Below, in pieces: positions 1 to 55,405 of a stretch of 55,405 nucleotides of DNA; the first letter of the stretch is position 1, and each line of letters starts with the position of its first letter. Below the pieces are notes generated by a model. It saw only the letters and a list, made by a program, of their open reading frames with translations. It did not search any database and was not told the origin of the DNA. Both the position numbers and the translations under genes were made by a program. The stretch is taken from contig JACOXY010000013.1 in the NCBI GenBank assembly GCA_016182095.1, positions 1-55,405 on the forward strand. The letters are read 5' to 3'. This stretch comes from Candidatus Liptonbacteria bacterium (lineage in GTDB: Bacteria > Patescibacteriota > Minisyncoccia > UBA6257 > JACOXY01).

Positions 1-340
1 CATCCAATCCCAATCTTTTTTTCGCTTCCTCATTAAACCTATTAAAGAACTGCGTGCCTGCCTTGGAAAAAAGCTCGCCTAGGTCGTGTTCGCTTATAGC
101 GGCGCTCATGTTATTTTTTTCAAACTTAACGAAGCCGGCATAAGTGGCTGCCGAAGAACTATTGTGGAGAAAAATTATTTTTGAGTTTTTTGGCGGGTTG
201 AGTTTTTTTAAAAACCCATGAAGATTGCCGTGTTTTTCATCCCAATATTTAAGAAAGTCTATCTCCTGGTCTCCAAAAATCAAGGTGGCTGCTCTTATGC
301 GCCCATCGGAACAATCTACTATATATATTCTTTCTTTCAC
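1..340 (-). CDS. Hypothetical protein, truncated by the window start
   Basis: Manually translated open frame from GTG at 340 (VKERIYIVDCSDGRIRAATLIFGDQEID...RLGLD) with no stop before base 1; extended -10 TGcTATAAT 8 nt upstream. Not in the ORF track. Confidence 0.6.
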   Translation of the reverse strand, partial: MKERIYIVDCSDGRIRAATLIFGDQEIDFLKYWDEKHGNLHGFLKKLNPPKNSKIIFLHNSSSAATYAGFVKFEKNNMSAAISEHDLGELFSKAGTQFFNRFNEEAKKRLGLD

Positions 341-412
341 TTACATTTATTATAGCATTCCATTAGAAATAACAAAGCATTATCTAAACAAAAAAAGGGG
401 CACAAAGCCTCC

Positions 413-757
413 TTAGAAACAACCGCGGGGATTGGCAGTGACGGTGAGGGTAACAGTCATAACATTAGACACAACGTCCGGAGCGGCAAATATCATAGTA
501 GAAAATTTTTGATAAGCAGACGAGAGATCTCGCAAGCGAATACAGGGATGTTTATTTATCAAACGCGCAACTTCCTTGCCAAATTTCCCGGTATGATCTC
601 CGAAAAGCTCTGCAATAGTTGCCGTTTTTTGGGCTAAAATCAAACCATGGGGAAAATCGCTTGGGGATAGAAGCACTTTGACTGGGGCTTCCGTGGCGTG
701 AGCAGAGACGCTTATCACCAAAAAAATACCCGCGAGCAAGCCAGCAATTTTCATCAT
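413..757 (-). CDS. Secreted hypothetical protein
   Basis: Start reassigned to ATG 757 behind AAGGAG; signal peptide MMKIAGLLAGIFLVISVSAHA. Confidence 0.65.
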   Translation of the reverse strand: MMKIAGLLAGIFLVISVSAHATEAPVKVLLSPSDFPHGLILAQKTATIAELFGDHTGKFGKEVARLINKHPCIRLRDLSSAYQKFSTMIFAAPDVVSNVMTVTLTVTANPRGCF

Positions 758-841
758 GCAATCTCCTTTATCAAGAACCAAAAACATTATAGGTCTTGTG
801 GCAAAAAAATCAAATTCTTGCGTACGGGACAAAACGCCGCC

Positions 842-1189
842 TCATGAGCCACGGCGGCGGGGTACGATGATTATGTCAGCATAAACAACCACCAAAGAAG
901 CGACGGATGTCAGCTGGGCGGCTAAGCTATATTCATAAATAATTCCAAGGAAAAATCCGAAAGTGAAAACTATCGCGCCAGCGAGAACGGCATTTAAAAA
1001 TTCAGCAAGGCCCGCAACAGTACCAGGGTAAGGTGAGGTATATCTCACCAGAAACGAGACTACGGCAATAAATATGACCAGAATTTCTACAGTCAAAAAT
1101 TGACCGAATCGCGCGACGGGCCCCAAGAAATGGAAAAGCAGTGAGTTCGCCAGAAGATAAAAGAGTATGCATATGCCATTTGCAAGCAT
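842..1189 (-). CDS. Hypothetical membrane protein (about 4 TM)
   Basis: Four hydrophobic segments; GAGG RBS; TGcTATAAT upstream. Confidence 0.65.
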   Translation of the reverse strand: MLANGICILFYLLANSLLFHFLGPVARFGQFLTVEILVIFIAVVSFLVRYTSPYPGTVAGLAEFLNAVLAGAIVFTFGFFLGIIYEYSLAAQLTSVASLVVVYADIIIVPRRRGS

Positions 1190-1242
1190 GTAAGCCTCGC
1201 TTTTGTTTTTAGAAGCTAAAGAAATTATAGCAGAAAATCGGA

Positions 1243-1269
1243 GTCACTCAACCATTCGCGCGGATAAAA
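1243..1269. repeat. Cassette-boundary motif, copy 1
   Basis: gtcactcaaccattcgcgcggataaaa; 25/27 match to copy 3 (4023-4053). Confidence 0.75.
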
Positions 1270-1271
1270 CA

Positions 1272-1302
1272 AAAACCCCCGTGCAAGAACGCACTAGGGG
1301 GT
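1272..1302 (-). terminator. Intrinsic terminator
   Basis: accccc-gtgc...gcac-ta-gggggt hairpin followed by a U-tract on the minus strand. Confidence 0.6.
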
Positions 1303-1323
1303 GGGTGGGGGGGGAACACAAAT

Positions 1324-1788
1324 TCAAATATTATTTGATTTCGGGTAAGGTAAGAACTGCCAGGACGCAGAAACATCCTCGCGCCAAACATATCTTGAGT
1401 GACGGCAACCATATCTTAAACAAAGCACCAGTGCTTGCTGATAAGAAGATCTCATCACGCCCTTTCTCGCGGGATCTTTTTCCAAGTCATGCCAACCAAA
1501 AAAACAGAGAATTGCGCCGAATAAATTTCGAGGATTTTTCTTTTCCGTCCAAGGTTCTATAGATTCAATGGAATAATCTTCAGTGTGTCCGAAATAATCG
1601 TGGGCATGAACGCCAGACACTTCGCAGGCATTAAAGGCATCTCTATACGAATACCGCTCTACTACCGCCCAATGACCGTAATTTTTTACTCGCACAATTG
1701 AACCCAACGGAAAGCGGTCTTCAATAATTTTGTCCTGATTTCTGGCTTTAATGATCGAATCTACCGGGCGACCAATCCAAAGCCCCAT
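1324..1788 (-). CDS. Hypothetical protein
   Basis: Start reassigned to ATG 1788 behind AGGAG; TTGACA-17-TATAAA promoter at ~1856-1828; C-terminal C/H motif (LCFFGWH...CLRYGC). Confidence 0.65.
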   Translation of the reverse strand: MGLWIGRPVDSIIKARNQDKIIEDRFPLGSIVRVKNYGHWAVVERYSYRDAFNACEVSGVHAHDYFGHTEDYSIESIEPWTEKKNPRNLFGAILCFFGWHDLEKDPARKGVMRSSYQQALVLCLRYGCRHSRYVWREDVSASWQFLPYPKSNNI

Positions 1789-1854
1789 TGCTACGCTCCT
1801 TGTCAATTTAGTATTAGGTTCTACGGCCTTTATACTACCAAATATAATTCTTGT

Positions 1855-1885
1855 CAACCGTTACGCAACAGTCGCGCGGATAAAA
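1855..1885. repeat. Cassette-boundary motif, copy 2
   Basis: caaccgttacgcaacagtcgcgcggataaaa; 26/31 match to copy 3. Confidence 0.7.
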
Positions 1886-1937
1886 TAGAAACCACGCGCG
1901 AGAATGTGCGTGGCTAAAAATCAATTATCCCTTCTTA

Positions 1938-2387
1938 TTATACATAACCGAACACACTCAGCCCCTCGAATGCCTCGTTCATTTCTCTTATTCCAATAAT
2001 TTCGAAGGTATTCCCCGCCGGCTGGAACATCTCCTCGGAATTTTCTCCATCGAAATGAAATAGTATGCGATACTGTCCCCTTTTCAGGCGATAAGTACTG
2101 ATAGTGAGAATAAAAGTACCATCTTTAGAAAGTGTAAAATTTCTTGCCCAAAGCGTTGTGAAACCGCGCTTCAACGTATAGTGAACACACGGCTCAGAAG
2201 TCACCGGAAATATTGTTTCGTCATTCCGAAGAACAGTGCCGCGGAGAATGATCTTTTCTCCACGGATAATCAGAGGTACATCAATTTTAACTTTTACACG
2301 ATATTGAGATTGATTTCCTCGGCTGAAAAGTTCAGTGATGCGTTGCGCCAAAGCTTCTTGAGTCCTCTCTGCATGCGACTTACTCAT
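1938..2387 (-). CDS. Hypothetical protein
   Basis: 149-aa ORF with GGAG RBS, own TTGACA/TATAAA promoter and a downstream hairpin (1890-1915). Confidence 0.7.
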   Translation of the reverse strand: MSKSHAERTQEALAQRITELFSRGNQSQYRVKVKIDVPLIIRGEKIILRGTVLRNDETIFPVTSEPCVHYTLKRGFTTLWARNFTLSKDGTFILTISTYRLKRGQYRILFHFDGENSEEMFQPAGNTFEIIGIREMNEAFEGLSVFGYV

Positions 2388-2417
2388 GTTAATCTCTCCC
2401 TAAATGCTTTGGGCTGT

Positions 2418-2455
2418 TGCTACCTATATTTATACTCAAAAATTACGCATTGTCA
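2418..2455 (-). promoter_or_regulatory. Sigma70 promoter, homologous to 4661-4700
   Basis: TTGACA-16-TATAAAtataggtagca. Confidence 0.6.
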
Positions 2456-2898
2456 ATTGTTGCCCTAATGCGCCTAGTTCCCGCCCCCACAGCTTCTTCT
2501 TTCAAAATACGAAAGTGTCCTATCTCCCCAGTGTGGGTCACGTGAGGGCCGCCGCAAAATTCTTTGCTATAAGCGTCTTCAATCGTTTTGCCGACATAAT
2601 ATACATTCACCATGTCGGGATATTTCTCCCTAAAGTAATACAGAGCGCCGGTTTTTTCGGCTTCGGCTTTAGGCATTACTGCTTTTTGCACCGGCAAATC
2701 TTTTGCAACTATAGAATTCACTTCGTCCTCAACTTTCTTAATTTCTTCGGGTGTGAGCTTGCGAGGAAATGTAAAATCAAAACGGGTACGCTCGGCCGTA
2801 ATGTCCGATCCCGCCTGATGAACATCGTTCCCCAAAATATTCCGCATGGCCTGCTGAAGCAGATGGGTCGCGGTGTGAAGCCGTGACCGCACCTGCAT
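2443..2898 (-). CDS. Stand-alone AlaRS editing domain (AlaX-like); paralog of the alaS C-terminus
   Basis: HTATH and CGGPH Zn-ligand motifs; about 80% aa identity to the last ~145 aa of alaS by manual alignment; TGcTACAAT upstream of ATG 2898. Confidence 0.8.
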   Translation of the reverse strand: MQVRSRLHTATHLLQQAMRNILGNDVHQAGSDITAERTRFDFTFPRKLTPEEIKKVEDEVNSIVAKDLPVQKAVMPKAEAEKTGALYYFREKYPDMVNVYYVGKTIEDAYSKEFCGGPHVTHTGEIGHFRILKEEAVGAGTRRIRATIDNA

Positions 2899-3019
2899 TA
2901 GCAGACAAAAGCATTGTAGCAAAGGTTGGCATAAAAGAAAATGAGCCTCCGGCGCTGCGAAAAAATTCGCGCCGAAGGCTCAAGGGTTAAAGAGGGACAA
3001 GCCCTCAAGGTTACAAGGT

Positions 3020-3782
3020 TCAGAACTTCCGGGACGCCCCGAGGCCAACGCTGTAGTAACGGCGGCCGTCCCAGTTGAGGACGCGGAGGCCGCGCCCGTC
3101 GAAAGTGCCGACACACGAGACGAAGCCAGCAGAGACCTTGTCGGTATTGACTGTGCGTTCCGTGCAGGCTGCCCATCGCGATCCGTTGGGGCGCTCGCCG
3201 GTCTTCTTGAAGACGAGGATGTCCTTCGTCGTCTCGACGATGGTCGTCGGCACCTCGTACTCGGGCGGGAGCATCGCTACCTGTTCTTCAGGCGTCTTGT
3301 CCGTTGAGCCGGGAACGATTTCCTTGTGCACGAGGTACCAGTGACGCCGCATCGTTACCACATCGGTGTGGGGCTGACCAACATGCCACGGACTGGTGTT
3401 GAAGTAGAACTTCGGCTGACCCGTTGCCGGGTGCAATTCCATCCACTTCGCCACCGTGAGCGGATCGCCGTTTATGCAGTCGATTCCATAGAAACCGAAG
3501 TGGCAATCCTTCACCACTTTGCCGCAGAGCAAGCAGACAGAGGTGAGAACATCTTCACCCCACGGGAACTTCCCGGCTTCGCGGATCTGCTTCTTCACGA
3601 ACTTGGCGTCGTAGTAGCTCATCCAGTCGGCATCGGTGAAGATGTTGCGACCGAGAACCACCCGAGCCAACCTCGACTCGATGGAACCAACGAGACCCGA
3701 CTGCCTTCTCCAACGCGGAGACGCTTTCCTCGAACTCGCCCTTGGTCATTGTCCAGAGACCGCTTGTCTGTCTTGTGCTCAT
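3020..3782 (-). pseudogene. DGR-target-like (C-type lectin/FGE-like C-terminus) gene with a frame break near 3700
   Basis: GGAGG-ATG at 3782 (MSTRQTSGLW...) is out of frame with the main ORF 3020..3670, which ends VGTFDGRGLRVLNWDGRRYYSVGLGASRKF; GC-rich. Confidence 0.6.
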
Positions 3783-4019
3783 GGCACACCTCCAGTTTTT
3801 GATTTGCTCTCCACATCCTTTAGAGACTTTAGAGAGCGGATTACCCCTTGCCGCGGGGCTGCGGTCCCATCTCGGAATTTGAGACGAGCGTTTTGGGAAC
3901 TATTTTGGTTTATAGCGCCGAAAACGCTCGTCTCAAGATATTCATAACCTTGTTTGTTCAATTTTCAAAGGTGCTATTTTAACTGTGTTAAGTATAGCAA
4001 TATATTGCCTAAATGTCAA
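3783..4019 (-). promoter_or_regulatory. Promoter and long structured 5' leader
   Basis: TTGACA-17-TATACT; boxA-like GCACCTTTGAAAA; perfect 16-bp inverted repeat ttgagacgagcgtttt/aaaacgctcgtctcaa; further small stems; GGAGG. Confidence 0.65.
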
Positions 4020-4022
4020 GGG

Positions 4023-4053
4023 CAACCGTCACTCAACCATCGCGCGAATAAAA
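4023..4053. repeat. Cassette-boundary motif, copy 3
   Basis: caaccgtcactcaaccatcgcgcgaataaaa, next to the terminator hairpin at 4055-4086. Confidence 0.75.
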
Positions 4054-4119
4054 TAAAATCCCCCACGCAACAATGCATTGGGGGGAGAAAAAATTCCCAG
4101 GGACAAAAGGTTAAACAGA

Positions 4120-4635
4120 TTACTTGCGAACGGCGAGGAAACGAACGCTCCCGACCCAGCTGTACTCAAACCAGTACAAGAACAAGTAACGCCCCAAGTC
4201 GTCCCTGTAAAGGTACGCCACATATCGATTGCCGTGCACCTCACACACCGAACCAATGGTAACAACCGGGAAGTGCAACTGGACATCCGGGTACTTCACG
4301 CCAAACGCAAGAAGCTCGTGCAATGTGGCTGGGCGATAACCCCGATCATCAAGTTCCATGAGAGCACCATCAGATGAAACCATACGATTGAAAGAAATAA
4401 GTTCTGTCTGAACTTCTGCTCTGCCATGTTTTTTGCTGTGAAAGTTGCTGGAATTAACACTCTTGCTTGCCCAACTGTAGTGACCAAGTTCTACCAATTT
4501 TTCTACTGATATATCGTAGTTAACGGTAACAGGGTAACTGACCGCTGATCGATCAGCGGCAAGGGAGATGCAAGATAAAACGGCGAAAAGAAAAGCAATG
4601 GTAGCAAATAGAGAAAAGAGCTTATTCCGCGACAT
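4120..4635 (-). CDS. Exported protein with DGR-target-like C-terminus
   Basis: Signal/TM N-terminus; GYRPATLHELLAF motif; ends YLFLYWFEYSWVGSVRFLAVRK; GAGGAGG RBS. Confidence 0.75.
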   Translation of the reverse strand: MSRNKLFSLFATIAFLFAVLSCISLAADRSAVSYPVTVNYDISVEKLVELGHYSWASKSVNSSNFHSKKHGRAEVQTELISFNRMVSSDGALMELDDRGYRPATLHELLAFGVKYPDVQLHFPVVTIGSVCEVHGNRYVAYLYRDDLGRYLFLYWFEYSWVGSVRFLAVRK

Positions 4636-4660
4636 TACTGCCTCCTCAAGTTTTGTGATT

Positions 4661-4700
4661 TGCTATCTGTATTTATACTCAAAAAATTGTGGCTAGTCAA
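4661..4700 (-). promoter_or_regulatory. Sigma70 promoter downstream of alaS
   Basis: TTGACT-17-TATAAAtacagatagca. Confidence 0.6.
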
Positions 4701-4752
4701 CTCCGAAGCTCTGGTCGGAGCTCCGATCTCGCTATGCGAGCATCGGAGCCGT

Positions 4753-6594
4753 TTAATCTACTGAAGCGCGGATGCGGCGAACTCCCGCTCCAACGGCTTC
4801 TTCTTTCAAAATGCGAAAGCGCCCTATCTCTCTAGTGTGGGTTACATGCGGGCCCCCGCAGAATTCTTTGCTATAAGCATCTTCAATCGTTTTGCCGACA
4901 TAATATACGTTTACTGGATCAGGATATTTTTCTTTGAAAAAATACAGCGCGCCGGTTTTTTTTGCCTCCTCTATCGGCATTTCTTTGAAATGCACCGGCA
5001 TATCCCGCGCTATCACTTCATTTACTTCTGTCTCAATTTTTTTAATTTCTTCTGGGGTTAATTTTCTATGGTATGTAAAATCAAAGCGGGTGCGCTCGGC
5101 GGTAATGTCAGACCCCGCCTGATGTACTTCGTTACCCAATATATTTCTCAAGGCTTGTTGCATCAAGTGCGTCGCAGTATGTAGCCGCGTTACTTTCTTT
5201 AACTCTTCCTCATCCCCTGCTTTCAATTCACCCGTATCTAAAATAAGCCCGTGTCCACCGAATTTTTTCTCCAGTCCCGCGCGTGATTTTTCCTGATGCT
5301 TTTGGTATGCTTCATCGAATTCTTTTTCTGTCCGCTCGCTAAAACTGAACCCCCATTTCTCCATCACCATTTTCATCACCTCGAAATCAACTCCGTGCGT
5401 CTCTCTTATCCTGAATAAAATAGACCCGTCAATATCAGCCACATTATTTTTTACAACAACATTTGGTAGCAGCCTTTCAGGATCAACGCCTCCAATAAAT
5501 CGACTATAAAGTTTTTTCAAATCTGCTACGGTTCCAGTCAAAATTTTTGAGTATTTTTCTACCTCATCTTGCATAATACTCATCATTCGATCCCCGTTGT
5601 TAAGCAAATCAGGATAAAAATGCTTATATATATCAATAATTATGGAAACTGGATTCTGAAAAAAATTTTTGTCAGGTCCGGCGCCCACATCAAGATAGTG
5701 GGCCGTGAGAGCTCTCCTTAATAAGCGCCTGGGGATATAACCTCGTCCCTCTTTACCAGGCAAAACACCATCACTGATCAAAAAAACTGCCGCGCGAAGA
5801 TGATCAACGATCAACCTAATTTGACCTATGGGTTTATCTCCTTGAATTTCAATTATCGAATGCATTATTGGCTGCAACAAATCCGTCTCAAAAATATTAT
5901 TCTTCTCCTGCGAAACCATAACCAGACGTTCCAGTCCCATGCCCGTGTCAACACCCGGGGTCTTTAATTTTTCTAATTTTCCGTTTTTACAATAATATTC
6001 ATTAAAGACAATGTTCCAAATTTCAACGCCGTTTATATAAATTTCTGTGGTCGGGCCGCACGGGCCTTCGTTCCCGGTCGGGCCCCAAAAATTGTCTGTT
6101 CTGCCAAATTTTTTTATGCTTTTTACTCCCAGCGATTTCCAAATCTCTTCGGATTCAGTATCAGCAGGAACTCCATCACCACCTTCAAAAACGCTTACAT
6201 AATCTATCGCAAGCCCCATTTCTTTGGTAATAAAATCATGCGCATAGGTTATCGCCCCTTTTTTGAAATATCCGCCCTTGGGCGAAACTGGCTCGCCGGG
6301 CTTATAGCCAAACGAAAAATTCCCTAGCATTTCAAAAAAAGTAAGGTGTGACTCATCCCCCACCTCGTCAATGTCGGAAGTGCGGAATGACTTTTGAATA
6401 GAAGCGGTGTTTTTGCTTCCAAAATCCTTCATTGGGTCAGCTTCGCCCGTGTAATACTTCTTAAACTGCTGCATCCCAGCGGTCGTTAAAAGCACCGACG
6501 GGTCGTCAGGAATAAGTGATGACGAAGACACGATAGTATGTCCGCGTTCTTTGAAAAAGGCGAGAAACTTTTTACGGATTTCTTCTGAAGACAT
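4753..6594 (-). CDS. alaS: Alanine--tRNA ligase (short form lacking the C-Ala domain)
   Basis: AGMQQFK, HLTFFEMLGNFSFG, EIWNIVF, DTGMGLER, HTATH/CGGPH. Confidence 0.97.
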   Translation of the reverse strand: MSSEEIRKKFLAFFKERGHTIVSSSSLIPDDPSVLLTTAGMQQFKKYYTGEADPMKDFGSKNTASIQKSFRTSDIDEVGDESHLTFFEMLGNFSFGYKPGEPVSPKGGYFKKGAITYAHDFITKEMGLAIDYVSVFEGGDGVPADTESEEIWKSLGVKSIKKFGRTDNFWGPTGNEGPCGPTTEIYINGVEIWNIVFNEYYCKNGKLEKLKTPGVDTGMGLERLVMVSQEKNNIFETDLLQPIMHSIIEIQGDKPIGQIRLIVDHLRAAVFLISDGVLPGKEGRGYIPRRLLRRALTAHYLDVGAGPDKNFFQNPVSIIIDIYKHFYPDLLNNGDRMMSIMQDEVEKYSKILTGTVADLKKLYSRFIGGVDPERLLPNVVVKNNVADIDGSILFRIRETHGVDFEVMKMVMEKWGFSFSERTEKEFDEAYQKHQEKSRAGLEKKFGGHGLILDTGELKAGDEEELKKVTRLHTATHLMQQALRNILGNEVHQAGSDITAERTRFDFTYHRKLTPEEIKKIETEVNEVIARDMPVHFKEMPIEEAKKTGALYFFKEKYPDPVNVYYVGKTIEDAYSKEFCGGPHVTHTREIGRFRILKEEAVGAGVRRIRASVD

Positions 6595-6692
6595 GAGAGT
6601 AACTTAACACAAAAAAAAGACAAAAAAAAGGCGGCCTATGCCGCTAATTTACTTATCTTTCATTTCCTCGGAATATTTCTGAAAACAAATTC

Positions 6693-6893
6693 CTATTCTA
6701 ATTTTTTAAAAAGATACAGATTATAGAAATAGATACCAATGGCAATAAGAGCGGCAACAAGTCCAAGAGAACCAACGGCAAGATTATAAAAGCTATAGTT
6801 ATAGGGAAAGTTGGCGTTGTCAAAAATAAAAACACTCGCTACCCACGCCAGCAAACAACAACCAGTAATTCTGTTATATAATCTTGGGCTCAT
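6693..6893 (-). CDS. Small membrane protein
   Basis: Two hydrophobic segments; start uncertain. Confidence 0.45.
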   Translation of the reverse strand: MSPRLYNRITGCCLLAWVASVFIFDNANFPYNYSFYNLAVGSLGLVAALIAIGIYFYNLYLFKKLE

Positions 6894-7152
6894 GCTTACA
6901 TCAGCTCTCAATCCATATGTTCTGCGGCTAGTCAATCACATCTATGGCGCGGAGGGATTAGTGTCTGCTTACCGGCAAGCGGGGAAGTGAACAAAATTTA
7001 TCAATTGAACTCCCGTGTCGTCACAAGAGTGACTAAAGCTCCTGCGAACTCTCGAATCAGGTATCCTGCCCAAGTTTTTCTACAGAAAAATTTAGGCGGG
7101 TAGGGGCGGTCCAAAATTTAAAAAAATCACCTCACATGAGGTGATTAATTTA

Positions 7153-7773
7153 CTATCCCGAGCAGGATTTCCACTCTCCGACAAGTATCTTTTCGCAATT
7201 TCTACAGAGCCAACCAGGAAATGTTTTTTCAGATCCGTCTTTACAGGTATAAGTTCTTTTTATGGGGAAGTTGTGCGCTATGTGATACGGCGCTGCGTTG
7301 TAGGCGTCATCGCCCCAGTGCCAATTCATGTCGAATTGATAATCGCAATTGATACATGGAATGTACCGATGTGTAAAATATTCAGACATCCCATTTTTTA
7401 TTGCCCAATCGCGGTTTAGCGGTTCTTGCGGCCGCGCTCCCTTACAAACTTCTGCCGGAGTATATCTCTTCAGTTTTTTTACCGCCCAAGCGTATGCATT
7501 CTGATAAGCGATAATCTGCTCTGGCAGAATCTGCGCCACTACTTGGCAGCTTTGGTCTGATGGAGAATAGCCGACTTCCCGGACTTTAATACCCGCTCTC
7601 CGCATTTCATCTGCGATTTTTTCTGATACACGGGTAAATCGTCTTACGCGGAGGTCATATTTTGTATCATCCCACCAGCAGTATAGGGGAGCAATAAGGT
7701 TAAGAGGTTTTATGATTACATAAATAATAAAATAGGTTACGATGACAGAAAGCACCCTTTTGATCGATTTCAT
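7153..7773 (-). CDS. Hypothetical protein with CxxC motifs
   Basis: 206-aa ORF; N-terminal TM; CINC and CRNC; terminator aatcacctca/tgaggtgatt at 7126-7147. Confidence 0.7.
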   Translation of the reverse strand: MKSIKRVLSVIVTYFIIYVIIKPLNLIAPLYCWWDDTKYDLRVRRFTRVSEKIADEMRRAGIKVREVGYSPSDQSCQVVAQILPEQIIAYQNAYAWAVKKLKRYTPAEVCKGARPQEPLNRDWAIKNGMSEYFTHRYIPCINCDYQFDMNWHWGDDAYNAAPYHIAHNFPIKRTYTCKDGSEKTFPGWLCRNCEKILVGEWKSCSG

Positions 7774-7884
7774 TCAACCCCCCAGTTTTACCAAGAACTA
7801 AAAATATAATGCCACATTATCGTTGATAGTTCAATCAGCAGGCGCTCCCCACTATTCGCTAGCCACTATTCACTAGTTACTTTC

Positions 7885-8349
7885 TTACTCTGCTACAGTA
7901 ACTTTCCCAAAAACAGATGCAAGCAGGTGGTTATGATATCCCCACTCGCCAACTTCGTTGAAGGTGAAACTATAAGATTCCCCCGGCTTCACGGCTCGGC
8001 AAGCATCAAACATTTTACTCTCGTTACTCGTGCCGCACTTTTCAATATCGGAACCAGGATAGACAGTGTGCGTGGGATGCATCGCTGTCGCCGGCCAAGT
8101 ATCTTGAGTTCCGTCATTCTCCCAAGTAACCGTGTCGCCTTTTTTAACGGTCAATTCTCGGGGAGTGAAAGCTGTCCCGTCAAAACTAACCACCCAAGTC
8201 TTATTCACGCTTACCGGAGAGAGCGGCGGCTCAACTGGAGGAGTAACATTCGGCGCATCCGCAGGAGCATTTGAATTTTGATAGAAAACGAACCCGCCGA
8301 CTAAAACCACTACCATAACTACAAACCACGATAAAGATTTGTTATTCAT
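7885..8349 (-). CDS. Membrane-anchored cupredoxin/plastocyanin-like protein
   Basis: FTPRELTVKKGDTVTWEN, HPTHTVYPG, FTFNEVGEWGYHNHL. Confidence 0.85.
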   Translation of the reverse strand: MNNKSLSWFVVMVVVLVGGFVFYQNSNAPADAPNVTPPVEPPLSPVSVNKTWVVSFDGTAFTPRELTVKKGDTVTWENDGTQDTWPATAMHPTHTVYPGSDIEKCGTSNESKMFDACRAVKPGESYSFTFNEVGEWGYHNHLLASVFGKVTVAE

Positions 8350-8475
8350 GATATTAAATCAAAATTTAAAAATCAAAAATAAAAATTTTGGATTATCTGC
8401 CTTTGGCAGATCCCATAATAATTTTACATTTTGAATTGCAATTTTGACTTTTGCATTTTGAATTTTTAATTAATT

Positions 8476-9651
8476 TTAGTGTCCTTCCAGCGCTTTCGCG
8501 TGTTCATGCTGGCGGATTTTCTCCAGCGCTTTGGCTTCAATCTGCCTGATGCGTTCGCGCGTTACGCCAAAAACTTTGCCGACTTCTTCCAAGGTGTGCT
8601 GGACTCCATCCTCAAGCCCGAATCTCATGGCTAATATTTTCTGCTCCCGGTCGCTTAGGGTTCCTATAATTTCTCCTATTTTATCTTTTAGGAGAGCGTT
8701 GGAGGCCGCCTGTGGCGGCGTAAGATTTTTTTCGTCAGGTATAAATTCCGAAAGCGTTGACTCATCGTCTTCGTCGCCAATAGGAGACTCCAAAGACATT
8801 ACATCCTGCGAAATTCTCTGTATATGCCGCACCTTGTCAACATCCGTGTCCATCTCCACGGCAATTTCCTCCGCCAATGGATCGCGGCCCAGCTCCTGCA
8901 TTAGGCGGCGCTTGGCTTGAGTGTAGCGCGATATGGTCTCAACCATATGAACAGGAATTCTGATAGTTCTTGATTGGTCGGCAAGAGCCCTGGTAATCGC
9001 CTGCCTAATCCACCAAGTGGCATAGGTTGAAAATTTGAATCCTTTTCGATAATCAAATTTTTCCACGGCTTTTGAAAGGCCGATATTGCCTTCCTGTATA
9101 AGATCTAAGATGCTCAAGTTTGGGCTCCTGTTCACATAGCGTTTTGCAATTGACACCACCAAACGCAAATTGGCGCGGATTAATTTCTGCCGCGCCTCTT
9201 CGTCGCCAGCCTCCGATTTTTTGGCGAGTTCTTTTTCGTCGTCCTTGGTTAAAAGAGGCGTTTTGCCGATCTCTTTAAGATACATCTGTACGGAGTCGGG
9301 AAGATCTCCGACTTCGGTTGCCATCTGAAGTTCTTTTTCGGTTACCTCGTCCTTGGGCAGATCAATAAGCTGGGTTGTTTCAACAACTTTAATATTAGCG
9401 ATTTCCAGTTTTTCATAAAGTGCTTCTAAAAAAGAGAGGTCTTTTTCTATGTTGGGAAAATAAGACAAAATCTCCGAGTCGGTAACAAACCCGCGGACAC
9501 GGCTCCCTTGTATGAGCTCGCTTAAGGTTGCTTCGTTAAAAACCGGTTTTTTTTCGCGAACCGCCTTTTTAGCCGCTTTGGCTTTGGGCTTAGAGGCTCT
9601 TTTTTTGGTTTTTGGGGATTTTTTGGACATGCGTAGTTTTTTAAAATTCAT
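8476..9651 (-). CDS. rpoD: RNA polymerase primary sigma factor
   Basis: [50 protein letters not shown]; follows dnaG. Confidence 0.96.
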
Positions 9652-9747
9652 TTATAAATTTTACCAAAAACAAGCACCCCGCCCTCTATGCCCAGCAAAC
9701 AAGTTGCTATTAAGTACGGCAAGCCCAGAGGACGGGGTAAGATGTTT

Positions 9748-11490
9748 TCAACATCTTAAATTATGTATTTGTTTTGTCAAAAGATCAAGTTCTCGCATGG
9801 CCTTTTGGAGTTCTTTCAGATTGCCTTTTGCCTCAAATTCTTTGACGGCGCGGGCAAGTTTCTGTTTTTCCTCTTTCAAATATTCCAATTTCAACTGCAT
9901 GCAAAGATCGTTTTCGCTGTGAGCTAAAGCGACGCCAGATCTTAAGTACAGCGAATTAATGAGCGCTCCGGTCTCGCCCTCATAATTTGCACCCGGCGCA
10001 CCGCTTGCCCCGAGGCGCAAATTTTCGGGGTTCTTCAACAAAGAAATAATATCCTGATATTTTTGGGGCAAATATTCTTTTACTTTTTGAACGATGTCCA
10101 GATCTCCCTTAGCGATTCCCAGGCTTATCAGATTTTCAGATATCAGAGCCAAGCGGCTCACAGGTTTAATATTCTCTGAATCTATGGGTGAGGCGGGCGC
10201 ACTTTCGTTTTCCGCCTTAATGCTCGCGGATTTTCCGCTCTGCTCCATTTCCTCTATTAGATTTTTTTCGGGGATACTCGATCTTTCGCTTAATTTTTTC
10301 ACCCAGATATTTTTATCTATCGGACTCCTAAAATATGCGATTTTCGCAAGAACCGCCCTTACAGATCTTTTGTCGGAACCATTTGCGAGATATCTATCAA
10401 AATAAAATTCCATCGCCGGCTTTGCGCCTTTATCAATAAGTTCCGCGAGCTTCCCGGGGTACTTTTCCACAAATTCAGCCGGGTCTTTCACGCCCTGGGG
10501 CAGAGTAACAACCCCAACCTCAAAATCATTAGCGGAACCCAAATCTATCGCCCGCTCTGCCGCCTGAATACCAGCTTCATCAGAATCAAAGCCCAGAATC
10601 AGCTTGTCGGCTTGCCTTCTTAAAACAGTCAGATGATCTTGCGTCAGTGCCGTTCCGGAAGCAGCGAGAACATTTCTAACCCCGTCCTGATGCGCCATTA
10701 AAAAATCCATCTGCCCCTCAACCAAAAAAGCCATGCCTAAATCTCTGATAGCGTTTTTGTTTTTATGAAATCCGTAAAAAATCTTGGACTTCTTGAAAAT
10801 CGCCGTTTCCGGACTGTTAACATATTTTCCCGATGTGCCATTGTCAAATTCCGGCAAAATCCTCCCGGTAAAAGCTACCGCCTTCCCAAAGTGATCGTCA
10901 ATCGGAAACATAAGCCGGCCCCTAAAGCGATCCAAATAGCCACCCCTCTCGCTCTTAAAGGCCAGGCCCGATCTTTCAATATCCGCGACTGAAAACCCCT
11001 GATTAATTAAAACCAGGGTCAATGCGTCAAATTTATTGGGAGCAAATCCAATTTCAAATTCTTCTATAGTGCCATCCTTTAGTCCGCGCGAGTGGGCATA
11101 ATTCAGGACGGCTTTATTTTCTTTTAGGGAGCTCGCGTAAAAATTCTTGGCGGTTTTGTTCATGTCATACAAAACTCCAAACTGCCTTTGCTCTGCCGGA
11201 TTAGCTCTTTTTAATTCAATCCCCACCTTTTCTGCCAGAATCCGAAGCGCTTCAAAAAACTCAATGTTTTCATACTTCATGAGAAACGTAAAAACATCTC
11301 CGCCCATATTGCACGAACCAAAACAATGCCAGGTCTGCCGATCCGGAGAGACCATAAAAGAGGGGGTTTTCTCTTTATGAAACGGGCAAACTGCTTTGAA
11401 GTTTTTTCCGGCAGGCAGGAGCGTAATGTAGCTCTTCAAGAGATCTACAATATCAATTTTTTGTTTAATTTCTTCGGCAGTAGACGGCAT
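9748..11490 (-). CDS. dnaG: DNA primase
   Basis: CPFHKEKTPSF zinc finger, KYVNSPET, VEGQMD, FDSDEAG Toprim motifs. Confidence 0.97.
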   Translation of the reverse strand: MPSTAEEIKQKIDIVDLLKSYITLLPAGKNFKAVCPFHKEKTPSFMVSPDRQTWHCFGSCNMGGDVFTFLMKYENIEFFEALRILAEKVGIELKRANPAEQRQFGVLYDMNKTAKNFYASSLKENKAVLNYAHSRGLKDGTIEEFEIGFAPNKFDALTLVLINQGFSVADIERSGLAFKSERGGYLDRFRGRLMFPIDDHFGKAVAFTGRILPEFDNGTSGKYVNSPETAIFKKSKIFYGFHKNKNAIRDLGMAFLVEGQMDFLMAHQDGVRNVLAASGTALTQDHLTVLRRQADKLILGFDSDEAGIQAAERAIDLGSANDFEVGVVTLPQGVKDPAEFVEKYPGKLAELIDKGAKPAMEFYFDRYLANGSDKRSVRAVLAKIAYFRSPIDKNIWVKKLSERSSIPEKNLIEEMEQSGKSASIKAENESAPASPIDSENIKPVSRLALISENLISLGIAKGDLDIVQKVKEYLPQKYQDIISLLKNPENLRLGASGAPGANYEGETGALINSLYLRSGVALAHSENDLCMQLKLEYLKEEKQKLARAVKEFEAKGNLKELQKAMRELDLLTKQIHNLRC

Positions 11491-11594
11491 TTGGTTTTAC
11501 TATACACCCAAATTTAAGAAACACAAAAGATTTCGCGTATCTTATGCGGTTACAATAATAAAGTCCTTGTTTTCCCTTATTCTTTCTTCTTTCC

Positions 11595-12287
11595 TTATTC
11601 TTTCTTTGCCGCAGGGGCGGTAATGGCTGGCGTCTCGCCCTCTGTAGTCTTTGACGCTTCGCGTTTTGCTTTTTCTTCTTCAGTCTCAACTTTTACTTCG
11701 TCAATCGTTGCGGGCGCCGCCATTGCCGCTTCTTCTTCCTCGGTCACCTTAGCGTTAATGCTCGCGATAACCGTTTCCTGGTCGGCCAAAAATTCAACCC
11801 CTTTGATTGGAGCGAGGTCTCTTACATAAAAACTTGAGCCAATGTCCACGAGCCCCGCCATGTCAACTTCCAATTTGTGGGGCAGGTCGCCAGGAAGCGC
11901 CTCAACCTCAAGTTCGTGCATCGCTTTTACCAAGATACCATTTTTCTCTTTAACGCCAGGGGCAATACCAATAAATTCCAAAGGAACCCTAGTTTTAATT
12001 TTCTCGTCCATGCGAACCTGGTAAAAATCGACGTGCGTCACGGTATCCCGCACCGGATCGCGATCAATATCATATATCAAAACCGGCCTTTTATCGCCGT
12101 CAATATTTACAGTTAATACGGTGCTCTCTCCGGCCTCCTTAAGAGCTTTGGAAAATTCTTTAGCGGAAACAGCAAGGTGCGCGTTTTCTATGCCTCGTCC
12201 ATAAAGCTCGGCCGGAATATAGCCCTCCGCCCTAAGACCTAAGAGCGCCTTCCCAAATTTTTCTCTTTTTTTAGCAGATAATTCCAT
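11595..12287 (-). CDS. rplY: 50S ribosomal protein L25/Ctc
   Basis: IPAELYG, HVDFYQV, long Ctc-type C-terminal domain. Confidence 0.95.
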   Translation of the reverse strand: MELSAKKREKFGKALLGLRAEGYIPAELYGRGIENAHLAVSAKEFSKALKEAGESTVLTVNIDGDKRPVLIYDIDRDPVRDTVTHVDFYQVRMDEKIKTRVPLEFIGIAPGVKEKNGILVKAMHELEVEALPGDLPHKLEVDMAGLVDIGSSFYVRDLAPIKGVEFLADQETVIASINAKVTEEEEAAMAAPATIDEVKVETEEEKAKREASKTTEGETPAITAPAAKKE

Positions 12288-12531
12288 CCCTCACGCAAGA
12301 AGGAGCATTATCCGCTTCCTTCCTGTAATTTATCTTTTTATTTACAAAGTTATTTTATAATATTTATGTTCTACTTATCCATCCCTCACCCAAGAAGGAG
12401 TATTGTCCGCCGCTTCTTGTATTATTGTTTAATTTAATATTTAACTGAATTATTACTTATTTTCTAAATTACACATCAGACCATCCTTCACTCCTTCTTG
12501 GGTGAGGGACCACTCCTTCTTGAGTGAGGGA
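12287..12531. mobile_element. Nested pair of TCCCTCAC-type inverted-repeat elements
   Basis: Outer TIR 12287-12305/12513-12531 (18/19); inner perfect 20-bp TIR 12382-12401/12490-12509. Confidence 0.75.
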
Positions 12532-12678
12532 ATAAAGATCAAATATGATATGGTCCCGCCAAGCTAGACAATTTTAATTTTTGATTTTTTATTTCAGTAG
12601 AATAGCAGATAGCCCAAAAAAAGGCAACACTCTGTCTTATGTAGCCTACATGTATCTGAACCTAGACGCCCGAATTTA

Positions 12679-13080
12679 TTACCCGCCGCAGGCTTGCCTG
12701 ATTTTATCGATAGAAATGCTCAATTCGTCGGTTTTTCTAAAAAAATTGGCAGCTCCTATTTCTTCGGCAAATTTCTTGTCCACATCGGACATTTCGAGGA
12801 GCGGCTCGCCGTGATTTGTCATAAACACAACCTTAAGATTTGTAAGTTCCGGATTTTCCTTGATTTTTTGAAAAGTTTCAACGCCATTCAAAATCGGCAT
12901 TTGAAAATCCATTACCACGCAACTTGGTTTTACTGTTTTCAGCTTCTCCAGGGCATCGGCTCCATTTTCAGCGGTAACCACTTCAAATCCGGCCTGTTTA
13001 AGCTTAATGCTAAAAATCTCCCTGAAGTCCGCCTCGTCTTCAACCAATAATATTAGTGTTTTTGCTTCTTGATTCCCCAT
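12679..13080 (-). CDS. Single-domain response regulator (CheY-like receiver)
   Basis: ILLVEDE, VMDFQMPILNG, FMTN, FFRK. Confidence 0.9.
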   Translation of the reverse strand: MGNQEAKTLILLVEDEADFREIFSIKLKQAGFEVVTAENGADALEKLKTVKPSCVVMDFQMPILNGVETFQKIKENPELTNLKVVFMTNHGEPLLEMSDVDKKFAEEIGAANFFRKTDELSISIDKIRQACGG

Positions 13081-13104
13081 TTGACCAGTTTAGTATAGCA
13101 CAAT

Positions 13105-13989
13105 TTATTGCAGGCCGCTAAAAAGTTTTAGCCGTGAAAGCGTCGCGGCCTTAACCGCCCCTTCCGCCGCAGCTAAAATTTTGTAGGGGGCAATTTCATC
13201 TTTATTATTGTTCAGCGCGGACTCAAGTGCCTCGCGCCAGGCAATTCTTATTTCGGTATTTATGTGAATAATGCTCGTGCCGTTTTGCGCGGCTTCCATA
13301 AAATCATTATCGGATATGCCAGAGCCGCCATGCAAAACAAGCGGGATTTTAACGGCTTCAGAGATTGCTTTAATGCGTGGAATATTTAATCGCGGATTAG
13401 GAGCATTTTTCAGCATCCCGTGCAAATTGCCTACCGCCGGCGCCAAGAGATGAACGCCCGTTTCCGCAACAAATCTTTTTGCTTCTTCCGGTTTAGTTAG
13501 TGCCTCGCCGCTCGTTACGGCGCCCTCCGGAATAACATCCAACAATTTGGACGAACTGCCAATGTAGCCCAGCTCACCCTCCACTAAAACTTCGGACTTT
13601 GAACCTCGAACTTTGGACTTGACATATTGAACAACTTTTTTGGTTTGCCTCACATTTTCTTCAAACGGAAGTTTCGCGCCGTCAAAAATAACACTGTCAA
13701 ATCCAGCCGCGACCGCCTCTTTAATTTTTTCAAAAGAATAAGTATGGTCCGCGTTTATAAAAATCGGATAATCATACTCTTCGCGCAAATTCCTGACCAA
13801 TGCCACGGCCCGCTTAACGCCGATAAAATCCCTTTCGCCCTCTGAAACCCCTATGATAACCGGAACGCCTAAGTCTTTCGCGGCGCCAAATATGGCTTTT
13901 AGGGCAGACAAATCAGAGATGTTAAAGTGGCCTATGGCTACGTGGTTATCTCGAGCTTCGGCAATATGTTGTTTTAAGGTCTTTAACAT
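13105..13989 (-). CDS. fba: Class II fructose-bisphosphate aldolase
   Basis: NADH, VEGELG, AVGNLHG, LVLHGGSG. Confidence 0.93.
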   Translation of the reverse strand: MLKTLKQHIAEARDNHVAIGHFNISDLSALKAIFGAAKDLGVPVIIGVSEGERDFIGVKRAVALVRNLREEYDYPIFINADHTYSFEKIKEAVAAGFDSVIFDGAKLPFEENVRQTKKVVQYVKSKVRGSKSEVLVEGELGYIGSSSKLLDVIPEGAVTSGEALTKPEEAKRFVAETGVHLLAPAVGNLHGMLKNAPNPRLNIPRIKAISEAVKIPLVLHGGSGISDNDFMEAAQNGTSIIHINTEIRIAWREALESALNNNKDEIAPYKILAAAEGAVKAATLSRLKLFSGLQ

Positions 13990-14065
13990 ATATTATAAAA
14001 ACGGCGCGCTTTTGTTGGAAATTTTGAATTATTTGGAAATTGCCGATAATTTAGAATTTAGAAAT

Positions 14066-15052
14066 TCAAAGTTTTTTTGGCAGATAATATTTCGGCGCCA
14101 TTTTTAGTAACCCTTCTAATTTCTCGCGTGTAAGTAATCCGGCCCTCGCGCCCACATCCTGCACGACCGACATGGAGTTAATCGGCGCCCAACGCATGGC
14201 ATCGGTTATATTCAGGCCGGCTGCCAAAGCCGCGACAAAAGTTGAAGAAAAGGCGTCTCCGGCTCCGGTCCTTTCAAAGGGCGGCTTTGGATCCGGGTAA
14301 ATAGGCATAACCCATGTGTTTTCTTCTTCATAAACATACGCGCCCCTCGGACCATCAGTAATAACAACTATTTTCGGGCCTAAGTCGTGAATGCCTTTTA
14401 ATAAGAGTTTAATATCGCTGGGACCAAGACCCAAAATTCTTTCCGCCTCTTCTTTGTTGCAGAAGAAAATATCAGCTAATTCATAAATAGCTTTTAGGCG
14501 GTCAACACCCAATTTCATTTGAAAGGTCCCTGGTTGAAAAGCCAGTTTCGTGGCCCGATGACCCATGAGCCAGTCGGCAATCGTGTCGTGAAATTTTTCT
14601 CCGCTCTCCCCAAGCGATGTCAGATACACCCAGGCCGGATCGTCAATGTCCGGCATCGCGTAATTGTAGTCTTGGTGCTTTATTAAAATCGTGCGGTCAT
14701 CTTCGTACCACAAAACATAATGATAGTTGGTCTTTTTGCCGGCATTTACATTAACAAATTCCGTGCCGACATTTTCTGCGGAGAACACCGCCAGGGATTC
14801 CTTGCCCTCCAGGTCGCTTCCTATGCTTGAAACCAGGGCGCTTTTTAACCCCAAACGCGCGGCGGCAACTGCGGCGTTGGCGCTATTCCCCACCGCAGGG
14901 ACTACCCAGACGTTTTCATAGGGAACTTTATCGCCAAACCGCAAACATATTTCACATTTTTCGCGGTTAACGGTACAATGAATCTCCGCGTCCTTTAATC
15001 TAATAAACGCGTCAGTTGTAACGTCACCAATCGCTATAAAATCATACCGCAT
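14066..15052 (-). CDS. PfkB-family carbohydrate kinase
   Basis: GNSANAAVAAARLG, CNKEEA, RTGAGDAF. Confidence 0.92.
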   Translation of the reverse strand: MRYDFIAIGDVTTDAFIRLKDAEIHCTVNREKCEICLRFGDKVPYENVWVVPAVGNSANAAVAAARLGLKSALVSSIGSDLEGKESLAVFSAENVGTEFVNVNAGKKTNYHYVLWYEDDRTILIKHQDYNYAMPDIDDPAWVYLTSLGESGEKFHDTIADWLMGHRATKLAFQPGTFQMKLGVDRLKAIYELADIFFCNKEEAERILGLGPSDIKLLLKGIHDLGPKIVVITDGPRGAYVYEEENTWVMPIYPDPKPPFERTGAGDAFSSTFVAALAAGLNITDAMRWAPINSMSVVQDVGARAGLLTREKLEGLLKMAPKYYLPKKL

Positions 15053-15073
15053 ACAGAGTATTATACACTAAAA

Positions 15074-15178
15074 TAACCCCCCACCCTTCAAGCATTAATA
15101 ACTTTGCGACTAAAAAAGCGTTTGTAAAATTTTTGCTTATCATAAAACTTGTTGTATTGCTTGAAGGGTGGAGGGTTA
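15074..15178. repeat. Intergenic inverted-repeat element
   Basis: taaccccccacccttcaagca / tgcttgaagggtggagggtta (20/21). Confidence 0.7.
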
Positions 15179-16180
15179 TTTTCTTCTGATAACTTTTTTA
15201 ACCGCCCTTACAATATCCTTAACCCCCATGCCATATTTTTCTATAAGTTCGTTTGGACTGCCGGATTCGCCAAAAATATCCTTCATGCCGATAAATTCCA
15301 TCGGCGCAGGCTCGTGTTTCGCGAGCAGCTCGGCTATCGCCCCGCCCAAACCCCCCAAAATTTGGTGCTCCTCCACCGAAACCACAGCTTTGGTTTTTTT
15401 GGCCCAATATACAATGGCCTTTTCATCCAACGGCTTAATGGTATGACAATTTAAGACCACCACGCCAATTTTTTCTTTTTCTAAAATTTGCGCCGCAAGA
15501 ATCGCATTGTGCAGTAATGGCCCGCAGCCGACAATGACAGCTTTGGGAACTCTCCCAAGCCAGAATACTTCGGCCTTCCCTGGGATAAAGGGGGTTTTCT
15601 CGGTCGTAAAAATCGGGGTTTTTTCTCTTGCGAATCTTAAATAGACCGGCCCCCATATTTTCGCGGCCGCGACTGTGGCTTTTCTGGCCTCAATCGCGTC
15701 ACAGGGCACAAAAACTTTCATATTAGCCATGACGCGCATTGTCGCGATATCCTCTATCGCCTGGTGAGTCGCTCCATCAGGCCCCACAGAAATTCCGGCG
15801 TGAGATCCGGCAATTTTAACATTGGAATCATTGTATGAAATAGTTGTTCTGATTTGCTCCCAATTTCTGCCTGGAGAAAAAGTAGCATAAGAAGAAATAA
15901 AGGGAATTTTTCCTGAAACACCCAAGCCTGCGGCAATAGTTGCTAAATTCTGCTCGGCTACTCCAACTTGGAAAAATCTTTGCGGATATTTTTTGGCGAA
16001 TGCTTCCATGCGAGTTGATTCCGTTAAGTCGGCGCAAAGCGCGACCACATTTTGGTCGTGATCGGCCGCCTCCACCAAGCCCAAACCAAAGCCGTCGCGA
16101 GTGGGCTTCATTTCTAATCCACCTTCATGAGATGCGGATATCGCCTCTAATGCAAGTTTTGCGTTAAGATTTAATGACAT
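15176..16180 (-). CDS. Transketolase, C-terminal subunit
   Basis: GVAEQN, VGPDGATHQ, VEEH...GGLG. Confidence 0.95.
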   Translation of the reverse strand: MSLNLNAKLALEAISASHEGGLEMKPTRDGFGLGLVEAADHDQNVVALCADLTESTRMEAFAKKYPQRFFQVGVAEQNLATIAAGLGVSGKIPFISSYATFSPGRNWEQIRTTISYNDSNVKIAGSHAGISVGPDGATHQAIEDIATMRVMANMKVFVPCDAIEARKATVAAAKIWGPVYLRFAREKTPIFTTEKTPFIPGKAEVFWLGRVPKAVIVGCGPLLHNAILAAQILEKEKIGVVVLNCHTIKPLDEKAIVYWAKKTKAVVSVEEHQILGGLGGAIAELLAKHEPAPMEFIGMKDIFGESGSPNELIEKYGMGVKDIVRAVKKVIRRK

Positions 16181-16288
16181 AATACCTAGACTCCCGCAAT
16201 TGAGTTACGGGTAGATTGCCCACGACCATCTAAGACCGCGGCACAAAAAATTGCTCTCGGATATCTAAAAAACAGTTTGTAAATAAAA

Positions 16289-16432
16289 TTAATTGCCAAA
16301 TCCCCGGCCGATACTCCCCAAAATATCAACCTTGTAAAACCCTTCCGGCAACACAAACTGAACCGCGATAAAAAGGCCGACCAGAACAATAATGGTAACA
16401 ATTGTAAAAAATTTTGGATCTGATGCGTTCAT
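16289..16432 (-). CDS. Small single-TM protein (47 aa), below the ORF-track cutoff
   Basis: Manual translation MNASDPKFFTIVTIIVLVGLFIAVQFVLPEGFYKVDILGSIGRGFGN*. Confidence 0.5.
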   Translation of the reverse strand: MNASDPKFFTIVTIIVLVGLFIAVQFVLPEGFYKVDILGSIGRGFGN

Positions 16433-16622
16433 GATTTTCCCTAACGAATTGCGCAATTTTTACCTGCGCTACGCCAAGACTGCGGCAAGGCGAGCGAGAG
16501 TGCGAATTCATAAGAGTTTTATCGACTTTTACCCTCCTAAATTTTATAATGCAAAACTTGGGGCGGGTTAATTTAATTATACACTTATTACTTGTTACTT
16601 ATTACTTGCTTCATTGATGCTC

Positions 16623-16736
16623 GCCCCAGCACTAAATCCCGAACAAAGACCATCTTAGTTTATGTTCAGCTCGCAGAAGTCGCCTATCGGCTTATTTGTA
16701 TGCCTAATATATAATTCTCTAGGATTAGTGCGGGGC
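16623..16736. repeat. GCCCCGCACTAAT-type inverted-repeat element
   Basis: gccccagcactaaatcc ... ggattagtgcggggc; a related half-site ccccgcactaat occurs at ~26969. Confidence 0.6.
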
Positions 16737-16756
16737 TTCGCTTTTTTTAATAACAA

Positions 16757-17644
16757 TCATTGATGCTCGCTTCTTATTTTCCCGCTTAAAGTTCTTAACT
16801 CTTTCAGAGCCGCCCTGCCCTGCTCTTCTTTGGAAACAATATCCGTTGGCCCCAGCCCCGGAGGATTACCGTGCCACCTGTAATCGTTTTCCATGAAACT
16901 TACGCCCTTCCCGGGAATGGTGTGGGCGATTATTACCGTTGGCCTTTCGTAAATGGCATGAGCCTCCCGCACCGCATCAACAAACTGTGAAATATTATGC
17001 CCATCAACCTCTAATACATGCCACTTAAATGCCTCGTATTTATCGCGCAAAGAATCAAGCGGCATTACATCCTCCGTAATTCCATCAATTTGGATGTTAT
17101 TACGATCAATAATCGCCGTTAAATTATTTAAATGATTTTTTCCCGCGAACATCGCTGCCTCCCATAGATTTCCCTCATCATGCTCGCCATCGGAAAGCAT
17201 CGCGTAAATGCGGTATCGCTTTTCGTCAAGCTTTGCCGCCAAGGCCATGCCGATCGCCTGTGAAAGCCCGGATCCTAATGGACCGGACGTAGTTTCAAGG
17301 CCGGGGAGCGATGATCTATGCGGGTGGCCCTGCAGACGAGAATTTATTTTTCTTAGAGTTTTTAGCTCACTAATCGGAAAATATCCGGAGTGAGCCATGG
17401 TCGCGTATTGAACGGGACAAATGTGGCCGTTTGAAAGAACTAAACGGTCGCGTTCGGGCCAATTTGGTTTCTTGGGATTATGATTTAAGACATGAAAATA
17501 CATGGCCGTAAAAATATCAGCCATGCCAAGCGGTCCAGCAGAGTGACCGGACTTGGCCTCTAAGAGCATTTCAATAATCGACTCCCGGATTTTATTCGCC
17601 AGTTCTTCCAGATGTTTTAATTTTTTTTCATGCAACGACTCCAT
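16757..17644 (-). CDS. Transketolase, N-terminal subunit
   Basis: SGHSAG, DRLVLSNGH, LQGHP, SDGEHDEG, HTIPGKG; start at 17644 or 17650. Confidence 0.95.
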   Translation of the reverse strand: MESLHEKKLKHLEELANKIRESIIEMLLEAKSGHSAGPLGMADIFTAMYFHVLNHNPKKPNWPERDRLVLSNGHICPVQYATMAHSGYFPISELKTLRKINSRLQGHPHRSSLPGLETTSGPLGSGLSQAIGMALAAKLDEKRYRIYAMLSDGEHDEGNLWEAAMFAGKNHLNNLTAIIDRNNIQIDGITEDVMPLDSLRDKYEAFKWHVLEVDGHNISQFVDAVREAHAIYERPTVIIAHTIPGKGVSFMENDYRWHGNPPGLGPTDIVSKEEQGRAALKELRTLSGKIRSEHQ

Positions 17645-17718
17645 TAACATTATGATAACATTTTTTGAAGTTTATATCCTGGAACCCACCCTGGCTTTGT
17701 TAACTATTGATTCATATA

Positions 17719-17732
17719 TTAACATATGTTAA
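17719..17732. promoter_or_regulatory. Palindromic operator candidate overlapping the -10 of the HTH-Fic operon
   Basis: TTAACATATGTTAA perfect palindrome overlapping TAAAAT. Confidence 0.5.
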
Positions 17733-17745
17733 AATAGCATCACCT

Positions 17746-18000
17746 ATGGAAAAAGAATTTTATTCAACGGCGGAGGCCGCCAAACTGCTCCGCGTAAGCA
17801 GAGTTTCAATATTCCAAAAGATTAAATCAGGGAACATAAGGGCGCAAAAGGTTGGGCGCAATTTTATCATTAAAAAAAGTGATTTATTTGAGGCGTTGGG
17901 CAATGTCTTAAGCAAAGAAAAGAAACAAAATGTCGACAGGGCGGTAGCAAAGGCGCTGCGGGATTACGGCGAAGTATTTAAAAAGTTAGGCAAGGAGTAA
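17746..18000 (+). CDS. Excisionase-like HTH_17 protein, probable antitoxin
   Basis: YSTAEAAKLLRVSR...IKSGNIRAQKVGR; C-terminal helix (YGEVFKKLGKE); coupled to the Fic gene. Confidence 0.8.
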   Translation: MEKEFYSTAEAAKLLRVSRVSIFQKIKSGNIRAQKVGRNFIIKKSDLFEALGNVLSKEKKQNVDRAVAKALRDYGEVFKKLGKE

Positions 18001-18002
18001 AG

Positions 18003-18431
18003 ATGAAAGTAAAAAATCTCGCATTAAAAGAAGTTGAATATAGCGCTTATAGGCTGGCAAAAAAGTTTATGTCTTGGAATGAGCCCATTCTCGATTTTGG
18101 AACACGTTTCCCAGAAGTGCTGGAAAGCTGTCTTTTGGTTCCGTTTCAAACATACGCGCGAAAAAATCTTTACCGGGGATTGATTAACAAAGCGGCCATT
18201 CTTTTTTATCTAATGATTAAGAATCATCCGTTTGAGAACGGCAATAAAAGAATCGCGGTAATGACGCTATTGCTGTTTCTCTATAAAAATAATGCATGGA
18301 TTAAGGTTAGCGATAATGCATTATATAAAATCGCTGTCCGAGTCGCCGAAGGATCTCCGCAGGAAAAAGATTTTTATCTGAATGCCGTTCAAGGATTTCT
18401 AAAAGAAAATATGGTGCGGATAAAGAAGTAA
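18003..18431 (+). CDS. Fic/Doc-family toxin
   Basis: HPFENGNKR Doc-type motif. Confidence 0.9.
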   Translation: MKVKNLALKEVEYSAYRLAKKFMSWNEPILDFGTRFPEVLESCLLVPFQTYARKNLYRGLINKAAILFYLMIKNHPFENGNKRIAVMTLLLFLYKNNAWIKVSDNALYKIAVRVAEGSPQEKDFYLNAVQGFLKENMVRIKK

Positions 18432-18556
18432 CCCCGACCACATCAGCACTTTAATAATAGTCTGGCGGATTTTATTCGCCAGTTCTTCTAAGTGTTTTAA
18501 CTTTTTTTCATGCAACGACTCCATTAACATTATGATAACATTTTTTGAAGTTTATA
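18431..18556 (-). pseudogene. Duplicated transketolase promoter and N-terminal fragment
   Basis: Repeat of ~17587-17676; encodes MLMESLHEKKLKHLEELANKIR with synonymous changes, then diverges (QTIIKVLMWSG). Confidence 0.85.
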
Positions 18557-18799
18557 AGTATTACCGTATTGCAAGAGCCCAAAAGAGAAAACTTATCCGC
18601 TTTTATTCTGATTTCTGAAATCTCGGAATTGGGTTGTGTAAAGCCGTAGCCGTGCGCATTATCTACTATCTGATATAAGTATAAATGTAAAAAGTTAAAT
18701 AAAAAAATCGCCCTTAGAGAAATTCTCTAGGGGGGGGGGCCGATGTCCAAGGGACCAAGGGACAAGATTTTTGTCCCAGGGTCCCAAGGACTAAGTATG

Positions 18800-19372
18800 C
18801 TACTTGCTCGAGGCAACCCGATCGCCGGAGCGCACGTCGTCCCCGCCGGGCCGGGGCCAGTGCAGGCAGACACGCTCATCGTGCAATTCGAGACACGGGA
18901 CGCTACGGTCGTCGCCACCATCCACCGCAAATATCCCCGGAAAGTCAATGTAGACCTTTCCGAGAACCTTCGCAAGCTTGGGGAACCTGTCTTGGTTCGC
19001 CACGAGCCACTCGGCGTGCTGGAAGCCCAGAAGCTTCCCAGCAAGCGGAGCGAGCCGACGCTCGTACTCTACCACGTCGCCGATCGAGTCCTCGCCAGAA
19101 CGGAGAACCGTCCCGAGAACGAGGGTGGCTTCCTCCGTCGTAGAGGAGTCGTCGACCGAGCGCATCCAGCCGTACCTTGACTGGAGTTCTCCGAGAGTGG
19201 GCCGCGGGAGCGCAGGAATCGTGATTGAAAGCTTCCCGGTCACCCGGAAAAACGCCTCGACCTCCTTCACTTCGAGCTCTCCGCGGAGGAAGCTTTCGGC
19301 TGCTTCCTCACCACCCAGCCTGTTCACGATCGCCTCAAACCAGTTGTGTTCACGATGACCATACTTGGACAT
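18800..19372 (-). CDS. GC-rich hypothetical protein, DGR-target-like
   Basis: ATG 19372 behind AAGGAG; N-terminal EAIVNRLGGEEAAESFLRGEL; C-terminal RSVPCL...LHW...RVASSK; multi-stem hairpin right after the stop. Confidence 0.75.
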   Translation of the reverse strand: MSKYGHREHNWFEAIVNRLGGEEAAESFLRGELEVKEVEAFFRVTGKLSITIPALPRPTLGELQSRYGWMRSVDDSSTTEEATLVLGTVLRSGEDSIGDVVEYERRLAPLAGKLLGFQHAEWLVANQDRFPKLAKVLGKVYIDFPGIFAVDGGDDRSVPCLELHDERVCLHWPRPGGDDVRSGDRVASSK

Positions 19373-19560
19373 GACACTCTCCTTTAGGCTCGTAGCTGAG
19401 TTTTTCCTCGCCTGATAGGCAAGTAGCCGCATCCATTGCAGCCCAAAACCTTATTTTCAAAGACTTTGGGCCGCAATGGTTCAACACAGCTCACCACGAG
19501 CAGTTCGGCGTGCCTCACCGTGGACAGGTAAAAGATGGCTTATTTTGTCAGTTCTTAAAG
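19373..19560 (-). ncRNA. Candidate structured 5' leader RNA
   Basis: Multi-branch fold read by eye: ctcgtggtgag/ctcagctacgag; ccattgcggcccaaagtctt/aaggttttgggctgcaatgg; cttgcct/aggcgag. Confidence 0.5.
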
Positions 19561-19591
19561 TTCTTATTTTGCGTGGGAATTGTACCATATT

Positions 19592-20233
19592 TTATGCTAT
19601 TTTGTCAATTAACTCCATATAGGCTGTTTTTGGATTTTCACTCCCAAAAATAAAGTTTCCGGCCACAAATAGGCTAGCTCCGGCTTCTTTCGCGAGTTTC
19701 GCTGTTTCTAAATTAACGCCACCGTCAATTTCTATAATCACGTCTGATTTTTTATTTTTTAAAATTTTTATTTTTTCTAAAATTTCCGGCTTAAACGACT
19801 GCCCCGAAGGTCCCGGGGAAACCGCAAGCATTAAAAAACCGTCAAAATCATCAATGTGAGCGAAAATCCGCTCTACGGGAGTTGCTGGATTTATCGCTAA
19901 AAAAATCTCTGCATTATATTTTTTGTATTTTTCAATTAAATAAACCAAGTCGCCCATAGATTCCAGGTGGACAATGAGCCGCTTTGCGCCGGCCCGAAGC
20001 CACCGGTCAGCCTGAACTTCCGGATCTTCTACCATTAAATGAACTTCGAATCGCGGCGGGTTCGCGCCAAAAAATTCAGCAAACTCCTCCGGATTATTCC
20101 AGCTCACATGCGGGGTGAACTTGCCGTCAGAAATATCAACATGCATCATGGGAGCAAATTCGCTCGCCAAAGCTATTCGTTTTTTTATACACTCAAAATT
20201 TTCGCAATTGATTGATGGGATTATTTGATTCAT
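19592..20233 (-). CDS. rpe: Ribulose-phosphate 3-epimerase
   Basis: HVDISDGKF, EVHLMV, PGPSGQ, IDGG; start at ATG 20233. Confidence 0.93.
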   Translation of the reverse strand: MNQIIPSINCENFECIKKRIALASEFAPMMHVDISDGKFTPHVSWNNPEEFAEFFGANPPRFEVHLMVEDPEVQADRWLRAGAKRLIVHLESMGDLVYLIEKYKKYNAEIFLAINPATPVERIFAHIDDFDGFLMLAVSPGPSGQSFKPEILEKIKILKNKKSDVIIEIDGGVNLETAKLAKEAGASLFVAGNFIFGSENPKTAYMELIDKIA

Positions 20234-20542
20234 AGGAGTGTGAAATACGAACAAAATCAATTGAGCGGAGCGAATTTGGCAAATATTCAAGGCGCGAGGA
20301 GGAGATTAGTAGCTTAAGCTACAGCTCCGACGAGTCCCGTTAGAAAGTCATCTTTCTAACGGGACGAGCAACGCTGAATATTTATCAAATTCGCCCGCCC
20401 CTCCGGGGAAGCTAAAAAATGGGTGATTTTCTTCGTTACTCTTCCTTAATGTATTCTACGAATACAATTTCGTCGTCGTGCCTTGAAATCATCTCATTTT
20501 TTAGCTTCTCAAGCTGATTTATGTTCGTATTTCACACTCCTA
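20233..20542. mobile_element. MITE copy 1 (~310 bp, TA ends)
   Basis: 21-bp perfect TIR taggagtgtgaaatacgaaca; homologous to 51359-51677 and 26316-26441. Confidence 0.85.
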
Positions 20543-21919
20543 TTATTTTAACCCAAAACTTTTATTTAACCAGGCGAGAACATTCTCCATGTCTTTCCGG
20601 ATATTCTGCGACCCCAAAAATATTATACCGATTGTACGAACTTCTCCGCTCGAAAGCTTTAACTTCCAAGTGGAAACCAAGCCCTCGCCGCCTCCGCTAT
20701 AAGCAGTAATCCCGCCAAGCAATGAATCACCCTGAAACGCGGCACCGAGCTCATAAAGGCCTGACTGTTCTGTCTTGCTAATTTCTAAAATAACGCTCCT
20801 CTTTTCAATTATATATTTCAGCAATTTGGTGAGGTCGCTTGCGGTACTCACATTATCCTGCCCCAAACTCGCCGAATTGGACATTTTAGTACTGCCCATT
20901 TCCAGAGATTTTATTTTAGCCGCGACATTATCCATAAAAAGTTTTTCCCCCAGAAAAGAAGCGAGGGCGCGGGATGCTCCATTTGAAGAGCGGCTAATTA
21001 TCGGCGACAAAAGTTCAAGTGCCTCATAGCGCTCGCTTGGCAATAACTCGTAGCTCTGCTCTTCGCCAGAGAGCATGTATTCCTGTATGGTTATAAGCCG
21101 TCCAAGATAAATAACTTCACTGCCGGTAAGCGCTGTTATAAGTTTCCCCAACGATCCCATTGGCAAAATATCGTTGGAATTAAAATCCAAAAGCGGTTCA
21201 TCTCCGCTAAAATCATAAACAAGCGCTGACTTCGCGGTTATGGGCAGTGGCGCTATATCTGCGGTTATGGCCTGAAGCGGCGCTTTCAAAAAAAGCTGAC
21301 TGCTCTGGTCGGTCACCAAAACGGGCATTCCTTTTTTGGCAAAATCATAAACAAGTTTTGCGTCTTCATCCGAAAGACTTACGCACCCCGAGGAATACGC
21401 GGAGTCTGCAGGCGCGCCGCTTGGAAAACGCGGCGGTCCGTGTATAAAATAATTGCCGTAAAACCAGACACTCCACGGCATCCACACCTTGGCAATTGAC
21501 GATAAATGATTTCTTTCTTTAGAAATTACCTCATAATTTCCGGACGGGGTTTCGCGCGGGCCGCCCTCGCGCCCTTTGCGCAAAACCTTGAGCGTCGCGG
21601 AGGCGGTTCCCTCGCTAAAAATAGTAAGTTCCATCTTCACTAAATCTATTGCTATAAAATCCCTCTTTTCCTCAATATATCTGTCGCGCAGAAGTACAAA
21701 TTTTTCATGCTCAATCGCCGGCATTTCACCGGAATTTGTAAAAGGGCCGCTTTTCGCGGCAAGCACTTGCCGCTCATACAAATTCTGCCAATTTCTCAAA
21801 TCGCTTTTTACAATCTGAAACTCCTTATAAAAACCATAAAACAATCCGGCGGCGACCACGCCTAAAAAAAGAAGCGCAAAAAAGCTGAATTTGAAAAAAA
21901 GTTGGGATTTTCTCTTCAT
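20543..21919 (-). CDS. L,D-transpeptidase (YkuD) fused to a degenerate D-Ala-D-Ala carboxypeptidase (S11) domain
   Basis: ETPSGNY, FIHG, SSGCVSL; then PMGSLGKLIT and SSN; no clear KTG motif. Confidence 0.85.
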   Translation of the reverse strand: MKRKSQLFFKFSFFALLFLGVVAAGLFYGFYKEFQIVKSDLRNWQNLYERQVLAAKSGPFTNSGEMPAIEHEKFVLLRDRYIEEKRDFIAIDLVKMELTIFSEGTASATLKVLRKGREGGPRETPSGNYEVISKERNHLSSIAKVWMPWSVWFYGNYFIHGPPRFPSGAPADSAYSSGCVSLSDEDAKLVYDFAKKGMPVLVTDQSSQLFLKAPLQAITADIAPLPITAKSALVYDFSGDEPLLDFNSNDILPMGSLGKLITALTGSEVIYLGRLITIQEYMLSGEEQSYELLPSERYEALELLSPIISRSSNGASRALASFLGEKLFMDNVAAKIKSLEMGSTKMSNSASLGQDNVSTASDLTKLLKYIIEKRSVILEISKTEQSGLYELGAAFQGDSLLGGITAYSGGGEGLVSTWKLKLSSGEVRTIGIIFLGSQNIRKDMENVLAWLNKSFGLK

Positions 21920-21992
21920 GCCATTATTTTAACACAAGAATAGCGTTGATAAGTAGCACATCTTATAACAAAATCGGGCTTCGGCCCGATTT

Positions 21993-22436
21993 TTATTTTT
22001 CCAACTCTTTTATTTTCTGAAGCCGTCTTAGATGCCTCTCTTCTCCTGAAAATTTAGTCTTGAGCCAAGAAACTGCTATTACAGAAGCCATTTCCTGGTC
22101 TACCCAATCGGAAGCAATTACAAGAACATTTGAATTCTCGTGTTCCCGAGATTGAACGGCAACTTTTTCATTAAACCCAAGCGCCGCGCGCACTCCTTTG
22201 TATTTATTCGCAACCATGTCCATGCCATGGCCCGATCCGCAAATTAAAATTCCATTATTGTTTTCGGGATCTGCGGAAACTTTTTCTGCCACCGCTTGCG
22301 CAAAATCAACATAGTCGTCTTCCTTATCAAACTGAAAAGCGCCGAGGTCCTGAAATTCGTATCCCGTTTTGACCAAGTGTTTTTTAAGTTCTTCTTTGAG
22401 TGCAAAGCCGCGATGATCGGCGCCAATGTATAACAT
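21993..22436 (-). CDS. rpiB: Ribose-5-phosphate isomerase B
   Basis: IGADHRG, ICGSGHGM..ANK, RHLRR. Confidence 0.95.
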   Translation of the reverse strand: MLYIGADHRGFALKEELKKHLVKTGYEFQDLGAFQFDKEDDYVDFAQAVAEKVSADPENNNGILICGSGHGMDMVANKYKGVRAALGFNEKVAVQSREHENSNVLVIASDWVDQEMASVIAVSWLKTKFSGEERHLRRLQKIKELEK

Positions 22437-22445
22437 ATGTGTACA

Positions 22446-23450
22446 TTAGAGAGCGGCCGCCACCCGCCTCACGTGTTCCACTAAAGTTGCCGTATACCCT
22501 GCCTCGTTATCATACCAAGAAAGAACTTGAACGAGATCTCCGTCCATTACCTTGGTCATTCCAAGGTCAATAATCGCTCCATAGGGTTCCCCCAAAATAT
22601 CGGTTGAAACAAGCGGGTCGTCGGTCGCTTTAATTATTTTTGACCAACGCGGTTCCTCTGCTACCGCTCTAAAAATATCGTTTACTTCTTCTGCGGAGGT
22701 TTTTTTCTTTAAGAGCGCGGTAATGACGCTAATAGATCCGGAAATAATCGGCACGCGCAGAGAAACAGCGTCAAATTTGTGGGCAAGCTCTGGCAATGAT
22801 TGGATAACCGCTTCAGCGGCGCCAGTCGTTGAAGGCACAATGTTTACAGCCGCCGCCCTCCCGCGGCGTAAATCTTTGGAATCGGGGCCGTCAACAAGTT
22901 TTTGGGTAGCGGTGTAGCCATGCGTAGTGCTCATGGACGCCTTTAATACTCCCAATTTTTCGCTTAATATCGCCATAACCGGCGCCACGGAATTAGTGGT
23001 GCAGGACGCATTGCAGGTTATGGGCCCGGCTTTTTTAAATCTGTCGTCATTTACTCCCACAAGCACGGTATCCGCGCCGCCCTTAGCCGGAGCCGATATG
23101 ACAACTCTTTTCGCTCCGGAATCCAAATGGACCTTGGCTTTTTCGCCATCAGTGAAAAATCCGGTGGACTCTACCACTATATCAACTCCCAATTTTTTCC
23201 AGGGAAGGTTAGCCGGATCTTTTTCGGCAAAAACCAGCGCCTCCTTGCCGTTAATGCGCAAACTTCCGTCCAGCGCCTCCACCTTCCCGTGATACCTGCC
23301 ATAAACACTGTCATACTTTAACAGATAGGCGAGCGTTTTTGTGTCCGTTAAATCATTCACCGCCACAATTTCAAAATCCGGATCGCTTATCGCCTGTCTG
23401 AAAAACAATCTGCCTATTCGGCCGAAGCCGTTTATCGCAATGCGGGCCAT
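22446..23450 (-). CDS. gap: Type I glyceraldehyde-3-phosphate dehydrogenase
   Basis: INGFGRIGR, NASCTTN, WYDNE. Confidence 0.98.
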   Translation of the reverse strand: MARIAINGFGRIGRLFFRQAISDPDFEIVAVNDLTDTKTLAYLLKYDSVYGRYHGKVEALDGSLRINGKEALVFAEKDPANLPWKKLGVDIVVESTGFFTDGEKAKVHLDSGAKRVVISAPAKGGADTVLVGVNDDRFKKAGPITCNASCTTNSVAPVMAILSEKLGVLKASMSTTHGYTATQKLVDGPDSKDLRRGRAAAVNIVPSTTGAAEAVIQSLPELAHKFDAVSLRVPIISGSISVITALLKKKTSAEEVNDIFRAVAEEPRWSKIIKATDDPLVSTDILGEPYGAIIDLGMTKVMDGDLVQVLSWYDNEAGYTATLVEHVRRVAAAL

Positions 23451-23532
23451 AATGCAAAGTTATAATCGTTCTAGCCGCTCTATTCGTTTTAAACGTTTAG
23501 AACGTTACAACGCCATAACATAATATTTTTTA

Positions 23533-23979
23533 TTATATATCAAACGCCACCTCATCTCCAACTTTTATATTATCACGGAGAACTCTGCCGGCGGCAAATT
23601 CAACTACATGGGTTACCGGCTCCGGCGGCGCATAACTTGGATAATATCCATTAGACGCAACCGGCACAGATTCATTGATATAAATGACTCTGCCATTATT
23701 CACCCAAACGAAATCCAGCGGAAAACGAACGTCTTTCATCCAAAATGAATAAAATCCCGGCTTATTGAAAACGAATAACATGCCTTGGGCCTCCCCGATT
23801 TCATCTCTATTCTGCAAGCCTAAAGTTCTTTCTTCGTCGGTATCAGCCACCTCAACCATATATTGTTGCCCTGATATATTCACATAGCCAAAGTTAGTCT
23901 TCGCGCCAAAAAAATAGAAATAATAAATTCCCCCGGCAACTAAAATTATAATTGATAATGGTGAGATTAAACGAGCCAT
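23533..23979 (-). CDS. DUF192 family protein
   Basis: VEVAD...GL...GMLFVF...FWMKDVRFPLD. Confidence 0.88.
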   Translation of the reverse strand: MARLISPLSIIILVAGGIYYFYFFGAKTNFGYVNISGQQYMVEVADTDEERTLGLQNRDEIGEAQGMLFVFNKPGFYSFWMKDVRFPLDFVWVNNGRVIYINESVPVASNGYYPSYAPPEPVTHVVEFAAGRVLRDNIKVGDEVAFDI

Positions 23980-23985
23980 TGGTTA

Positions 23986-25371
23986 TTAGGCACTAGACAT
24001 CACCCGCCTATAAAGTTTCTGGTATGCGCTCGCTGGTTTTTTCCAGCTGAAATCCGCGACCTCGCACAATCCTCGCATTTTCTTTAATTTTTCCTCCTCC
24101 ACAAAAATCATGAGCGCTTCTTCAATTGCCCCAAGAAATGCCTTGTCGTTTTGCCCATCAAAAAGAACTCCTGTTTTGTTATGTTCTATAATATCGCAAA
24201 AACTTCCGATGCGCCTCGCAATAGGAATTGCCCCGTAACGCATGGCGGTGATTTGACGGGTGCCGCTCGGTTCCGAAGCATGCGGCGCCAAAATAAAATC
24301 CGAGGCCGCGTATATTTCGTGCGCCAAATTTTCATCAGCTCCGATTTTCACAAAAACATTTTCAGGGTACCTCTGCATAAGCCGCATAAGGCCATTTTCA
24401 AATTCTTCTTCTCCGAAACCGGAAAGGGCGAGGTCGGCATCAAAAACTTCAACTAAATATGGAGCCACCGCGAGCGCCAAATGGGTTCCCTTGCCTTCAT
24501 GCAACCGCGAAACCATCCCAAAAAGCGGGCGCGACAATCCATGTTTCAGGCGAAAATTTTCTTGAAACTTTAGTTTGGCGGCGTCTTTCCCGCCAAAATT
24601 TTTAATCAAGTCATAGTCACAGCCGCTTTGAATGCCGAGCGGCTTTCTTTTGCTCAAAATCCTGTGCAGGCCGGCTCCGAGATCTTTAGTTTGGATTTCC
24701 TCTGCGTGCGCGCGACTCACAGTTGTCACAGAGTCAGCTTTTTCTATTCCCTCCTTCAGATAATTTTTATCTCTTAAAATTCCCTGGTCGCTGATGTTAT
24801 GGACAGTAAACACCACCTTTGGCAACTGCGCTTGACCGGGAATATTCTTTAATTGATTTTTGCCTCGCTTTTTTGCCATTTGCGCTTTGCCATTCGCAAT
24901 TTGCGCCACCAATTGGCCCATTTGCCAATCGTGCGCATGCACAATATCCGGAGAAAAATTCAAAAGGTTGTTGCGCAAACACGCGAAAACGGCTTCTCCG
25001 AAAAACGCGAATCTTTCTACTTCCTTTCTGTGCAGTTGAGGCGTGGCTTTATAGAGCGAAATACCGCCGCCACCTAAGATTTTTTTATTTTCAACAAAAT
25101 AAACCGTGAGTGATGAGCCGGGGAAATGCCCGGAATAAAGCCCAAACTTTATTTTCTTTTGCTTCAGGCCGTGAGAAAACCTGATGGTTTTACTTTTAAA
25201 TATCGGCTTAAGTTTCCACGCCTTTTTGTCTATAACATTATAAAGAGGCAAAATAATCGCGGCCTCCGTCCCGGCCGCATGTAATTCTTTAGGCAGACCT
25301 CCAATAACTTCACCCAAGTCACTGATTTTCACATAAGGCACAGCTTCAGATGCCGCGAATAAAACTTTCAT
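23986..25371 (-). CDS. glgA: Glycogen/starch synthase (GT5), divergent
   Basis: VLFAASEAVPY, HAHDWQ, TVHN, SEPSG..Q..AMRYG; KTGGL motif appears as KISDL. Confidence 0.85.
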   Translation of the reverse strand: MKVLFAASEAVPYVKISDLGEVIGGLPKELHAAGTEAAIILPLYNVIDKKAWKLKPIFKSKTIRFSHGLKQKKIKFGLYSGHFPGSSLTVYFVENKKILGGGGISLYKATPQLHRKEVERFAFFGEAVFACLRNNLLNFSPDIVHAHDWQMGQLVAQIANGKAQMAKKRGKNQLKNIPGQAQLPKVVFTVHNISDQGILRDKNYLKEGIEKADSVTTVSRAHAEEIQTKDLGAGLHRILSKRKPLGIQSGCDYDLIKNFGGKDAAKLKFQENFRLKHGLSRPLFGMVSRLHEGKGTHLALAVAPYLVEVFDADLALSGFGEEEFENGLMRLMQRYPENVFVKIGADENLAHEIYAASDFILAPHASEPSGTRQITAMRYGAIPIARRIGSFCDIIEHNKTGVLFDGQNDKAFLGAIEEALMIFVEEEKLKKMRGLCEVADFSWKKPASAYQKLYRRVMSSA

Positions 25372-25476
25372 GATAATTCATCATACACCGATCTTTGCCA
25401 AATTACAAATACAAATGAAAAGGGCCGACATGCGCATAGCACATCGGCCCTGGACCACTTTCACCGATGCTCGGAG

Positions 25477-26106
25477 TTAGGCCGTCGCGAGTTGGACGGC
25501 GCCACCCACGATGCGGAGGTAGTAGGCGGCCTTGAGCGGGAGCGGGGCGTCGCCCACACGCTCGCCGTTCTCATCCTTCTGCCAGACCGTTACCGGCTGG
25601 CCATCAGGACGGAAGAGCGGCTGACGCGCTTCGAGGTTGATGCTCACGGCGCGCTCTCCGGGAATCTCCTCGCCGTTCTTGTAGAACGGATTGAGGAACG
25701 CCCTGACTCGCCACATCGCGCTCTCGCAGATGCTCCGAAGTTCGGCGCGGATCACATCCCGCACCTTCTTGAACTCGTCGGAGAGTTCCACGAACTCTCG
25801 GCGGGCGAAGAGGTACCGCACCATGTGGTACGACCTCTTGCCACGCGGGTCCTTGGCGTCGATGCGCATCTTGTAGAAGCCATAGACCATCTCATACCCC
25901 GACGCCTCGAGCTCTCCGAGAAACTCCACGAGGGAGCACTTCTCGGTCGGCTCGATAACCATGACGCCGCTCGAATGGCTCTTGCGCTCTACGCGCTCCT
26001 CTTGGGTTTCCCGATTCAGACGCTTCACCGAAGTAGGTATCGCGTCGGGGTTCGAGAAGCTGAACTGCATTGCAACCAGACGGACAGTACTATTCAGTTC
26101 GACCAC
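25477..26106 (-). CDS. GC-rich hypothetical protein cassette
   Basis: AAGGAGG-GTG start; TTGACA-17-TATACT promoter; hairpin leader; terminator gggccga...tcggccc at ~25421-25450. Confidence 0.75.
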   Translation of the reverse strand: MVELNSTVRLVAMQFSFSNPDAIPTSVKRLNRETQEERVERKSHSSGVMVIEPTEKCSLVEFLGELEASGYEMVYGFYKMRIDAKDPRGKRSYHMVRYLFARREFVELSDEFKKVRDVIRAELRSICESAMWRVRAFLNPFYKNGEEIPGERAVSINLEARQPLFRPDGQPVTVWQKDENGERVGDAPLPLKAAYYLRIVGGAVQLATA

Positions 26107-26315
26107 GGCGGGCCTCCTTTCGGTGTTTGGATTTTGGGGTTACTTTACGCAGTTTTGCCAGCAAAATGTGCGGTATTACAAGCAAAACTGCGCAAAGTAA
26201 CCTATGGAAAAGAACTGTATTTTACTACCATAAGTATAACAGATTACATTGCTTCTGTCAAGTCAAAACAGCCGCTTTTGTTACGCCTGCAGTTCACACC
26301 GTCATTGACATTCTG

Positions 26316-26441
26316 CAATGTATTCTCCGAATACAATTTCGTCGCTCGCCTCGCTCACGCCTTGGCGAAGCGGGCCATGCCTTGAAATCATCTCATTTTT
26401 TGGCTTCTAAATTTGATTTATGTTCGTATCTCACGCTCCTA
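26316..26441. mobile_element. MITE copy 3 (right half only)
   Basis: Matches the 3' part of 20233-20542; its TIR supplies the TAG stop of the trmH-like gene. Confidence 0.8.
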
Positions 26442-26930
26442 TATTCCATAAGCCACAATTCCAAAAGCAACAGCCACATTTAAAGATTCCTTGCGACCCA
26501 ACATCGGAATTTCCAGAATTTTATCGGCTAATTTCAATATATGCGGCGAAAGACCGCTAACTTCATTGCCCAAAACAAGCGCGACGCGGGGGACTTCGTA
26601 AGTTCTTTGGGACTTACGAAGTCCCGAGGATCGGACCTTTACCTTATAGTAAGGAATTGATTTTGCATTCTGTTCAACCACGAAAATTTTATAACCGTCT
26701 TTTTTTAGTTTCCTAATAACCGAAACTGCGGAACGCGAATATTCCCAGGGAACGGTTTTTTCGGCTCCCAAAGAAACTTTTATGAGCTGTTTCCGCGCGC
26801 ATCCAAATCTATCAAGCGGCGCCGGCGTAATGCCGCAGAGATAAATTTTCTCCACGCCGACCGCATCGGCAGTGCGAAAAATGGAGCCGACATTATGTAA
26901 ACTTCTTATGTTGTGCAAAATCACCGTCAT
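26439..26930 (-). CDS. SpoU/TrmH-family RNA methyltransferase
   Basis: NIRSLHNVGSIFRTAD, VLGNEVSG, IPMLGRKESLNVAVA. Confidence 0.93.
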   Translation of the reverse strand: MTVILHNIRSLHNVGSIFRTADAVGVEKIYLCGITPAPLDRFGCARKQLIKVSLGAEKTVPWEYSRSAVSVIRKLKKDGYKIFVVEQNAKSIPYYKVKVRSSGLRKSQRTYEVPRVALVLGNEVSGLSPHILKLADKILEIPMLGRKESLNVAVAFGIVAYGI

Positions 26931-27216
26931 ATATTGAAAAGCAGGGCTCCTCACCAAGCAAGGCGAAACCCCGCACTAATTTTTTAATTTTACAATAGAA
27001 TTACCGAAAATAAAGCCGAAGCCAAATTAGTTCACTGCTTGGGGTTGAGGCGGTTTCCGCGAAATAGACAAAATAATTGAAAACAAGGCTAAGGTTTTAA
27101 TGTGTTGAAGTCGAGGGACAGAAAATGTTGGGTGTCTGAATTGACAAAATATACTTTCTCTGCTAACATAGCAAGCAGTTCTGCGGTTCAACTTATGTCA
27201 ACCAAAGGGGGTTGTT

Positions 27217-27435
27217 ATGAAGTGCTCTCAATGGAAGAAGTTCTTGGTCGGCTGCAAGGGGCTTGCCATGATCCTGGGGTTCTTTTTCATCGTCCCTTTT
27301 CTCGGGGCCATGATTATGGGAACACCGATCACCATGGAGTTGGTGAAACAGTGCCTTGTGCCCCCTTCAATTCTTGCTACGGGATTCTTAATCCTGCTCT
27401 GCTTTATGCCTGGAAATGGAGCGGGGTGGTGGTGA
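27217..27435 (+). CDS. Small membrane protein
   Basis: Two TM segments; TTGACA-17-TAACAT promoter at 27141; AAGGGGG RBS; downstream hairpin and U-tract. Confidence 0.6.
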   Translation: MKCSQWKKFLVGCKGLAMILGFFFIVPFLGAMIMGTPITMELVKQCLVPPSILATGFLILLCFMPGNGAGWW

Positions 27436-27776
27436 TCCGTAGGGGTGCCCGGTTCTTCGGAACTGGGCTTTTTCTATTCCTACTCCCCCTAAAATATTTT
27501 GCCATGCAAAATATTCGGGCGATCATTTCGCCAATAGCGAAATGATTTAGCCATGACATTTTTTATATCATCCCACGACAGAAATTGTCATGGGGAATAA
27601 TTTTTGCTTTATTTATGGAGCTTTTCGGGCACTTTTCTGAAAAATCCTTTCTGTCCTTTCATGTTATTTCGGTAATTTATAGAAAATGTCATGGGGATTT
27701 TTCTTGCTTAATTTCGTCAACTTTTATACTATACATTCAGATTGTACCTTGAACAATTAAATGGAGGTAACACGAG

Positions 27777-28367
27777 ATGCCGTATGACGAAAATTTTTAT
27801 CGAATGTACCGTGAATACCTACAAGAACAGACGGTGCGCCGTAATCATGATCATGTATTCTCCCTATTTGCATCACTGCTGTTGCACGATTCACCGCGCG
27901 TAATGGATCTTGGTTGCGGTATCGGTGAATATGCAACTTATGACCAGCAACATGCCGCGTATGTAGGGGTTGATCTCAATAACACCGGCTCAGTGATTCC
28001 TTTTGTACAGGCAGACTATCTAAAACTTAATTTTGGAAATCTCTTGCCCTTCTTGCCAAACGCTTTTATCAGTTTATTCTCGATTGAATGTTGTCATTCA
28101 TCGGAAAGCAAGTACACTCTCTACAATCGTATTTTCTCGACCTTCCCTGCTGTAAAGTATGGGCTAGTTGGCGGATTTTTTTATGAATCGCGGCGTAATC
28201 AGGAAACCGTATCAGAAGCCGGAGAAATCGTAAGTTATCAAACTATCGAAGATCCGTCGCTTCATATTTCTCCACTATTTACGGAGCTGCGCATCCATAT
28301 TCGGACACCATCTCGAATGTTTGGAAATGATGTCATTGAAGTCTGGAAACTCCTCGTGCGGAAGTAA
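27777..28367 (+). CDS. Class I SAM-dependent methyltransferase
   Basis: VMDLGCGIG, YVGVD; GGAGG RBS. Confidence 0.85.
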   Translation: MPYDENFYRMYREYLQEQTVRRNHDHVFSLFASLLLHDSPRVMDLGCGIGEYATYDQQHAAYVGVDLNNTGSVIPFVQADYLKLNFGNLLPFLPNAFISLFSIECCHSSESKYTLYNRIFSTFPAVKYGLVGGFFYESRRNQETVSEAGEIVSYQTIEDPSLHISPLFTELRIHIRTPSRMFGNDVIEVWKLLVRK

Positions 28368-28435
28368 TCACTCCTGCTATATCGCCAAGGCTCTGCCGCG
28401 GCGATTTTTTTATCGTCTATCTCCCATGACACTTC

Positions 28436-31400
28436 TTATTCTTCAAGCCCCACCCGCATAAACCAATCGGCGCTCGCGGTAGGATAGGGAATTCTAAAAG
28501 ACGGGCAATAACTGCCGTTGCATTCGCCTGATGGGCCAGAGGCAGCCACACCATCCTCAAAATCTCCGGCAGTTGAGATTGCGTTCTGGAAAGAGGTCCG
28601 GTAATAACCGACTGGATTGTCATAGCGCGCGTCAAGCACAAACCAATAAGTTTGATTGGCTTCGACTGTTACCGGATCGGCAAAATAAAACACACTGTTT
28701 CCGGATTCCGTCTCGGCAATTTTGTTTGAAAAATCCGGCTTATTTGCTCCATTATCATCATAAACAGCGAGTCTATAAGAGGCGTCATCACCTCCGTTGT
28801 TCCGCTGTATATCAAGCAAAACTTTATTAAAACTTCCCTCTTCTCCTGAAGATATACTCTGTAAACTCGCCGAGTCAATCAGTCCCCCGCCGCACACCGA
28901 ACAATTAATATTAATCCTGCCCCAAGGATAACTCCAGCCGTCTTGATTCAACTGCTCTATTAAAAATCGGATTGGCGGGCGAGACCATTCTTTAGTTAGT
29001 ATATTGGAATAATTTCCAAAATCATCCCTAGCCCTTACGCCTATCAAAAATCGTTCGCCAGGTAAAACTACTCTGCTCGTCGTGGTAGCATGCCCCAAGT
29101 TTTGCCAATCTTGATCTAAAAAATCAGCGTGAGCCGAGTTTGACTCGGAGGAGGTGGAAAAATTAACTTCATATTTGACAAGGTTCGGCTCTGTATCTGG
29201 GTCTTGCGCATCGCTCCAATTAAGATTGATGCTTCCGGATTTAGCATATTCCACATTAATCTCTCCGCTTAATTCGGGTGCCAAGTGTTCCGGCGGATTG
29301 CCGTTAAAAAAATATTTGGTTTTATCAACCGTGAGCAGTTTGAAATTATTAAGTGCCCCGTCCTCAACCCTCGTCCCCTGCGGATAGCTTCTGTAAAAAC
29401 CGTAATAGGCAACAGTGAGATATCCATCCGCCCCAAAATCAGCATCACCATAATTACCTATCCTGAAAATGAGTCGGTTTAGAGTACCGGCCAAATATTT
29501 ACCGAACCGCAGCGCGTCGTTCATAAATCCTCCCCAAATGCCGCACTGGCTTTCGTCGTCAGGCAAAAGCAGAGAAGACTTGTAGCTTAAGATGCCAACA
29601 CAGCTCTCATATTCCGTAAAAAGCGCGTCGCTTAAATTTTCGGGTGTGGGACGCGCGCTATCTAAGAATTCATCTTTCGGCGCTTCTTTGTTTTTGTAGA
29701 AAACTAGAACTTTCCAATTAGCTCCGTGATCCCGCGAAGTTAAGTCGGGCAAAAACGGGTAATTATTATATCGTAATTCAACTACCGGCGCATTGCCAAA
29801 AATTGAGCTTGTCGGGGCCTGATAAAAATAAATTCCCGATAAAATTCCCGGCACTTCAAAATCTTTGAAAACTTCGTCGCTCGCAAGTCCGTCTTTATCT
29901 GCCGCTTGAATTGAAAATCTATAGCCTCGTCCAACTTCGTCAATCCGTCTTTCAAAAGCAGTTGAGGTGCCGTTATATATAGAAACGCCAGAGCTATTAT
30001 ATTCTTTAACTTCGTAAGTAAAATAGTTAGCTACTGAACTAGATTCAATAGTTCCCGAGCTTGTCGAGGGACTACCACGCCAATTAAAAATCAGCGCGAG
30101 AGAGCTCGTGCTGAAGCTAACTTCCAAATCATTTACGGCGGCCGGGGCATCGCGCGGCTCCGGCAAACTCGTGCTATTTTGCGGTTTGGGAATTTCGCGC
30201 GCTTCAAAATCATTGTTGGAGTCGGCGTCGCATCCATTCCCCAAAAACTCGTTTTCATTTTGCGGCAAAACACAGGAACTGTTTTTGAAAGCTTTGCGCT
30301 CCAAGCTCTTGCCAGCTTCAATTTCGCCATATGTTATGTCATCAACTACTTCCGCAGTCGCGTGATCGCCGTTGTAAAGCAAAATTGAGTTATTGGTGTA
30401 AGCGATACTCGCCGATTGGGCGGAGTATCTTAAATCCGGCTCCACGTTCCCATTATAAGAAGGACTTGCGATTAGAAAAAATCTTTTGGGGAGAATCGTT
30501 CCGGCGAAAACTCCGTCATCCACAAGGTTGCTCTCACTGCCCGAAGAAGTTTTTTTGCGTAGCTCCCATCCGGTTAAATCAACGGCTGTTTCGGTTGGAT
30601 TATAAAGTTCAATAAACTCATAATCGGAAGCGTTAGTGGCGCCAGCTTGAATTTCGCTTATTACAATATGATTCGTTGTCATATTTGTCGTATCAGACAT
30701 ATTAGACGTATCCGTCGCGCTGGAAGCATTGGCAGTATTGTCATCTGCTTGAGTTGAAGAAGGTGGCGGTGAAGCCGACGCGCCGCCACCGGACCCGCCA
30801 GAAGGATAAGTTGAGTTTTCCGCCTTGGGAGTGCCGTTCGTGACCGAACTCGACTGCCATCCAAAACCATAAATACGCTCCATGGTATTTTTGGTGGAAT
30901 TATTTCCGGCAGGCCAACTGCTTGCGGCAATAACCTCATCCATTAAGCCGCATTTATTGTCAAAAAGGCGAAGACCCTCGCCAGTATTCGCGAGCGCGCC
31001 GCTATAAATGAAGTCAGCAGCAATACCAGGCACCGTGTCATCGTCGGCGCGCTCCAAAAGCAAAAACTTGCCGGCTTCGAGCTTAGTGCCAGAATCAATA
31101 GTGATATGAATTTGTTCCTCCTTATCTATAACTTGCCAGCCGGAAGCATCGACCGGGGTACCGCTTATGTTTTTCAATTCAATCCATTCGTCATTCGCGC
31201 TATTTGTCGTACCCATCCAGGCAACTTCATTTATAATAATCCCCGCGCGGCTTGGAGTGCCGGGGACGCCATATGAGCAAGTTGAAGTCCGATCTCCCGG
31301 AGGTAGTTCCTCCGCTGGAGGTGTGACCTCCCCATATTGGCTCTCCTCGTCAGACGCTCCAGCCACTTCTCCGGTTTGCGTTTTAGGAAGAATAGTAACA

Positions 31401-32632
31401 GAAACTGAAGTTCCTAATTCCTCATAATCATTAGACGTATCAGATACGTCATTATTTAATGGAATAACTTCTATTAGATTCGCGGATTCTGTCACCGAAC
31501 CGCCTCCATTATCGCCAAACAACGAATCCCACCAACCGATTACAGCATCAATTGTATTTGCAAAAAATGATTTTTCCGCCTCATTATTATAGCGGCCATC
31601 TTTCTCGGCCGCGGCAACTTCTTTAAAAAACAGATCAATTAAGCCGGCACCGTGCCGAACTGCGCTGGTTGAGAGGAGGGACCAGTAGTTTTTTAGAACA
31701 AGACTATCGGGATCTGATAAGGTTATGTCAGAACGAAGCACCGTAACCAAATCACCGTATCTTGCATACATAAAGAGCAGCTGCGTATTTCCTTCTTCAT
31801 CTTCTTTAACAGCAAAAACTCGGCCACTAATTTTTGTCGGAGAGTTTGAGCTCGGAATAGGCAATTCGTACCCGCTTGATACCCCAATTCTATTTTGGCT
31901 ATAAAAATTATTATTTGAGTACTTCGCCATCACGTTGAAATAATTATCAACGCTATCCTGAACAATCGGCGCCATCCCTGTTAAGCGTGTTTTTAATTCT
32001 TTGTCGGGACTTTCCAAACCAAAAGCTCCGGCGAAATTTTCATATGGGCTCCTATCCCATTCGCTCCCAGGATGGGGATCATTTCGGGTGTGATCGGGAA
32101 CTGATGCGTCCTCTAATAAGTGCAGGACGTGGCCCAAGATAAACATGGCTTTTTCTTTGTCGCCTCGCGCGTAGTACTCCACTGCCCTCTCCCAGGTAAA
32201 GTCCGACTCGGTGGTTAGCGCTCCCAACTGTTTTTCCTGCCAGGCGGTTAAAATAGAAGTTATAAAAGCATAAGCCTTATAGCGAGTCTCTGTTTGCTTC
32301 TCTGCATCCTCGGCCCACTCTTTTGACCTATAGCCATCTCCATAAATAGATGTGAGCCCGGTGTCGTTAATAGGATCATAAAAATGATTAAGCCACCTTG
32401 GCGCGTCATCCTCGCGCCTTGAGCCGTCAATCAAGAATGGTTTTAAGTTTTCCGAAATTTTATTATTCTGATAGCGCTCGTTATAAAAATCAAAAATTTC
32501 CGAGGTTAAGTAGGCGTGCGTCCCAACTCCATACGCCAGCGCCTCGTTTGCACTTACAAAAGCTCCGACAGTAATCGGAGCAATAAACAGAGCAAAAAGT
32601 GATATTTTATTTCTTGCACCAAGGCGCTTCAT
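28436..32632 (-). CDS. Large secreted multidomain protein: Zn phospholipase C/P1-nuclease-like domain, two lamin-tail domains, FN3-like modules
   Basis: Signal peptide; YGVGTH, NHFYDP, GHVLHLLEDASVPDH; IIINEVAW..EWIELKN and VISEIQ..EFIELYNPT. Confidence 0.8.
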   Translation of the reverse strand: MKRLGARNKISLFALFIAPITVGAFVSANEALAYGVGTHAYLTSEIFDFYNERYQNNKISENLKPFLIDGSRREDDAPRWLNHFYDPINDTGLTSIYGDGYRSKEWAEDAEKQTETRYKAYAFITSILTAWQEKQLGALTTESDFTWERAVEYYARGDKEKAMFILGHVLHLLEDASVPDHTRNDPHPGSEWDRSPYENFAGAFGLESPDKELKTRLTGMAPIVQDSVDNYFNVMAKYSNNNFYSQNRIGVSSGYELPIPSSNSPTKISGRVFAVKEDEEGNTQLLFMYARYGDLVTVLRSDITLSDPDSLVLKNYWSLLSTSAVRHGAGLIDLFFKEVAAAEKDGRYNNEAEKSFFANTIDAVIGWWDSLFGDNGGGSVTESANLIEVIPLNNDVSDTSNDYEELGTSVSVTILPKTQTGEVAGASDEESQYGEVTPPAEELPPGDRTSTCSYGVPGTPSRAGIIINEVAWMGTTNSANDEWIELKNISGTPVDASGWQVIDKEEQIHITIDSGTKLEAGKFLLLERADDDTVPGIAADFIYSGALANTGEGLRLFDNKCGLMDEVIAASSWPAGNNSTKNTMERIYGFGWQSSSVTNGTPKAENSTYPSGGSGGGASASPPPSSTQADDNTANASSATDTSNMSDTTNMTTNHIVISEIQAGATNASDYEFIELYNPTETAVDLTGWELRKKTSSGSESNLVDDGVFAGTILPKRFFLIASPSYNGNVEPDLRYSAQSASIAYTNNSILLYNGDHATAEVVDDITYGEIEAGKSLERKAFKNSSCVLPQNENEFLGNGCDADSNNDFEAREIPKPQNSTSLPEPRDAPAAVNDLEVSFSTSSLALIFNWRGSPSTSSGTIESSSVANYFTYEVKEYNSSGVSIYNGTSTAFERRIDEVGRGYRFSIQAADKDGLASDEVFKDFEVPGILSGIYFYQAPTSSIFGNAPVVELRYNNYPFLPDLTSRDHGANWKVLVFYKNKEAPKDEFLDSARPTPENLSDALFTEYESCVGILSYKSSLLLPDDESQCGIWGGFMNDALRFGKYLAGTLNRLIFRIGNYGDADFGADGYLTVAYYGFYRSYPQGTRVEDGALNNFKLLTVDKTKYFFNGNPPEHLAPELSGEINVEYAKSGSINLNWSDAQDPDTEPNLVKYEVNFSTSSESNSAHADFLDQDWQNLGHATTTSRVVLPGERFLIGVRARDDFGNYSNILTKEWSRPPIRFLIEQLNQDGWSYPWGRININCSVCGGGLIDSASLQSISSGEEGSFNKVLLDIQRNNGGDDASYRLAVYDDNGANKPDFSNKIAETESGNSVFYFADPVTVEANQTYWFVLDARYDNPVGYYRTSFQNAISTAGDFEDGVAASGPSGECNGSYCPSFRIPYPTASADWFMRVGLEE

Positions 32633-32675
32633 GTTCTAAGTTCTAAGTTATAAGTCCTTTGTTCTTTCTCAAATA

Positions 32676-33212
32676 CTACATACTTTCTATTTTCCATACA
32701 TTAGATTCTTCGTCTAACTTAAAAACTATGGTCTGGTACGCATCAGAATTTTCATCTCGTATTTCAAACCATTTTGTGTCATTAGACAATTCTTCCTTAG
32801 ATTCAACTGGCTTTGCTGCTAATAAACCATTGGCTATTTCTTGTAGCCTCCCATCTTCTTTGGCTTTTAATAAAGCTTCCTCCCATTTTTTTCTCGTCAA
32901 AAAATACTCCTGGTTTTCGGCAGTGAAATTCAGATCAAGCATAAAATATTTAGAGGCAAGGTCTACGTCTTCTTTCCGCAAAGCAGCGATAAAAAGATCC
33001 AGTGTTTCTTGCGGAGTCTTCCCGCCATAGGTGTCCGCTTTAAGCGCGGCCTTAATATCGTCGCTCAACTTTTCAAAGTTCTTGGCGGTTTGTTCTATGT
33101 TAATTTTATCGCGGCTTCCATAGTAATAATTCCACGCGGCATATACGGCCAAAATCCCCGCGATAATAAGCAAAAATAACGCCGCTGATTTTAAAAAATG
33201 TTTCCCTTCCAT
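32676..33212 (-). CDS. Membrane-anchored hypothetical protein upstream of the PLC-like gene
   Basis: N-terminal TM; DTYGGKTPQETLDLFIAAL...ASKYF. Confidence 0.75.
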   Translation of the reverse strand: MEGKHFLKSAALFLLIIAGILAVYAAWNYYYGSRDKINIEQTAKNFEKLSDDIKAALKADTYGGKTPQETLDLFIAALRKEDVDLASKYFMLDLNFTAENQEYFLTRKKWEEALLKAKEDGRLQEIANGLLAAKPVESKEELSNDTKWFEIRDENSDAYQTIVFKLDEESNVWKIESM

Positions 33213-33217
33213 ACCCC

Positions 33218-33352
33218 ATCTAACGACATCGCAAGTCGTAAATTAATTTCTTCATTAAAAATCAATGATTGACTGTACCAAATTCCTACAAACGGTGTCA
33301 AGCGACAGCTACCACCACATCCACCATTTAACGACTTGCGATGTCGTTAGAT
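33218..33352. repeat. 135-bp element with perfect 22-bp inverted repeats
   Basis: atctaacgacatcgcaagtcgt / acgacttgcgatgtcgttagat. Confidence 0.8.
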
Positions 33353-33425
33353 AAGAAATGTGCGACCTATCTTAAAAAAGAAAAGCCCCCGCAAAGAGCT
33401 GGGGCGCTAATCTGGAAAATTTATT

Positions 33426-34607
33426 CTAAGAAAACAGCTCATCTCTAACATAATCTCCGATTACAGTCGCGCAAGTAAGTCCGGGAGAGTCCGCCATCAC
33501 ATGGCGCAACCCAGGGAACATTTTGTCGCGTTCAATAATAAAGTCGTCCTTGGGCAATTTCAGCTTAGCGCGAATCCCTATATAGCCTTTTTCCAAATCA
33601 TCTGCTCGCAATCCAGGTATAATACATGCCATGGCGTCTGCAAAATGCTCTGGTCCATGTATAAATGTCTTATAGTCGGTTAAGCTGTCGCATGGATCAG
33701 CGGTGGGCCCAACAAGAACAGTGCGGCCTATAACCGGTTTTCGATCGGCATCAAGCTCAAATGTAGGCGTGAGATGAATACCAACCGAAAAATATTCATG
33801 TCCGTCACGCTCGGCATATTTAGGCGTCGTATAAACATTCATTCCGCGCAAGTAAAGTTCAGGACGTTTCAATTTATTAAAGGTATAGTATTCTCCACGA
33901 AGCGGCTGAATTTCATAAGGGTTTTCAGGATTCACCATCTTCGCGATTTTTGGCGCGTAAAGTCCGGCGGCATTTACAAGATTATATGTGCGAAAGCAAT
34001 ATCTTTCATTCCGCTCCACAACCGATACCTCAAAACCGTGCGCGGTTGACGGATTGATGCCGACAATTTCCGCGTTTTTTATAATGGTAACACCTGCATC
34101 TACAGCGAGTTGTTCCAATCTGTTCACATAGGTTGCGGCGTCAAACACCCCGGAGGTTGGCGCAAGCAAGGCCGAGCGCCCGCGGACATTCGGCTCAAAC
34201 GATGGAATTTCATGCCCAGGAATAATTTGAACATGCGGCACACCATTTTCTTTGGCGCGCTGTAAGTAGAATTCCAAAATAGATTCGTCTTCGGGAGTAA
34301 CCGCGACTACCATCTTTCCCCCAATCGCGGAGTGATAGGGAACGCCATGTCGCAGAAAAAATTCTTTTGACTTTCTATTCCCTAAAACGCAGAGTCGCGA
34401 CTTAAGCGTTCCCGGCGGGTAATAAATATCGGCGTGATTTACGCCCGAACTATGTGTCGTTTGCTCTTCGCCAAGACACGCATTTTTTTCAAACAGATAG
34501 ACGGTGTCTTTCTGTCTTTCATATTTTCCAGCAAGTTTCCATGCGCTCACGGCTCCAAGAACCCCTCCGCCGATAACGACGACCGGAAGTTCAATCCGTG
34601 AGTTCAT
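33426..34607 (-). CDS. FAD-dependent oxidoreductase, L-2-hydroxyglutarate oxidase (LhgO)-like
   Basis: IGGGVLG, HSSGVNHADIYY, NAAGLYA, RGEYY, GIHLTPT, SPGLT. Confidence 0.85.
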   Translation of the reverse strand: MNSRIELPVVVIGGGVLGAVSAWKLAGKYERQKDTVYLFEKNACLGEEQTTHSSGVNHADIYYPPGTLKSRLCVLGNRKSKEFFLRHGVPYHSAIGGKMVVAVTPEDESILEFYLQRAKENGVPHVQIIPGHEIPSFEPNVRGRSALLAPTSGVFDAATYVNRLEQLAVDAGVTIIKNAEIVGINPSTAHGFEVSVVERNERYCFRTYNLVNAAGLYAPKIAKMVNPENPYEIQPLRGEYYTFNKLKRPELYLRGMNVYTTPKYAERDGHEYFSVGIHLTPTFELDADRKPVIGRTVLVGPTADPCDSLTDYKTFIHGPEHFADAMACIIPGLRADDLEKGYIGIRAKLKLPKDDFIIERDKMFPGLRHVMADSPGLTCATVIGDYVRDELFS

Positions 34608-34993
34608 GGCGTAAATGCCCTCCGTTGTAAAGACAATTGCGCCACTCTATGCCCACAAGCGCGACATTTGTATGTTTTGGCATAGCTGAAAACTCTGAGC
34701 ATATCCGCTTTCGGACGCCATTCGCCGCACTTCGCGCAAATAAACAAACTCATTTTTTCAAAATCATAAATAGCGCCTGAAACCCATTGAAAATCATCCA
34801 TTTTACCGGCAACATCAAAATGAACGCAGAGCATCCCCGCGCGATTGCAAACCTTTAAAATTGTAAGTCCTTTGGCCCGCGGGTCCTTCAATTTTTCGGC
34901 CATGTCAAGCAAAAATTTCTTCCAGCCGGGACCAGCTCTTTTATGAGAGCACTTGATGCGCAGAAGAGGCAGACGAACGCCTTTGCGGCCCAT
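34604..34993 (-). CDS. Hypothetical protein with Zn-ribbon-like Cys pairs
   Basis: GPGW motif, CAKCG, CRACG; GGAGG RBS; overlaps the next start codon. Confidence 0.65.
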   Translation of the reverse strand: MGRKGVRLPLLRIKCSHKRAGPGWKKFLLDMAEKLKDPRAKGLTILKVCNRAGMLCVHFDVAGKMDDFQWVSGAIYDFEKMSLFICAKCGEWRPKADMLRVFSYAKTYKCRACGHRVAQLSLQRRAFTP

Positions 34994-35257
34994 TCCACCC
35001 TCCTTTTCTTATTAACTTAAAAACTTCTGATTAGATCGTAGCTCACAGGATTTCATTTTGCAATTGCGCAGTATTCTTGAATTAGTCCGAACGCATTTTT
35101 CCGAAAAAATCCCCCCGCGAAAATTCGGAAAAGCGGCGGCTCGTACTGAGCGAAGTCGAAGTGAGCCGCACCGCTGACAATTTTCCGCCAGAGGCGGATC
35201 TGCCTCTGGCATGACAAGTTTTTCTTTGGCGGCAAATTCAATAACAAAAAAGTATTT

Positions 35258-35887
35258 TTAAAGCGGCTGGAATGTCATAATCATTTCTTTGAGAGTATCC
35301 TTTTTCTCAAGATGACTCTGAAATTCAACAAGTCCATTATTTACACACAAAACGATATGATACCTTTCTTGTTCACCACCAATCCAACCATAAGTAGCGT
35401 TAAACTCTATTCCTTGGTAATCGTGGATAGTAATAGGCGTAACAGCCTTTGCACTAAATCGTTCTTGGCAACTTCTCTTATCTTGAGTAGAAATCGAAGT
35501 TCCTTTCAAAGAATAATCATCTTCTGCAAATTTTATATCAGTCGGCTCAAAATAAACAACGGCTTTAAGGGGAACGTATTGATCTTGCGACGGGAATTGC
35601 TTCGCCCCTTCTCTAGGAACGCTAATTGGGTAATAAAATTTCCAGTTAGCAGGATATTTTATTTCGTATTTGTATTCATCATTAGAATAAGTTTTCCAAC
35701 TAGAAGTTATGCTCTGTGGCTGTGTAGTATTGGGCGACGGATTCGGCTTAGATACTTGGGGCGATTGAGATGGAATTGGTTGCCGATCTGGCAATCCTTG
35801 CTTGTTCAAAATCATCAGATACCCAAAGACACCAAGAGAAACGACGACAACGATAGATATTATGACTATGAGTTTATTTTGAAACAT
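35258..35887 (-). CDS. Membrane-anchored PsbP-like surface protein
   Basis: N-terminal TM, P/S/Q linker, WKTYSNDEYKYEIKYPANW, C-terminal MIMTFQ. Confidence 0.75.
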   Translation of the reverse strand: MFQNKLIVIISIVVVVSLGVFGYLMILNKQGLPDRQPIPSQSPQVSKPNPSPNTTQPQSITSSWKTYSNDEYKYEIKYPANWKFYYPISVPREGAKQFPSQDQYVPLKAVVYFEPTDIKFAEDDYSLKGTSISTQDKRSCQERFSAKAVTPITIHDYQGIEFNATYGWIGGEQERYHIVLCVNNGLVEFQSHLEKKDTLKEMIMTFQPL

Positions 35888-35889
35888 AG

Positions 35890-36060
35890 ATGATTAAAAA
35901 ATTTTCTTCCCCCAAAATGCAGAATCGCCAATTCGTTTTTACCCCCAAAATTGAATGCGAATTAGTCGCCGAGTCCTTCGATTTTGCTCAGGATAAACTC
36001 CGCGAGGCAAACCAAAGCTCCTTGACTTTTCCTTTCTGGTGCGCCCGGAGGGACTCGAAC
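35890..36060 (+). pseudogene. C-terminal remnant of a serine-recombinase-like gene reading antisense into tRNA-Arg
   Basis: ...NRQFVFTPKI...LTFPFWCARRDSNP; same arrangement as the recombinase at tRNA-Ser; family assignment is inference. Confidence 0.5.
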
Positions 36061-36113
36061 CCCCAACCCTCTGGTTCGAAGCCAGATACTCTATCCAATT
36101 GAGCTACGGGCGC
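36037..36113 (-). tRNA. tRNA-Arg(UCG)
   Basis: Cloverleaf; TCTGG-CTTCGAA-CCAGA; CCA encoded. Confidence 0.95.
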
Positions 36114-36195
36114 ATTATCTCCTTATAGTATGCAAAAATATAGACTTCGTCAAAGTTTTTTGATATAATATGCGGGTAAATATCCTGGCTCCGAT

Positions 36196-36268
36196 GCGCC
36201 CATAGCTCAATTGGCAGAGCAGCTCGCTCTTAACGAGAAGGTTCCAGGTTCGAGGCCTGGTGGGCGCA
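36196..36268 (+). tRNA. tRNA-Lys(CUU)
   Basis: Cloverleaf; ctcg-CTCTTAA-cgag; GGTTCGAG T-loop. Confidence 0.92.
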
Positions 36269-36315
36269 CACTTCAACGGATTCAGTGTAAACACCTCAAC
36301 AAGCTCAGTGTAAAC
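36269..36315. repeat. Two tandem 23-bp REP-like units
   Basis: cacttcaacggattcagtgtaaa / cacctcaacaagctcagtgtaaa. Confidence 0.7.
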
Positions 36316-36317
36316 AA

Positions 36318-38513
36318 ATGTTCAAGCTTGATACCAACATACAAGAAATAAAAGGCATACCGCCGAAATTCGCGAAGAAGCTCTCAACATTAAAAATTGA
36401 AACCGTAAAAGATCTCTTGTGGCACTTCCCGGCGCGCTACGAAGATTACTCAAAAATTTACAATGTAGAAGAACTGATACCCGGACAGCAAGCCACGATA
36501 AAAGGTGAAGTTCAAAAAATAAACACTAAACGTACCTGGAGGCGACAAATGCTTATAACCGAAGCACGCATCGCCGACATGACCGGCGTGATTCGCGCTG
36601 TGTGGTGGAATCAGCCATACATAGAAAATAGTTTACGGATTGGAACCGTTGCTAATTTTGCCGGCAAAATCCGCGAAGATGGCGACGGTTTTTATTTCTC
36701 TAATCCGGCCTATGAAATGATCCGTAGCAACAAAGAAACCAGGCACACCGCGAGACTAGTGCCGATTTACCCCGAAACAAGGGGGCTAACCTCAAAAGGG
36801 ATCAGATTTCTTATGAAGCCGATACTGGAGCGATCGGAAGAAATTAAAGAATTTATACCGAAGAAAATCTTAGAAGAGCGCGGGCTCCCGGAAATAAACA
36901 GGGCCATAAGCGCGATACACTTCCCCATAACGATAGAAGCGGCCCTAAACGCTAAAAAAAGATTTGTGTTTGAAGAACTGTTCCTACTACAGCTCTTGAA
37001 CATGAAGCAAAGACAAGCCATGGCAAAAGAAAAAGCTCCGACGCTCACAGTTAACAACGAAGAATTTCAAAAAATTATAAATAGCCTGCCGTTCCCGCTA
37101 ACACAAGCGCAAACAAGGGTTCTCACAGAAATATTTAATGACCTAAAGAAACCGACTCCCATGAACCGGCTCTTGCAGGGAGATGTAGGATCCGGGAAAA
37201 CCGTAGTAGCGGCTCTTGCGGCTTTAGCCTTCGCTTACAATAATTATCAGACGGCTTTTATGGCTCCAACGGAAATCCTGGCGCGACAGCATTATGAAAC
37301 TTTCAAAAAACTGCTTGCTCCTCTCAACCAAAAAGTGGGCATCGCTCTTTTAACCAGCAATGAAGCGAAAGTTTTTGGTGAAAATGATTTAGAAGAAGAA
37401 ACCACTAAGAAAAAAGCCAAGGAGGCGGTGGAGAATGGCAAAATTAAAATAGTTTTGGGAACACACGCCCTTATACAAAAAGATGTCCTGTTCAATCGCA
37501 TAGGACTCGCAATAATTGATGAGCAACACAGATTTGGAGTACGCCAGAGATCACAGTTATTAAAAAGCGTGCAGAAAGAAAAATTGCTGCCACACCTCCT
37601 GTCAATGAGCGCAACCCCAATACCAAGAACTCTAACGCTCACTATTTTTGGCGACCTTGATCTTTCGGTTATAGATGAGATGCCAAAAGGCAGGCAACCA
37701 ATTATCACAAAAGTTGTGGCGCCAGAAAACCGCGGCAAGGCTTATGCGTTCATAAAAGCCCAGGTAAAAGCCGGCCGGCAAGTATTTGTAATTTGTCCAC
37801 GTATTGAATCTAGTTCTGAAAATGAGAAGTCTTCGCTATCCCCCATGCCCCATACCCCATACCCTTCCTCATGGGCCGATATAAAAAATGTAACCGAAGA
37901 ATACGAAAAATTATCCAAAAAAATTTTCCCGGACTTAAAAGTGGCGATGCTCCACGGAAAACTAAAGCCAAAAGAGAAGGGGGAAATTATGTCCGCCTTC
38001 GCCTCCTCCTCCGCTAAAGCTATGGGGGACAAGAAAGGTTCAGCGGATAAGAAAAATAAAATTGATCTCCTAGTTTCAACTTCGGTTGTGGAGGTGGGAG
38101 TGGACATCCCAAACGCTACTATAATGATGATTGAGGGGGCTGACAGGTTCGGCCTGGCACAACTTTACCAATTTAGAGGCCGGGTCGGACGCGGAGAACA
38201 CCAATCGTTTTGCCTTCTGTTTACAAACTCTTCATCAAAATCTACTAAGGAAAGATTAGGGGCTCTGGTAACGGCAAAAAATGGTTTTGAGCTCGCTGAA
38301 ATGGACTTAAAAATCCGCGGACCTGGAGAATTTTTGGGATCTAGCCAAACCGGTATGCCGGACATAGCCATGCGAGCCCTGCAAAATATGGAACTAATCA
38401 AAGAAGGACGCTCCGCGGCGGAAGCTGTGCTGGCTAAAAGTTCAGATCTAAAAAAGTATCCGTCTCTTCGGATAAGAACGGCCGAATTTGAAAAAATCAT
38501 CCATCCGGAATAA
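36318..38513 (+). CDS. recG: ATP-dependent DNA helicase RecG
   Basis: RLLQGDVGSGKT, DEQHRFGV, MSATPIPR, QFRGRVGRG, DLKIRGPG. Confidence 0.97.
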   Translation: MFKLDTNIQEIKGIPPKFAKKLSTLKIETVKDLLWHFPARYEDYSKIYNVEELIPGQQATIKGEVQKINTKRTWRRQMLITEARIADMTGVIRAVWWNQPYIENSLRIGTVANFAGKIREDGDGFYFSNPAYEMIRSNKETRHTARLVPIYPETRGLTSKGIRFLMKPILERSEEIKEFIPKKILEERGLPEINRAISAIHFPITIEAALNAKKRFVFEELFLLQLLNMKQRQAMAKEKAPTLTVNNEEFQKIINSLPFPLTQAQTRVLTEIFNDLKKPTPMNRLLQGDVGSGKTVVAALAALAFAYNNYQTAFMAPTEILARQHYETFKKLLAPLNQKVGIALLTSNEAKVFGENDLEEETTKKKAKEAVENGKIKIVLGTHALIQKDVLFNRIGLAIIDEQHRFGVRQRSQLLKSVQKEKLLPHLLSMSATPIPRTLTLTIFGDLDLSVIDEMPKGRQPIITKVVAPENRGKAYAFIKAQVKAGRQVFVICPRIESSSENEKSSLSPMPHTPYPSSWADIKNVTEEYEKLSKKIFPDLKVAMLHGKLKPKEKGEIMSAFASSSAKAMGDKKGSADKKNKIDLLVSTSVVEVGVDIPNATIMMIEGADRFGLAQLYQFRGRVGRGEHQSFCLLFTNSSSKSTKERLGALVTAKNGFELAEMDLKIRGPGEFLGSSQTGMPDIAMRALQNMELIKEGRSAAEAVLAKSSDLKKYPSLRIRTAEFEKIIHPE

Positions 38514-38553
38514 TCTAAGCGGTCCCGCTTATTGAATATTAAGCGGCGTCGTC

Positions 38554-40284
38554 TTATTGTCCCGCCAAAAGGGTAATGCTAAAAACCGATTCATCTTTTC
38601 TGACGTTGAGTGACCCACCCGAATCTTGGCGCGCCCAGACTTCAATATAATCATTCGCCGCAAGCCTTAATCGGGAGCACTCATGCAAAATAGTGGGCTC
38701 CTGGCCAGACGATACTGAATTTATCTGCGTCGTAGTTGCCGATCCGCCGTTAATATAAAATATAATTCGGCGCGCGTCGGTACTATTCGTGGCAAAACTA
38801 ACATTAGCGCAGACAAGATAGAGCCCCCCCGCGGGAATGGTGAAACGACTATTATTGGTAACGCTATCATGTAACCCGCCAAAGTCTTCGGTTTCGGTAT
38901 CCCAAGTAAGCGCGGTCCAGGTAGCGTTCGTTACTGATTGGTTGGAGCTTTTTTTAACTTCTGCCGTTCTTTGGGCTGCAGCGGATGTCGCCTGCCAGCT
39001 CGCGTTCCCACTCGCGTCAGAAGTTAAAACATAGCCGTTAGAAGCGCCGGTAGGAAGTTTGAACCCATTCACCGTTGCCGTTCCAAACACCTGTAACAAA
39101 GAAGACGGGGTTGTAGTTCCGATACCGACATTACCATTTTCATCAATCCTTATTCTGCTTGCCAAACCACTGCCATCTATTTTGGTGGCAAAATCAAGCG
39201 ATCCTCCCCAATTACCATTGGTAACCCCTTCAGTAAACGATCTTATGTTGGCTATTCTTACTCCATTAGTTCCCAATATGTTAGCCGCGGCGCTAAATGC
39301 AACGTCGGCCTGAATCACTCCGTCTCCTCCGGCCGCGTTTCCTGTAACTTCCAATACCACATTGCTATTGCTATTTCCGTAAACATTCAATTTCGTGTTA
39401 ATGACATTAGGATCAATATTTAAAGTTCCAATACCAACTTTTCCGGTATTATAATAAATATTATTGCCATTCGCCCCCCACTGGTCCCCCAGATTCCTCC
39501 AGGAACCGCTTGCATATTCCCTGAAAACGCTGCTTGCGGTGTTGTAATAAATTGACCCGTTTTGTCCTTCAACGGGATCCGCGGATAATTGCCCAACATT
39601 TAAAAGATTAGATATGTTGATATTTTTCCAGCGTGAAGGAGAAGAGAGACCGACGCTATAAATATTATCCTGTCCCGGGATTATGTCCGAATCAAAAACT
39701 GCCGCGGAGACGCGTGCTATAGTTGTCCCAAAAGATTTTGAAAAGGCGTACTTTGGATTATCCGAGTTAAAAGACAGCGTAAAATCAACCTGAACGGCAT
39801 TCTTGGCCAGCGAATTGTAAATGCGGCGGAAAACAAGCGAGCCCGCATCAACAGTAACATTTTCATTGGTAAGCCGGTTCGTTGTGGTGGATATAGTATA
39901 AATGCCAGAGCCAGGCGGCGGGGCCTCGACTGTTGTGCCTTCATCCATCCAAATAGCAGTGCCGGAAGCGTAAAAAGCCACATAGTCGCGGTTAGAATCT
40001 TTATGCCTAATAACAAGCACCGCAATCGGGGTATTGGTCGCTATATCTATAAGACTTGAATCTCTTACCTCTCTTTGGATCATTTGCAAAACAAACCTTC
40101 CTTGTTCGGAAACCTCCCTCGCGGAAGTGCCGCTATTTTGAATTCTTAAAATGGCAAACAGAATGCCGACAATGGAGCCGATTACAATGGCAAAAATGGC
40201 CACATATAAAATCATCTCTAGAAGGGTGGCGCCTTTTTGTTTCTGCGAAATACTTGGAATCTGATATCCGGCATCTGGCATCAT
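38554..40284 (-). CDS. Type IV pilin-like protein fused to beta-rich fibre repeats and a C1q/TNF-like C-terminal domain
   Basis: KG/ATLLEMILYVAI prepilin motif; GKVGIGT and GNVGIGTTTP repeats; RFTIPAGGLYLV; start at ATG 40284. Confidence 0.8.
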   Translation of the reverse strand: MMPDAGYQIPSISQKQKGATLLEMILYVAIFAIVIGSIVGILFAILRIQNSGTSAREVSEQGRFVLQMIQREVRDSSLIDIATNTPIAVLVIRHKDSNRDYVAFYASGTAIWMDEGTTVEAPPPGSGIYTISTTTNRLTNENVTVDAGSLVFRRIYNSLAKNAVQVDFTLSFNSDNPKYAFSKSFGTTIARVSAAVFDSDIIPGQDNIYSVGLSSPSRWKNINISNLLNVGQLSADPVEGQNGSIYYNTASSVFREYASGSWRNLGDQWGANGNNIYYNTGKVGIGTLNIDPNVINTKLNVYGNSNSNVVLEVTGNAAGGDGVIQADVAFSAAANILGTNGVRIANIRSFTEGVTNGNWGGSLDFATKIDGSGLASRIRIDENGNVGIGTTTPSSLLQVFGTATVNGFKLPTGASNGYVLTSDASGNASWQATSAAAQRTAEVKKSSNQSVTNATWTALTWDTETEDFGGLHDSVTNNSRFTIPAGGLYLVCANVSFATNSTDARRIIFYINGGSATTTQINSVSSGQEPTILHECSRLRLAANDYIEVWARQDSGGSLNVRKDESVFSITLLAGQ

Positions 40285-40404
40285 AGATTTATTATAACAC
40301 AAACTAAACAAAATCATTGCCAAATGTGGAAAAATGAGGTAAATTATGTAAAACTAATTACAGATGGTCCCATCGTCTAACGGCTAGGACATGCCCCTTT
40401 TTCA

Positions 40405-40546
40405 TCCCTCACTCAAACTGGATTAGGCGCGGCACCCATCGACACGGCGCCATCGTCTAACGGCTAGGACATCGCCCTTTCACGGCGGAAATACGGGTTC
40501 GATTCCCGTTGGCGCTACTCAATAATAATCCAGCTTGAGTGAGGGA
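40405..40546. mobile_element. TCCCTCAC-type inverted-repeat element enclosing tRNA-Glu
   Basis: tccctcactcaaactggatta / taatccagcttgagtgaggga (20/21). Confidence 0.75.
40446..40517 (+). tRNA. tRNA-Glu(UUC)
   Basis: Cloverleaf; TCGCC-CTTTCAC-GGCGG; GGTTCGATTCCCG. Confidence 0.95.
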
Positions 40547-40664
40547 CAAGCGGCAAAATAGGGCTACACAAAGTAAAGCCGGCCAAATTCATCTTGGCTA
40601 GTTTTACTTTACTTTTTATTTTATCCACAATGGCAAGACCTGCGCTGTGTTATAATGAAAGCAT

Positions 40665-41279
40665 ATGAAATACTTTTTATTGTTTGTCGTTTTCGCAGCC
40701 GCGGCTTTTGGAGGAGTCTGGGCATATAATAATTTCAGTGATGATTCTCTGGCAACCCCAGGAGCTCCAGCGCCAGGGACACCCCCCACAGCACCCACAA
40801 CGCCCACAACGCCACCGGGCGGGGGAACTCAAATTGCCGCCACGGGTTGTTACAATTATGGCACAAAACTAGACGCGCCTGTTAAGTGCCCCTATAACAC
40901 GCCCTCATGCACCTCTGCTGGTGGCTGTGTGACACAGTGCGGATCCTGCTCATATAATATCTGTGAAGCGCCAAGCGGCGGCCCGCTTAAGAAATGGTTC
41001 CCAACTCCCTGCGACACCACGCCAAGCCCATTCTTTGGACACATAAAATCAGATTCGGAATTCCAGAGTTGTCTTGCGAGCACCTTTGGACAGCCAGCCG
41101 TGGACGACTGGGTTCTTGGGAAAATTGTAGTATGGCCGGCAGACGCTCTCACCCCAAAGGATAATCTAATCACCAAGGATTTTACTACATGTTACGACGG
41201 ATACTATAAGCGATTTTGCGCGAAATTGAGCCCGCAAGTGAGGACGAGTACATATAAGAGCTTGTGCGATAAGTATTAA
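40665..41279 (+). CDS. Secreted Cys-rich protein with a Pro/Thr linker
   Basis: Signal peptide, PGTPPTAPTTPTTPP, many cysteines. Confidence 0.75.
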   Translation: MKYFLLFVVFAAAAFGGVWAYNNFSDDSLATPGAPAPGTPPTAPTTPTTPPGGGTQIAATGCYNYGTKLDAPVKCPYNTPSCTSAGGCVTQCGSCSYNICEAPSGGPLKKWFPTPCDTTPSPFFGHIKSDSEFQSCLASTFGQPAVDDWVLGKIVVWPADALTPKDNLITKDFTTCYDGYYKRFCAKLSPQVRTSTYKSLCDKY

Positions 41280-41327
41280 ACAGATAATTCATAATGAATA
41301 AAATGCTTCGTGTTGATGCGGAGTATT

Positions 41328-42200
41328 TTATTTTTGGCATTTTGGACAAAAGTGGAATGGGCGCCCGTGAAGTGTGGCGCGAACAATTTTAGTTTCGCAT
41401 CTCGGACACGGCTCCCCCTCTCTACCATAAACCAGACGCAATACATAATAATTTCCGGGCTTCCCAGTTACATCCGCATAATCGGACATTGAAGAGCCGC
41501 GTAATTTGATTGCTTTTCTCAAAATTATTTTTATTGAATCATGCAGGATCTTTATCTCATTTTTCTTTAGGCTTTTCGCGCTCCGTAACGGATGCAGGCG
41601 CGATAAAAATAAAATTTCATCGGCATAAATATTGCCGATACCCGCCAGGATTTTTTGATCTAAAAGCGCTTTTTTTATACAAATCTTTCGCCCAGCAAGA
41701 GATTTTTGAAAATCGACCAATTTTATCAGCAGAGCATCAGGGCCCACATCAAGGCCCAATATTTTGGACTTCGTAGGTCCAGCGGACTTACGAAGTCTTG
41801 GGGCAGAAGCAGCTAAAATTTTTCCGAATTTTCTGACATCCAAAAAAGCCAAAAGCTTGTTGCCCGATAAATAAAAAATAGCGTGGATATAGGGGCTGCG
41901 CTTTTTTGACATCGCAAGTCCATCGGACTTGCGATGTCTGGATATTAAAAGCAACTTTCCGGTCATTTTAAGATGAATGAGCATCAATTTACCATCCAAC
42001 AACTCAAAAATAATATTTTTCCCAATGCGCTTAACGCTTTGTATGGTTGCTCCCGACACTTGCCGCCGGAAACTTACAAATCCCCCTTTGTGACGCGAAA
42101 AATGCCGCGGCCAATCGGTCCAGATATTTATAATTTTTTTGCCGCTAACTTTTTTATTCAGTCCGCGGACTATTGTTTCAACTTCTGGTAATTCGGGCAT
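41328..42200 (-). CDS. mutM: Formamidopyrimidine-DNA glycosylase
   Basis: PELPEVE, HLKMTG, GIGNIYADE, C-terminal zinc finger. Confidence 0.96.
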   Translation of the reverse strand: MPELPEVETIVRGLNKKVSGKKIINIWTDWPRHFSRHKGGFVSFRRQVSGATIQSVKRIGKNIIFELLDGKLMLIHLKMTGKLLLISRHRKSDGLAMSKKRSPYIHAIFYLSGNKLLAFLDVRKFGKILAASAPRLRKSAGPTKSKILGLDVGPDALLIKLVDFQKSLAGRKICIKKALLDQKILAGIGNIYADEILFLSRLHPLRSAKSLKKNEIKILHDSIKIILRKAIKLRGSSMSDYADVTGKPGNYYVLRLVYGREGEPCPRCETKIVRATLHGRPFHFCPKCQK

Positions 42201-42292
42201 GCCAATATTGTATAAATTTTTGAGCGCATTACAAGCACAAATGACCTTTGCTCCAATAAAGTCAGTGGTTCCTAAAAAATTAAAAAGACGGC

Positions 42293-43123
42293 TTAACAGG
42301 CCGTCTTTTGCAATTTCATGAAAGTAGCCGCCGCATTATGGAAAAAGGCGAGCGCTTTCTTGGGACTATACGTGTCATTACCATACCCGACACCCAATTT
42401 GTTTCGGAGTCCCGATTCGGCATCAATAGAAAAATCATTACTGCCAAGCCACCCGGAAATTTCTTCCACCAAACGCGCCACATTGAATTGGTTGAACCCG
42501 CCGGCAAAGCCAATGGCTAAATCATTGTGTTCTTGAATTCTCTCCGCCAAGCTCACGCACGAAGCAGGAACAAGCTCTTCACCGCGCCCGCCGGACGGAT
42601 CAATAAGCACATAATCAATGCAATTGTTGTAGCTCTTAAGGCCAAAGACAATAGCCCCATGGCTCATAGTTTCAAGAGCCGTCCGGTGAAGCTGCATTAT
42701 GATTTGAAGCTCCGGGTATCGGATCCTGATTTTCTCCATCATCCCATAGTGAAGATTGCCAAACTGCATATTTAACTGCAGCCCACGACAGATATTATCC
42801 GCGTACATGTTTTCCATATCAAAAATCTTGCACACAGAATCATACAATGCGGGATATTCTCGGGTAGTGAAGTGAACAGCGGTGAAAATATCGTCTCTGG
42901 TAGCCAGTGCCGCCCGAAAAATTTCGGGAATGTCCGTCACAACCGGGTTCCGCTTGCTTTCGGTTTTTTCTCCGCGTAGGGTACGCGTAGTAACCTGCAC
43001 GCCCACCTGTCCGCGATGCGATATCGGAAAGTTATTCAAAACATAGTGAATGCTCGCCGAAGCGGAGATCGCCTCTTCTATATTTTTCACGCCAACAATG
43101 CCGATATATGGGATCTTGCTCAT
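42293..43123 (-). CDS. TrpF/PRAI-like TIM-barrel hypothetical protein
   Basis: IGIVG, LQLN, LIDPSGGRG, GFAGG, SIDAESGLR. Confidence 0.65.
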   Translation of the reverse strand: MSKIPYIGIVGVKNIEEAISASASIHYVLNNFPISHRGQVGVQVTTRTLRGEKTESKRNPVVTDIPEIFRAALATRDDIFTAVHFTTREYPALYDSVCKIFDMENMYADNICRGLQLNMQFGNLHYGMMEKIRIRYPELQIIMQLHRTALETMSHGAIVFGLKSYNNCIDYVLIDPSGGRGEELVPASCVSLAERIQEHNDLAIGFAGGFNQFNVARLVEEISGWLGSNDFSIDAESGLRNKLGVGYGNDTYSPKKALAFFHNAAATFMKLQKTAC

Positions 43124-43235
43124 TGCCGCCCACTTTTTCTCAAAGAAAATTACTGAAACCATTCTAAAATAACTTTTTTTCTTTGTCAATTATTTTTGAT
43201 TGAAAAAAGCCGCAAAATCATTTAGTATTTGCCTT

Positions 43236-44465
43236 ATGAAGATACTCGCTATTGAAACCAGCTGTGACGAAACCGCCATTGCCATCATTGATTACAACGA
43301 GAGAAAGCGCGGGGTGCGCATTCTCGCCAACATCATTTCCTCGCAAATAAAACTTCACGCTAAGTTCGGAGGTGTTGTTCCTAACTTGGCACGGCGGGAG
43401 CACGAGCGCAATTTACCCATTGTTTTAATACAAGCGCTAAAACAAAGTAAATTGCTAAATTCAAAAATGAAAAATCAAAAATCAAAAATACAACTTAAAA
43501 CTAAAAACTTAGGAAAAATTCTTGAGCGGGAATCGGAACTTTTAGAACTGGTTGTAAAAAAAATTCTTCCCATTGGTGCACCTAAAATTGATGCCGTAGC
43601 AGTAACGCACGGTCCCGGACTTGCTCCCGCTCTTTGGGTTGGAATAAATTTCGCGCGCGCACTTTCATATATATGGGAAAGGCCCTTGATTCCCATAAAC
43701 CATATGGAGGGCCATATTTTTTCAGCTATGCTGAAAAAATATGGAAACTCTAAACAATCACAAAGCTCAAAAATCAAAATTCAAAAAAACCATACCCCTG
43801 CCTGCGCAGGCAGGCTATACCCCATACCCTATCCTGCTTTGGCCCTGCTCGTTTCCGGCGGACACACAGAACTAGTGCTTATTAAAAAATTGGGAAAATA
43901 TAAAATCGTGGGGGAAACGGTGGATGATGCGGTAGGAGAGTGTTTTGATAAGGTGGCACGAATTTTAGATCTCCCCTACCCCGGAGGACCGGAGATCTCC
44001 CGCCTCGCAGACACATTCAACATTAAACATTCCGCATTGGATATTAAATTGCCCCGCCCCATGATCCACTCTAAAGATTTTAATTTCAGTTTTTCGGGGC
44101 TGAAGACTGCCGTTTTATATCTTACAAAAGATCTAAAAGATAGTTATCTCCTCCCCGAAGTAAAAGCGGCGATTGCAAAAGAATTTCAGGATGCGGCAGT
44201 AGAAGTCCTTGTTAAAAAGACGATGGCCGCCGCAAAAAAATATAAAGCAAAAACAATTATTTTAGGCGGCGGTGTTGCGGCCAATTCTTTGCTCCGCAAA
44301 GAATTGAGTGTCAGGTGTCAAGTGTCACGTGTCAAGTGTTTATTGCCGTCACCGGCAATAACTGGAGACAACGCCCTCATGATCGCGCTTGCCGCCGCAA
44401 TAACAGGGAAGATTATAAAAAGGCCTCAAGCTCTGAAAGCCGAGGCGAATTTAAGATTATCTTGA
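43236..44465 (+). CDS. tsaD: tRNA N6-threonylcarbamoyltransferase
   Basis: LAIETSCDET, HMEGH, VSGGHT, DDAVGECFDK, FSFSGLKT, DNALMIA. Confidence 0.97.
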   Translation: MKILAIETSCDETAIAIIDYNERKRGVRILANIISSQIKLHAKFGGVVPNLARREHERNLPIVLIQALKQSKLLNSKMKNQKSKIQLKTKNLGKILERESELLELVVKKILPIGAPKIDAVAVTHGPGLAPALWVGINFARALSYIWERPLIPINHMEGHIFSAMLKKYGNSKQSQSSKIKIQKNHTPACAGRLYPIPYPALALLVSGGHTELVLIKKLGKYKIVGETVDDAVGECFDKVARILDLPYPGGPEISRLADTFNIKHSALDIKLPRPMIHSKDFNFSFSGLKTAVLYLTKDLKDSYLLPEVKAAIAKEFQDAAVEVLVKKTMAAAKKYKAKTIILGGGVAANSLLRKELSVRCQVSRVKCLLPSPAITGDNALMIALAAAITGKIIKRPQALKAEANLRLS

Positions 44466-44503
44466 TTCTTGTCAAGTCATAAATCCTGCGCCATAATCTA
44501 TGC

Positions 44504-46714
44504 ATGATGAAAGAATTGCCGCCACAATATAATCCCAAAGAAACAGAGGATAAGATATATGAGCTTTGGGAGAAGAGCGGGTATTTTAGTCCCGACAATC
44601 TTCCGTCTGACACTAAACCATATCCCCCAAGCCCTAAACCCTTCTGCATTATTATGCCCCCCCCAAATGCCAACGGCGCGCTCCATGTGGGACACGCGCT
44701 TTTTGTAACGCTCCAGGATATTATGATTCGCCACAAACGGATGCGGGGGTTTAAAACACTGTGGCTTCCCGGAGCAGATCACGCCGGGTTTGAAACGCAG
44801 GTTGTCTATAACAAAAAGCTTGAGCGTGAGGGACATTCGCTCTGGGGCATCCCCCACGACAAATTATACAAAGAAATCCTTGATTTTACACTCAAAAATA
44901 AATCTCGAATGGAGAGCCAGATTAGGAAGCTGGGCGCATCTTGCGATTGGTCACGCGAGAAATTTACGCTGGACGAAGATATAAAAGCAGTGGTCTATGA
45001 TACATTTGAGATGCTTTACAAAGACGGGCTTATTTATCGCGCCGAGCGCCCGGTCAATTGGTGCGTGAAACACCAAACTACGCTTTCAGATTTAGAAATT
45101 AAATACGAAGAGCGCGAAGATAAGTTATATTTTGTGAAATATGAGATACCGGAAATGCGCTCATATATTGAAGTCGCGACAACTAGACCAGAGACAATTC
45201 CTGCGGATATCGCAATTGCCGTAAATCCCAAATCAAAATGGAAAAAATTCATAGGAAAAACCGCGGTAAATCCCATGACGCAAATTGATTTGGCCATCGT
45301 GAGCGATACCAGAGTTGACTTAAGTTTCGGAACCGGCGCCCTAAAAATCACCCCGCATCACGACGCATTAGACTTTGAAATTTACGAGACACACAAAAAA
45401 GAAATCGTGAGTAAGCCGGTTTCGGTTATTAACCAATTTGGAAAACTTATGGGTGCGGGCACCTTGGGCGGCCTCAAAGTAAAAGAGGCGCGGGAAAAAG
45501 CCGCTCTAATATTAAGACCAAACTTCGCGAAGGAACCCGAGCCATATAAGCACCAGGTCTCTGTTTGCTATAAATGCGGGACAATTATTGAGCCGAGAGT
45601 TTTGGCGCAATGGTTCATCAAAATGACGGAAAAACCAAAATCCGGAGGAAAATCACTGCGCGACCTTGCTGTAGATGCGGTAAAACAGAAAAAAGTAAAA
45701 TTTGTCACCAAAAAATTTGAGAAAATATTCCTGCATTGGATGAAAAATCTGCGTGATTGGAACATCTCGCGCCAAATCGTCTGGGGAATTCCTATACCCG
45801 CATGGTTTCATGAACCAAAGTGTATTCCTCGCAAGGGCTATGAGAAAGATATCGTAAAATGCAGAGAATACATCATTTCTGGCACAAAACCAGTGTGTGA
45901 ATTTTGTGATGCCCAATTTGTGCAAGATACTGATGTTTTTGATACATGGTTTTCTTCAGGACAATGGCCATATGCTACGCTTATGACAACGAGCAATAAA
46001 AAAGATTTTGGAGCATTTTACCCGACAGATATCATGGAAACTGGCTGGGATATTTTGTTTTTCTGGGTAGCTCGAATGATTATGCTGGGACTCTACCGCA
46101 CCGGGAAAGTCCCGTTCAAAACCATATATTTGCACGGGCTTGTACGCGACAAAGACCGGCAGAAGATGTCAAAGTCAAAGGGCAACGTCATTGACCCGCT
46201 TGGGGTTTCTGAACTTTACGGCACAGATGCTCTGCGAATGGCGCTCGTAGCAGGAAATGCCGCGGGGAATGACCCGGTAATATCAGAGGAAAAAATTAAA
46301 GGATACCGCAATTTCGCGAATAAAATATGGAACGTGTCCAGATTTGTATTAATGAAAACCGGAGATGAAATTTCTAAGGGAAAAATATCCTTAACAGCAA
46401 AAGATAAAAAAGGTCTAAAAGAACTTGCAAATATTAAAAAATCAGTCACTAAAGATATAGAAGCGTATAAATTTCACCTTGCCGCCGAAAAACTATACCA
46501 CTACTTCTGGCACACCTTTGCCGATAAAATTATTGAAGAATCAAAGTCGCGCCTTGAAAAAGGCGGAAAAGAAGCTGAAAGTGCCACGTATATGCTCCGA
46601 ACTATTTTAGAGGGTTCGCTTAAAATGCTGCACCCATTCATGCCGTTCGTAACCGAAGAGATCTGGCAAAAACTTTACGGCGGCAAAAAAATGCTGATGG
46701 TGGAAAAGTGGTAA
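44504..46714 (+). CDS. valS: Valine--tRNA ligase
   Basis: PPPNANGALHVGH, WNISRQIVWG, DTWFSS, KMSKS. Confidence 0.97.
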   Translation: MMKELPPQYNPKETEDKIYELWEKSGYFSPDNLPSDTKPYPPSPKPFCIIMPPPNANGALHVGHALFVTLQDIMIRHKRMRGFKTLWLPGADHAGFETQVVYNKKLEREGHSLWGIPHDKLYKEILDFTLKNKSRMESQIRKLGASCDWSREKFTLDEDIKAVVYDTFEMLYKDGLIYRAERPVNWCVKHQTTLSDLEIKYEEREDKLYFVKYEIPEMRSYIEVATTRPETIPADIAIAVNPKSKWKKFIGKTAVNPMTQIDLAIVSDTRVDLSFGTGALKITPHHDALDFEIYETHKKEIVSKPVSVINQFGKLMGAGTLGGLKVKEAREKAALILRPNFAKEPEPYKHQVSVCYKCGTIIEPRVLAQWFIKMTEKPKSGGKSLRDLAVDAVKQKKVKFVTKKFEKIFLHWMKNLRDWNISRQIVWGIPIPAWFHEPKCIPRKGYEKDIVKCREYIISGTKPVCEFCDAQFVQDTDVFDTWFSSGQWPYATLMTTSNKKDFGAFYPTDIMETGWDILFFWVARMIMLGLYRTGKVPFKTIYLHGLVRDKDRQKMSKSKGNVIDPLGVSELYGTDALRMALVAGNAAGNDPVISEEKIKGYRNFANKIWNVSRFVLMKTGDEISKGKISLTAKDKKGLKELANIKKSVTKDIEAYKFHLAAEKLYHYFWHTFADKIIEESKSRLEKGGKEAESATYMLRTILEGSLKMLHPFMPFVTEEIWQKLYGGKKMLMVEKW

Positions 46715-46767
46715 ACAACATAAAATCTAAAATAGTATTTAGATTTTAGAGTGCTATAATGTAGTCA

Positions 46768-47499
46768 ATGACGCTAATATTATTGCTACTGGGTATTCTC
46801 CCTGGCTTTGTCTGGCTCCTCTTCTATCTTGAGGAAGACACAGACCACGAGCCAATGCGCGAAGTTTTTTTCGCCTTTCTTATCGGTTCGGCAATTACGA
46901 TCATTGTCCTTTTTACCGAACAGCTCTACGCCGCGCTTGGCAACATTATTGGGATAGCGCCTTATTCCTTTATATCTTTTCTGGGGCTCTCTTCAATAGA
47001 AGAATTTTTTAAATTCGCCGCCGCCTATCTGGTGGTAAGCAAGAGCAGGTATTTTGATATACCGGTTGACGCAATGATTTATATGGTTGTGGTGGCTCTG
47101 GGCTTTGCGACACTTGAAAACATTTTCGCGGTAAGCGGAGAGTTCAAAAACGCAGCCGCCCTAAGTTCCGCGGCCGAAACTGCCTCGCTCCGTTTTGTTG
47201 GCGCGACCCTGCTTCACACTCTTGCCTCCGCGACTGTGGGATATTACTGGGCCAAGGCGATGACCCACGGCTCTTGGGTTAAAAATTTAGTCACAGGGCT
47301 ATCTCTCGCGACCGGACTCCACACTGTCTTTAATTATCTCGTATCCGTTGAGGGCGTATCCATAATTTATCCCGTGATACTGCTCACCGTAGCAGGATTC
47401 TTTGTCCTAAACGACTTTGATAAACTAAAGCATCCTGAGAAACTGGGGGTTGCGCCATTCTTCAAAAAAAGAGTTGGCGCTCAAGCTGATATGGTATAA
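46768..47499 (+). CDS. PrsW-family intramembrane protease
   Basis: EEFFK, GFATLEN, LLH, LHTVFN. Confidence 0.9.
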   Translation: MTLILLLLGILPGFVWLLFYLEEDTDHEPMREVFFAFLIGSAITIIVLFTEQLYAALGNIIGIAPYSFISFLGLSSIEEFFKFAAAYLVVSKSRYFDIPVDAMIYMVVVALGFATLENIFAVSGEFKNAAALSSAAETASLRFVGATLLHTLASATVGYYWAKAMTHGSWVKNLVTGLSLATGLHTVFNYLVSVEGVSIIYPVILLTVAGFFVLNDFDKLKHPEKLGVAPFFKKRVGAQADMV

Positions 47500-47631
47500 T
47501 CCCTCACTCTTCACGCATCAAAATGAAGATTGTGGATATTCTCTTATTGATATGGCAAGGTTGTGTTATAATGAAAATAATTAATAATCGCTTTTTGTCG
47601 CAAAGCGACTAATGAGTGAAGAGTGAGGGAT
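47499..47631. mobile_element. TCCCTCAC-type inverted-repeat element upstream of hsp20
   Basis: atccctcactcttcac / gtgaagagtgagggat (16/16); internal TGtTATAAT. Confidence 0.7.
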
Positions 47632-48100
47632 GGACGATGATACAAAAAATTATTTAAACGAGCTGTCACAAGAAACCGGCGAAGAGAATATAGAATTAGC
47701 GAGGTCTGGCGGCGCTGTCACAAACTCCAAGAAATCAGCCGAAAAAAATCTTGCCCTCTCGAGTGAAATGGAGGGGCAATTAACAATTGATGTCTATCAG
47801 ACAAGTTCGCATATTATAGTTGAATCAACTATCGCCGGAGTTAATCCGGACGATTTGGATATTGAAATTACCCCGGAATCTGTAACTATAAGGGGGCAAA
47901 GGGAAAAAGAGGAGCGCGTTAAGGAAGACGATTACATTTATCAAGAGTGTTACTGGGGAAGATTTTCACGATCGGTTATTCTGCCGCAGGAAGTTGACCC
48001 GGATAAATCAGAGGCAACGCTCAAAAATGGCGTCTTAAAAATAAAGCTTCCAAAAATCAATCGCGAAAAAAGCAAAAAACTGAAAGTGAATTTCGTGTAA
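47630..48100 (+). CDS. Hsp20/alpha-crystallin small heat-shock protein
   Basis: IDVYQT, ECYWGRFSRSVILP, ATLKNGVLKI. Confidence 0.93.
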   Translation: MDDDTKNYLNELSQETGEENIELARSGGAVTNSKKSAEKNLALSSEMEGQLTIDVYQTSSHIIVESTIAGVNPDDLDIEITPESVTIRGQREKEERVKEDDYIYQECYWGRFSRSVILPQEVDPDKSEATLKNGVLKIKLPKINREKSKKLKVNFV

Positions 48101-48191
48101 AGACGGAACAGATGGCATTTTTGTTAGTTTGCAAAAGACTAAAAGCCGCTCTATAATAAGAGTGGTTTTTTGATATTGTGAGAGCGTTCCA

Positions 48192-49304
48192 TTGGAAAAG
48201 CTCCTTAAAAAACTGAAAGAAGATGGCCATACCATAGTACTTTCTGGCAGTATTGGCGCCATACCTGCAATAGCGAGTTCCATTATTATCTGGAAGCTTT
48301 TAGAACCATATAAAAACTACTTTGATGCTATACGCGCCGCAAGCGGATCAAGCATTCCCCTCGCTTTTGCCGCAACAGGAATGCCGCCCGATGAAATTCG
48401 AAGCAAAATGTCGCTTATTACATTAAAGGATGTCGTTGAAGATATCGGGCTGTTCGCTGAACACAATGAGGGCAAGGGGCTGCGGGGCAAACTAAAAGAT
48501 CTTATCGCATACTATACTGATGCTTTTAACGCCGCCGGAATCCTAATGCGACATTTGACAGACGGAGTAGGCATTATCAAGGGTGACAATATGGCTAAAC
48601 TTATCGCTTCAAACCTACCAGTAAATAATTTTGGAAATACTTACCCAAAACTTGAAGTGGTGGCGACCGATTTTAATACTTTGAGGCCTTATATATTTTC
48701 AGCAAGTACTACCCCAGAGGTACTTATTTCTGAAGCAGCGACTGCTTCATGCGCCATGCGCGGCATATTCATGCCCAGAAGCATACAGGGCGCAGAATAT
48801 ATTGACGCGGCGCAATGTGAACCGCTTCCTCTATTGTCGGTGCTAAATTCACACCTCGCAAAGGGATTGGATCCCAAAAAACTTTTCATTCTCGGGTTCT
48901 TTGTCCACACATTTTCCCGCAAAGCACCGGAAAAAAGGCACTACCTGGCGCTTGACCGCCATTACGGAAGAGCGGCCCACAAAGACCTCTTCCAGCTTCA
49001 TAAGCAAATTCTTCATCATCACGGCGTAAAATTTATTATTTTGGAACTGGATACAGAAAAAGTGGTTCTTCCACCGCCAGAAGAGTTCCCCGATCTTTCT
49101 GATTTGGGCATTAATTGGCGCGGTATTAGAAAATTATTTGCCAGATTTGCGAATAAATCACAGGTCGAAAGGCTTCTCAGAGGAGTTTCTATATTTCTCT
49201 ATGAAGAAATAAACTTAAGGCACCTTCCATGTTTTATTGAAGCCCTGGAACCGGAAATTAATCGCAAACTCTTGGAAAAGGTTCAGCAATTTAAGTTCAC
49301 ATAA
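48192..49304 (+). CDS. Patatin-like phospholipase, degenerate motifs
   Basis: VLSGSIG, AASGSS, VVATD, ASCAM.GIFMP, YIDAA. Confidence 0.7.
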   Translation: MEKLLKKLKEDGHTIVLSGSIGAIPAIASSIIIWKLLEPYKNYFDAIRAASGSSIPLAFAATGMPPDEIRSKMSLITLKDVVEDIGLFAEHNEGKGLRGKLKDLIAYYTDAFNAAGILMRHLTDGVGIIKGDNMAKLIASNLPVNNFGNTYPKLEVVATDFNTLRPYIFSASTTPEVLISEAATASCAMRGIFMPRSIQGAEYIDAAQCEPLPLLSVLNSHLAKGLDPKKLFILGFFVHTFSRKAPEKRHYLALDRHYGRAAHKDLFQLHKQILHHHGVKFIILELDTEKVVLPPPEEFPDLSDLGINWRGIRKLFARFANKSQVERLLRGVSIFLYEEINLRHLPCFIEALEPEINRKLLEKVQQFKFT

Positions 49305-49504
49305 AAATCCCCTAGCTTACTGCTGGGGGAATTCTATTTTTTAGTATTTTTATCTTGATTTTCAGATTTTAATAATTCCTTAAAATGCCCGCGAATTTGC
49401 CTCGGCAAAAAAGAAACCATCCGGAAGAATGGGTCGTGCGAGTACGAAGACATGAAACACAAAGCCACCTGCCGTGAGGCAGGTGGTCGATTATTATTAC
49501 TGGT

Positions 49505-50404
49505 CTAATTAAGAAAAAAAATCTCGAGCATTTCTTCCGCAAAAAGCTCTTCGCCAGGCATAAGCGGCCGATTTTCGTCACCACGATCCCAGCTTGCCTG
49601 AAGCGTATGGTCACCAGGATGGTTTAGCGCCATAAAAGATCGATAATTGCTTCCATTTAAAACCGTGCGGCGAAAACCGATACCCAGTGATAGCCGGCGC
49701 AATTCAAAGAAAGAAATCGGCGCGCCTTTTATCGCTAAGCCCTGTTTCACATCAGCGCCAGGAGTAATACACTCGCTGGGAATACCTTCAAAAATAAAAC
49801 CGAAATCGTTAATGTGCTCTTGTTCACAACCAAAAACTGTCATGTTATATCCGCGGCTTGAAAAACGAAATTCATCCGTAGGGTCCTTGCTGAAATCAGT
49901 CGGAAAGGAAAGTGAAATAAGTGGTGTGCGGATATTGTAGATATGGGTGCTGGAACGCAGGTGAAAGCCGTCTATATTGGTAAGGGTCCAATCATATTCG
50001 GGGCCTAAGCACGACGAACTGCGATCAATCGTTTCCAAGGTGCCACGCCACCGCTCGCTCGTTCCTGCGCGAAGCGCATGGAACGGTCCGAAGTTCCTTG
50101 TCGTAATGTTATTGTTATCATCCGTAATGTCGCAGGAACCTATGTCATACCCCCCGCCCTTATATTTTTTGTGCTGTCCATTCAGGGTAACGAAAGGAGT
50201 CTCTCCGGTGAGATTCACTCCATTGAATAAAATGTTGCCGATAGTGCCGTTACCAACTTGCCATTCGACCTCTTCATTGGTATGCCGTCCCCCGCCATCT
50301 CCGCCGCTTCCGCCACCACCTCCGCAAGCAGAAAAGGTGACAACAATACTAAACACAAAAACAACGCGCCAAAATTTCATCTGATATCTTCTTGTTGTTG
50401 TCAC
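49505..50404 (-). CDS. Lipoprotein, hypothetical
   Basis: Lipobox FSAC followed by a Gly-rich linker. Confidence 0.7.
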   Translation of the reverse strand: MTTTRRYQMKFWRVVFVFSIVVTFSACGGGGGSGGDGGGRHTNEEVEWQVGNGTIGNILFNGVNLTGETPFVTLNGQHKKYKGGGYDIGSCDITDDNNNITTRNFGPFHALRAGTSERWRGTLETIDRSSSCLGPEYDWTLTNIDGFHLRSSTHIYNIRTPLISLSFPTDFSKDPTDEFRFSSRGYNMTVFGCEQEHINDFGFIFEGIPSECITPGADVKQGLAIKGAPISFFELRRLSLGIGFRRTVLNGSNYRSFMALNHPGDHTLQASWDRGDENRPLMPGEELFAEEMLEIFFLN

Positions 50405-51081
50405 GGCACAACCTCAAGCCGTTCATGAGCGGTAAGAATGGCGCCACGTGGCAAATTCGTCCAGCGCGGCTCCACCGTTTCAGCGAGGTTCAACGGTGTC
50501 GGATTGGCAATGAACGACACTTTGTCGTAGCCAACGAAGTTGCGGCGGAACGTAACACCCTGGTGCGTAACAGACGCCCAATCAGCTGCTGGAAACAGCC
50601 ACTCGCGCAAATTAGGGCCGTACCTTCCCGTCTTCCCTGGCATAGCCCACACGTCATTGGGATCAAGGTTCAACTGCCATGGAACCGAAAGAAACTTATA
50701 TGGCGCCGGAAGTGGACCAACTTCCACGTCTAGATCAAGCATGTTGGGCGCTCCTGGAACCGGAGTAAATACAAGCTTGTAGGGCGCTCCGGGGCACCAC
50801 CCCGAAGGCGAGCCGAGAACATTGCCCGGGTACCCGAACGAGGTAACGTTTGTGTCCGGATCGTCAGTCGTATTGCAAGCGCCAATAATGTATAGAATTG
50901 CAGAGACGGTCCCATAGTCTGGCACATCAACGGCATAGAGCGCGGAATCGTCGTATTGAAAACGACTCCCACCATCTCCATCGCCCCCACCACCATCTCC
51001 GCCGCTTCCGCCGTGACCGGCACAACCAATAAGAGAGGATAGAATCACGAAAACAAGCGACAAAACAAGATTTTTGGCCAC
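50401..51081 (-). CDS. Lipoprotein, hypothetical
   Basis: AGGAGG-GTG start; lipobox LIGC followed by a Gly-rich linker. Confidence 0.7.
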   Translation of the reverse strand: MAKNLVLSLVFVILSSLIGCAGHGGSGGDGGGGDGDGGSRFQYDDSALYAVDVPDYGTVSAILYIIGACNTTDDPDTNVTSFGYPGNVLGSPSGWCPGAPYKLVFTPVPGAPNMLDLDVEVGPLPAPYKFLSVPWQLNLDPNDVWAMPGKTGRYGPNLREWLFPAADWASVTHQGVTFRRNFVGYDKVSFIANPTPLNLAETVEPRWTNLPRGAILTAHERLEVVP

Positions 51082-51140
51082 TTTTCACCTCCTTAAAAAA
51101 CTTTCGTAATTATATCAGAAAACAGGAAAAAAGCAAATTT

Positions 51141-51338
51141 CTATTCGCCGCTAAAAAATACGTAAAGAACCGCCAAAACTAAAATAATAACCATTACAAC
51201 CCATTTCAACTTGCTGGATTTAGCGGCCTCTAATTGATTGGACTCACCCTCCACTCTTTGCACTGTCCCCTGCATCCTCTGCGCCTGGCTAAGCGTAGTG
51301 TCCACCTTATTAAATAAATCAAATAATTTATCTAACAT
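51141..51338 (-). CDS. Small protein with C-terminal TM anchor
   Basis: 65 aa; coiled segment followed by one TM helix. Confidence 0.6.
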   Translation of the reverse strand: MLDKLFDLFNKVDTTLSQAQRMQGTVQRVEGESNQLEAAKSSKLKWVVMVIILVLAVLYVFFSGE

Positions 51339-51358
51339 AATTAAAAAATTATTTTACC

Positions 51359-51677
51359 TAGGAGTGCGAGATACGAACAAAATCAATTGAGCGGAGCGAA
51401 TTTGGCAAATATTCAAGGCGCGACCTGCCTGCGCAGGCAGGGGAGGAGGTTAGTGCTCGGAGAGCACAGCTCCGACAAGCAACGCTGAATATTTATCAAA
51501 TTCGCCCGCCCCCTTGGGAAAGTTAAAAAATGGCTGATTTCTTCGTTATGCTTCATCCTGAGCTTGCCGAAGGACTCCTCCTCAATGTATTCTCCGAATA
51601 CAATTTCGTCATCGTGCCTTGAAATCATCTCATTTTTTAGCTTTTCAATTTGATTTTGTTCGTATCTCGCACTCCTA
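51359..51677. mobile_element. MITE copy 2
   Basis: TIR taggagtgcgagatacgaacaaaatcaa; homologous to 20233-20542; two nested palindromes. Confidence 0.85.
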
Positions 51678-51766
51678 TACGACTTTTATGTTTTAAGTAT
51701 AGCGCGTAAAAAGCTAAAGTATTTGTGGATAAATTTTCTATCTTAAAATTCCAGAAAGTCAGATTT

Positions 51767-51850
51767 TGGTGCTCGGGGCCGGACTCGAACCGGCATGCCT
51801 TTCGGCGCATCATCTTAAGTGATGTGCGTATTCCATTTCGCCACCCGAGC
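51767..51850 (-). tRNA. tRNA-Leu(UAA)
   Basis: CATCA-CTTAAGA-TGATG; variable arm; CCA encoded. Confidence 0.95.
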
Positions 51851-51911
51851 TAAAACAATCTAAAAGATTGTTCGTCCGATCAGCGAAGCTGATTTAGGGC
51901 AATCAATCCAG

Positions 51912-51984
51912 AGGTGCCGGTGGGGATCGAACCCACGTATAACAGTTTTGCAGACTGTTCCCTTAACCACTTGGGTACGGCACC
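51912..51984 (-). tRNA. tRNA-Cys(GCA)
   Basis: ACAGT-CTGCAAA-ACTGT; U discriminator. Confidence 0.95.
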
Positions 51985-51996
51985 ATTACCACTATA

Positions 51997-52323
51997 TTAC
52001 TCACCCCCCAACAATTTTTCAATCTGCGCGGCGTTTTCCGGGCCCTTGTCATGTTTAAATATAATTCGCGGCATTGGTTTGATATTTATTTTTTTAAGCA
52101 AAAGGTGCTGAAAATACCCGGCTCTTTTTCCCAGATTCTCCAACGCGCTCTTCGATTTCTGCGATGGATGAACAGTTATGCCTATTAATGCCCTATCCAT
52201 TTTTTTGTCTATCTCGACGGAAGTCACGGTGACCAAAACTCCGGGGAATTCTGTTTCCTTAAGAATAATTTTTGCGAGTTCGGCGTGTATCACGCTTGTA
52301 ACGCGGTCCTTGCGCTGAAACAT
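51997..52323 (-). CDS. rbfA: Ribosome-binding factor A
   Basis: R..RV...I..ELA, VTVTSVE, MPRIIFKHD; follows infB. Confidence 0.9.
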   Translation of the reverse strand: MFQRKDRVTSVIHAELAKIILKETEFPGVLVTVTSVEIDKKMDRALIGITVHPSQKSKSALENLGKRAGYFQHLLLKKINIKPMPRIIFKHDKGPENAAQIEKLLGGE

Positions 52324-52335
52324 GTTTTGATTTGC

Positions 52336-53868
52336 TTAGGTGAGCTTTGTGGGCGCAGGTATTACAATTTTATCACCCACAATAATTTTAGTATTTGATT
52401 CAAATATCATCCCACACTCGTTTCCCGCATCTACCAATGCCGCATCCTGCTTTTGTTTTTTCAAACTCAAAATGCGTCCCTTACCCGCCATTACAGCCTC
52501 TCGCTCTTTTGTGGAAGCGGTCTCCCCCGTTTTTAGTTCCACGCTTGATGCCGGCACGCGCCACACATCACAATATGCTTTGTTCTTCATCACACCATCC
52601 AAAACTTTTCCTCCAATCAATTGCTTGTGGGTTTTTTGGTTGAAAATAGCGAGCACCTCCAAAACACCAAGAGGTTCCGGAGATTTCAGTTCATTAACGG
52701 CATCCTCCACCTTCTTCACAAGGTCATAAATAATGTTTGAGATGACGATCTTAATATCATTATTTTTTGCCAAGGTTTCCGCCGCTTTTTCTGCCTTTAC
52801 GTTGAATCCAAAAATAGCGGCTTTGGAGGCAATAGCCGATTTCACATCGCCATCCGCAATGCCACCCACTGCTTCATGAAGAACTTCAAGATTTACCTCC
52901 TCAAACTTAAGAGCTTTAACGATTTGTGAAACCGCCTCAAGCGAACCCGAAACATCCGCCTTCAATATAATGCGCAAAATAAGAGATTTTTCTTTATCGG
53001 TTTTTTCTGCCACCCTTTGTTTTTCTTGCTTTTCAACGCTCCGCTCCGGAGCATCACCCTCAGAAAACTCTTCGCCCACTTGCGGCAAATCTTCAAACCC
53101 CAAAATCATGGCGGGGGAGGATGGTGTAAATTCTTTCTCGTTTTTTCCCAAAAAATTCTGCAGTCCCCTAACCCTTCCCTTTGCGGTTGCGGTATAAATA
53201 TTCGTCCCTTGTTTTAAAACACCATTTTTCACGATTACCATTACTTCGTTGCCTCTGCTCTTTTCAAGACGGGCTTCAATTACAAACCCAGAAGCGGGGG
53301 CCGTCGGGTTATATGTTAAATCTTCAAATTCAGCAGCTAAGAGTATTAAATCTAAAAGCTCTGGTACACCCTCCCCTGTTTTTGCGGAAATCGGCTGAAA
53401 AGAAATACTGCCACCATAACCTTCAAGCTGAACTTCATTTTGCGCCAATTCTTGCTTAACCCTTTCAGGATCGGCATTATTTTTATCAATTTTATTTATG
53501 GCTACTACAAATGGCGTTTCGCTCTGCTTTAATATCTGAATAGATTCCTTAGTCTGTGGCTTCACTCCGTCATCAGCCGCCACAACCAAAATAGCGAGGT
53601 CCGCGACGTGCGCGCCTCGCGAACGCATTTTGGAAAACGCTTCATGCCCAGGCGTATCAATGAACGTGATCCGCTTCTCGTTATGCGTTATCTCGTAGGC
53701 GCCCGTCGCCTGTGTGATGCCACCCGCCTCCTTCCCCGCCACATTCGTCTTCCTTATATAGTCGAGTAGTGAGGTCTTTCCGTGATCAACGTGACCCATT
53801 ACAACAACAATTGGAGAGCGGACTAATTTTTGATTTTCGATTCCCTTGCTTGTCATTTTAGAACCCAT
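52336..53868 (-). CDS. infB: Translation initiation factor IF-2 (short form)
   Basis: [29 protein letters not shown]. Confidence 0.97.
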
Positions 53869-53944
53869 CTTAAGATAGGTGCTATCAACTTAACAGAAAA
53901 CCTTGATAAAAACAAGGATTTTATGTATTCTATAGGAGATTCAC

Positions 53945-54031
53945 GGAGGCGTGGCCGAGTGGCTTAAGGCAGCATCCTGCTAAGATGTTAGGGGAGAAAT
54001 CCCCTCGAAGGTTCGAATCCTTCCGCCTCCG
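53945..54031 (+). tRNA. tRNA-Ser(GCU)
   Basis: GCATC-CTGCTAA-GATGT; long variable arm; G discriminator. Confidence 0.95.
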
Positions 54032-55298
54032 CAATTTTTCGAAAAGGGTTTCTGAACGCAAATCTGGGTCGGCGCTTCGCGCCGACACTAATGCATTCCC
54101 CCCGCCGAATCCAGAATTCAAAAGAGTGATACTCGTCTAACGAAAGAGCATTTTCAAGATAAGCGTTCATCAGCTTCTCAATTTTGGAATCCAAAAGAGA
54201 AATATCGGCTTTTGTGTTGTCTGCAAAAAGCGTAGACGATTGGGCTTCACACAATATATCTTTTTTATTTTCCGCCAACATCCAAGAAGCCCAATCGTCT
54301 GGCAAAGAAACTTTTTTGATTTCTTTTTGAATTTCAGAAGTGATGATTTCCTCACGAGTATATTTTTGTGAGCAAGGATTTTTCCGTTTTGTACATCGCA
54401 AATAGTTATGACCCTTTTGTGTTTCGGTGGTAATGAAACAGCCACATTCTCCGCAACGGAAAAATCCTCTATACAAAAATGGTTTCAATCCTTTGCTATG
54501 CGGTTTAGATTTTCGGCTCATCACTTCAGCAACGGAATCAAAAAGTTTCTTTGAAATAATCGGTTCGTGCTTTCCCTCAAAAATCTCTCCGTTATACCTC
54601 ATTAGCCCCGTGTAAATAGGATTTTTGAGAAGTTTTTGATAATTCGACACCGCAAGCTCTCTACCGCTTTTTCGCTTCAATCCAAGCGCGTTAAATTTGT
54701 CGCGGACTTCCCGCAAAGTGAAGTTTCCAGTTGCGTATGCCTCAAATGTCTTACGAACAAGTGGTGCTAAATCGGGATGTGGCACAATACCTTTTCCTTT
54801 CTCGTTCACATATCCAATCGGGGACATTTGAGGCCATATTCCTTCCTTCACTTTGTTTCTATGTCCGCGCTTGATATTCTCGCTTAAGTTGTCCACATAA
54901 TACTTGGATTGCGAAAAAGCGATTGAGAGCATGAATTTGCCTTGCGGTGTCGGATCAAACCAAAAAGTTGGAAATTTCATTTCTGAAATTACACCAGTAT
55001 CAACGAGGTAGATAACTTTTCCTCCATCTACCGAGTTGCGAGCAAGTCTATCGGGATGCCACGCCAAAATACCAGACGCTTCGCCCGCTTCCATTCTCGT
55101 TACCATTTCGTTGAACACAGGACGACCTGGTATTTTGGCGGTCTGCTTTTCGACAAAGACATCTACCACTTCCAGTTGTTCTTTCGACGCGAGTTCCTTT
55201 AACTCACTTAACTGGTCAGAAATACTGCGGACTTGTCTGTCTTTGTCGTCCGTAGACTTGCGAGTATAGATGAAAAACTTTTTGGTTTGATTATTCAT
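53988..55298 (-). pseudogene. Large serine recombinase/integrase, probably internally deleted, reading into tRNA-Ser
   Basis: YTRKST, DRLARN, recombinase domain, CGECG...YLRC Zn ribbon; coiled coil breaks after LDEY (~54129). Confidence 0.8.
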
Positions 55299-55405
55299 AG
55301 AATTGTATTGGCAAACGAGTGTACAAATGAAGAAAAACTTCATTTGTACAAAAAAGTCGGTTCGAACTTTTTAATTAAGGATCGAACCGTCTTTTTTGAG
55401 CCACG

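Follow-up and report, generated by a model that had tools for sequence, protein, structure and literature searches.

An accessory islet behind alaS

The window, the whole stretch of 55,405 nt analysed here, begins with a run of small genes flanked by alaS and a pilM/ftsA-like gene. This interval (413-4752, ~4.4 kb) is a lineage-specific accessory islet of acquired patchwork DNA in an ultra-small genome of CPR type (0.89 Mb; 893 kb). The host is a groundwater bacterium. The islet contains six small stand-alone transcription units, genes A-F, which are moron-like: each has its own promoter and ribosome-binding site, and mostly its own terminator. Its features and neighbours, all on the minus strand, are as follows, with their basis in brackets.

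4753..6594, minus: alaS, 613 aa (Pfam tRNA-synt_2c at 1e-92, tRNA_SAD)
4672..4700, minus: promoter P1 behind alaS, TTGACT (4700-4695), 17 nt, TATAAA (4677-4672) (sequence reading)
4120..4635, minus: gene A, 171 aa, signal-peptide-like N-terminus (homologue search)
4023..4086, minus: module copy 3, hairpin 4062-4085, T-tract, palindrome ATTCGCGCGAT, GGTTGAGTGACGGTTG (repeat, fold, profile)
2872..4022, minus: truncated DGR-B target cassette, GC 57-63% (GC profile, homologues, end alignments)
2558..2604, minus: 47-nt patch with one mismatch to alaS 4862-4908 (repeat comparison)
2443..2898, minus: alaS', second copy of the last 145 alaS codons (2452-2886) (repeat and junction alignments)
2429..2456, minus: promoter P1' behind alaS', TTGACA (2456-2451), 16 nt, TATAAA (2434-2429) (sequence reading)
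1938..2387, minus: gene C, 149 aa, orphan (no family match)
1855..1917, minus: module copy 2, hairpin ~1890-1915, T-tract, ATCCGCGCGACT, GTTGCGTAACGGTTGACA (repeat, fold, profile)
1324..1788, minus: gene D, 154 aa, near-orphan (ATG at 1788 behind an AAGGAG ribosome-binding site)
1243..1301, minus: module copy 1, hairpin 1276-1298, T-tract, ATCCGCGCGAAT, GG, TTGAGT (fold, profile)
842..1189, minus: gene E, 115 aa, small membrane protein (open reading frame list)
413..813, minus: gene F, 114 aa, signal-peptide-like (413-757), with its own promoter TTGATT-16-TATAAT (813-786; promoter scan)
2..340, minus: start of the pilM/ftsA-like gene, the conserved bounding gene (continues on contig C21)

Promoters and terminators here are consensus or fold predictions only, and the promoter scan yielded 9 sites where 10.4 were expected.

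Gene content behind alaS, which the earlier note had proposed to compare, differs between relatives. In two of the three same-family genomes (G002 and G001) the 4.4 kb is absent: alaS is joined within ~150 nt to the pilM-like gene, followed by a 460-aa gene and rpsM-rpsK-rpsD-rpoA. A single small gene separates alaS from the pilM-like gene in the third (G003). The genome studied here (G000) has the same downstream genes via contig C21, which overlaps the first 99 nt of the window. A tblastn search (E<=1e-3) of 97 related alaS loci recovered none of genes A-F. In species representatives alaS finds a match of 70% at best, and in metagenome contigs one of 65%; no genus-level relative was among them, so the order of events and the donor discussed below are inferences from a single genome.

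The cargo genes are co-oriented and mutually unrelated (best blastp E 0.098), as the earlier note had described. Genes A, C and E have no Pfam, PHROG or NCBIfam family. Gene C matches itself only among 5.8 billion proteins at E<=1e-3, and gene D matches 4 proteins at the same threshold among 1.84 billion representatives, namely its own cluster and three at 32-46% identity. Gene E has Atlas scores <0.9.

Genes A and B as orphan DGR targets

Gene A, judging from its relatives, codes for the variable protein of a diversity-generating retroelement (DGR) and is an orphan target gene; its family is a second one, distinct from that of gene B. It has 13 homologues, one at 96% identity, and relatives occur in 92 of the 401 genomes of the order. 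Its DGR identity rests on an Asn-rich second copy of the last ~45 residues (TR), which lies downstream of relatives at four loci (L146, L149, L155 and L156).

Gene B is likewise an orphan DGR variable-protein gene, GC-rich and broken. Its cassette comprises a promoter (4019-3991), a conserved leader hairpin (3879-3936) and the gene in two pieces (3699-3782 and 3020-3698), with ~90 nt missing between 3698 and 3699 and the VR at ~3022-3130; these are followed by a terminator (2940-2982), the promoter of the spacer, TGCTACAAT (2921-2913), and the spacer's first ~40 nt. Gene B has 211 homologues of ~285 aa, up to 82% identical, and the cassette shows 78-86% nucleotide identity to loci in the distant CPR lineages Kuenenbacteria, Yanofskybacteria and Paceibacterota. 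The GC content of its relatives (0.47-0.64) lies above that of their flanks (0.31-0.57) in 26/26 loci with flank sequence available. At one related locus (L121), TR, Avd and reverse transcriptase are present and 17/17 TR-VR mismatches fall at TR adenines. Genes A and B have no template (TR), Avd or reverse transcriptase with them, and no TR for gene A and no TR matching gene B was found in their own genome.

End alignments place the left end of cassette B at 4020-4022, within 0-2 nt of module copy 3; in seven other genomes the sequence upstream of the cassette contains no such motif. At its other end, the cassette is cut inside its spacer and fused to an alaS copy via a microhomology of <=9 nt. 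The window tracks the cassette consensus up to ...GGTCACGGCTTCAC and alaS thereafter, and the microhomology, at alaS codon ~468, is CGGCTTCAC versus CGGCTACAT in the resident alaS.

A second, displaced alaS end

AlaS has a catalytic and an editing domain and no C-Ala domain, and its relatives measure 573-658 aa. Its last 145 codons (4757-5187) form one arm of a diverged direct repeat, the other arm of which (2453-2883) is 77-78% identical with no indel. Two diverged copies of the alaS 3' end, each with its downstream promoter, thus enclose the proximal 2.3 kb of the islet. P1 and P1' are homologous and are predicted to drive gene A and gene C, respectively; a 26-nt segment at P1 (4660-4685) matches the sequence following alaS' at 92% identity.

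The second copy, alaS', is in frame without stops or indels and retains HTATH and CGGPH. Its junction with the DGR spacer, from which its ATG (2898) and promoter derive, lies at RLH (~2872-2880), and the resulting ORF of 151 aa has the same extent as AlaX-S. It matches NCBIfam alaS (2e-50) and AlaXM (4.5e-26), and residues 3-133 align to 4-134 of the 157-aa chain 1v4p_A. The two copies differ at 106/435 nt and have diverged under purifying selection, with a dN/dS of 0.087 and a dS of 1.57.

At the protein level, alaS' is 81.25% identical to the resident end and 80.4% to G003, and the resident end shares 78.6% with G001 and 77.1% with G033. The two ends are about as far apart as they are from other genera of the family and therefore stem from different lineages, not from a recent duplication in place. 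In the alaS trees they are not sisters, though resolution there is poor (the three same-family genomes themselves fail to group), so either end may be the native one.

Within the repeat, which is otherwise 76% identical, the 47-nt patch contains 29 identical nucleotides (2576-2604 = 4880-4908). A run of >=29 was reached in 261 of 20000 codon-position shuffles (p ~0.013), and the 29-mer is not conserved, its best match among 99 relatives having 4 mismatches. The patch is a candidate crossover or gene-conversion site.

A duplicated alaS end within a mosaic could also be a strain or species chimera made by the metagenome assembler. The window is indeed a metagenome contig that starts at an assembly-graph overlap, and related variants of ~90% identity exist in the same runs. 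Nevertheless, in up to four runs, Logan contigs from a second assembler reproduce 1-2836, 1224-3628, 2957-3628 and 3698-7000 without any difference, which makes an artefact scarcely credible. They bridge every junction described here, including all three modules and the alaS'-B and A-alaS junctions, though not the inside of gene B. The four runs come from one study, possibly the source data, and test the assembly, not the biology.

A terminator-promoter module at three unit boundaries

The earlier note had described a recurring motif behind alaS and read it as the recombination or junction site of an integron-like cassette array. The three copies do lie where it had placed them (1243-1269, 1855-1885 and 4023-4053), all on the transcribed (minus) strand and between a terminator and a promoter. 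A hairpin with a T-run stands before every copy (-28.4, -26.8 and -20.6 kcal/mol; z -2.8, -2.6 and -0.8, the last for the terminator of copy 1), and each copy precedes or overlaps a promoter (TTGACA-17-TATACT, 4019-3991; TTGACA-17-TATAAA, 1857-1829; TTGAGT-16-TATAAT, 1251-1224). The last bases of module copy 2 form the -35 of the gene D promoter (TTGACA 1857-1852, TATAAA 1834-1829), and the TTGAGT of copy 1 is the -35 of the gene E promoter.

The similarity extends ~30 nt beyond the motif into the preceding terminator hairpin, giving a unit of 59-64 nt composed of an intrinsic terminator hairpin, a T-tract, a CG-rich palindrome of 12 nt and the -35 region of the promoter that follows. Such a module would close one unit and open the next. 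Its terminator, palindrome and -35 context explains its position without a role in recombination. The three copies differ in the base at which the homology stops, and gene F has no module on either side.

The motif copies are degenerate: within 3 mismatches, the earlier 31-nt consensus fits copy 3 alone, and a 13-nt core, CGCGCGRATAAAA, occurs exactly 3 times against 0.57 expected (3/100 shuffles reach 3). Pairwise identities of the modules are 49/58 (c1-c3), 44/63 (c2-c3) and 40/57 (c1-c2). Tested against the whole genome, only the c1-c3 pair is significant by itself (38 nt at 89%, E 5e-4); the E-values of c2 are 0.13-0.57, so c2 is counted as a member partly by its position. A profile built from the three copies themselves recovered these and no other sites in the 893 kb (E 1e-14 to 2e-17; the next match has E 0.2). 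The genome-wide search called for in the earlier note thus places the motif at unit boundaries of this islet and not at random intergenic sites. Beyond this genome, the degenerate pattern had 0 matches in three public collections (genome_contigs, metagenome_contigs and viral_contigs), and the module profile had no significant match in 154 related loci.

The palindromic core raises the question of whether the motif is a transcription-factor operator upstream of the -35, with the units forming a small regulon kept alike by selection for binding. The core is near-palindromic in all copies (ATCCGCGCGAAT in c1, ATTCGCGCGAT in c3, ATCCGCGCGACT in c2), and a candidate regulator exists on contig C1, an 86-aa ArsR-type protein whose gene is bracketed by the perfect palindrome ATTCGCGCGAAT. 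This exact 12-mer occurs twice on C1, around that gene, and the upstream copy (palindrome, 2 nt, TTGAAT, 16 nt, TATTAT) is laid out like c1 (palindrome, GG, TTGAGT, 16 nt, TATAAT). Moreover, the perfect and near-perfect intergenic copies of the core all lie in promoter-like or palindromic elements. However, the defects in the palindrome (one base missing in c3, 2 mismatches in c2) would impair a dimeric site, and the distance to the -35 in use varies from 2 nt in c1 to 13 nt in c2. Nothing but the 12-nt core is common to the motif and the longer, 36-nt palindromes elsewhere, and the similarity among the copies runs past the palindrome into the hairpin and GGTTGAGTGAC, as expected of copies related by descent. 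We therefore consider an operator unlikely.

Descent could also concern whole units, as tandem paralogues whose coding parts diverged beyond recognition around a conserved spacer. The units are similar in size (149-171 aa), co-oriented and have a common spacer, but A, C and D have no detectable similarity to one another (best E 0.098); A belongs to a widespread DGR-target family, C is an orphan and D has three distant relatives of its own. Spacers of 70-84% identity beside dissimilar proteins would need extreme differences in rate, and this origin is very improbable.

The idea that the motif is a capture site for successive cassettes needs a recombinase acting in trans, in an integron-like or IMEX/pdif-like system without a local integrase; the lone Xer-like tyrosine recombinase on contig C9 or a large serine recombinase 49 kb away could serve as examples. 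Several observations fit: three co-oriented copies occur exclusively at unit boundaries and exclusively in this hotspot, the cargo is missing in relatives, the left end of cassette B falls at the edge of copy 3, and the copies stay 70-84% identical beside unrelated genes. The similarity is also reticulate, with c1 and c3 sharing the hairpin and GGTTGAGTGAC and c2 and c3 sharing ACGGTTG, as expected of chimeric sites.

However, only 3 of the 8 junctions in the islet carry the motif, which is absent at alaS-A, B-alaS', alaS'-C, E-F and F-pilM, and the two junctions that could be reconstructed used alaS homology and microhomology. The homology end points are ragged, and the upstream flanks of cassette B elsewhere lack the motif, as do the related loci and sequence collections searched. 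The motif alone has no ssDNA fold (0 to -4.4 kcal/mol; z -0.5 to +1.5), its sole symmetry being the 12-nt palindrome, in agreement with the earlier note that it is not an attC. That note had also seen no integrase nearby: no recombinase gene lies within 49 kb, the nearest being the large serine recombinase (53988-55343), and PF00589 has a single gene in the genome, the one on C9. Among the joints listed in Logan contigs, which cannot show rare forms, none links two motif copies. An integron-like role for the motif is thus unsupported, and a site-specific system of this kind appears quite unlikely. What stands of the cassette array is the lineage-specific accretion of autonomous, co-oriented units; the motif as its dedicated recombination site does not.

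Piecemeal formation of the islet

In our best reading, moron-like units accumulated at this hotspot piece by piece through general recombination, with a locally copied terminator-promoter module, and not through an integron-type system. We give this explanation as a whole, including the point that the motif is not a dedicated att site, about an even chance. Because alaS homology and a microhomology join in the DGR spacer are found there, at least two junctions appear to have been made by homology-anchored and illegitimate recombination, and not at the motif. The earlier note had not included the alaS 3' duplication, the DGR nature of A and B or the junction count.

DNA of a related organism, comprising an alaS end, promoter, gene A, module and DGR remnant, may have entered via alaS homology, with the near-identical patch as the candidate crossover, and the other end would have been closed by the illegitimate microhomology join. 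A possible route is homology-facilitated illegitimate recombination (HFIR) of taken-up DNA, which PMC6382021 describes for naturally transformable bacteria. Campbell-type insertion of a circularised fragment is an alternative route; by either one, an alaS 3' end would become displaced and remain as alaS'. The DNA uptake genes ComEC and DprA are present in the genome, and searches for them were also positive in most control genomes. Among the points that count against this explanation, a 76%-identical anchor is a poor RecA substrate, and one breakpoint, the left end of cassette B, coincides with a module edge.

The three diverged module copies most likely arose when this punctuation was copied locally or used again during the addition or exchange of genes, and the shared module may also have offered homology for RecA-type exchange. 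Module identities of 70-84%, where the flanking ORFs share nothing, are poorly explained by passive local duplication and suggest selection on the module or recombination through it. The latter comes close to the earlier integron-like idea.

Organization and setting of the islet behind alaS

The alaS gene of this genome (893 kb in 23 contigs, 97.5% complete; the window is the entire 55.4-kb contig C16) is followed by an islet of six small accessory genes, A to F, and a displaced second copy of the alaS end (alaS'). Every gene here is encoded on the minus strand. In the direction of transcription, the features are:

Features of the islet and its borders
6594-4753, minus strand: alaS
between alaS and gene A, minus strand: promoter TTGACT-17-TATAAA
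4635-4120, minus strand: gene A
4023-4086, minus strand, between gene A and the B cassette: module copy c3
4019-3991, minus strand: predicted promoter of the B cassette, TTGACA-17-TATACT
3879-3936, minus strand: leader hairpin of the B cassette, 25-bp arms
3782-3020, minus strand: broken gene B, in a GC-rich cassette
behind gene B, minus strand: terminator, strong by fold prediction (-36.2 kcal/mol, z -5.5)
2886-2446, minus strand: alaS', second copy of the last 145 alaS codons
behind alaS', minus strand: promoter of the type found behind alaS (26 nt at 92% identity between the two)
2387-1938, minus strand: gene C
1855-1917, minus strand, between C and D: module copy c2, whose end is the -35 box of the gene D promoter
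1788-1324, minus strand: gene D
1243-1301, minus strand, between D and E: module copy c1, whose TTGAGT is the -35 box of TTGAGT-16-TATAAT
1189-842, minus strand: gene E
813-786 and 757-413, minus strand: promoter and gene F
340-2, minus strand: pilM/ftsA-like gene, running on into contig C21

Beyond the pilM-like gene, contig C21 continues with a 460-aa gene and then rpsM-rpsK-rpsD-rpoA-rplQ-rplM-rpsI. Window positions 1-99 are identical to C21 8315-8413, the end of that contig; therefore, the two contigs adjoin, and the break falls inside the pilM-like gene, just past the islet. The setting is a housekeeping segment of the chromosome (rpoD, dnaG, alaS, rpoA and ribosomal protein genes), not a phage. 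No tRNA gene was detected in positions 1-9000, and an Rfam scan of positions 1-7000 returned nothing relevant, with one match of E 0.16 within alaS.

Every unit has its own predicted -35/-10 match and ribosome-binding site. Terminators are predicted behind A, B, C and D, and none lies between E and F, each of which has a promoter. The six genes share no similarity with one another and matched no Pfam, PHROG or NCBIfam family (best PHROG E 0.012). Thus, the earlier note's description of unrelated, co-oriented cargo genes holds, as does its assignment of a separate promoter to each, here by prediction. Gene C is an orphan, D has three distant relatives, E encodes a small membrane protein, and the product of F looks secreted, judging from its sequence.

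In two genomes of the same family, G001 and G002, the pilM-like gene begins ~150 nt past alaS and is followed by the same ribosomal block, indicating that the islet is an insertion. In a third family member, G003, a single small gene separates alaS from the pilM-like gene, and in other families of the order this interval measures 0.4-4.4 kb, with varied, partly housekeeping content. None of the six cargo genes was found in 97 alaS loci (17 species representatives and 80 metagenome loci; tblastn, E<=1e-3), a set in which the nearest alaS is 70% identical among the species representatives (genome G033) and 65% among the metagenome contigs, none being a relative at genus level. These comparisons agree with the earlier proposal that genes were acquired at this site. 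The spacers downstream of alaS in G001, G002, G003 and G033 share no common sequence with the spacers of the window.

The repeated motif is the middle of a terminator-to-promoter module

The earlier note had described a motif of about 30 bp at three places on one strand, and we recovered all three copies there. The exact 13-nt core has three matches in comparison with 0.57 expected, a count reached by 3 of 100 shuffles, and the 31-nt consensus of the note is matched within 3 mismatches at the third copy only. On the transcribed strand, the similarity takes in a further ~30 nt upstream, back into the hairpin of the terminator before it, and extends to GGTTGAGTGAC(GGTTG). The motif is therefore the middle of a module that leads from a terminator to the next promoter. 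The unit is 59-64 nt long, with pairwise identities of 49/58 (c1-c3), 44/63 (c2-c3) and 40/57 (c1-c2). The c1-c3 similarity alone is significant against the genome (E 5e-4); c2 is more diverged, and its membership rests also on its position. A profile of the unit found only these three sites genome-wide (next match, E 0.2), and the 97 alaS loci yielded no copy of the motif; the 13-mer occurs at two further sites, on contigs C9 and C13 of the same genome, without the rest of the unit.

The copies differ in how they enter the following gene. In c1, the palindrome ATCCGCGCGAAT is followed by 2 nt, TTGAGT, 16 nt and TGCTATAAT. Copy c2 ends in TTGACA, which together with TATAAA 17 nt on forms the predicted promoter of gene D. 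In c3, the downstream part is replaced by the B cassette. The left end of this cassette, placed at 4020-4022 by alignment with two related loci (L119 and L120), lies immediately past the last base common to c2 and c3 (4023), suggesting that the cassette inserted at the -35 region of c3 and supplied a promoter of its own.

The module occupies only three of the eight junctions of the islet. Three copies that are 70-84% alike stand beside unrelated genes, a likeness for which passive duplication alone does not account. We prefer the explanation that working "punctuation" was re-used and copied locally, possibly aided by homologous exchange through the module. That the motif is a dedicated recombination site, as the earlier note had proposed from its recurrence at gene boundaries, is less likely. 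Such a site would have to be reconciled with junctions that lack the module, with the ragged ends of the homology, with the lack of a structure and of a recombinase, and with its absence from 154 related loci and three sequence collections. Folded alone as single-stranded DNA, the motif reaches 0 to -4.4 kcal/mol, no better than shuffles, and its only symmetry is the 12-nt palindrome; it has no Rfam match. No recombinase domain was found in the 12 ORFs of positions 1-7800 or within 49 kb, and the genome's only PF00589 gene lies on contig C9. Accordingly, the note's own statement that there is neither an attC site nor a nearby integrase is upheld. The pattern TTTTATYCGCGCGN{2,3}KGTTGMGTRAC had no matches in the collections genome_contigs, metagenome_contigs and viral_contigs; the pattern was strict and the records of this genome were perhaps excluded, which makes the zero weak evidence of absence.

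Two other assignments of the motif were rejected. A place within the cassettes of diversity-generating retroelements (DGRs) found no profile match in the 154 loci, which include 26 loci of the B family and 11 of the A family. In a dif/Xer-like reading, the halves of the motif, compared by eye, are not inverted repeats of each other.

It is possible that the palindrome of the motif acts as an operator. A perfect 12-nt palindrome, ATTCGCGCGAAT, also brackets the gene of an 86-aa ArsR-like regulator on contig C1 (32670-32681 and 33011-33022), and the same core (ATTCGCRCGAAT) lies in four perfect, intergenic 36-nt palindromes at C1 32046, C1 37083, C3 5561 and C18 19928. What the motif has in common with these sites is only the 12-nt core and, in c1, the 2-nt distance to the -35 box.

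Genes A and B are orphan DGR targets

The stretch of gene B has 57-63% GC compared with about 43% around it. For B, 211 homologues (~285 aa; identity up to 82%) were found, and the entire cassette, including the leader hairpin, the terminator and ~110 nt past it, has 78-86% DNA identity to loci in Kuenenbacteria, Yanofskybacteria and Paceibacterota. Wherever flank sequence existed, the GC content of the B-family gene exceeded that of its host flanks (26/26 loci). At one of these loci, L121, a 110-nt second copy of the gene's 3' end lies downstream, and all 17 differences between the copies fall at adenines of the downstream copy, the template repeat (TR); an Avd-like gene and then a reverse transcriptase follow. 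This layout demonstrates that B is the variable-protein gene of a DGR of the type found in Candidate Phyla Radiation (CPR) bacteria, corresponding to DGR clade 2 as presented in the cited parts of Roux et al. 2021 (PMC8144416). Locus L123 has the same layout with avd and the reverse transcriptase deleted. A structure model of the homologue P0002 (pLDDT 80.5) had as its best Foldseek rows Mtd variants and snake-venom C-type lectins, all weak (E 1.2-2.2).

Gene A belongs to a second DGR-target family, with relatives in 92 of 401 genomes of the order; all 4 loci inspected have, 200-680 nt farther downstream, a second, Asn-rich version of the last ~45 residues. A public contig of 1785 nt carries a gene A with 96% identity.

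In relatives, both families share with CPR DGRs a variable region (VR) at the 3' end, a downstream TR, adenine-specific differences, and Avd with a reverse transcriptase. In the window, by contrast, A and B are orphan targets with no TR, avd or reverse transcriptase adjacent. No TR matching the VR of A or B was found in the 893-kb assembly, and the two reverse transcriptase-Avd loci of the genome, on contigs C1 and C3, lie away from both genes. In addition, B is internally deleted in the contig, where ~90 nt are missing at 3698|3699 relative to homologues, causing a frameshift, and its cassette is cut within the spacer.

The leader hairpin of B is conserved across distant CPR lineages (loci L119-L124 and L128), with apparently compensatory changes (GAGCG/CGCTC versus GAGCA/TGCTC), and belongs to no Rfam family. 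B-family loci also have a conserved promoter and ~100 nt of spacer between the gene and the template repeat.

A displaced alaS end marks the insertion

The insert is bordered on both sides by a direct repeat of the alaS 3' end, with alaS itself intact. Between the two copies, 106 of 435 nt are different, 67 of them at third codon positions, and neither an indel nor a stop is present; dN/dS is 0.087 with dS of 1.57. This pattern indicates that the copies diverged inside working genes and not as a decaying local duplicate. At the protein level, alaS' shares 81.25% identity with the resident end and 80.4% with G003, and the corresponding values for the resident end are 78.6% (G001) and 77.1% (G033), suggesting that the split between alaS and alaS' is about as deep as that between the genera of the family; yet G001 and G002 have no duplication. 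A tree of the C-domain has little resolution overall; it places the resident end with the G033 clade (81/96) and the fragment in a polytomy, the copies not being sisters. In the N-domain tree, the genome groups with G033 (SH-aLRT 83), and the family (f1) is not monophyletic. Within the repeat, a 47-nt stretch has one mismatch and includes 29 identical nt, a run reached by 261 of 20000 codon-position shuffles; conservation of this stretch at the DNA level was not found in 99 relatives.

At the 5' border of alaS', the window follows the DGR cassette consensus through the terminator and the promoter TGCTACAAT to ...CTAATGCAGGTGCGGTCACGGCTTCAC. Past this border it continues as alaS (ACCGCGACCCATCTG, T-A-T-H-L), whereas the other seven cassettes continue with spacer. 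The cassette consensus ends at CGGCTTCAC, where the resident alaS reads CGGCTACAT (R-L-H), which places the join inside a microhomology of up to 9 nt.

We propose that one side of the insert was anchored in alaS homology, with the near-identical patch, and the other side closed by a microhomology join; the foreign DNA between would have brought its own alaS end and the promoter downstream of it. One route may have been homology-facilitated illegitimate recombination (HFIR; as outlined in PMC6382021) of taken-up DNA. Alternatively, a fragment circularised at the same microhomology could have inserted in the Campbell manner, which would leave an identical footprint. The footprint has the HFIR form, with foreign DNA beside the anchor, one junction in the alaS repeat and the other at a short, GC-rich microhomology, and the genome encodes ComEC and DprA. 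Unlike the described HFIR cases, the event is known here from its footprint alone, and the anchor is 76% identical apart from the 47-nt patch. HFIR is not known from CPR bacteria. Neither route involves an integrase.

The displaced end forms a 151-aa ORF (2443-2898, minus strand) that keeps both zinc-site motifs, HTATH (HxxxH) and CGGPH (CxxxH). It is colinear with the whole chain of the free-standing editing protein AlaX-S (PDB 1v4p and 1wxo, 157 aa), residues 3-133 against 4-134 (E 3.4e-9). In contrast to AlaX-S, it is a recent fragment of a bacterial alaS, whose first 6-9 codons, including the ATG at 2898, and predicted promoter TGCTACAAT come from the DGR spacer; there is no Shine-Dalgarno sequence. 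The alaS' ORF could be a newly born trans-editing gene or a mere scar that has yet to decay.

Two further alaS loci, L080 (8300-8720) and L023 (contig C8 of genome G028, ~150 nt below the alaS stop), repeat the last 33-58 codons of alaS behind a spacer of ~110-150 nt. A 54-nt piece with a hairpin (GGGGGAAC...GTTCCCCC) is common to both spacers, and the arrangement resembles what a small element targeting the 3' end of alaS would leave as a scar. With such scars in 2 of 97 further alaS loci (3 of 98 including the window), the alaS 3' end is a recurrent target in the order.

Agreement with independently assembled pieces

Logan contigs from four runs (X1-X4) of one study, possibly the source data, test the assembly and are not independent biology. 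Pieces with 0 differences bridge all modules and both alaS junctions, which speaks against a chimeric contig. Breaks at 2575-2604 and 4908 are consistent with the exact 29-nt repeat. Among the pieces listed, coverage of gene B stops at 3628 and resumes at 3698 in all four runs, and 187 extra letters that fall outside the window are attached to the pieces beginning at 3698; it is therefore possible that the deletion and frameshift of B reflect an artefact of assembly or a minor variant. Among the joints listed, there is none between motif copies and none between the two alaS ends of the organism, in contigs that drop rare forms. Mean word depth over B and A is above that of the flanks in X3 and X4 (192/227 and 143/169 versus 84/103) and equal to it in X1 and X2. 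The insert might also be present in another genome; contig depth cannot rank genes, and we draw no inference from it.

Short contigs of ~90% identity occur in the same runs at window positions 928-1091 (E), 1521-1835 (D) and 3349-3520 (B), and there seems to be a sister population with at least genes E, D and B.

Comparison with known systems

The islet resembles integrons and the integrase-less attC clusters (CALIN), as defined in the cited parts of Cury et al. 2016 (PMC4889954), in its co-oriented, unrelated small genes, the short sequence recurring between them, the single chromosomal hotspot and a content that varies between relatives. Of the four defining features, one is present, namely three same-strand copies within 2.8 kb that separate unrelated genes, and three are not: there is no intI, the repeat has neither the single-stranded fold nor the R/L-box architecture of attC, and the units each have their own promoter instead of being promoterless cassettes behind a common Pc. 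Moreover, the repeat contains a terminator and a -35 box and is found at 3/8 junctions only. Of the integron-like cassette array that the earlier note had suggested, the accretion hotspot with a boundary-linked repeat stands; the integron-like site is not supported, with a module at three of eight junctions and no recombinase within 49 kb.

Phage "morons", as characterized in the cited parts of Cumby, Davidson and Maxwell 2012 (PMC3594210), are closer in organization. Genes A, B, C and D fit the moron type of unit, one gene with its own promoter and factor-independent terminator, by prediction only. Like morons, the units are independent and inserted between conserved genes, B has a deviant GC content, and spread is by horizontal transfer; unlike morons, they lie in a housekeeping chromosome, several in a row with a common spacer module. 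By analogy, the locus would behave as several phage-type morons placed side by side at one chromosomal hotspot, or as a flexible island of the additive type.

The bracketing by alaS ends recalls integrative elements. The elements e14 and phage 21 insert into the 3' end of icd in E. coli and bring a replacement end. Similarly, the islet insert is bracketed by a diverged direct repeat of the target 3' end, with the gene intact and the other end orphaned, an identical 29-nt stretch in the repeat and the same scar in 2/97 further alaS loci. In contrast to these elements, the insert measures just 2.3 kb, comprises no genes but A and the broken B, has no integrase in or near it, and ends in an illegitimate distal junction in the DGR spacer. 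Tycheposons and tRNA-anchored island arrays are related, as far as the cited part of 10.1101/2020.12.28.424599 describes them.

Implications

CPR bacteria have tiny genomes with few classical mobile elements, and the route by which they gain accessory genes is an open question. The locus provides a readable footprint of such a gain, in which an insertion is anchored in the 3' end of an essential gene and one junction is a microhomology. The insert carries two orphaned DGR target genes, whose cassette family moves between distant CPR lineages with nucleotide identities of ~80%. Attention is also drawn to the 3' end of alaS, where insertion scars recur. More generally, an integron-like look from sequence alone can hide a patchwork made by general recombination.

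We consider it improbable that the module is the working junction of a cassette-capture process without a dedicated local integrase. If this were true, a gene landing between two modules would be terminated and re-promoted, and the modules would be the recombination substrate, either for a recombinase acting in trans or for RecA on taken-up DNA. Ultra-small CPR genomes would then assemble arrays of expressed accessory genes at fixed hotspots, of which the 3' end of alaS is an example, and the capture system would be a functional analogue of the integron with autonomous cassettes. A module serving as an exchange point would offer a new, simple route to expressed cassette arrays. Separately, the events that shaped the islet may have produced a complete AlaX-S-like trans-editing gene from a displaced alaS end and, out of the DGR spacer, a promoter and a start codon; if expressed, alaS' would represent the origin of a free-standing AlaX-type editing protein, caught in the act.

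Other features of the contig

At 6693-7773, two more orphan genes, of 80 aa and 206 aa (the latter Cys-rich), separate alaS from a plastocyanin-like gene. The same interval measures just ~245 nt in G002, which indicates gene gain on the upstream side of alaS too, in this case with no module. A large serine recombinase with Resolvase, Recombinase and Zn-ribbon domains is encoded at 53988-55343, the opposite end of the contig and 49 kb away from the islet. A small HTH_17 gene followed by a 142-aa Fic/DOC gene at 17707-18431, flanked by transketolase and pentose-phosphate genes, looks like a toxin-antitoxin pair. Positions 28436-32632 encode a 1398-aa protein whose sole matches are lamin-tail (LTD) domains and which is probably a large surface protein.

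Follow-up and report, generated by a model that had tools for sequence, protein, structure and literature searches.

How a row of small, unrelated genes came to stand behind alaS in the genome of a Candidatus Liptonbacteria bacterium, and why several of them are parted by the same short motif, is the question raised by the beginning of the DNA stretch analysed here (55,405 nt, from here on the window). A preliminary description, made from the sequence alone, regarded the locus as an integron-like array of cassettes and the motif as the recombination or junction site of their acquisition. The results of this work suggest a different reading, in which the 30-base motif is most likely a stranded copy of the last alaS codons, left behind at each gene insertion; it would be the scar of successive gene gains and no recombination signal of a new kind. 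The features on which this reading draws are collected in Table 1.

Table 1. Features at and downstream of alaS in the window.
Position	Strand	Feature	Basis
2..340	(-)	Start of conserved gene of about 400 aa, directly after alaS in relatives	Comparison of relatives
413-757/832	(-)	p139, signal peptide, distal accessory gene	Own promoter and terminator
842-1189	(-)	p115, membrane protein, distal accessory gene	Own promoter and terminator
1238..1301	(-)	m1	Hairpin, T-run and putative alaS-terminus relic (1243-1265)
1324..1788	(-)	p155, orphan gene	Matches itself only
1850..1912	(-)	m2	Terminator hairpin unlike the others, T-run and putative alaS-terminus relic (1857-1881)
1938..2387	(-)	p149, orphan, like single Ig-like repeats of large surface proteins	Cluster matches
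2443..2886	(-)	alaS 3′ fragment B, 147 codons, open frame	Identity to A; tRNA_SAD E 9e-17; NCBIfam alaS models
2866..2886	(-)	Illegitimate junction, DGR unit 3′ region / alaS codon 468	About 20 nt of patchy microhomology
2886..4021	(-)	GC-rich DGR variable-protein unit, 57-63% GC	Homologs and nucleotide-level loci
4018..4085	(-)	m3	Terminator hairpin (4060-4085), T-run and putative alaS-terminus relic (4025-4049)
4120..4635	(-)	p171, signal-peptide protein of a DGR variable-protein family, orphan without template repeat	Family search
4702..4748	(-)	Hairpin-forming insert, about 46 nt, between alaS stop and next -35 box	Alignment and sequence view
4753..6594	(-)	alaS copy A, full-length, functional, 613 aa	Pfam tRNA-synt_2c E 1e-92, tRNA_SAD E 2e-15

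The motif is a real one, and this locus is the only place where it was found. Three co-oriented modules of 40-60 nt, at 1238-1275, 1850-1891 and 4018-4059 of the minus (i.e., transcribed) strand, share one composition, a terminator hairpin followed by a T-run and a box of about 25 nt. The 14-nt core recurs without mismatch at 1256-1269 and 1872-1885 and with one mismatch at 4040-4053, which bears out the three copies reported before; a fourth match in the window (11078-11091, two mismatches) compares with a chance expectation of 0.95, and four matches were reached in 1 of 100 shuffles. The 31-nt consensus first proposed, however, fits within three mismatches at 4023-4053 only, so the copies are alike (79-84%) and not identical. 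The hairpin of m1 is homologous to that of m3 (83% over 58 nt), m1 has one extra base that shifts its frame and a right end 6 nt shorter than those of m2 and m3, m2 overlaps the p155 promoter at its -35 box, and only 1-2 nt separate the end of m3 from the 5′ boundary of a unit common, at the nucleotide level, to many genomes. A CGCGCG core begins 13 nt past the terminator hairpin in all three. As had been described, the copies lie after a terminator hairpin and before or overlapping a promoter-like site, of which 4019-3991 scores 11/12 and 1251-1224 scores 10/12; that after m2, with a -10 box ending in A, was missed by the scan and read by eye. Searched against the whole genome, a profile of the three copies recovers them at E 5e-10, 6e-10 and 3e-6, the next-best match being C10:105395-105421 at E 0.83. 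The motif was absent from the rest of the 893-kb genome, from 400 genomes of the same order, from the related DGR-gene loci searched and, by strict pattern, from two public collections.

Read in frame from an Ile codon, the boxes spell the C-terminus of AlaRS. The reading is Ile-Arg-Ala-Thr-Val-Ala-stop in m2 (1861-1881), Ile-Arg-Ala-Met-Val-Glu-stop in m3 (4029-4049) and that of m3 plus one extra base in m1; generally, Ile-Arg-Ala-x-Val-x-stop. AlaRS of 28 relatives ends in Arg-Arg-Ile-(Arg/Lys)-(Ala/Gly)-x-x-x-stop or slightly longer, with exactly six residues from Ile in 19 of the 28. The pattern Ile-Arg-Ala-x-(Val/Ile/Leu/Ala)-x-stop occurs nine times in the six frames of the genome, and three of these occurrences, on one strand and within 2.9 kb, are the true alaS end, m2 and m3. 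Compared over 25 nt with the functional alaS end, m2 agrees at 18 positions and m3 at 16, a score that none of 2000 shuffles reached in either case. In reverse, a profile of m1-m3 only, run against 82 loci of other genomes (428 kb, of which alaS ends make up about 0.1%), has its best match on the alaS stop region of G002 (E 0.12) and its ninth on the alaS end of G036 (E 5.5). The relics are short (25-31 nt), and a blind local alignment of the functional alaS end with the 4.4-kb island does not raise the copies above background (327 of 500 shuffles score as high); since such a scan fails to single them out, the case rests on frame, stop codon, position and the reverse profile match. These suggest that the motif is probably a relic of a duplicated target-gene terminus, consisting of the last six alaS codons, the stop and about 6 nt.

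All three relics begin at the same base, directly after the T-run, which fits what is expected of either a site-specific crossover or descent from one junction. Because m1-m3 are closer to one another (19-21 of 25 nt) than to the end of A (15-18 of 25) or of B (14-17 of 31), the alaS from which they came would be neither of the copies now present. Behind p115 and p139, no relic could be made out.

Copy A belongs to a gene kept in 39 of the 41 relatives searched, with a 3′ region of 65-80% nucleotide identity across the order. The insert behind its stop has no second copy in the genome and, without it, the sequence past the stop resembles in alignment that past the stop of the m2 relic. Fragment B is 80.7% identical to A in amino acids and 77% in nucleotides, and five alaS termini thus stand in a row on one strand, in the order A, m3, B, m2, m1. 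The preliminary description had missed both this fragment and the fact that the motif itself is alaS coding sequence. Trees weakly join A to G033 (support 89/86), give B no clear placement and do not tell which copy is native. When the window is aligned with six other loci and alaS copy A, a microhomology join is seen at the B junction (about 2866-2886), which is without the motif and is the sole junction with a readable mechanism; at the m1-m3 joins an overlap of 2 nt can be read. The block ending at B holds what homology-facilitated illegitimate recombination would leave, namely an anchor in the homologous alaS 3′ region, the microhomology join and a retained duplicate (2443-2886).

Relatives are without this cargo. 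In two genomes of the same family, G001 and G002 (the latter with the top profile match on its alaS stop codon), the conserved next gene follows alaS after 146-149 nt, in a third, G003, one 137-aa gene lies between them, and in G033 about 340 nt do. Since same-family relatives have alaS directly before the next gene, 341-4752 is a lineage-specific 4.4-kb island and a hot spot of gene gain, in keeping with the iterative acquisition first supposed. The closest genomes compared are of the same family and none of the same genus; no single insertion is visible as presence versus absence. At the far edge of the island, the conserved next gene runs on to contig C21, which shares 99 nt with the start of the window. 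An independent case is found in a genome of a different family, G028, where alaS is followed about 140 nt further on, and on the same strand, by a 39-codon copy of the alaS end (84% identical in nucleotides over 73 nt). Relic lengths thus vary between 7, 147 and, in G028, 39 codons.

The cargo genes are co-oriented, have consensus-like promoters ahead of them and have no paralog in the genome, as the description of unrelated genes with their own promoters had it. p155 has no match but itself among 5.8 billion clusters and no usable atlas match. p149 has eight representatives at E <= 1e-3, of which the non-self ones are 760-1806 aa long with several matched stretches; two matches carry Big_3_5 or PPC domains. 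Two further genes, p171 and the GC-rich gene, are members of families of DGR variable proteins. The GC-rich unit comprises a promoter (3991-4019), a leader hairpin (3879-3936), an ORF (3020-3782) interrupted at 3698 by a gap of about 91 nt, and a 3′ hairpin (2945-2990), and is cut off before its template repeat. Its gene has 211 homologs (identity up to 82%), the unit is 78-87% identical in nucleotides to other Patescibacteria loci, with boundaries at 4020-4021 and 2857-2894, and in all 31 loci the gene is richer in GC than its flanks. Mismatches between variable and template repeats are adenine-specific in eight of nine loci of this family. The p171 family, present in 92 of 401 genomes of the order, has the repeats in both of two loci, with A in the downstream copy at 6/6 (L046) and 14/14 (L043) mismatches; L046 also has a bAvd-like gene (E 2e-14). 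Homologs of the two cargo genes thus share with DGRs the variable and template repeats and the adenine-specific mismatches, in one case together with Avd and RT genes, whereas the two genes in the window have no template repeat, Avd or RT, and their 3′ ends have no second copy in the genome (G000). Both are family members without a working element. The recognisable DGR of the genome is on contig C3 (17/17 adenine mismatches).

On balance, foreign DNA seems rather to have entered repeatedly at the very 3′ end of alaS and so built up the island, with the old terminus left downstream each time. For this we infer a homology-anchored mechanism and an order of events, as follows. Incoming DNA would carry its own alaS 3′ end and one or more promoter-gene-terminator units, recombine homologously inside the well-conserved alaS 3′ region and be joined illegitimately at the other side. 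This would restore an intact alaS and leave the older terminus as a relic farther downstream, its left end joined to the T-run that closes the terminator of the gene before it. m1-m3 may share one original junction, copied later.

Three known systems invite comparison. Integrons consist of intI, attI, Pc and promoterless cassettes ending in attC. The island resembles them in that single genes, unrelated but of one orientation, stand in an array and each has a short element of a related kind behind it, but it has neither intI, attC fold nor R/L boxes, each gene has its own promoter and terminator, and the element copies the end of a housekeeping gene. Among the ten ORFs of window 2-6594, Pfam finds no tyrosine recombinase or integrase, the genome's sole PF00589 match being on another contig, C9; folds of the motif give the terminator hairpin only, with flanks unpaired across it; an R″-like heptamer follows, by eye, only one of three cargo genes; and promoters precede the cargo genes in place of a common Pc. 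The integron-like label is thus given up, while the accompanying remarks that the motif is not an attC and that no integrase lies nearby hold. Integrative elements, including integrase-less CIME-type remnants, accrete in tandem at gene 3′ ends. As in such accretion, co-oriented direct repeats duplicating the target 3′ terminus (m1, m2, m3 and B) separate successive blocks, the target gene is intact and the inner blocks are without recombinase. Unlike it, the island is without any integrase, its blocks are single transcription units of 0.6-0.8 kb, the relics are of unequal length (7 and 147 codons) and one join is by microhomology. Homology-facilitated illegitimate recombination, or Campbell-type integration, proceeds via one homologous anchor. 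It agrees with the single conserved anchor (the alaS 3′ region), its partial duplication, the microhomology at the other join and relic lengths that vary between events and genomes; it differs in that the events recur at one anchor and yield an ordered array, and it does not by itself predict the one breakpoint shared by three relics. The varying lengths of the relics and the absence of a recombinase nearby favour homology-anchored illegitimate recombination over a site-specific system of integron type.

The shared breakpoint and the 13-nt spacing of the CGCGCG core are also what an attachment site would give. The box would then be a core overlapping the last seven alaS codons, at which a trans-acting recombinase inserts circular one-gene units (core, promoter, gene, terminator hairpin and T-run), resulting in tandem accretion like that of integrative elements and integrase-less CIMEs, or in an integron-like capture platform. 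The right extension common to m2 and m3, the stop of m3 1-2 nt ahead of a demonstrably mobile unit, the m1/m3 hairpin arms, homologous as in related elements, the likeness of the box on the A side to that on the B side (82% over 39 nt, about that of alaS coding sequence, 77%) and the exactness of the units as transcription units all agree with this. However, the island holds no recombinase gene, apart from a GC palindrome of 8-12 nt no inverted repeats that could be binding arms were found, the box turned up nowhere else in the sequences searched, other alaS-end relics are quite different in length, the sole readable junction is a microhomology join without a box, and no joint falls at a motif copy among 15 of the 79 joints from four runs, in a search of contigs, which drop rare forms. 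The same contigs showed no circular junction and no presence or absence of cassettes. We regard such a site as unlikely, and as quite doubtful the version in which the last seven codons are the attachment site of a gene-capture system that has no integrase of its own or uses one in trans, and which would stack self-contained units (promoter, ORF, terminator and core) in integron fashion on a housekeeping-gene terminus. Of the junction site first proposed, what stands is that the copies mark junctions (m3 lies beside the shared unit); as a dedicated recombination signal it gives way to the alaS terminus. It is decidedly improbable that selection keeps the box as a regulatory element, protein-binding or linked to termination, with its likeness to alaS due to chance or to an overlapping element. 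Its fixed spacing to the hairpin, its GC palindrome flanked by A/T, the 5-nt direct repeat of 11-nt period in m2 and m3 and its conservation above that of neighbouring non-coding DNA would suit a binding site. Its distance to the -10 element differs, though (about 27, 38 and 44 nt), the promoter after m3 is that of the mobile unit and boxless at all other loci inspected, the genome has no further site and the island no regulator gene, and the in-frame stop codons and AlaRS-like peptide are left without explanation.

That the array is a chimera, assembled from several strains or organisms with alaS and the mobile DGR unit in common, is a very remote possibility indeed. It could draw on the commonness of that unit in many organisms, on a depth 2-4 times higher over 2751-3000 and 3501-3750, and on the break of contigs of all four runs at 3628-3698, at the 91-nt gap of the GC-rich gene. 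Contigs from these runs, however, reproduce 1-2836, 2807-3628 and 3698-7500 and with them each motif copy on both its sides, as well as the B junction, which is bridged in four of four; contigs of independent Logan assemblies are error-free over 1-2836 and 3698-7500 (X1) and differ once over 1224-3628 (X2). This support is limited in that the runs are of one study and three may be the genome's own source.

What seemed a new recombination motif thus becomes a readable history of gene gains, in which nested relics of a housekeeping-gene end record successive acquisitions by an uncultured organism whose genome is tiny. Were the relics a true attachment site, the locus would be a platform for cassettes that has no integrase nearby. 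The genes acquired here include orphaned DGR variable proteins, and the locus suggests a way in which Patescibacteria may gain small surface and secreted genes, with conserved essential genes serving foreign DNA as anchors of homology.

Every gene in window positions 1-6600 lies on the minus strand, where a series of small genes stands between the functional alaS and the conserved gene that follows it (see table). This conserved gene runs on into contig C21: the window start (1-99) and the end of C21 (C21:8315-8413) have 99 identical bases in common, and C21 holds the genes found after alaS in relatives. Two genomes of the same family (G001 and G002) have 146-149 nt from alaS to the conserved next gene and none of the cargo, G003 has one small 137-aa gene in this gap, and in G033 the gap is about 340 nt. 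Given these short gaps, window 341-4752 is a lineage-specific island with respect to same-family relatives, and gene content after alaS differs between relatives, in line with the preliminary description, which had proposed gene acquisition at this locus.

Features of the island after alaS, in minus-strand order (A, 3' end of the functional alaS; B, alaS 3' fragment; m1-m3, modules holding the motif copies; p-names, small cargo proteins)
Feature	Position in window	Strand	Remarks
alaS	6594-4753	minus	first in order
Hairpin insert, 46 nt		minus	after alaS
Promoter, p171, terminator	p171 at 4120-4635	minus	after the 46-nt insert
m3		minus	after p171 terminator
GC-rich unit	4021-2886	minus	after m3
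alaS 3' fragment B, 147 codons	2886-2443	minus	80.7% aa and 77% nt identity to A
Promoter, p149, terminator		minus	after B; promoter is the one found after A (24/26 nt)
m2		minus	after p149 terminator
Promoter, p155, terminator		minus	after m2
m1		minus	after p155 terminator
Promoter, p115, p139		minus	after m1
Conserved next gene	2-340	minus	last, after p139; continues on contig C21

That a motif recurs three times in this island, as first described, is confirmed both by a scan for its core and by a genome-wide profile. In the window, the 14-nt core is found with at most one mismatch at 1256-1269, 1872-1885 and 4040-4053; a further match with two mismatches lies at 11078-11091, where 0.95 matches are expected by chance and four matches arise in 1 of 100 shuffles. 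The 31-nt consensus originally proposed fits only 4023-4053 within three mismatches. A profile of the three copies recovers them from the whole genome (893 kb, 23 contigs) at E 5e-10, 6e-10 and 3e-6, the next match having E 0.83. This best match away from the locus, C10:105395-105421, is intergenic and reproduces 14 of the 16 nt of the box right half, with a palindrome and a promoter-like site after it. The shared module is larger than initially described: the box, about 25 nt long, comes after a terminator hairpin and a T-run of 12 nt, the CGCGCG core begins 13 nt past the hairpin in all three copies, and a promoter-like site stands after each of them. The hairpin is common to m1 and m3 (83% over 58 nt), that of m2 being different. 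As for wider homology, the promoters that follow m1 and m2 resemble the one after alaS no better than they do the unrelated promoter of the GC-rich unit.

The box reads as the end of alaS. In frame from an Ile codon, m2 encodes Ile-Arg-Ala-Thr-Val-Ala-stop and m3 Ile-Arg-Ala-Met-Val-Glu-stop, m1 being m3 with one extra base. The AlaRS C-terminus in 28 relatives is Arg-Arg-Ile-(Arg/Lys)-(Ala/Gly) with three to five residues after it; exactly six residues count from the Ile in 19 of the 28, and two sequences end in Ile-Arg-Ala-Thr-Val-Glu. Of nine occurrences of the pattern Ile-Arg-Ala-x-(Val/Ile/Leu/Ala)-x-stop over all six genome frames, three are the true alaS end, m2 and m3, and the six background matches lead to an expectation of 0.013 in the island. 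At the nucleotide level, m2 shares 18 of 25 nt with the functional alaS end and m3 shares 16 of 25, a fit that none of 2000 shuffles equalled in either case; for m1 it is 15 of 25 nt, with 49 of 2000 shuffles as good. The bases after the stop in m2 and m3 are those after the functional stop, if the 46-nt insert is set aside. In the reverse direction, a profile built from m1-m3 alone and run against 82 loci (428 kb) of other genomes gave its top score (E 0.12) to the region around the alaS stop in G002, a member of the same family, and placed the alaS end of G036 ninth. When the functional alaS end was scanned blindly across the island, the relics did not rise above background, and the case is therefore built on reading frame, stop codon, position and this reverse profile match; the gaps between alaS and the next gene in G003 and G033 hold no relic above background by the same test, which missed the window's own relics too. 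Read from this evidence, the motif is most likely a relic of a duplicated alaS terminus and not a new recombination signal.

Other readings bear on the same box. The preliminary description took the motif for a dedicated recombination or junction site in an integron-like array. Searches in the genome and in relatives revealed no copies beyond this locus in the sets covered: a strict IUPAC degenerate pattern had 0 matches in species-representative genomes and 0 in JGI metagenome contigs; with the m3 module (86 nt) as BLAST query, the other 400 genomes from this order gave short matches to T-run and hairpin only, with the box right half present in none of the five inspected; and the motif profile found nothing significant in 31 loci of the GC-rich gene family (best E 0.3) or in nine loci of the p171 family (best E 0.75). 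Nor is the array integron-like, as intI and attC are absent and each gene has its own promoter. The accompanying remark that the motif is not an attC and that no integrase is nearby does hold, the island being without a recombinase and the box without an attC-like fold; the single tyrosine-recombinase domain of the genome is on contig C9. Four papers from a literature search on integrons, attC and Patescibacteria deal, to judge by titles and abstract openings, with resistance genes, and none with such an array. As for attC or another RNA family, Rfam over 1-7000 gave one weak sRNA match inside alaS (E 0.16), and the folds have no common box structure; a dif/Xer-like box was rejected by eye, there being no paired arms around a 6-nt spacer. 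That the box could be an attachment site in alaS is a minority reading. In the way it works, the locus would come closest to the stacking of elements in tandem at a target gene's 3' end and to homology-facilitated illegitimate recombination.

The junction of the GC-rich unit with fragment B is readable. The 3' region of the GC-rich unit continues in six other genomes, and in the window it turns into alaS codon 468, with about 20 nt of patchy identity at the switch; the join is an illegitimate one at microhomology. One-sided homologous exchange with an illegitimate far end is a known mechanism and, if it took place inside alaS, would leave such a join and a retained alaS duplicate. The divergence between A and B is about that of either from other families (72-80% aa), so that B is not a recent in-place duplicate; trees of the C- and N-terminal parts of alaS do not resolve which of A and B is native. 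The same kind of relic is seen in G028, of another family, where a 39-codon copy of the alaS end (C8:32405-32518) lies about 140 nt downstream of alaS (84% nt identity over 73 nt) and stands before a promoter and a 279-aa gene; it is an independent case. In an order-wide search, 362 genomes gave a match and 12 of them gave a second one; 10 of the other 11 two-match genomes were inspected, G028 among them and G084 being left out. G134 has adjacent overlapping alaS C-terminal pieces (C23:3232-4000, on a 4-kb contig; query residues 2-84 and 2-145), which may be another rearranged alaS end. The others have a 104-residue piece on another contig (G100), distant paralogs (G073, G112), two full copies (G186), pieces at contig ends (G217, G310, G354) and two stretches of one ORF (G287). 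That relics are 7, 39 or 147 codons long speaks against one fixed crossover site. The three modules, however, start from a common left breakpoint and resemble one another more than they do A or B, which would reflect either one junction made once and then copied or a site-specific process. As to cassette presence/absence or circles, the contigs of four sequencing runs of one study have no joint at a motif copy among the 15 joints listed; 64 further joints lie beyond these, and this is not evidence of absence. Of the original proposal, the part that stands is that the motif copies mark junctions of iterative gene gain after alaS, and the part that falls is that the motif is a new recombination signal.

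The family of the GC-rich gene, whose proteins have about 285 aa, gave 211 matches, at up to 82% identity, in Yanofsky-, Kuenen-, Pace-, Falkowbacteria and others, and the unit is shared among distant Patescibacteria. Its GC exceeds that of the flanks in all 31 species-representative loci (L011-L041; 0.47-0.64 vs 0.32-0.56), the high GC being kept in AT-rich hosts. The closest loci (L011-L017) have 78-87% nt identity to the window over gene, promoter, leader hairpin and 3' hairpin, and the shared unit starts at window 4020-4021. DGRs mutate at template adenines and diversify proteins with a C-type-lectin fold. In eight of nine tested loci of the family, a second copy of the last 76-118 nt of the gene lies downstream, and its mismatches are all or nearly all A in the downstream copy (18/18, 17/17, 11/11, 20/21, 14/14, 14/14, 13/13 and 12/12), the exception being L020 (4/18); these pairs carry the signature of DGR variable and template repeats. 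A predicted model of the protein (mean pLDDT 71) found nothing in the PDB with Foldseek at E <= 0.001; its top rows, a lead only, are C-type-lectin-like (E 0.5-3). Compared with homologs, the gene in the window is short of about 91 nt at 3698. In each of the four runs the contigs break off at 3628 and start again at 3698, where the new contig opens with 187 letters unlike the window; given this coincidence, the frameshift may stem from faulty assembly or from heterogeneity among strains.

The p171 family, present in 92 of 401 genomes of the order, has the same bias towards A in the downstream copy at two loci (6/6 and 14/14 mismatches), and at L046 its gene adjoins a bAvd-like gene and, by reading of the sequence, an RT fragment, to which Pfam gives no match. 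No template repeat of p171 or of the GC-rich gene is found anywhere in the genome. Protein P0121, from another assembly, is 96% identical to p171, and its six residue differences all fall outside the C-terminal variable region, which would fit with no active DGR diversification of p171. The reverse transcriptases of the genome are on contigs C3 and C1: the first lies in a complete-looking DGR, with repeats at C3:24239-24362 and C3:24627-24750 (17/17 mismatches at template adenines) and the RT gene (25370-25966) about 620 nt downstream of the pair, and the second (C1:56227-56835) is near a contig end. Among the remaining cargo, p149 is similar to individual Ig-like repeats within large proteins, and p155 is an orphan. 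Pfam, PHROGs and NCBIfam have no match to p115, p139, p149, p155 or p171, and the genome holds no paralogs of the cargo. Short low-depth contigs about 90% identical to p115 (789-1091) and p155 (1535-1835) occur in runs X1-X3; these samples therefore also contain a strain or species, related to this one, that has at least p115 and p155 of the cargo. The locus preserves, in a reduced genome, a clear and datable trace of genes gained repeatedly.

Follow-up and report, generated by a model that had tools for sequence, protein, structure and literature searches.

Nested tRNA-Glu genes in a candidate CPR bacterium suggest a mobile cassette that disrupts its target tRNA gene and brings a substitute

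How does a complete tRNA gene come to lie in the anticodon loop of another, broken gene for the same tRNA? The question is raised by a locus in a stretch of 55,405 nucleotides from Candidatus Liptonbacteria that we analysed as a whole (the window), and in which every part of the nested locus described below lies on the + strand. Our analysis indicates that a mobile cassette probably broke the resident tRNA-Glu gene and supplied a replacement for it. Such like-inside-like nesting recurs across ultra-small (CPR) bacteria, and in the article texts that we searched we came across no account of a bacterial tRNA gene lying within another.

The window sequence confirms the nested tRNA-Glu architecture proposed in a first-pass annotation, each of whose listed parts is present where it had been placed. 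A promoter-like site at 40317-40345 (TTGCCA, a 17-nt spacer and TAAATT; 9/12 in a consensus scan) lies some 20 nt before the start of the outer tRNA and is presumably the promoter of the resident gene, which would now drive the whole nested unit. The 5' part of the outer gene (40366-40404) comprises the 5' acceptor strand, the D arm, the 5' strand of the anticodon stem and the loop as far as C36-A37; its T run is longer by two T. It is identical to the inner tRNA at 29/31 positions and forms with it a 31-nt direct repeat (40370-40400 and 40450-40480, 94% identity) that has a 23-nt identical core, while the acceptor and anticodon stems of the two genes differ, as had first been noticed. The left terminal inverted repeat (40405-40425), which begins with the family core TCCCTCAC, is followed by a cassette leader (40426-40445, read directly from the sequence), the intact inner tRNA-Glu(UUC) identified by ARAGORN and Rfam (40446-40518), a trailer likewise read from the sequence (40519-40525), and the right terminal inverted repeat (40526-40546). 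A short part of the leader looks like the initial 12 nt of the inner tRNA-Glu and may have survived from an earlier layer. The two 21-nt repeat arms, 100 nt apart, are complementary at 20 positions, where dinucleotide-preserving shuffles give an expectation of 0.00 matches. From end to end (40405-40546) the cassette measures 142 bp, and the tRNA is the sole gene inside it, with no ORF. The dinucleotide CA that had been seen to flank both ends is present at 40403-40404 and again at 40547-40548, and alignment to the intact orthologue of a relative, G001, equates both copies with C36-A37 of the anticodon loop. Downstream of the nested genes, a hairpin followed by a T-rich run (40570-40625; arms 40570-40586 and 40594-40610, terminator-like site 40581-40599) is presumed to be the resident terminator.

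The inner gene matches the Rfam tRNA model RF00005 with 62.7 bits (E 6.9e-13; gathering score 29), and its acceptor end, G1-U72, is that of tRNA-Glu genes in related genomes. This gene is a replacement, yet it is not the sole Glu(UUC) gene of the genome, since a second intact tRNA-Glu(UUC) (62.6 bits) lies on contig C10; for the same reason, we treat selection for rescue by the inner cargo as no more than a possibility.

The outer copy appears to be the resident gene, and the cassette an insertion flanked by CA on both sides, because G001, a member of the same family, has an uninterrupted tRNA-Glu with the acceptor stem of the outer copy at the syntenic Fpg-TsaD locus. This comparison across relatives, which the first-pass annotation had proposed, provides the element-free allele that is looked for in homing elements. 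In G001, tRNA-Glu adjoins Fpg (56% identity, 289 aa) and TsaD (56-61%), and the window has the same order of tRNA-Glu, Fpg and TsaD, with two extra ORFs between them (40665-41279 and 42293-43189). The outer 5' part is identical to the G001 gene at 31/35 positions, including the entire acceptor strand, from which that of the inner gene differs. A DNA search of 40 relatives with the locus returned tRNA-Glu genes only and no homologous cassette, and a search of metagenome contigs with the neighbouring 204-aa protein as query found no close relatives.

Alignment to the G001 gene also identifies the segment at 40547-40567 as the 3' remnant, or tail, of the outer gene. It contains C36-A37, the 3' strand of the anticodon stem, the variable loop and the first 4 nt of the T stem (resident positions 36-52), and beyond position 52 the best reading is an 18-nt deletion, after which come the final 2 nt of the acceptor, the discriminator and a single trailer base. 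The concern that this segment might be unrelated to a tRNA 3' half is not borne out, since it agrees with G001 at 14/16 aligned bases with one gap, a match equalled by 17/5000 shuffles; this significance holds only against the orthologue, the score against the inner tRNA alone being reached by 377/5000 shuffles and hence not significant. The tail had been thought to pair with both the anticodon and the acceptor strands of the outer 5' part. The first pairing stands, at 4/5 positions, but the AGGG assigned to the acceptor strand belongs to the T stem. In addition, two pairs of the anticodon stem formed by the outer 5' part and the tail differ from G001 in a compensatory manner, and these parts were therefore once the halves of a single working gene. 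That gene would now be dead, the 18 nt of its T arm having probably been lost after the insertion.

The ends of the cassette belong to a family that is dispersed through the genome. In the window, the 10-mer TCCCTCACTC occurs 11 times at up to one mismatch against 1.7 expected, and family copies adjoin rplY (ORF 11595-12287) and hsp20 (ORF 47630-48100). The kinship with these two copies, recognised at the outset, is genuine for the first 8-12 nt of the 21-nt repeat, the remainder being private to this cassette. The 893-kb genome holds 93 TCCCTCAC sites, including 36 paired elements of at most 300 bp (counted with the core TCCC[TC]CAC and arms of at least 10 nt), mostly of 114-142 bp, plus two of 289 bp. 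About 30 TCCCTCAC copies of roughly 120 bp are non-coding, lack cargo and are placed between genes, and two cases of an element within an element suggest, as read by eye, a target duplication of 3-4 nt. A second TCCCTCAC case in the same genome is a tRNA-Thr inside a tRNA on C10, and six more tRNAs that we inspected have flanking fragments and other inverted-repeat families; at least 8 of the 42 tRNA genes seem to be affected. Among 40 related genomes searched, six have the TCCCTCAC family.

Recurrence was assessed with a pattern made of two 8-nt cores and the T loop only, and hence blind to the flanks, in 185,579 species and 401 genomes of the same order. It matched in 8/401 same-order genomes (reversed control, 0) and in 29 stretches among the species. 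A tRNA is present inside 29/30 distinct pattern cassettes, which brings the tRNA-bearing cassettes, the present one included, to 30. Their flanks best match the isotype of the cargo in 24/30 cases (one tie; present cassette included), always in sense, and the same anticodon in 21/30; flank scores are 25-138 in sense against 18-33 in antisense. Other elements therefore do carry cargo homologous to their insertion site, as the first-pass annotation had suggested checking, and these cognate flanks, together with the empty site in G001 and the compensatory changes, support its idea of a mini-element that breaks the gene it enters and brings a working substitute. The same architecture is seen for 10 other isotypes, with an insertion site that is fixed, and junction scars that are constant, within each isotype across genomes. 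Between isotypes the junctions vary: CA is duplicated here, Val and Ala cassettes lack 5 nt, Pro cassettes lack 4 nt and some Thr cassettes about 11 nt, a non-uniformity that repair-type insertion or inherited founder scars fit better than a precise transposase. The repeat arms are complementary for 8-21 nt and variable beyond the core, with 23 different hexamers at positions 9-14 in the 30 cassettes.

Some loci are nested more deeply. L056 has three levels. Its two inner cassettes have identical sequences, and each is broken at one common position with the loss of the same 5 nt, which looks like repeated insertion of a discrete unit; L058 and L054 are multi-level too, and additional hairpins have entered the T or D loop of several outer relics. 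When cassettes, outer relics and flanks were compared between genomes for signs of horizontal spread, the cassettes proved only a little more alike than the relics around them (for L029 and L039, 105/109 for the cassette against 29/35 and 25/30 for the relics), which gives no clear indication of such spread. As to the Glu type itself, a Glu-specific TCCCTCAC cassette pattern had 0 matches in metagenome contigs, and a duplicated tRNA-Glu D arm at a spacing of 45-75 nt occurs, among the 401 genomes of the order, only in the genome studied here (G000). Two pattern matches are probably due to chance and foreign to the family: L037, a tRNA-His in a cyanobacterial MAG with a repeat of only 8-9 nt and no flanking fragments, and L061, a GC-rich match that has no tRNA.

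What moves these cassettes? The two 289-bp family members each carry a gene for a predicted 86-aa GIY-YIG nuclease (Pfam PF01541, 49.3 bits with a cut-off of 22.6, residues 1-67), whose best solved relatives are UPF0213 proteins (1zg2, E 8.5e-4), and the genome yielded no longer element with TCCCTCAC ends. The 86-aa protein is encoded on the minus strand at C18:50219-50479. Its closest homologues, in G114, G132 and G076 (66-71% identity), have the same 20-nt TCCCTCAC-type end, with only the upstream end on the contig for the two G076 copies; other GIY-YIG paralogues carry other ends, each its own. The GIY-YIG-type end is found in 5/8 cassette genomes against 30/401 overall, and is absent at up to two mismatches from G188, G344 and G392. 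Partners with the same ends thus encode a GIY-YIG nuclease and no known transposase. Since no ORF lies in the cassette, a nuclease could act on it only in trans, and we give a little less than an even chance to mobilisation of the family in trans by the GIY-YIG nuclease. GIY-YIG nucleases hydrolyse DNA and cannot join it alone.

HUH enzymes of the Y1 type both cut and join, and they mobilise hairpin-ended REP/IS200-type DNA via single strands. The genome encodes a Y1 (IS200/RAYT-like) HUH protein in an intact 244-aa frame (C18:85094-85825; Y1_Tnp match of 40.2 bits), and it could be this enzyme, or a transposase absent from the assembly, that moves the cassette, with the GIY-YIG gene as further cargo; the three cassette genomes that lack a GIY-YIG-type end would then be easier to accommodate. 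Yet no TCCCTCAC ends flank the Y1 gene, the nearest being a lone end about 1.3 kb away, while four genomes have GIY-YIG genes placed precisely between ends of this kind (in G076 with one end on the contig), and the pairing of each paralogue with its own end sequence is what is expected of a cognate pair. Given also that the genome yielded no longer element bounded by such ends, we consider a different mobilising enzyme improbable, if the most credible of the alternatives.

A somewhat more doubtful alternative dispenses with dedicated machinery altogether. Ssn/NTS-like hairpins would flank important genes and shape ssDNA recombination, and nesting would be a by-product of repeated homologous or illegitimate recombination between diverged tRNA alleles acquired by transformation. 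A precedent exists in Ssn, single-domain GIY-YIG nucleases that are described as cutting ssDNA beside hairpin repeats and modulating transformation (PMC11893778). Moreover, the tRNA halves offer about 35 nt of conserved homology on each side, and junction scars that are constant within an isotype are what templated copying would give. Simple allelic recombination, however, would replace a tRNA and not nest it, and the identical units of L056 argue instead for a discrete inserting unit, as does the presence of the same ends around some 30 cargo-less elements between genes. The published SRM consensus is also not enriched in the genome, with 2 matches against 1-4 in shuffled sequence and none at the elements.

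It might also be proposed that the design operates at the level of RNA, the cassette being an intron or the outer halves a split tRNA, so that one transcript yields both tRNAs. In the predicted fold (MFE -74.9 kcal/mol, z -4.09), the outer halves meet atop a 20-bp repeat helix whose loop is occupied by the inner cloverleaf, and archaeal split and intron-containing tRNAs are reported to use such helices (PMC10714607). However, removal of the cassette cannot yield a working tRNA, because the outer copy lacks its T arm here and outer copies around other cassettes lack 4-11 nt of the anticodon arm. Neither RtcB ligase (PF01139) nor tRNA splicing endonuclease (PF01974) was found in the 97.5%-complete G000, in searches to which control genomes responded; Rfam reports no intron family; and the hairpins inserted into the T or D loop of several relics point the same way. 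RNA splicing is therefore an unlikely explanation, and we attach very little probability to an RNA-level design.

In four DNA runs of one study, possibly the one from which this assembly derives, the per-run contigs span the entire structure with 0 differences and without any other joint, which speaks against the misassembly considered at the outset. A reading without a mobile element, as a local tandem partial duplication of tRNA-Glu whose inverted repeat arose by chance or serves as a processing stem, or as an artefact of assembly, could draw on slippage for the 5' direct repeat and on the non-significant similarity of the tail to the inner tRNA, but is largely refuted, and to our minds scarcely credible, given repeat ends that form a genome-wide family, acceptor and anticodon stems that differ between the two genes and have their own pairing partners, an outer copy that is the resident gene of a relative, recurrence in 10 other isotypes and concordance of the four assemblies.

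We therefore return to the insertion of a mobile cassette, for which the following course of events can be proposed. The segment at 40405-40546, a non-autonomous 142-bp member of the TCCCTCAC family with hairpin (terminal-inverted-repeat) ends and a complete tRNA-Glu(UUC) as cargo, would have entered in sense at C36-A37 in the anticodon loop of the resident tRNA-Glu at the Fpg-TsaD locus, turning it into a pseudogene whose T arm was subsequently shortened by 18 nt. The cargo itself lacks a promoter and is presumably transcribed from the resident promoter to the resident terminator, with the inner tRNA presumably excised from the precursor by the normal tRNA-processing enzymes. Cassettes may then re-invade any intact copy of the cognate tRNA, giving Russian-doll genes in which the newest cassette would be the working copy. 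The cognate site could be found through a preference of the nuclease for the anticodon hairpin, through homology-templated repair or through survivorship alone. It is tempting to extend this reading to a break-and-replace selfish gene of CPR bacteria, in which cassettes mobilised in trans by the 86-aa Ssn-like GIY-YIG protein, as a single-strand nuclease, home into the cognate anticodon arm, kill the gene and become indispensable, with repeated invasions building the Russian dolls; this extension is tentative, and we regard it as possible rather than probable.

If correct, this would be a mobile-DNA strategy undescribed in the papers searched, in which the element ensures its own retention: it eliminates an essential single-copy gene and brings a stand-in for it. 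It would also explain the odd tRNA fragments that lie beside CPR tRNA genes and can mislead tRNA annotation and completeness estimates, and would assign to very small GIY-YIG (Ssn-like) nucleases a definite biological function, open to testing with oligonucleotides. In addition, a compact self-targeting DNA cassette of about 100-150 bp could serve as a tool.

The cassette shares features with several known systems. Like bacterial MITEs, of which the Correia/NEMIS elements of Neisseria are an example (named here without sequence comparison), it is short (142 bp), has terminal inverted repeats, lacks a transposase gene and has many relatives with common ends, including cargo-less copies in intergenic spacers. 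Unlike MITEs, it carries a complete tRNA gene, with a predicted function, and is lodged in the gene for the cognate tRNA; conservation of its repeat is limited to the outermost 8-12 nt, the remainder co-varying so that the hairpin is kept; and the sole coding members of the family have a GIY-YIG nuclease in place of a DDE transposase, with a target-site duplication that is not uniform. P4-type islands and prophages integrate into tRNA genes by means of an integrase, and their att sites duplicate only the 3' part of the tRNA, restoring the gene. The cassette likewise targets an essential tRNA gene and brings sequence that keeps a working gene, but it has no integrase (no ORF in its 142 bp), carries the whole tRNA in a unit of about 100-150 bp, duplicates the 5' half plus CA, and leaves the displaced gene as two halves around it. 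Group I introns occur in bacterial tRNA anticodon loops, the site used here, but the present insert has no ribozyme (Rfam with permissive filters reports RF00005 alone as significant), is too short, and its exons are not intact. It resembles homing endonuclease elements in its fixed site in a conserved gene but, being without an ORF, encodes no endonuclease.

Transposable tRNA introns and split tRNAs of Archaea were reportedly described by Fujishima et al. in 2009 and 2010. The former are short loop insertions that spread among tRNA genes and are removed from RNA by a splicing endonuclease and a ligase, so that the host tRNA is functional, and in the latter a helix joins the halves (PMC10714607). 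Here, in contrast, the outer gene is defective, the insert itself encodes a tRNA, and neither enzyme was found in G000. The Ssn proteins are single-domain GIY-YIG ssDNA nucleases of about 90 aa whose NTS/SRM hairpin repeats surround important genes, and whose own gene is bracketed by its repeat in a layout that the authors liken to an insertion sequence (PMC11893778). Both systems combine a single-domain GIY-YIG protein of about 90 aa (86 aa here) with many repeats per genome and repeats specific to each paralogue. In the TCCCTCAC family, however, the gene, filler or tRNA lies within one large hairpin with an arm on each side, where Ssn has two separate small hairpins; matches to the published SRM consensus are no commoner in G000 than in five shuffled genomes (2 against 1-4), and the elements themselves have none; and tRNA cargo and nesting are not mentioned in the parts of that account considered here (PMC11893778).

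The cassette can finally be set beside an engineered system. Like cleave-and-rescue drives, it disrupts an essential gene and carries the rescuing copy, so that the element cannot be lost; unlike them, it is natural, bacterial and non-autonomous, and its rescue copy is open to re-invasion, as in L056. Synthetic cleave-and-rescue and home-and-rescue drives are nuclease-encoding and eukaryotic, and the nested tRNA cassettes of CPR bacteria, if our reading is correct, would be their natural counterpart.

We show that a hairpin-ended unit with a tRNA as cargo inserted into the resident gene for the cognate tRNA, that the resident then decayed, that this discrete unit shares its ends with a family of elements, and that the architecture recurs. 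The nested layout described by the first-pass annotation is present in full: direct reading of 40100-40900 gives an outer tRNA-like 5' part on the forward strand (40366-40404), followed by a 21-nt inverted repeat (arms 40405-40425 and 40526-40546, 20/21 complementary, with 100 nt between them) that encloses an intact forward-strand tRNA-Glu(UUC) at 40446-40518, called by ARAGORN and matching RF00005 (62.7 bits, E 6.9e-13), the only significant family in an Rfam search of the locus. The 21-nt repeat has two matches in the window at three or fewer mismatches, against a chance expectation of 0.00, and the inner gene and the outer 5' part share a 31-nt repeat at 94% identity. About 20 nt separate the outer start from the end of a promoter-like site on its 5' side, a hairpin and a T run lie 3' of the tail, and a second intact tRNA-Glu(UUC) (62.6 bits) is located on contig C10. 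Four DNA runs of one groundwater study, possibly the one from which the window derives, contain every sampled word of it; short-read contigs built per run from them span at least 40273-41000 with 0 differences, and they contain no alternative joints at the locus. Within the leader (40426-40445), a short stretch is similar to the 5'-terminal 12 nt of tRNA-Glu apart from a 5-nt insert, and may be a relic of an older nesting layer.

Comparison with relatives identifies the outer copy as the resident gene, with the empty site kept in G001, a genome of the same family. Among the tRNA-Glu genes of 11 related loci, the acceptor 5' strand of the outer copy is matched only in G001, and the acceptor strand of the inner gene in none. 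The intact G001 gene adjoins Fpg (56% identity, 289 aa) and TsaD (56-61%), an order (tRNA-Glu, Fpg, TsaD) that the window shares apart from two extra ORFs lying in between (40665-41279 and 42293-43189); the earlier reading of the locus as a disrupted tRNA-Glu gene is thereby matched by an uninterrupted gene with the outer acceptor strand at a syntenic site. The outer 5' part is identical to it at 31 of 35 positions. The downstream segment, previously proposed to be a tRNA 3' half, holds up as one: 40547-40563 aligns to positions 36-52 of the G001 gene (14/16 bases, one gap), a score equalled by only 17 of 5000 shuffles; its similarity to the inner tRNA alone is not significant (377/5000). Relative to G001, two anticodon-stem pairs are altered on both strands, and the 5' part and the tail therefore once made up a single working gene. 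The tail (40547-40567) retains the first 4 T-stem nucleotides, lacks the next 18 and continues with the two final bases of the acceptor, then the discriminator. The alternative that the outer tRNA is restored at the RNA level, by removal of the cassette from the transcript, draws on the predicted fold of the 201-nt unit (RNA -74.9 kcal/mol, z -4.09; DNA z -3.59), in which the repeat helix is stacked with the outer halves on one side and the inner cloverleaf on the other, but such removal could not restore the outer tRNA, and neither RtcB nor a tRNA splicing endonuclease was found in the 97.5%-complete genome by searches to which control genomes responded. Insertion into DNA is the reading we follow, and C36-A37, present at both cassette ends, possibly represents a 2-bp duplication. 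About 150 nt downstream of its intact tRNA-Glu, G001 has a 17-nt copy of that gene's T-loop/acceptor 3' end preceded by GTGAG (locus L087, contig C23 of G001, ~600-620), so this 'empty' relative may have an older scar too.

Recurrence was assessed with a pattern of two 8-nt cores and a T loop that left the flanks unspecified. At the order level it matched 11 loci in 8 of 401 genomes, and the reversed pattern gave 0 matches on 401 same-order genomes. Across 185,579 species (one genome each) it found 29 stretches, nearly all labelled Patescibacteria or Parcubacteria-type, with bin labels taken as given, including those of other phyla at some loci. Of the 30 distinct cassettes matched, 29 contain an ARAGORN tRNA. 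The Glu cassette itself was missed because one gap is 83 nt; adding it brings the tRNA-bearing cassettes to 30. The cargoes are 7 Ala, 6 Pro, 6 Val, 4 Thr and one each of Trp, His, Ser, Asn, Arg, Lys and Glu. When flanks (45 nt upstream and 60 nt downstream) were compared with the inner tRNAs, the best match was the cargo's own isotype in 24/30 cassettes (one tie) and its own anticodon in 21/30, with scores of 25-138 in sense versus 18-33 in antisense; the conjecture that other elements of the family carry cargo homologous to their insertion sites is thus borne out. On visual inspection, cognate fragments adjoin at least one repeat arm at every inspected locus except L037; this locus and L061 seem to be chance matches from non-CPR bins. 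A further TCCCTCAC pair, on C10, surrounds a tRNA-Thr(UGU) that itself lies within a second tRNA, whose D arm, T arm and acceptor are retained. Comparison between genomes did not demonstrate horizontal spread of cassettes.

A complete outer gene was never seen among the inspected cassettes. Val and Ala cassettes come after position 35 and lack 5 nt, Pro cassettes lack 4 nt of the anticodon-stem 5' strand and some Thr cassettes about 11 nt, and a single Lys cassette lies within the T arm; insertion position is fixed within an isotype, across genera. The arms are complementary without mismatch over 8-21 nt, and their positions 9-14 comprise 23 different hexamers among 30 cassettes: the conserved feature is a hairpin and not a sequence. 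One locus (L056) has three levels, and its two inner cassettes, identical in ends, leader, tRNA and trailer, are interrupted at one position with the same 5 nt missing; the cassette is thus a discrete unit, which re-enters whichever copy of its cargo is intact. More than one level is present in L058 and L054 too. In several outer relics the T loop or the D loop has additional palindromes, as expected of dead DNA. Those in T loops (L025, L029, L030, L032, L033, L054 and L057) are GC-rich, 16-40 nt long and directly 3' of GGTTC, and L024 has a long D-loop insert; these appear to represent another kind of loop-seeking hairpin.

The 893-kb genome (23 contigs, the window being C16) contains 93 sites of the TCCCTCAC core, including 36 inverted pairs of up to 300 bp with arms of at least 10 nt, most of them 114-142 bp and AT-rich and two of 289 bp. 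Only the outer 8-12 nt are common to the repeats; the inner part is subfamily-specific yet complementary. Of 40 related genomes searched, 6 have the family as well. Minimal hairpins of 30-36 nt have the same core and no cargo (C3:37965-37994, C1:14195-14228), so that the family ranges from bare hairpin through filler and tRNA cargo to nuclease gene. As first noticed, copies adjoin rplY and hsp20 in the window: cargo-less members at 12287-12531 and 47500-47630 exactly fill intergenic gaps. In one, the first base is the one completing the start codon of rplY; the other occupies the space from the stop codon of a PrsW-like gene, whose end is at 47499, to the start of hsp20 at 47630. Genome-wide, the terminal base completes an ATG in 20/30 paired elements, and 14/30 are directly 3' of a stop codon; cargo-less elements may supply expression signals.

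In this genome, tRNAs are accompanied by other repeat families as well. Of 42 tRNAs, 16 were flagged by a scan of their flanks, and all six inspected (Val-CAC, Val-UAC, Arg-GCG, Pro-CGG, Asn and Gly-CCC) have tRNA fragments and other-family inverted repeats. The fragments flanking Val(UAC) (C5:6490-6562), Pro(CGG) (C18:91167-91238), Asn (C23:43771-43843) and Arg(GCG) (C7:17203-17275) are cognate; an example end from this group contains CCCCGTTAGAT, and similar ends flank other GIY-YIG paralogues in related genomes. The tRNA-Val(CAC) region (C1:2450-2990) has a cassette with the variant core TCCCCCAC; 3' of this cassette, the series trailer, repeat arm and tRNA 3' fragment occurs at least three times in succession, one of the copies ending in GTGAGGGA. 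This doll has many layers, most of those on its 5' side having been lost. Within the tRNA array of C10 (C10:104750-104960, minus strand), tRNA-Leu(UAA) is followed by a ~110-nt GC-rich insert and a second T arm/acceptor 3' end.

Each of the 289-bp members contains a gene for a small GIY-YIG protein, intact in the C18 copy (86 aa, PF01541 49.3 bits; nearest solved proteins UPF0213); the second (C2:11563-11851), with an in-frame TAA early in the gene, is probably inactive. Five genomes with cassettes have 1-10 genes of this kind each. In the same-order genomes G114, G132 and G076, the nearest homologues (66-71% identity) have the same 20-nt TCCCTCAC-type end, the contig covering only the upstream end for the two G076 copies; other GIY-YIG paralogues, in these genomes and in ours, have different ends. 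This end type occurs in 5/8 cassette genomes versus 30/401 order genomes, related genomes not being independent, and so gives only a hint of a nuclease link. A Y1 (IS200/RAYT-like) transposase domain lies in an intact 244-aa frame at C18:85094-85825; no family ends surround it, and the genome has no longer element with these ends.

Leaders measure 11-41 nt, and the cargo would have no promoter of its own. A working gene would then arise only from sense insertion into a transcribed tRNA locus, and insertion would be harmless only in a cognate gene, in genomes with single-copy tRNAs. Cognate nesting might result from the anticodon hairpin being recognised directly in its single-stranded form, from copying templated by an allele that was already nested, or from survivorship alone. 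That none of the 29 family members is an un-nested tRNA cassette speaks for targeting of some form, and the variable scars speak for break-and-repair over a precise transposase. As the maker of the breaks, the GIY-YIG nuclease is the leading candidate, a role we consider possible, if a little short of probable.

The cassette fits the descriptive definition of a MITE, but differs in its cargo, target, covarying arms and coding partner. In nuclease type and nuclease-repeat pairing it resembles the single-domain GIY-YIG ssDNA nucleases (Ssn) and their hairpin repeats (SRM), as presented in PMC11893778; in contrast to the repeats described there, ours fail the SRM consensus and differ in geometry. 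With integrase islands it shares the logic of keeping the tRNA working, but none of their parts. We found no description of such cassettes in the literature searched, and in passages of PMC10714607 and PMC12455944 the mentions are limited to rRNA introns in CPR, archaeal tRNA introns and GIY-YIG genes counted with the transferred ones. New here are the empty site for the Glu cassette, the species-wide census and the doll built of identical units.
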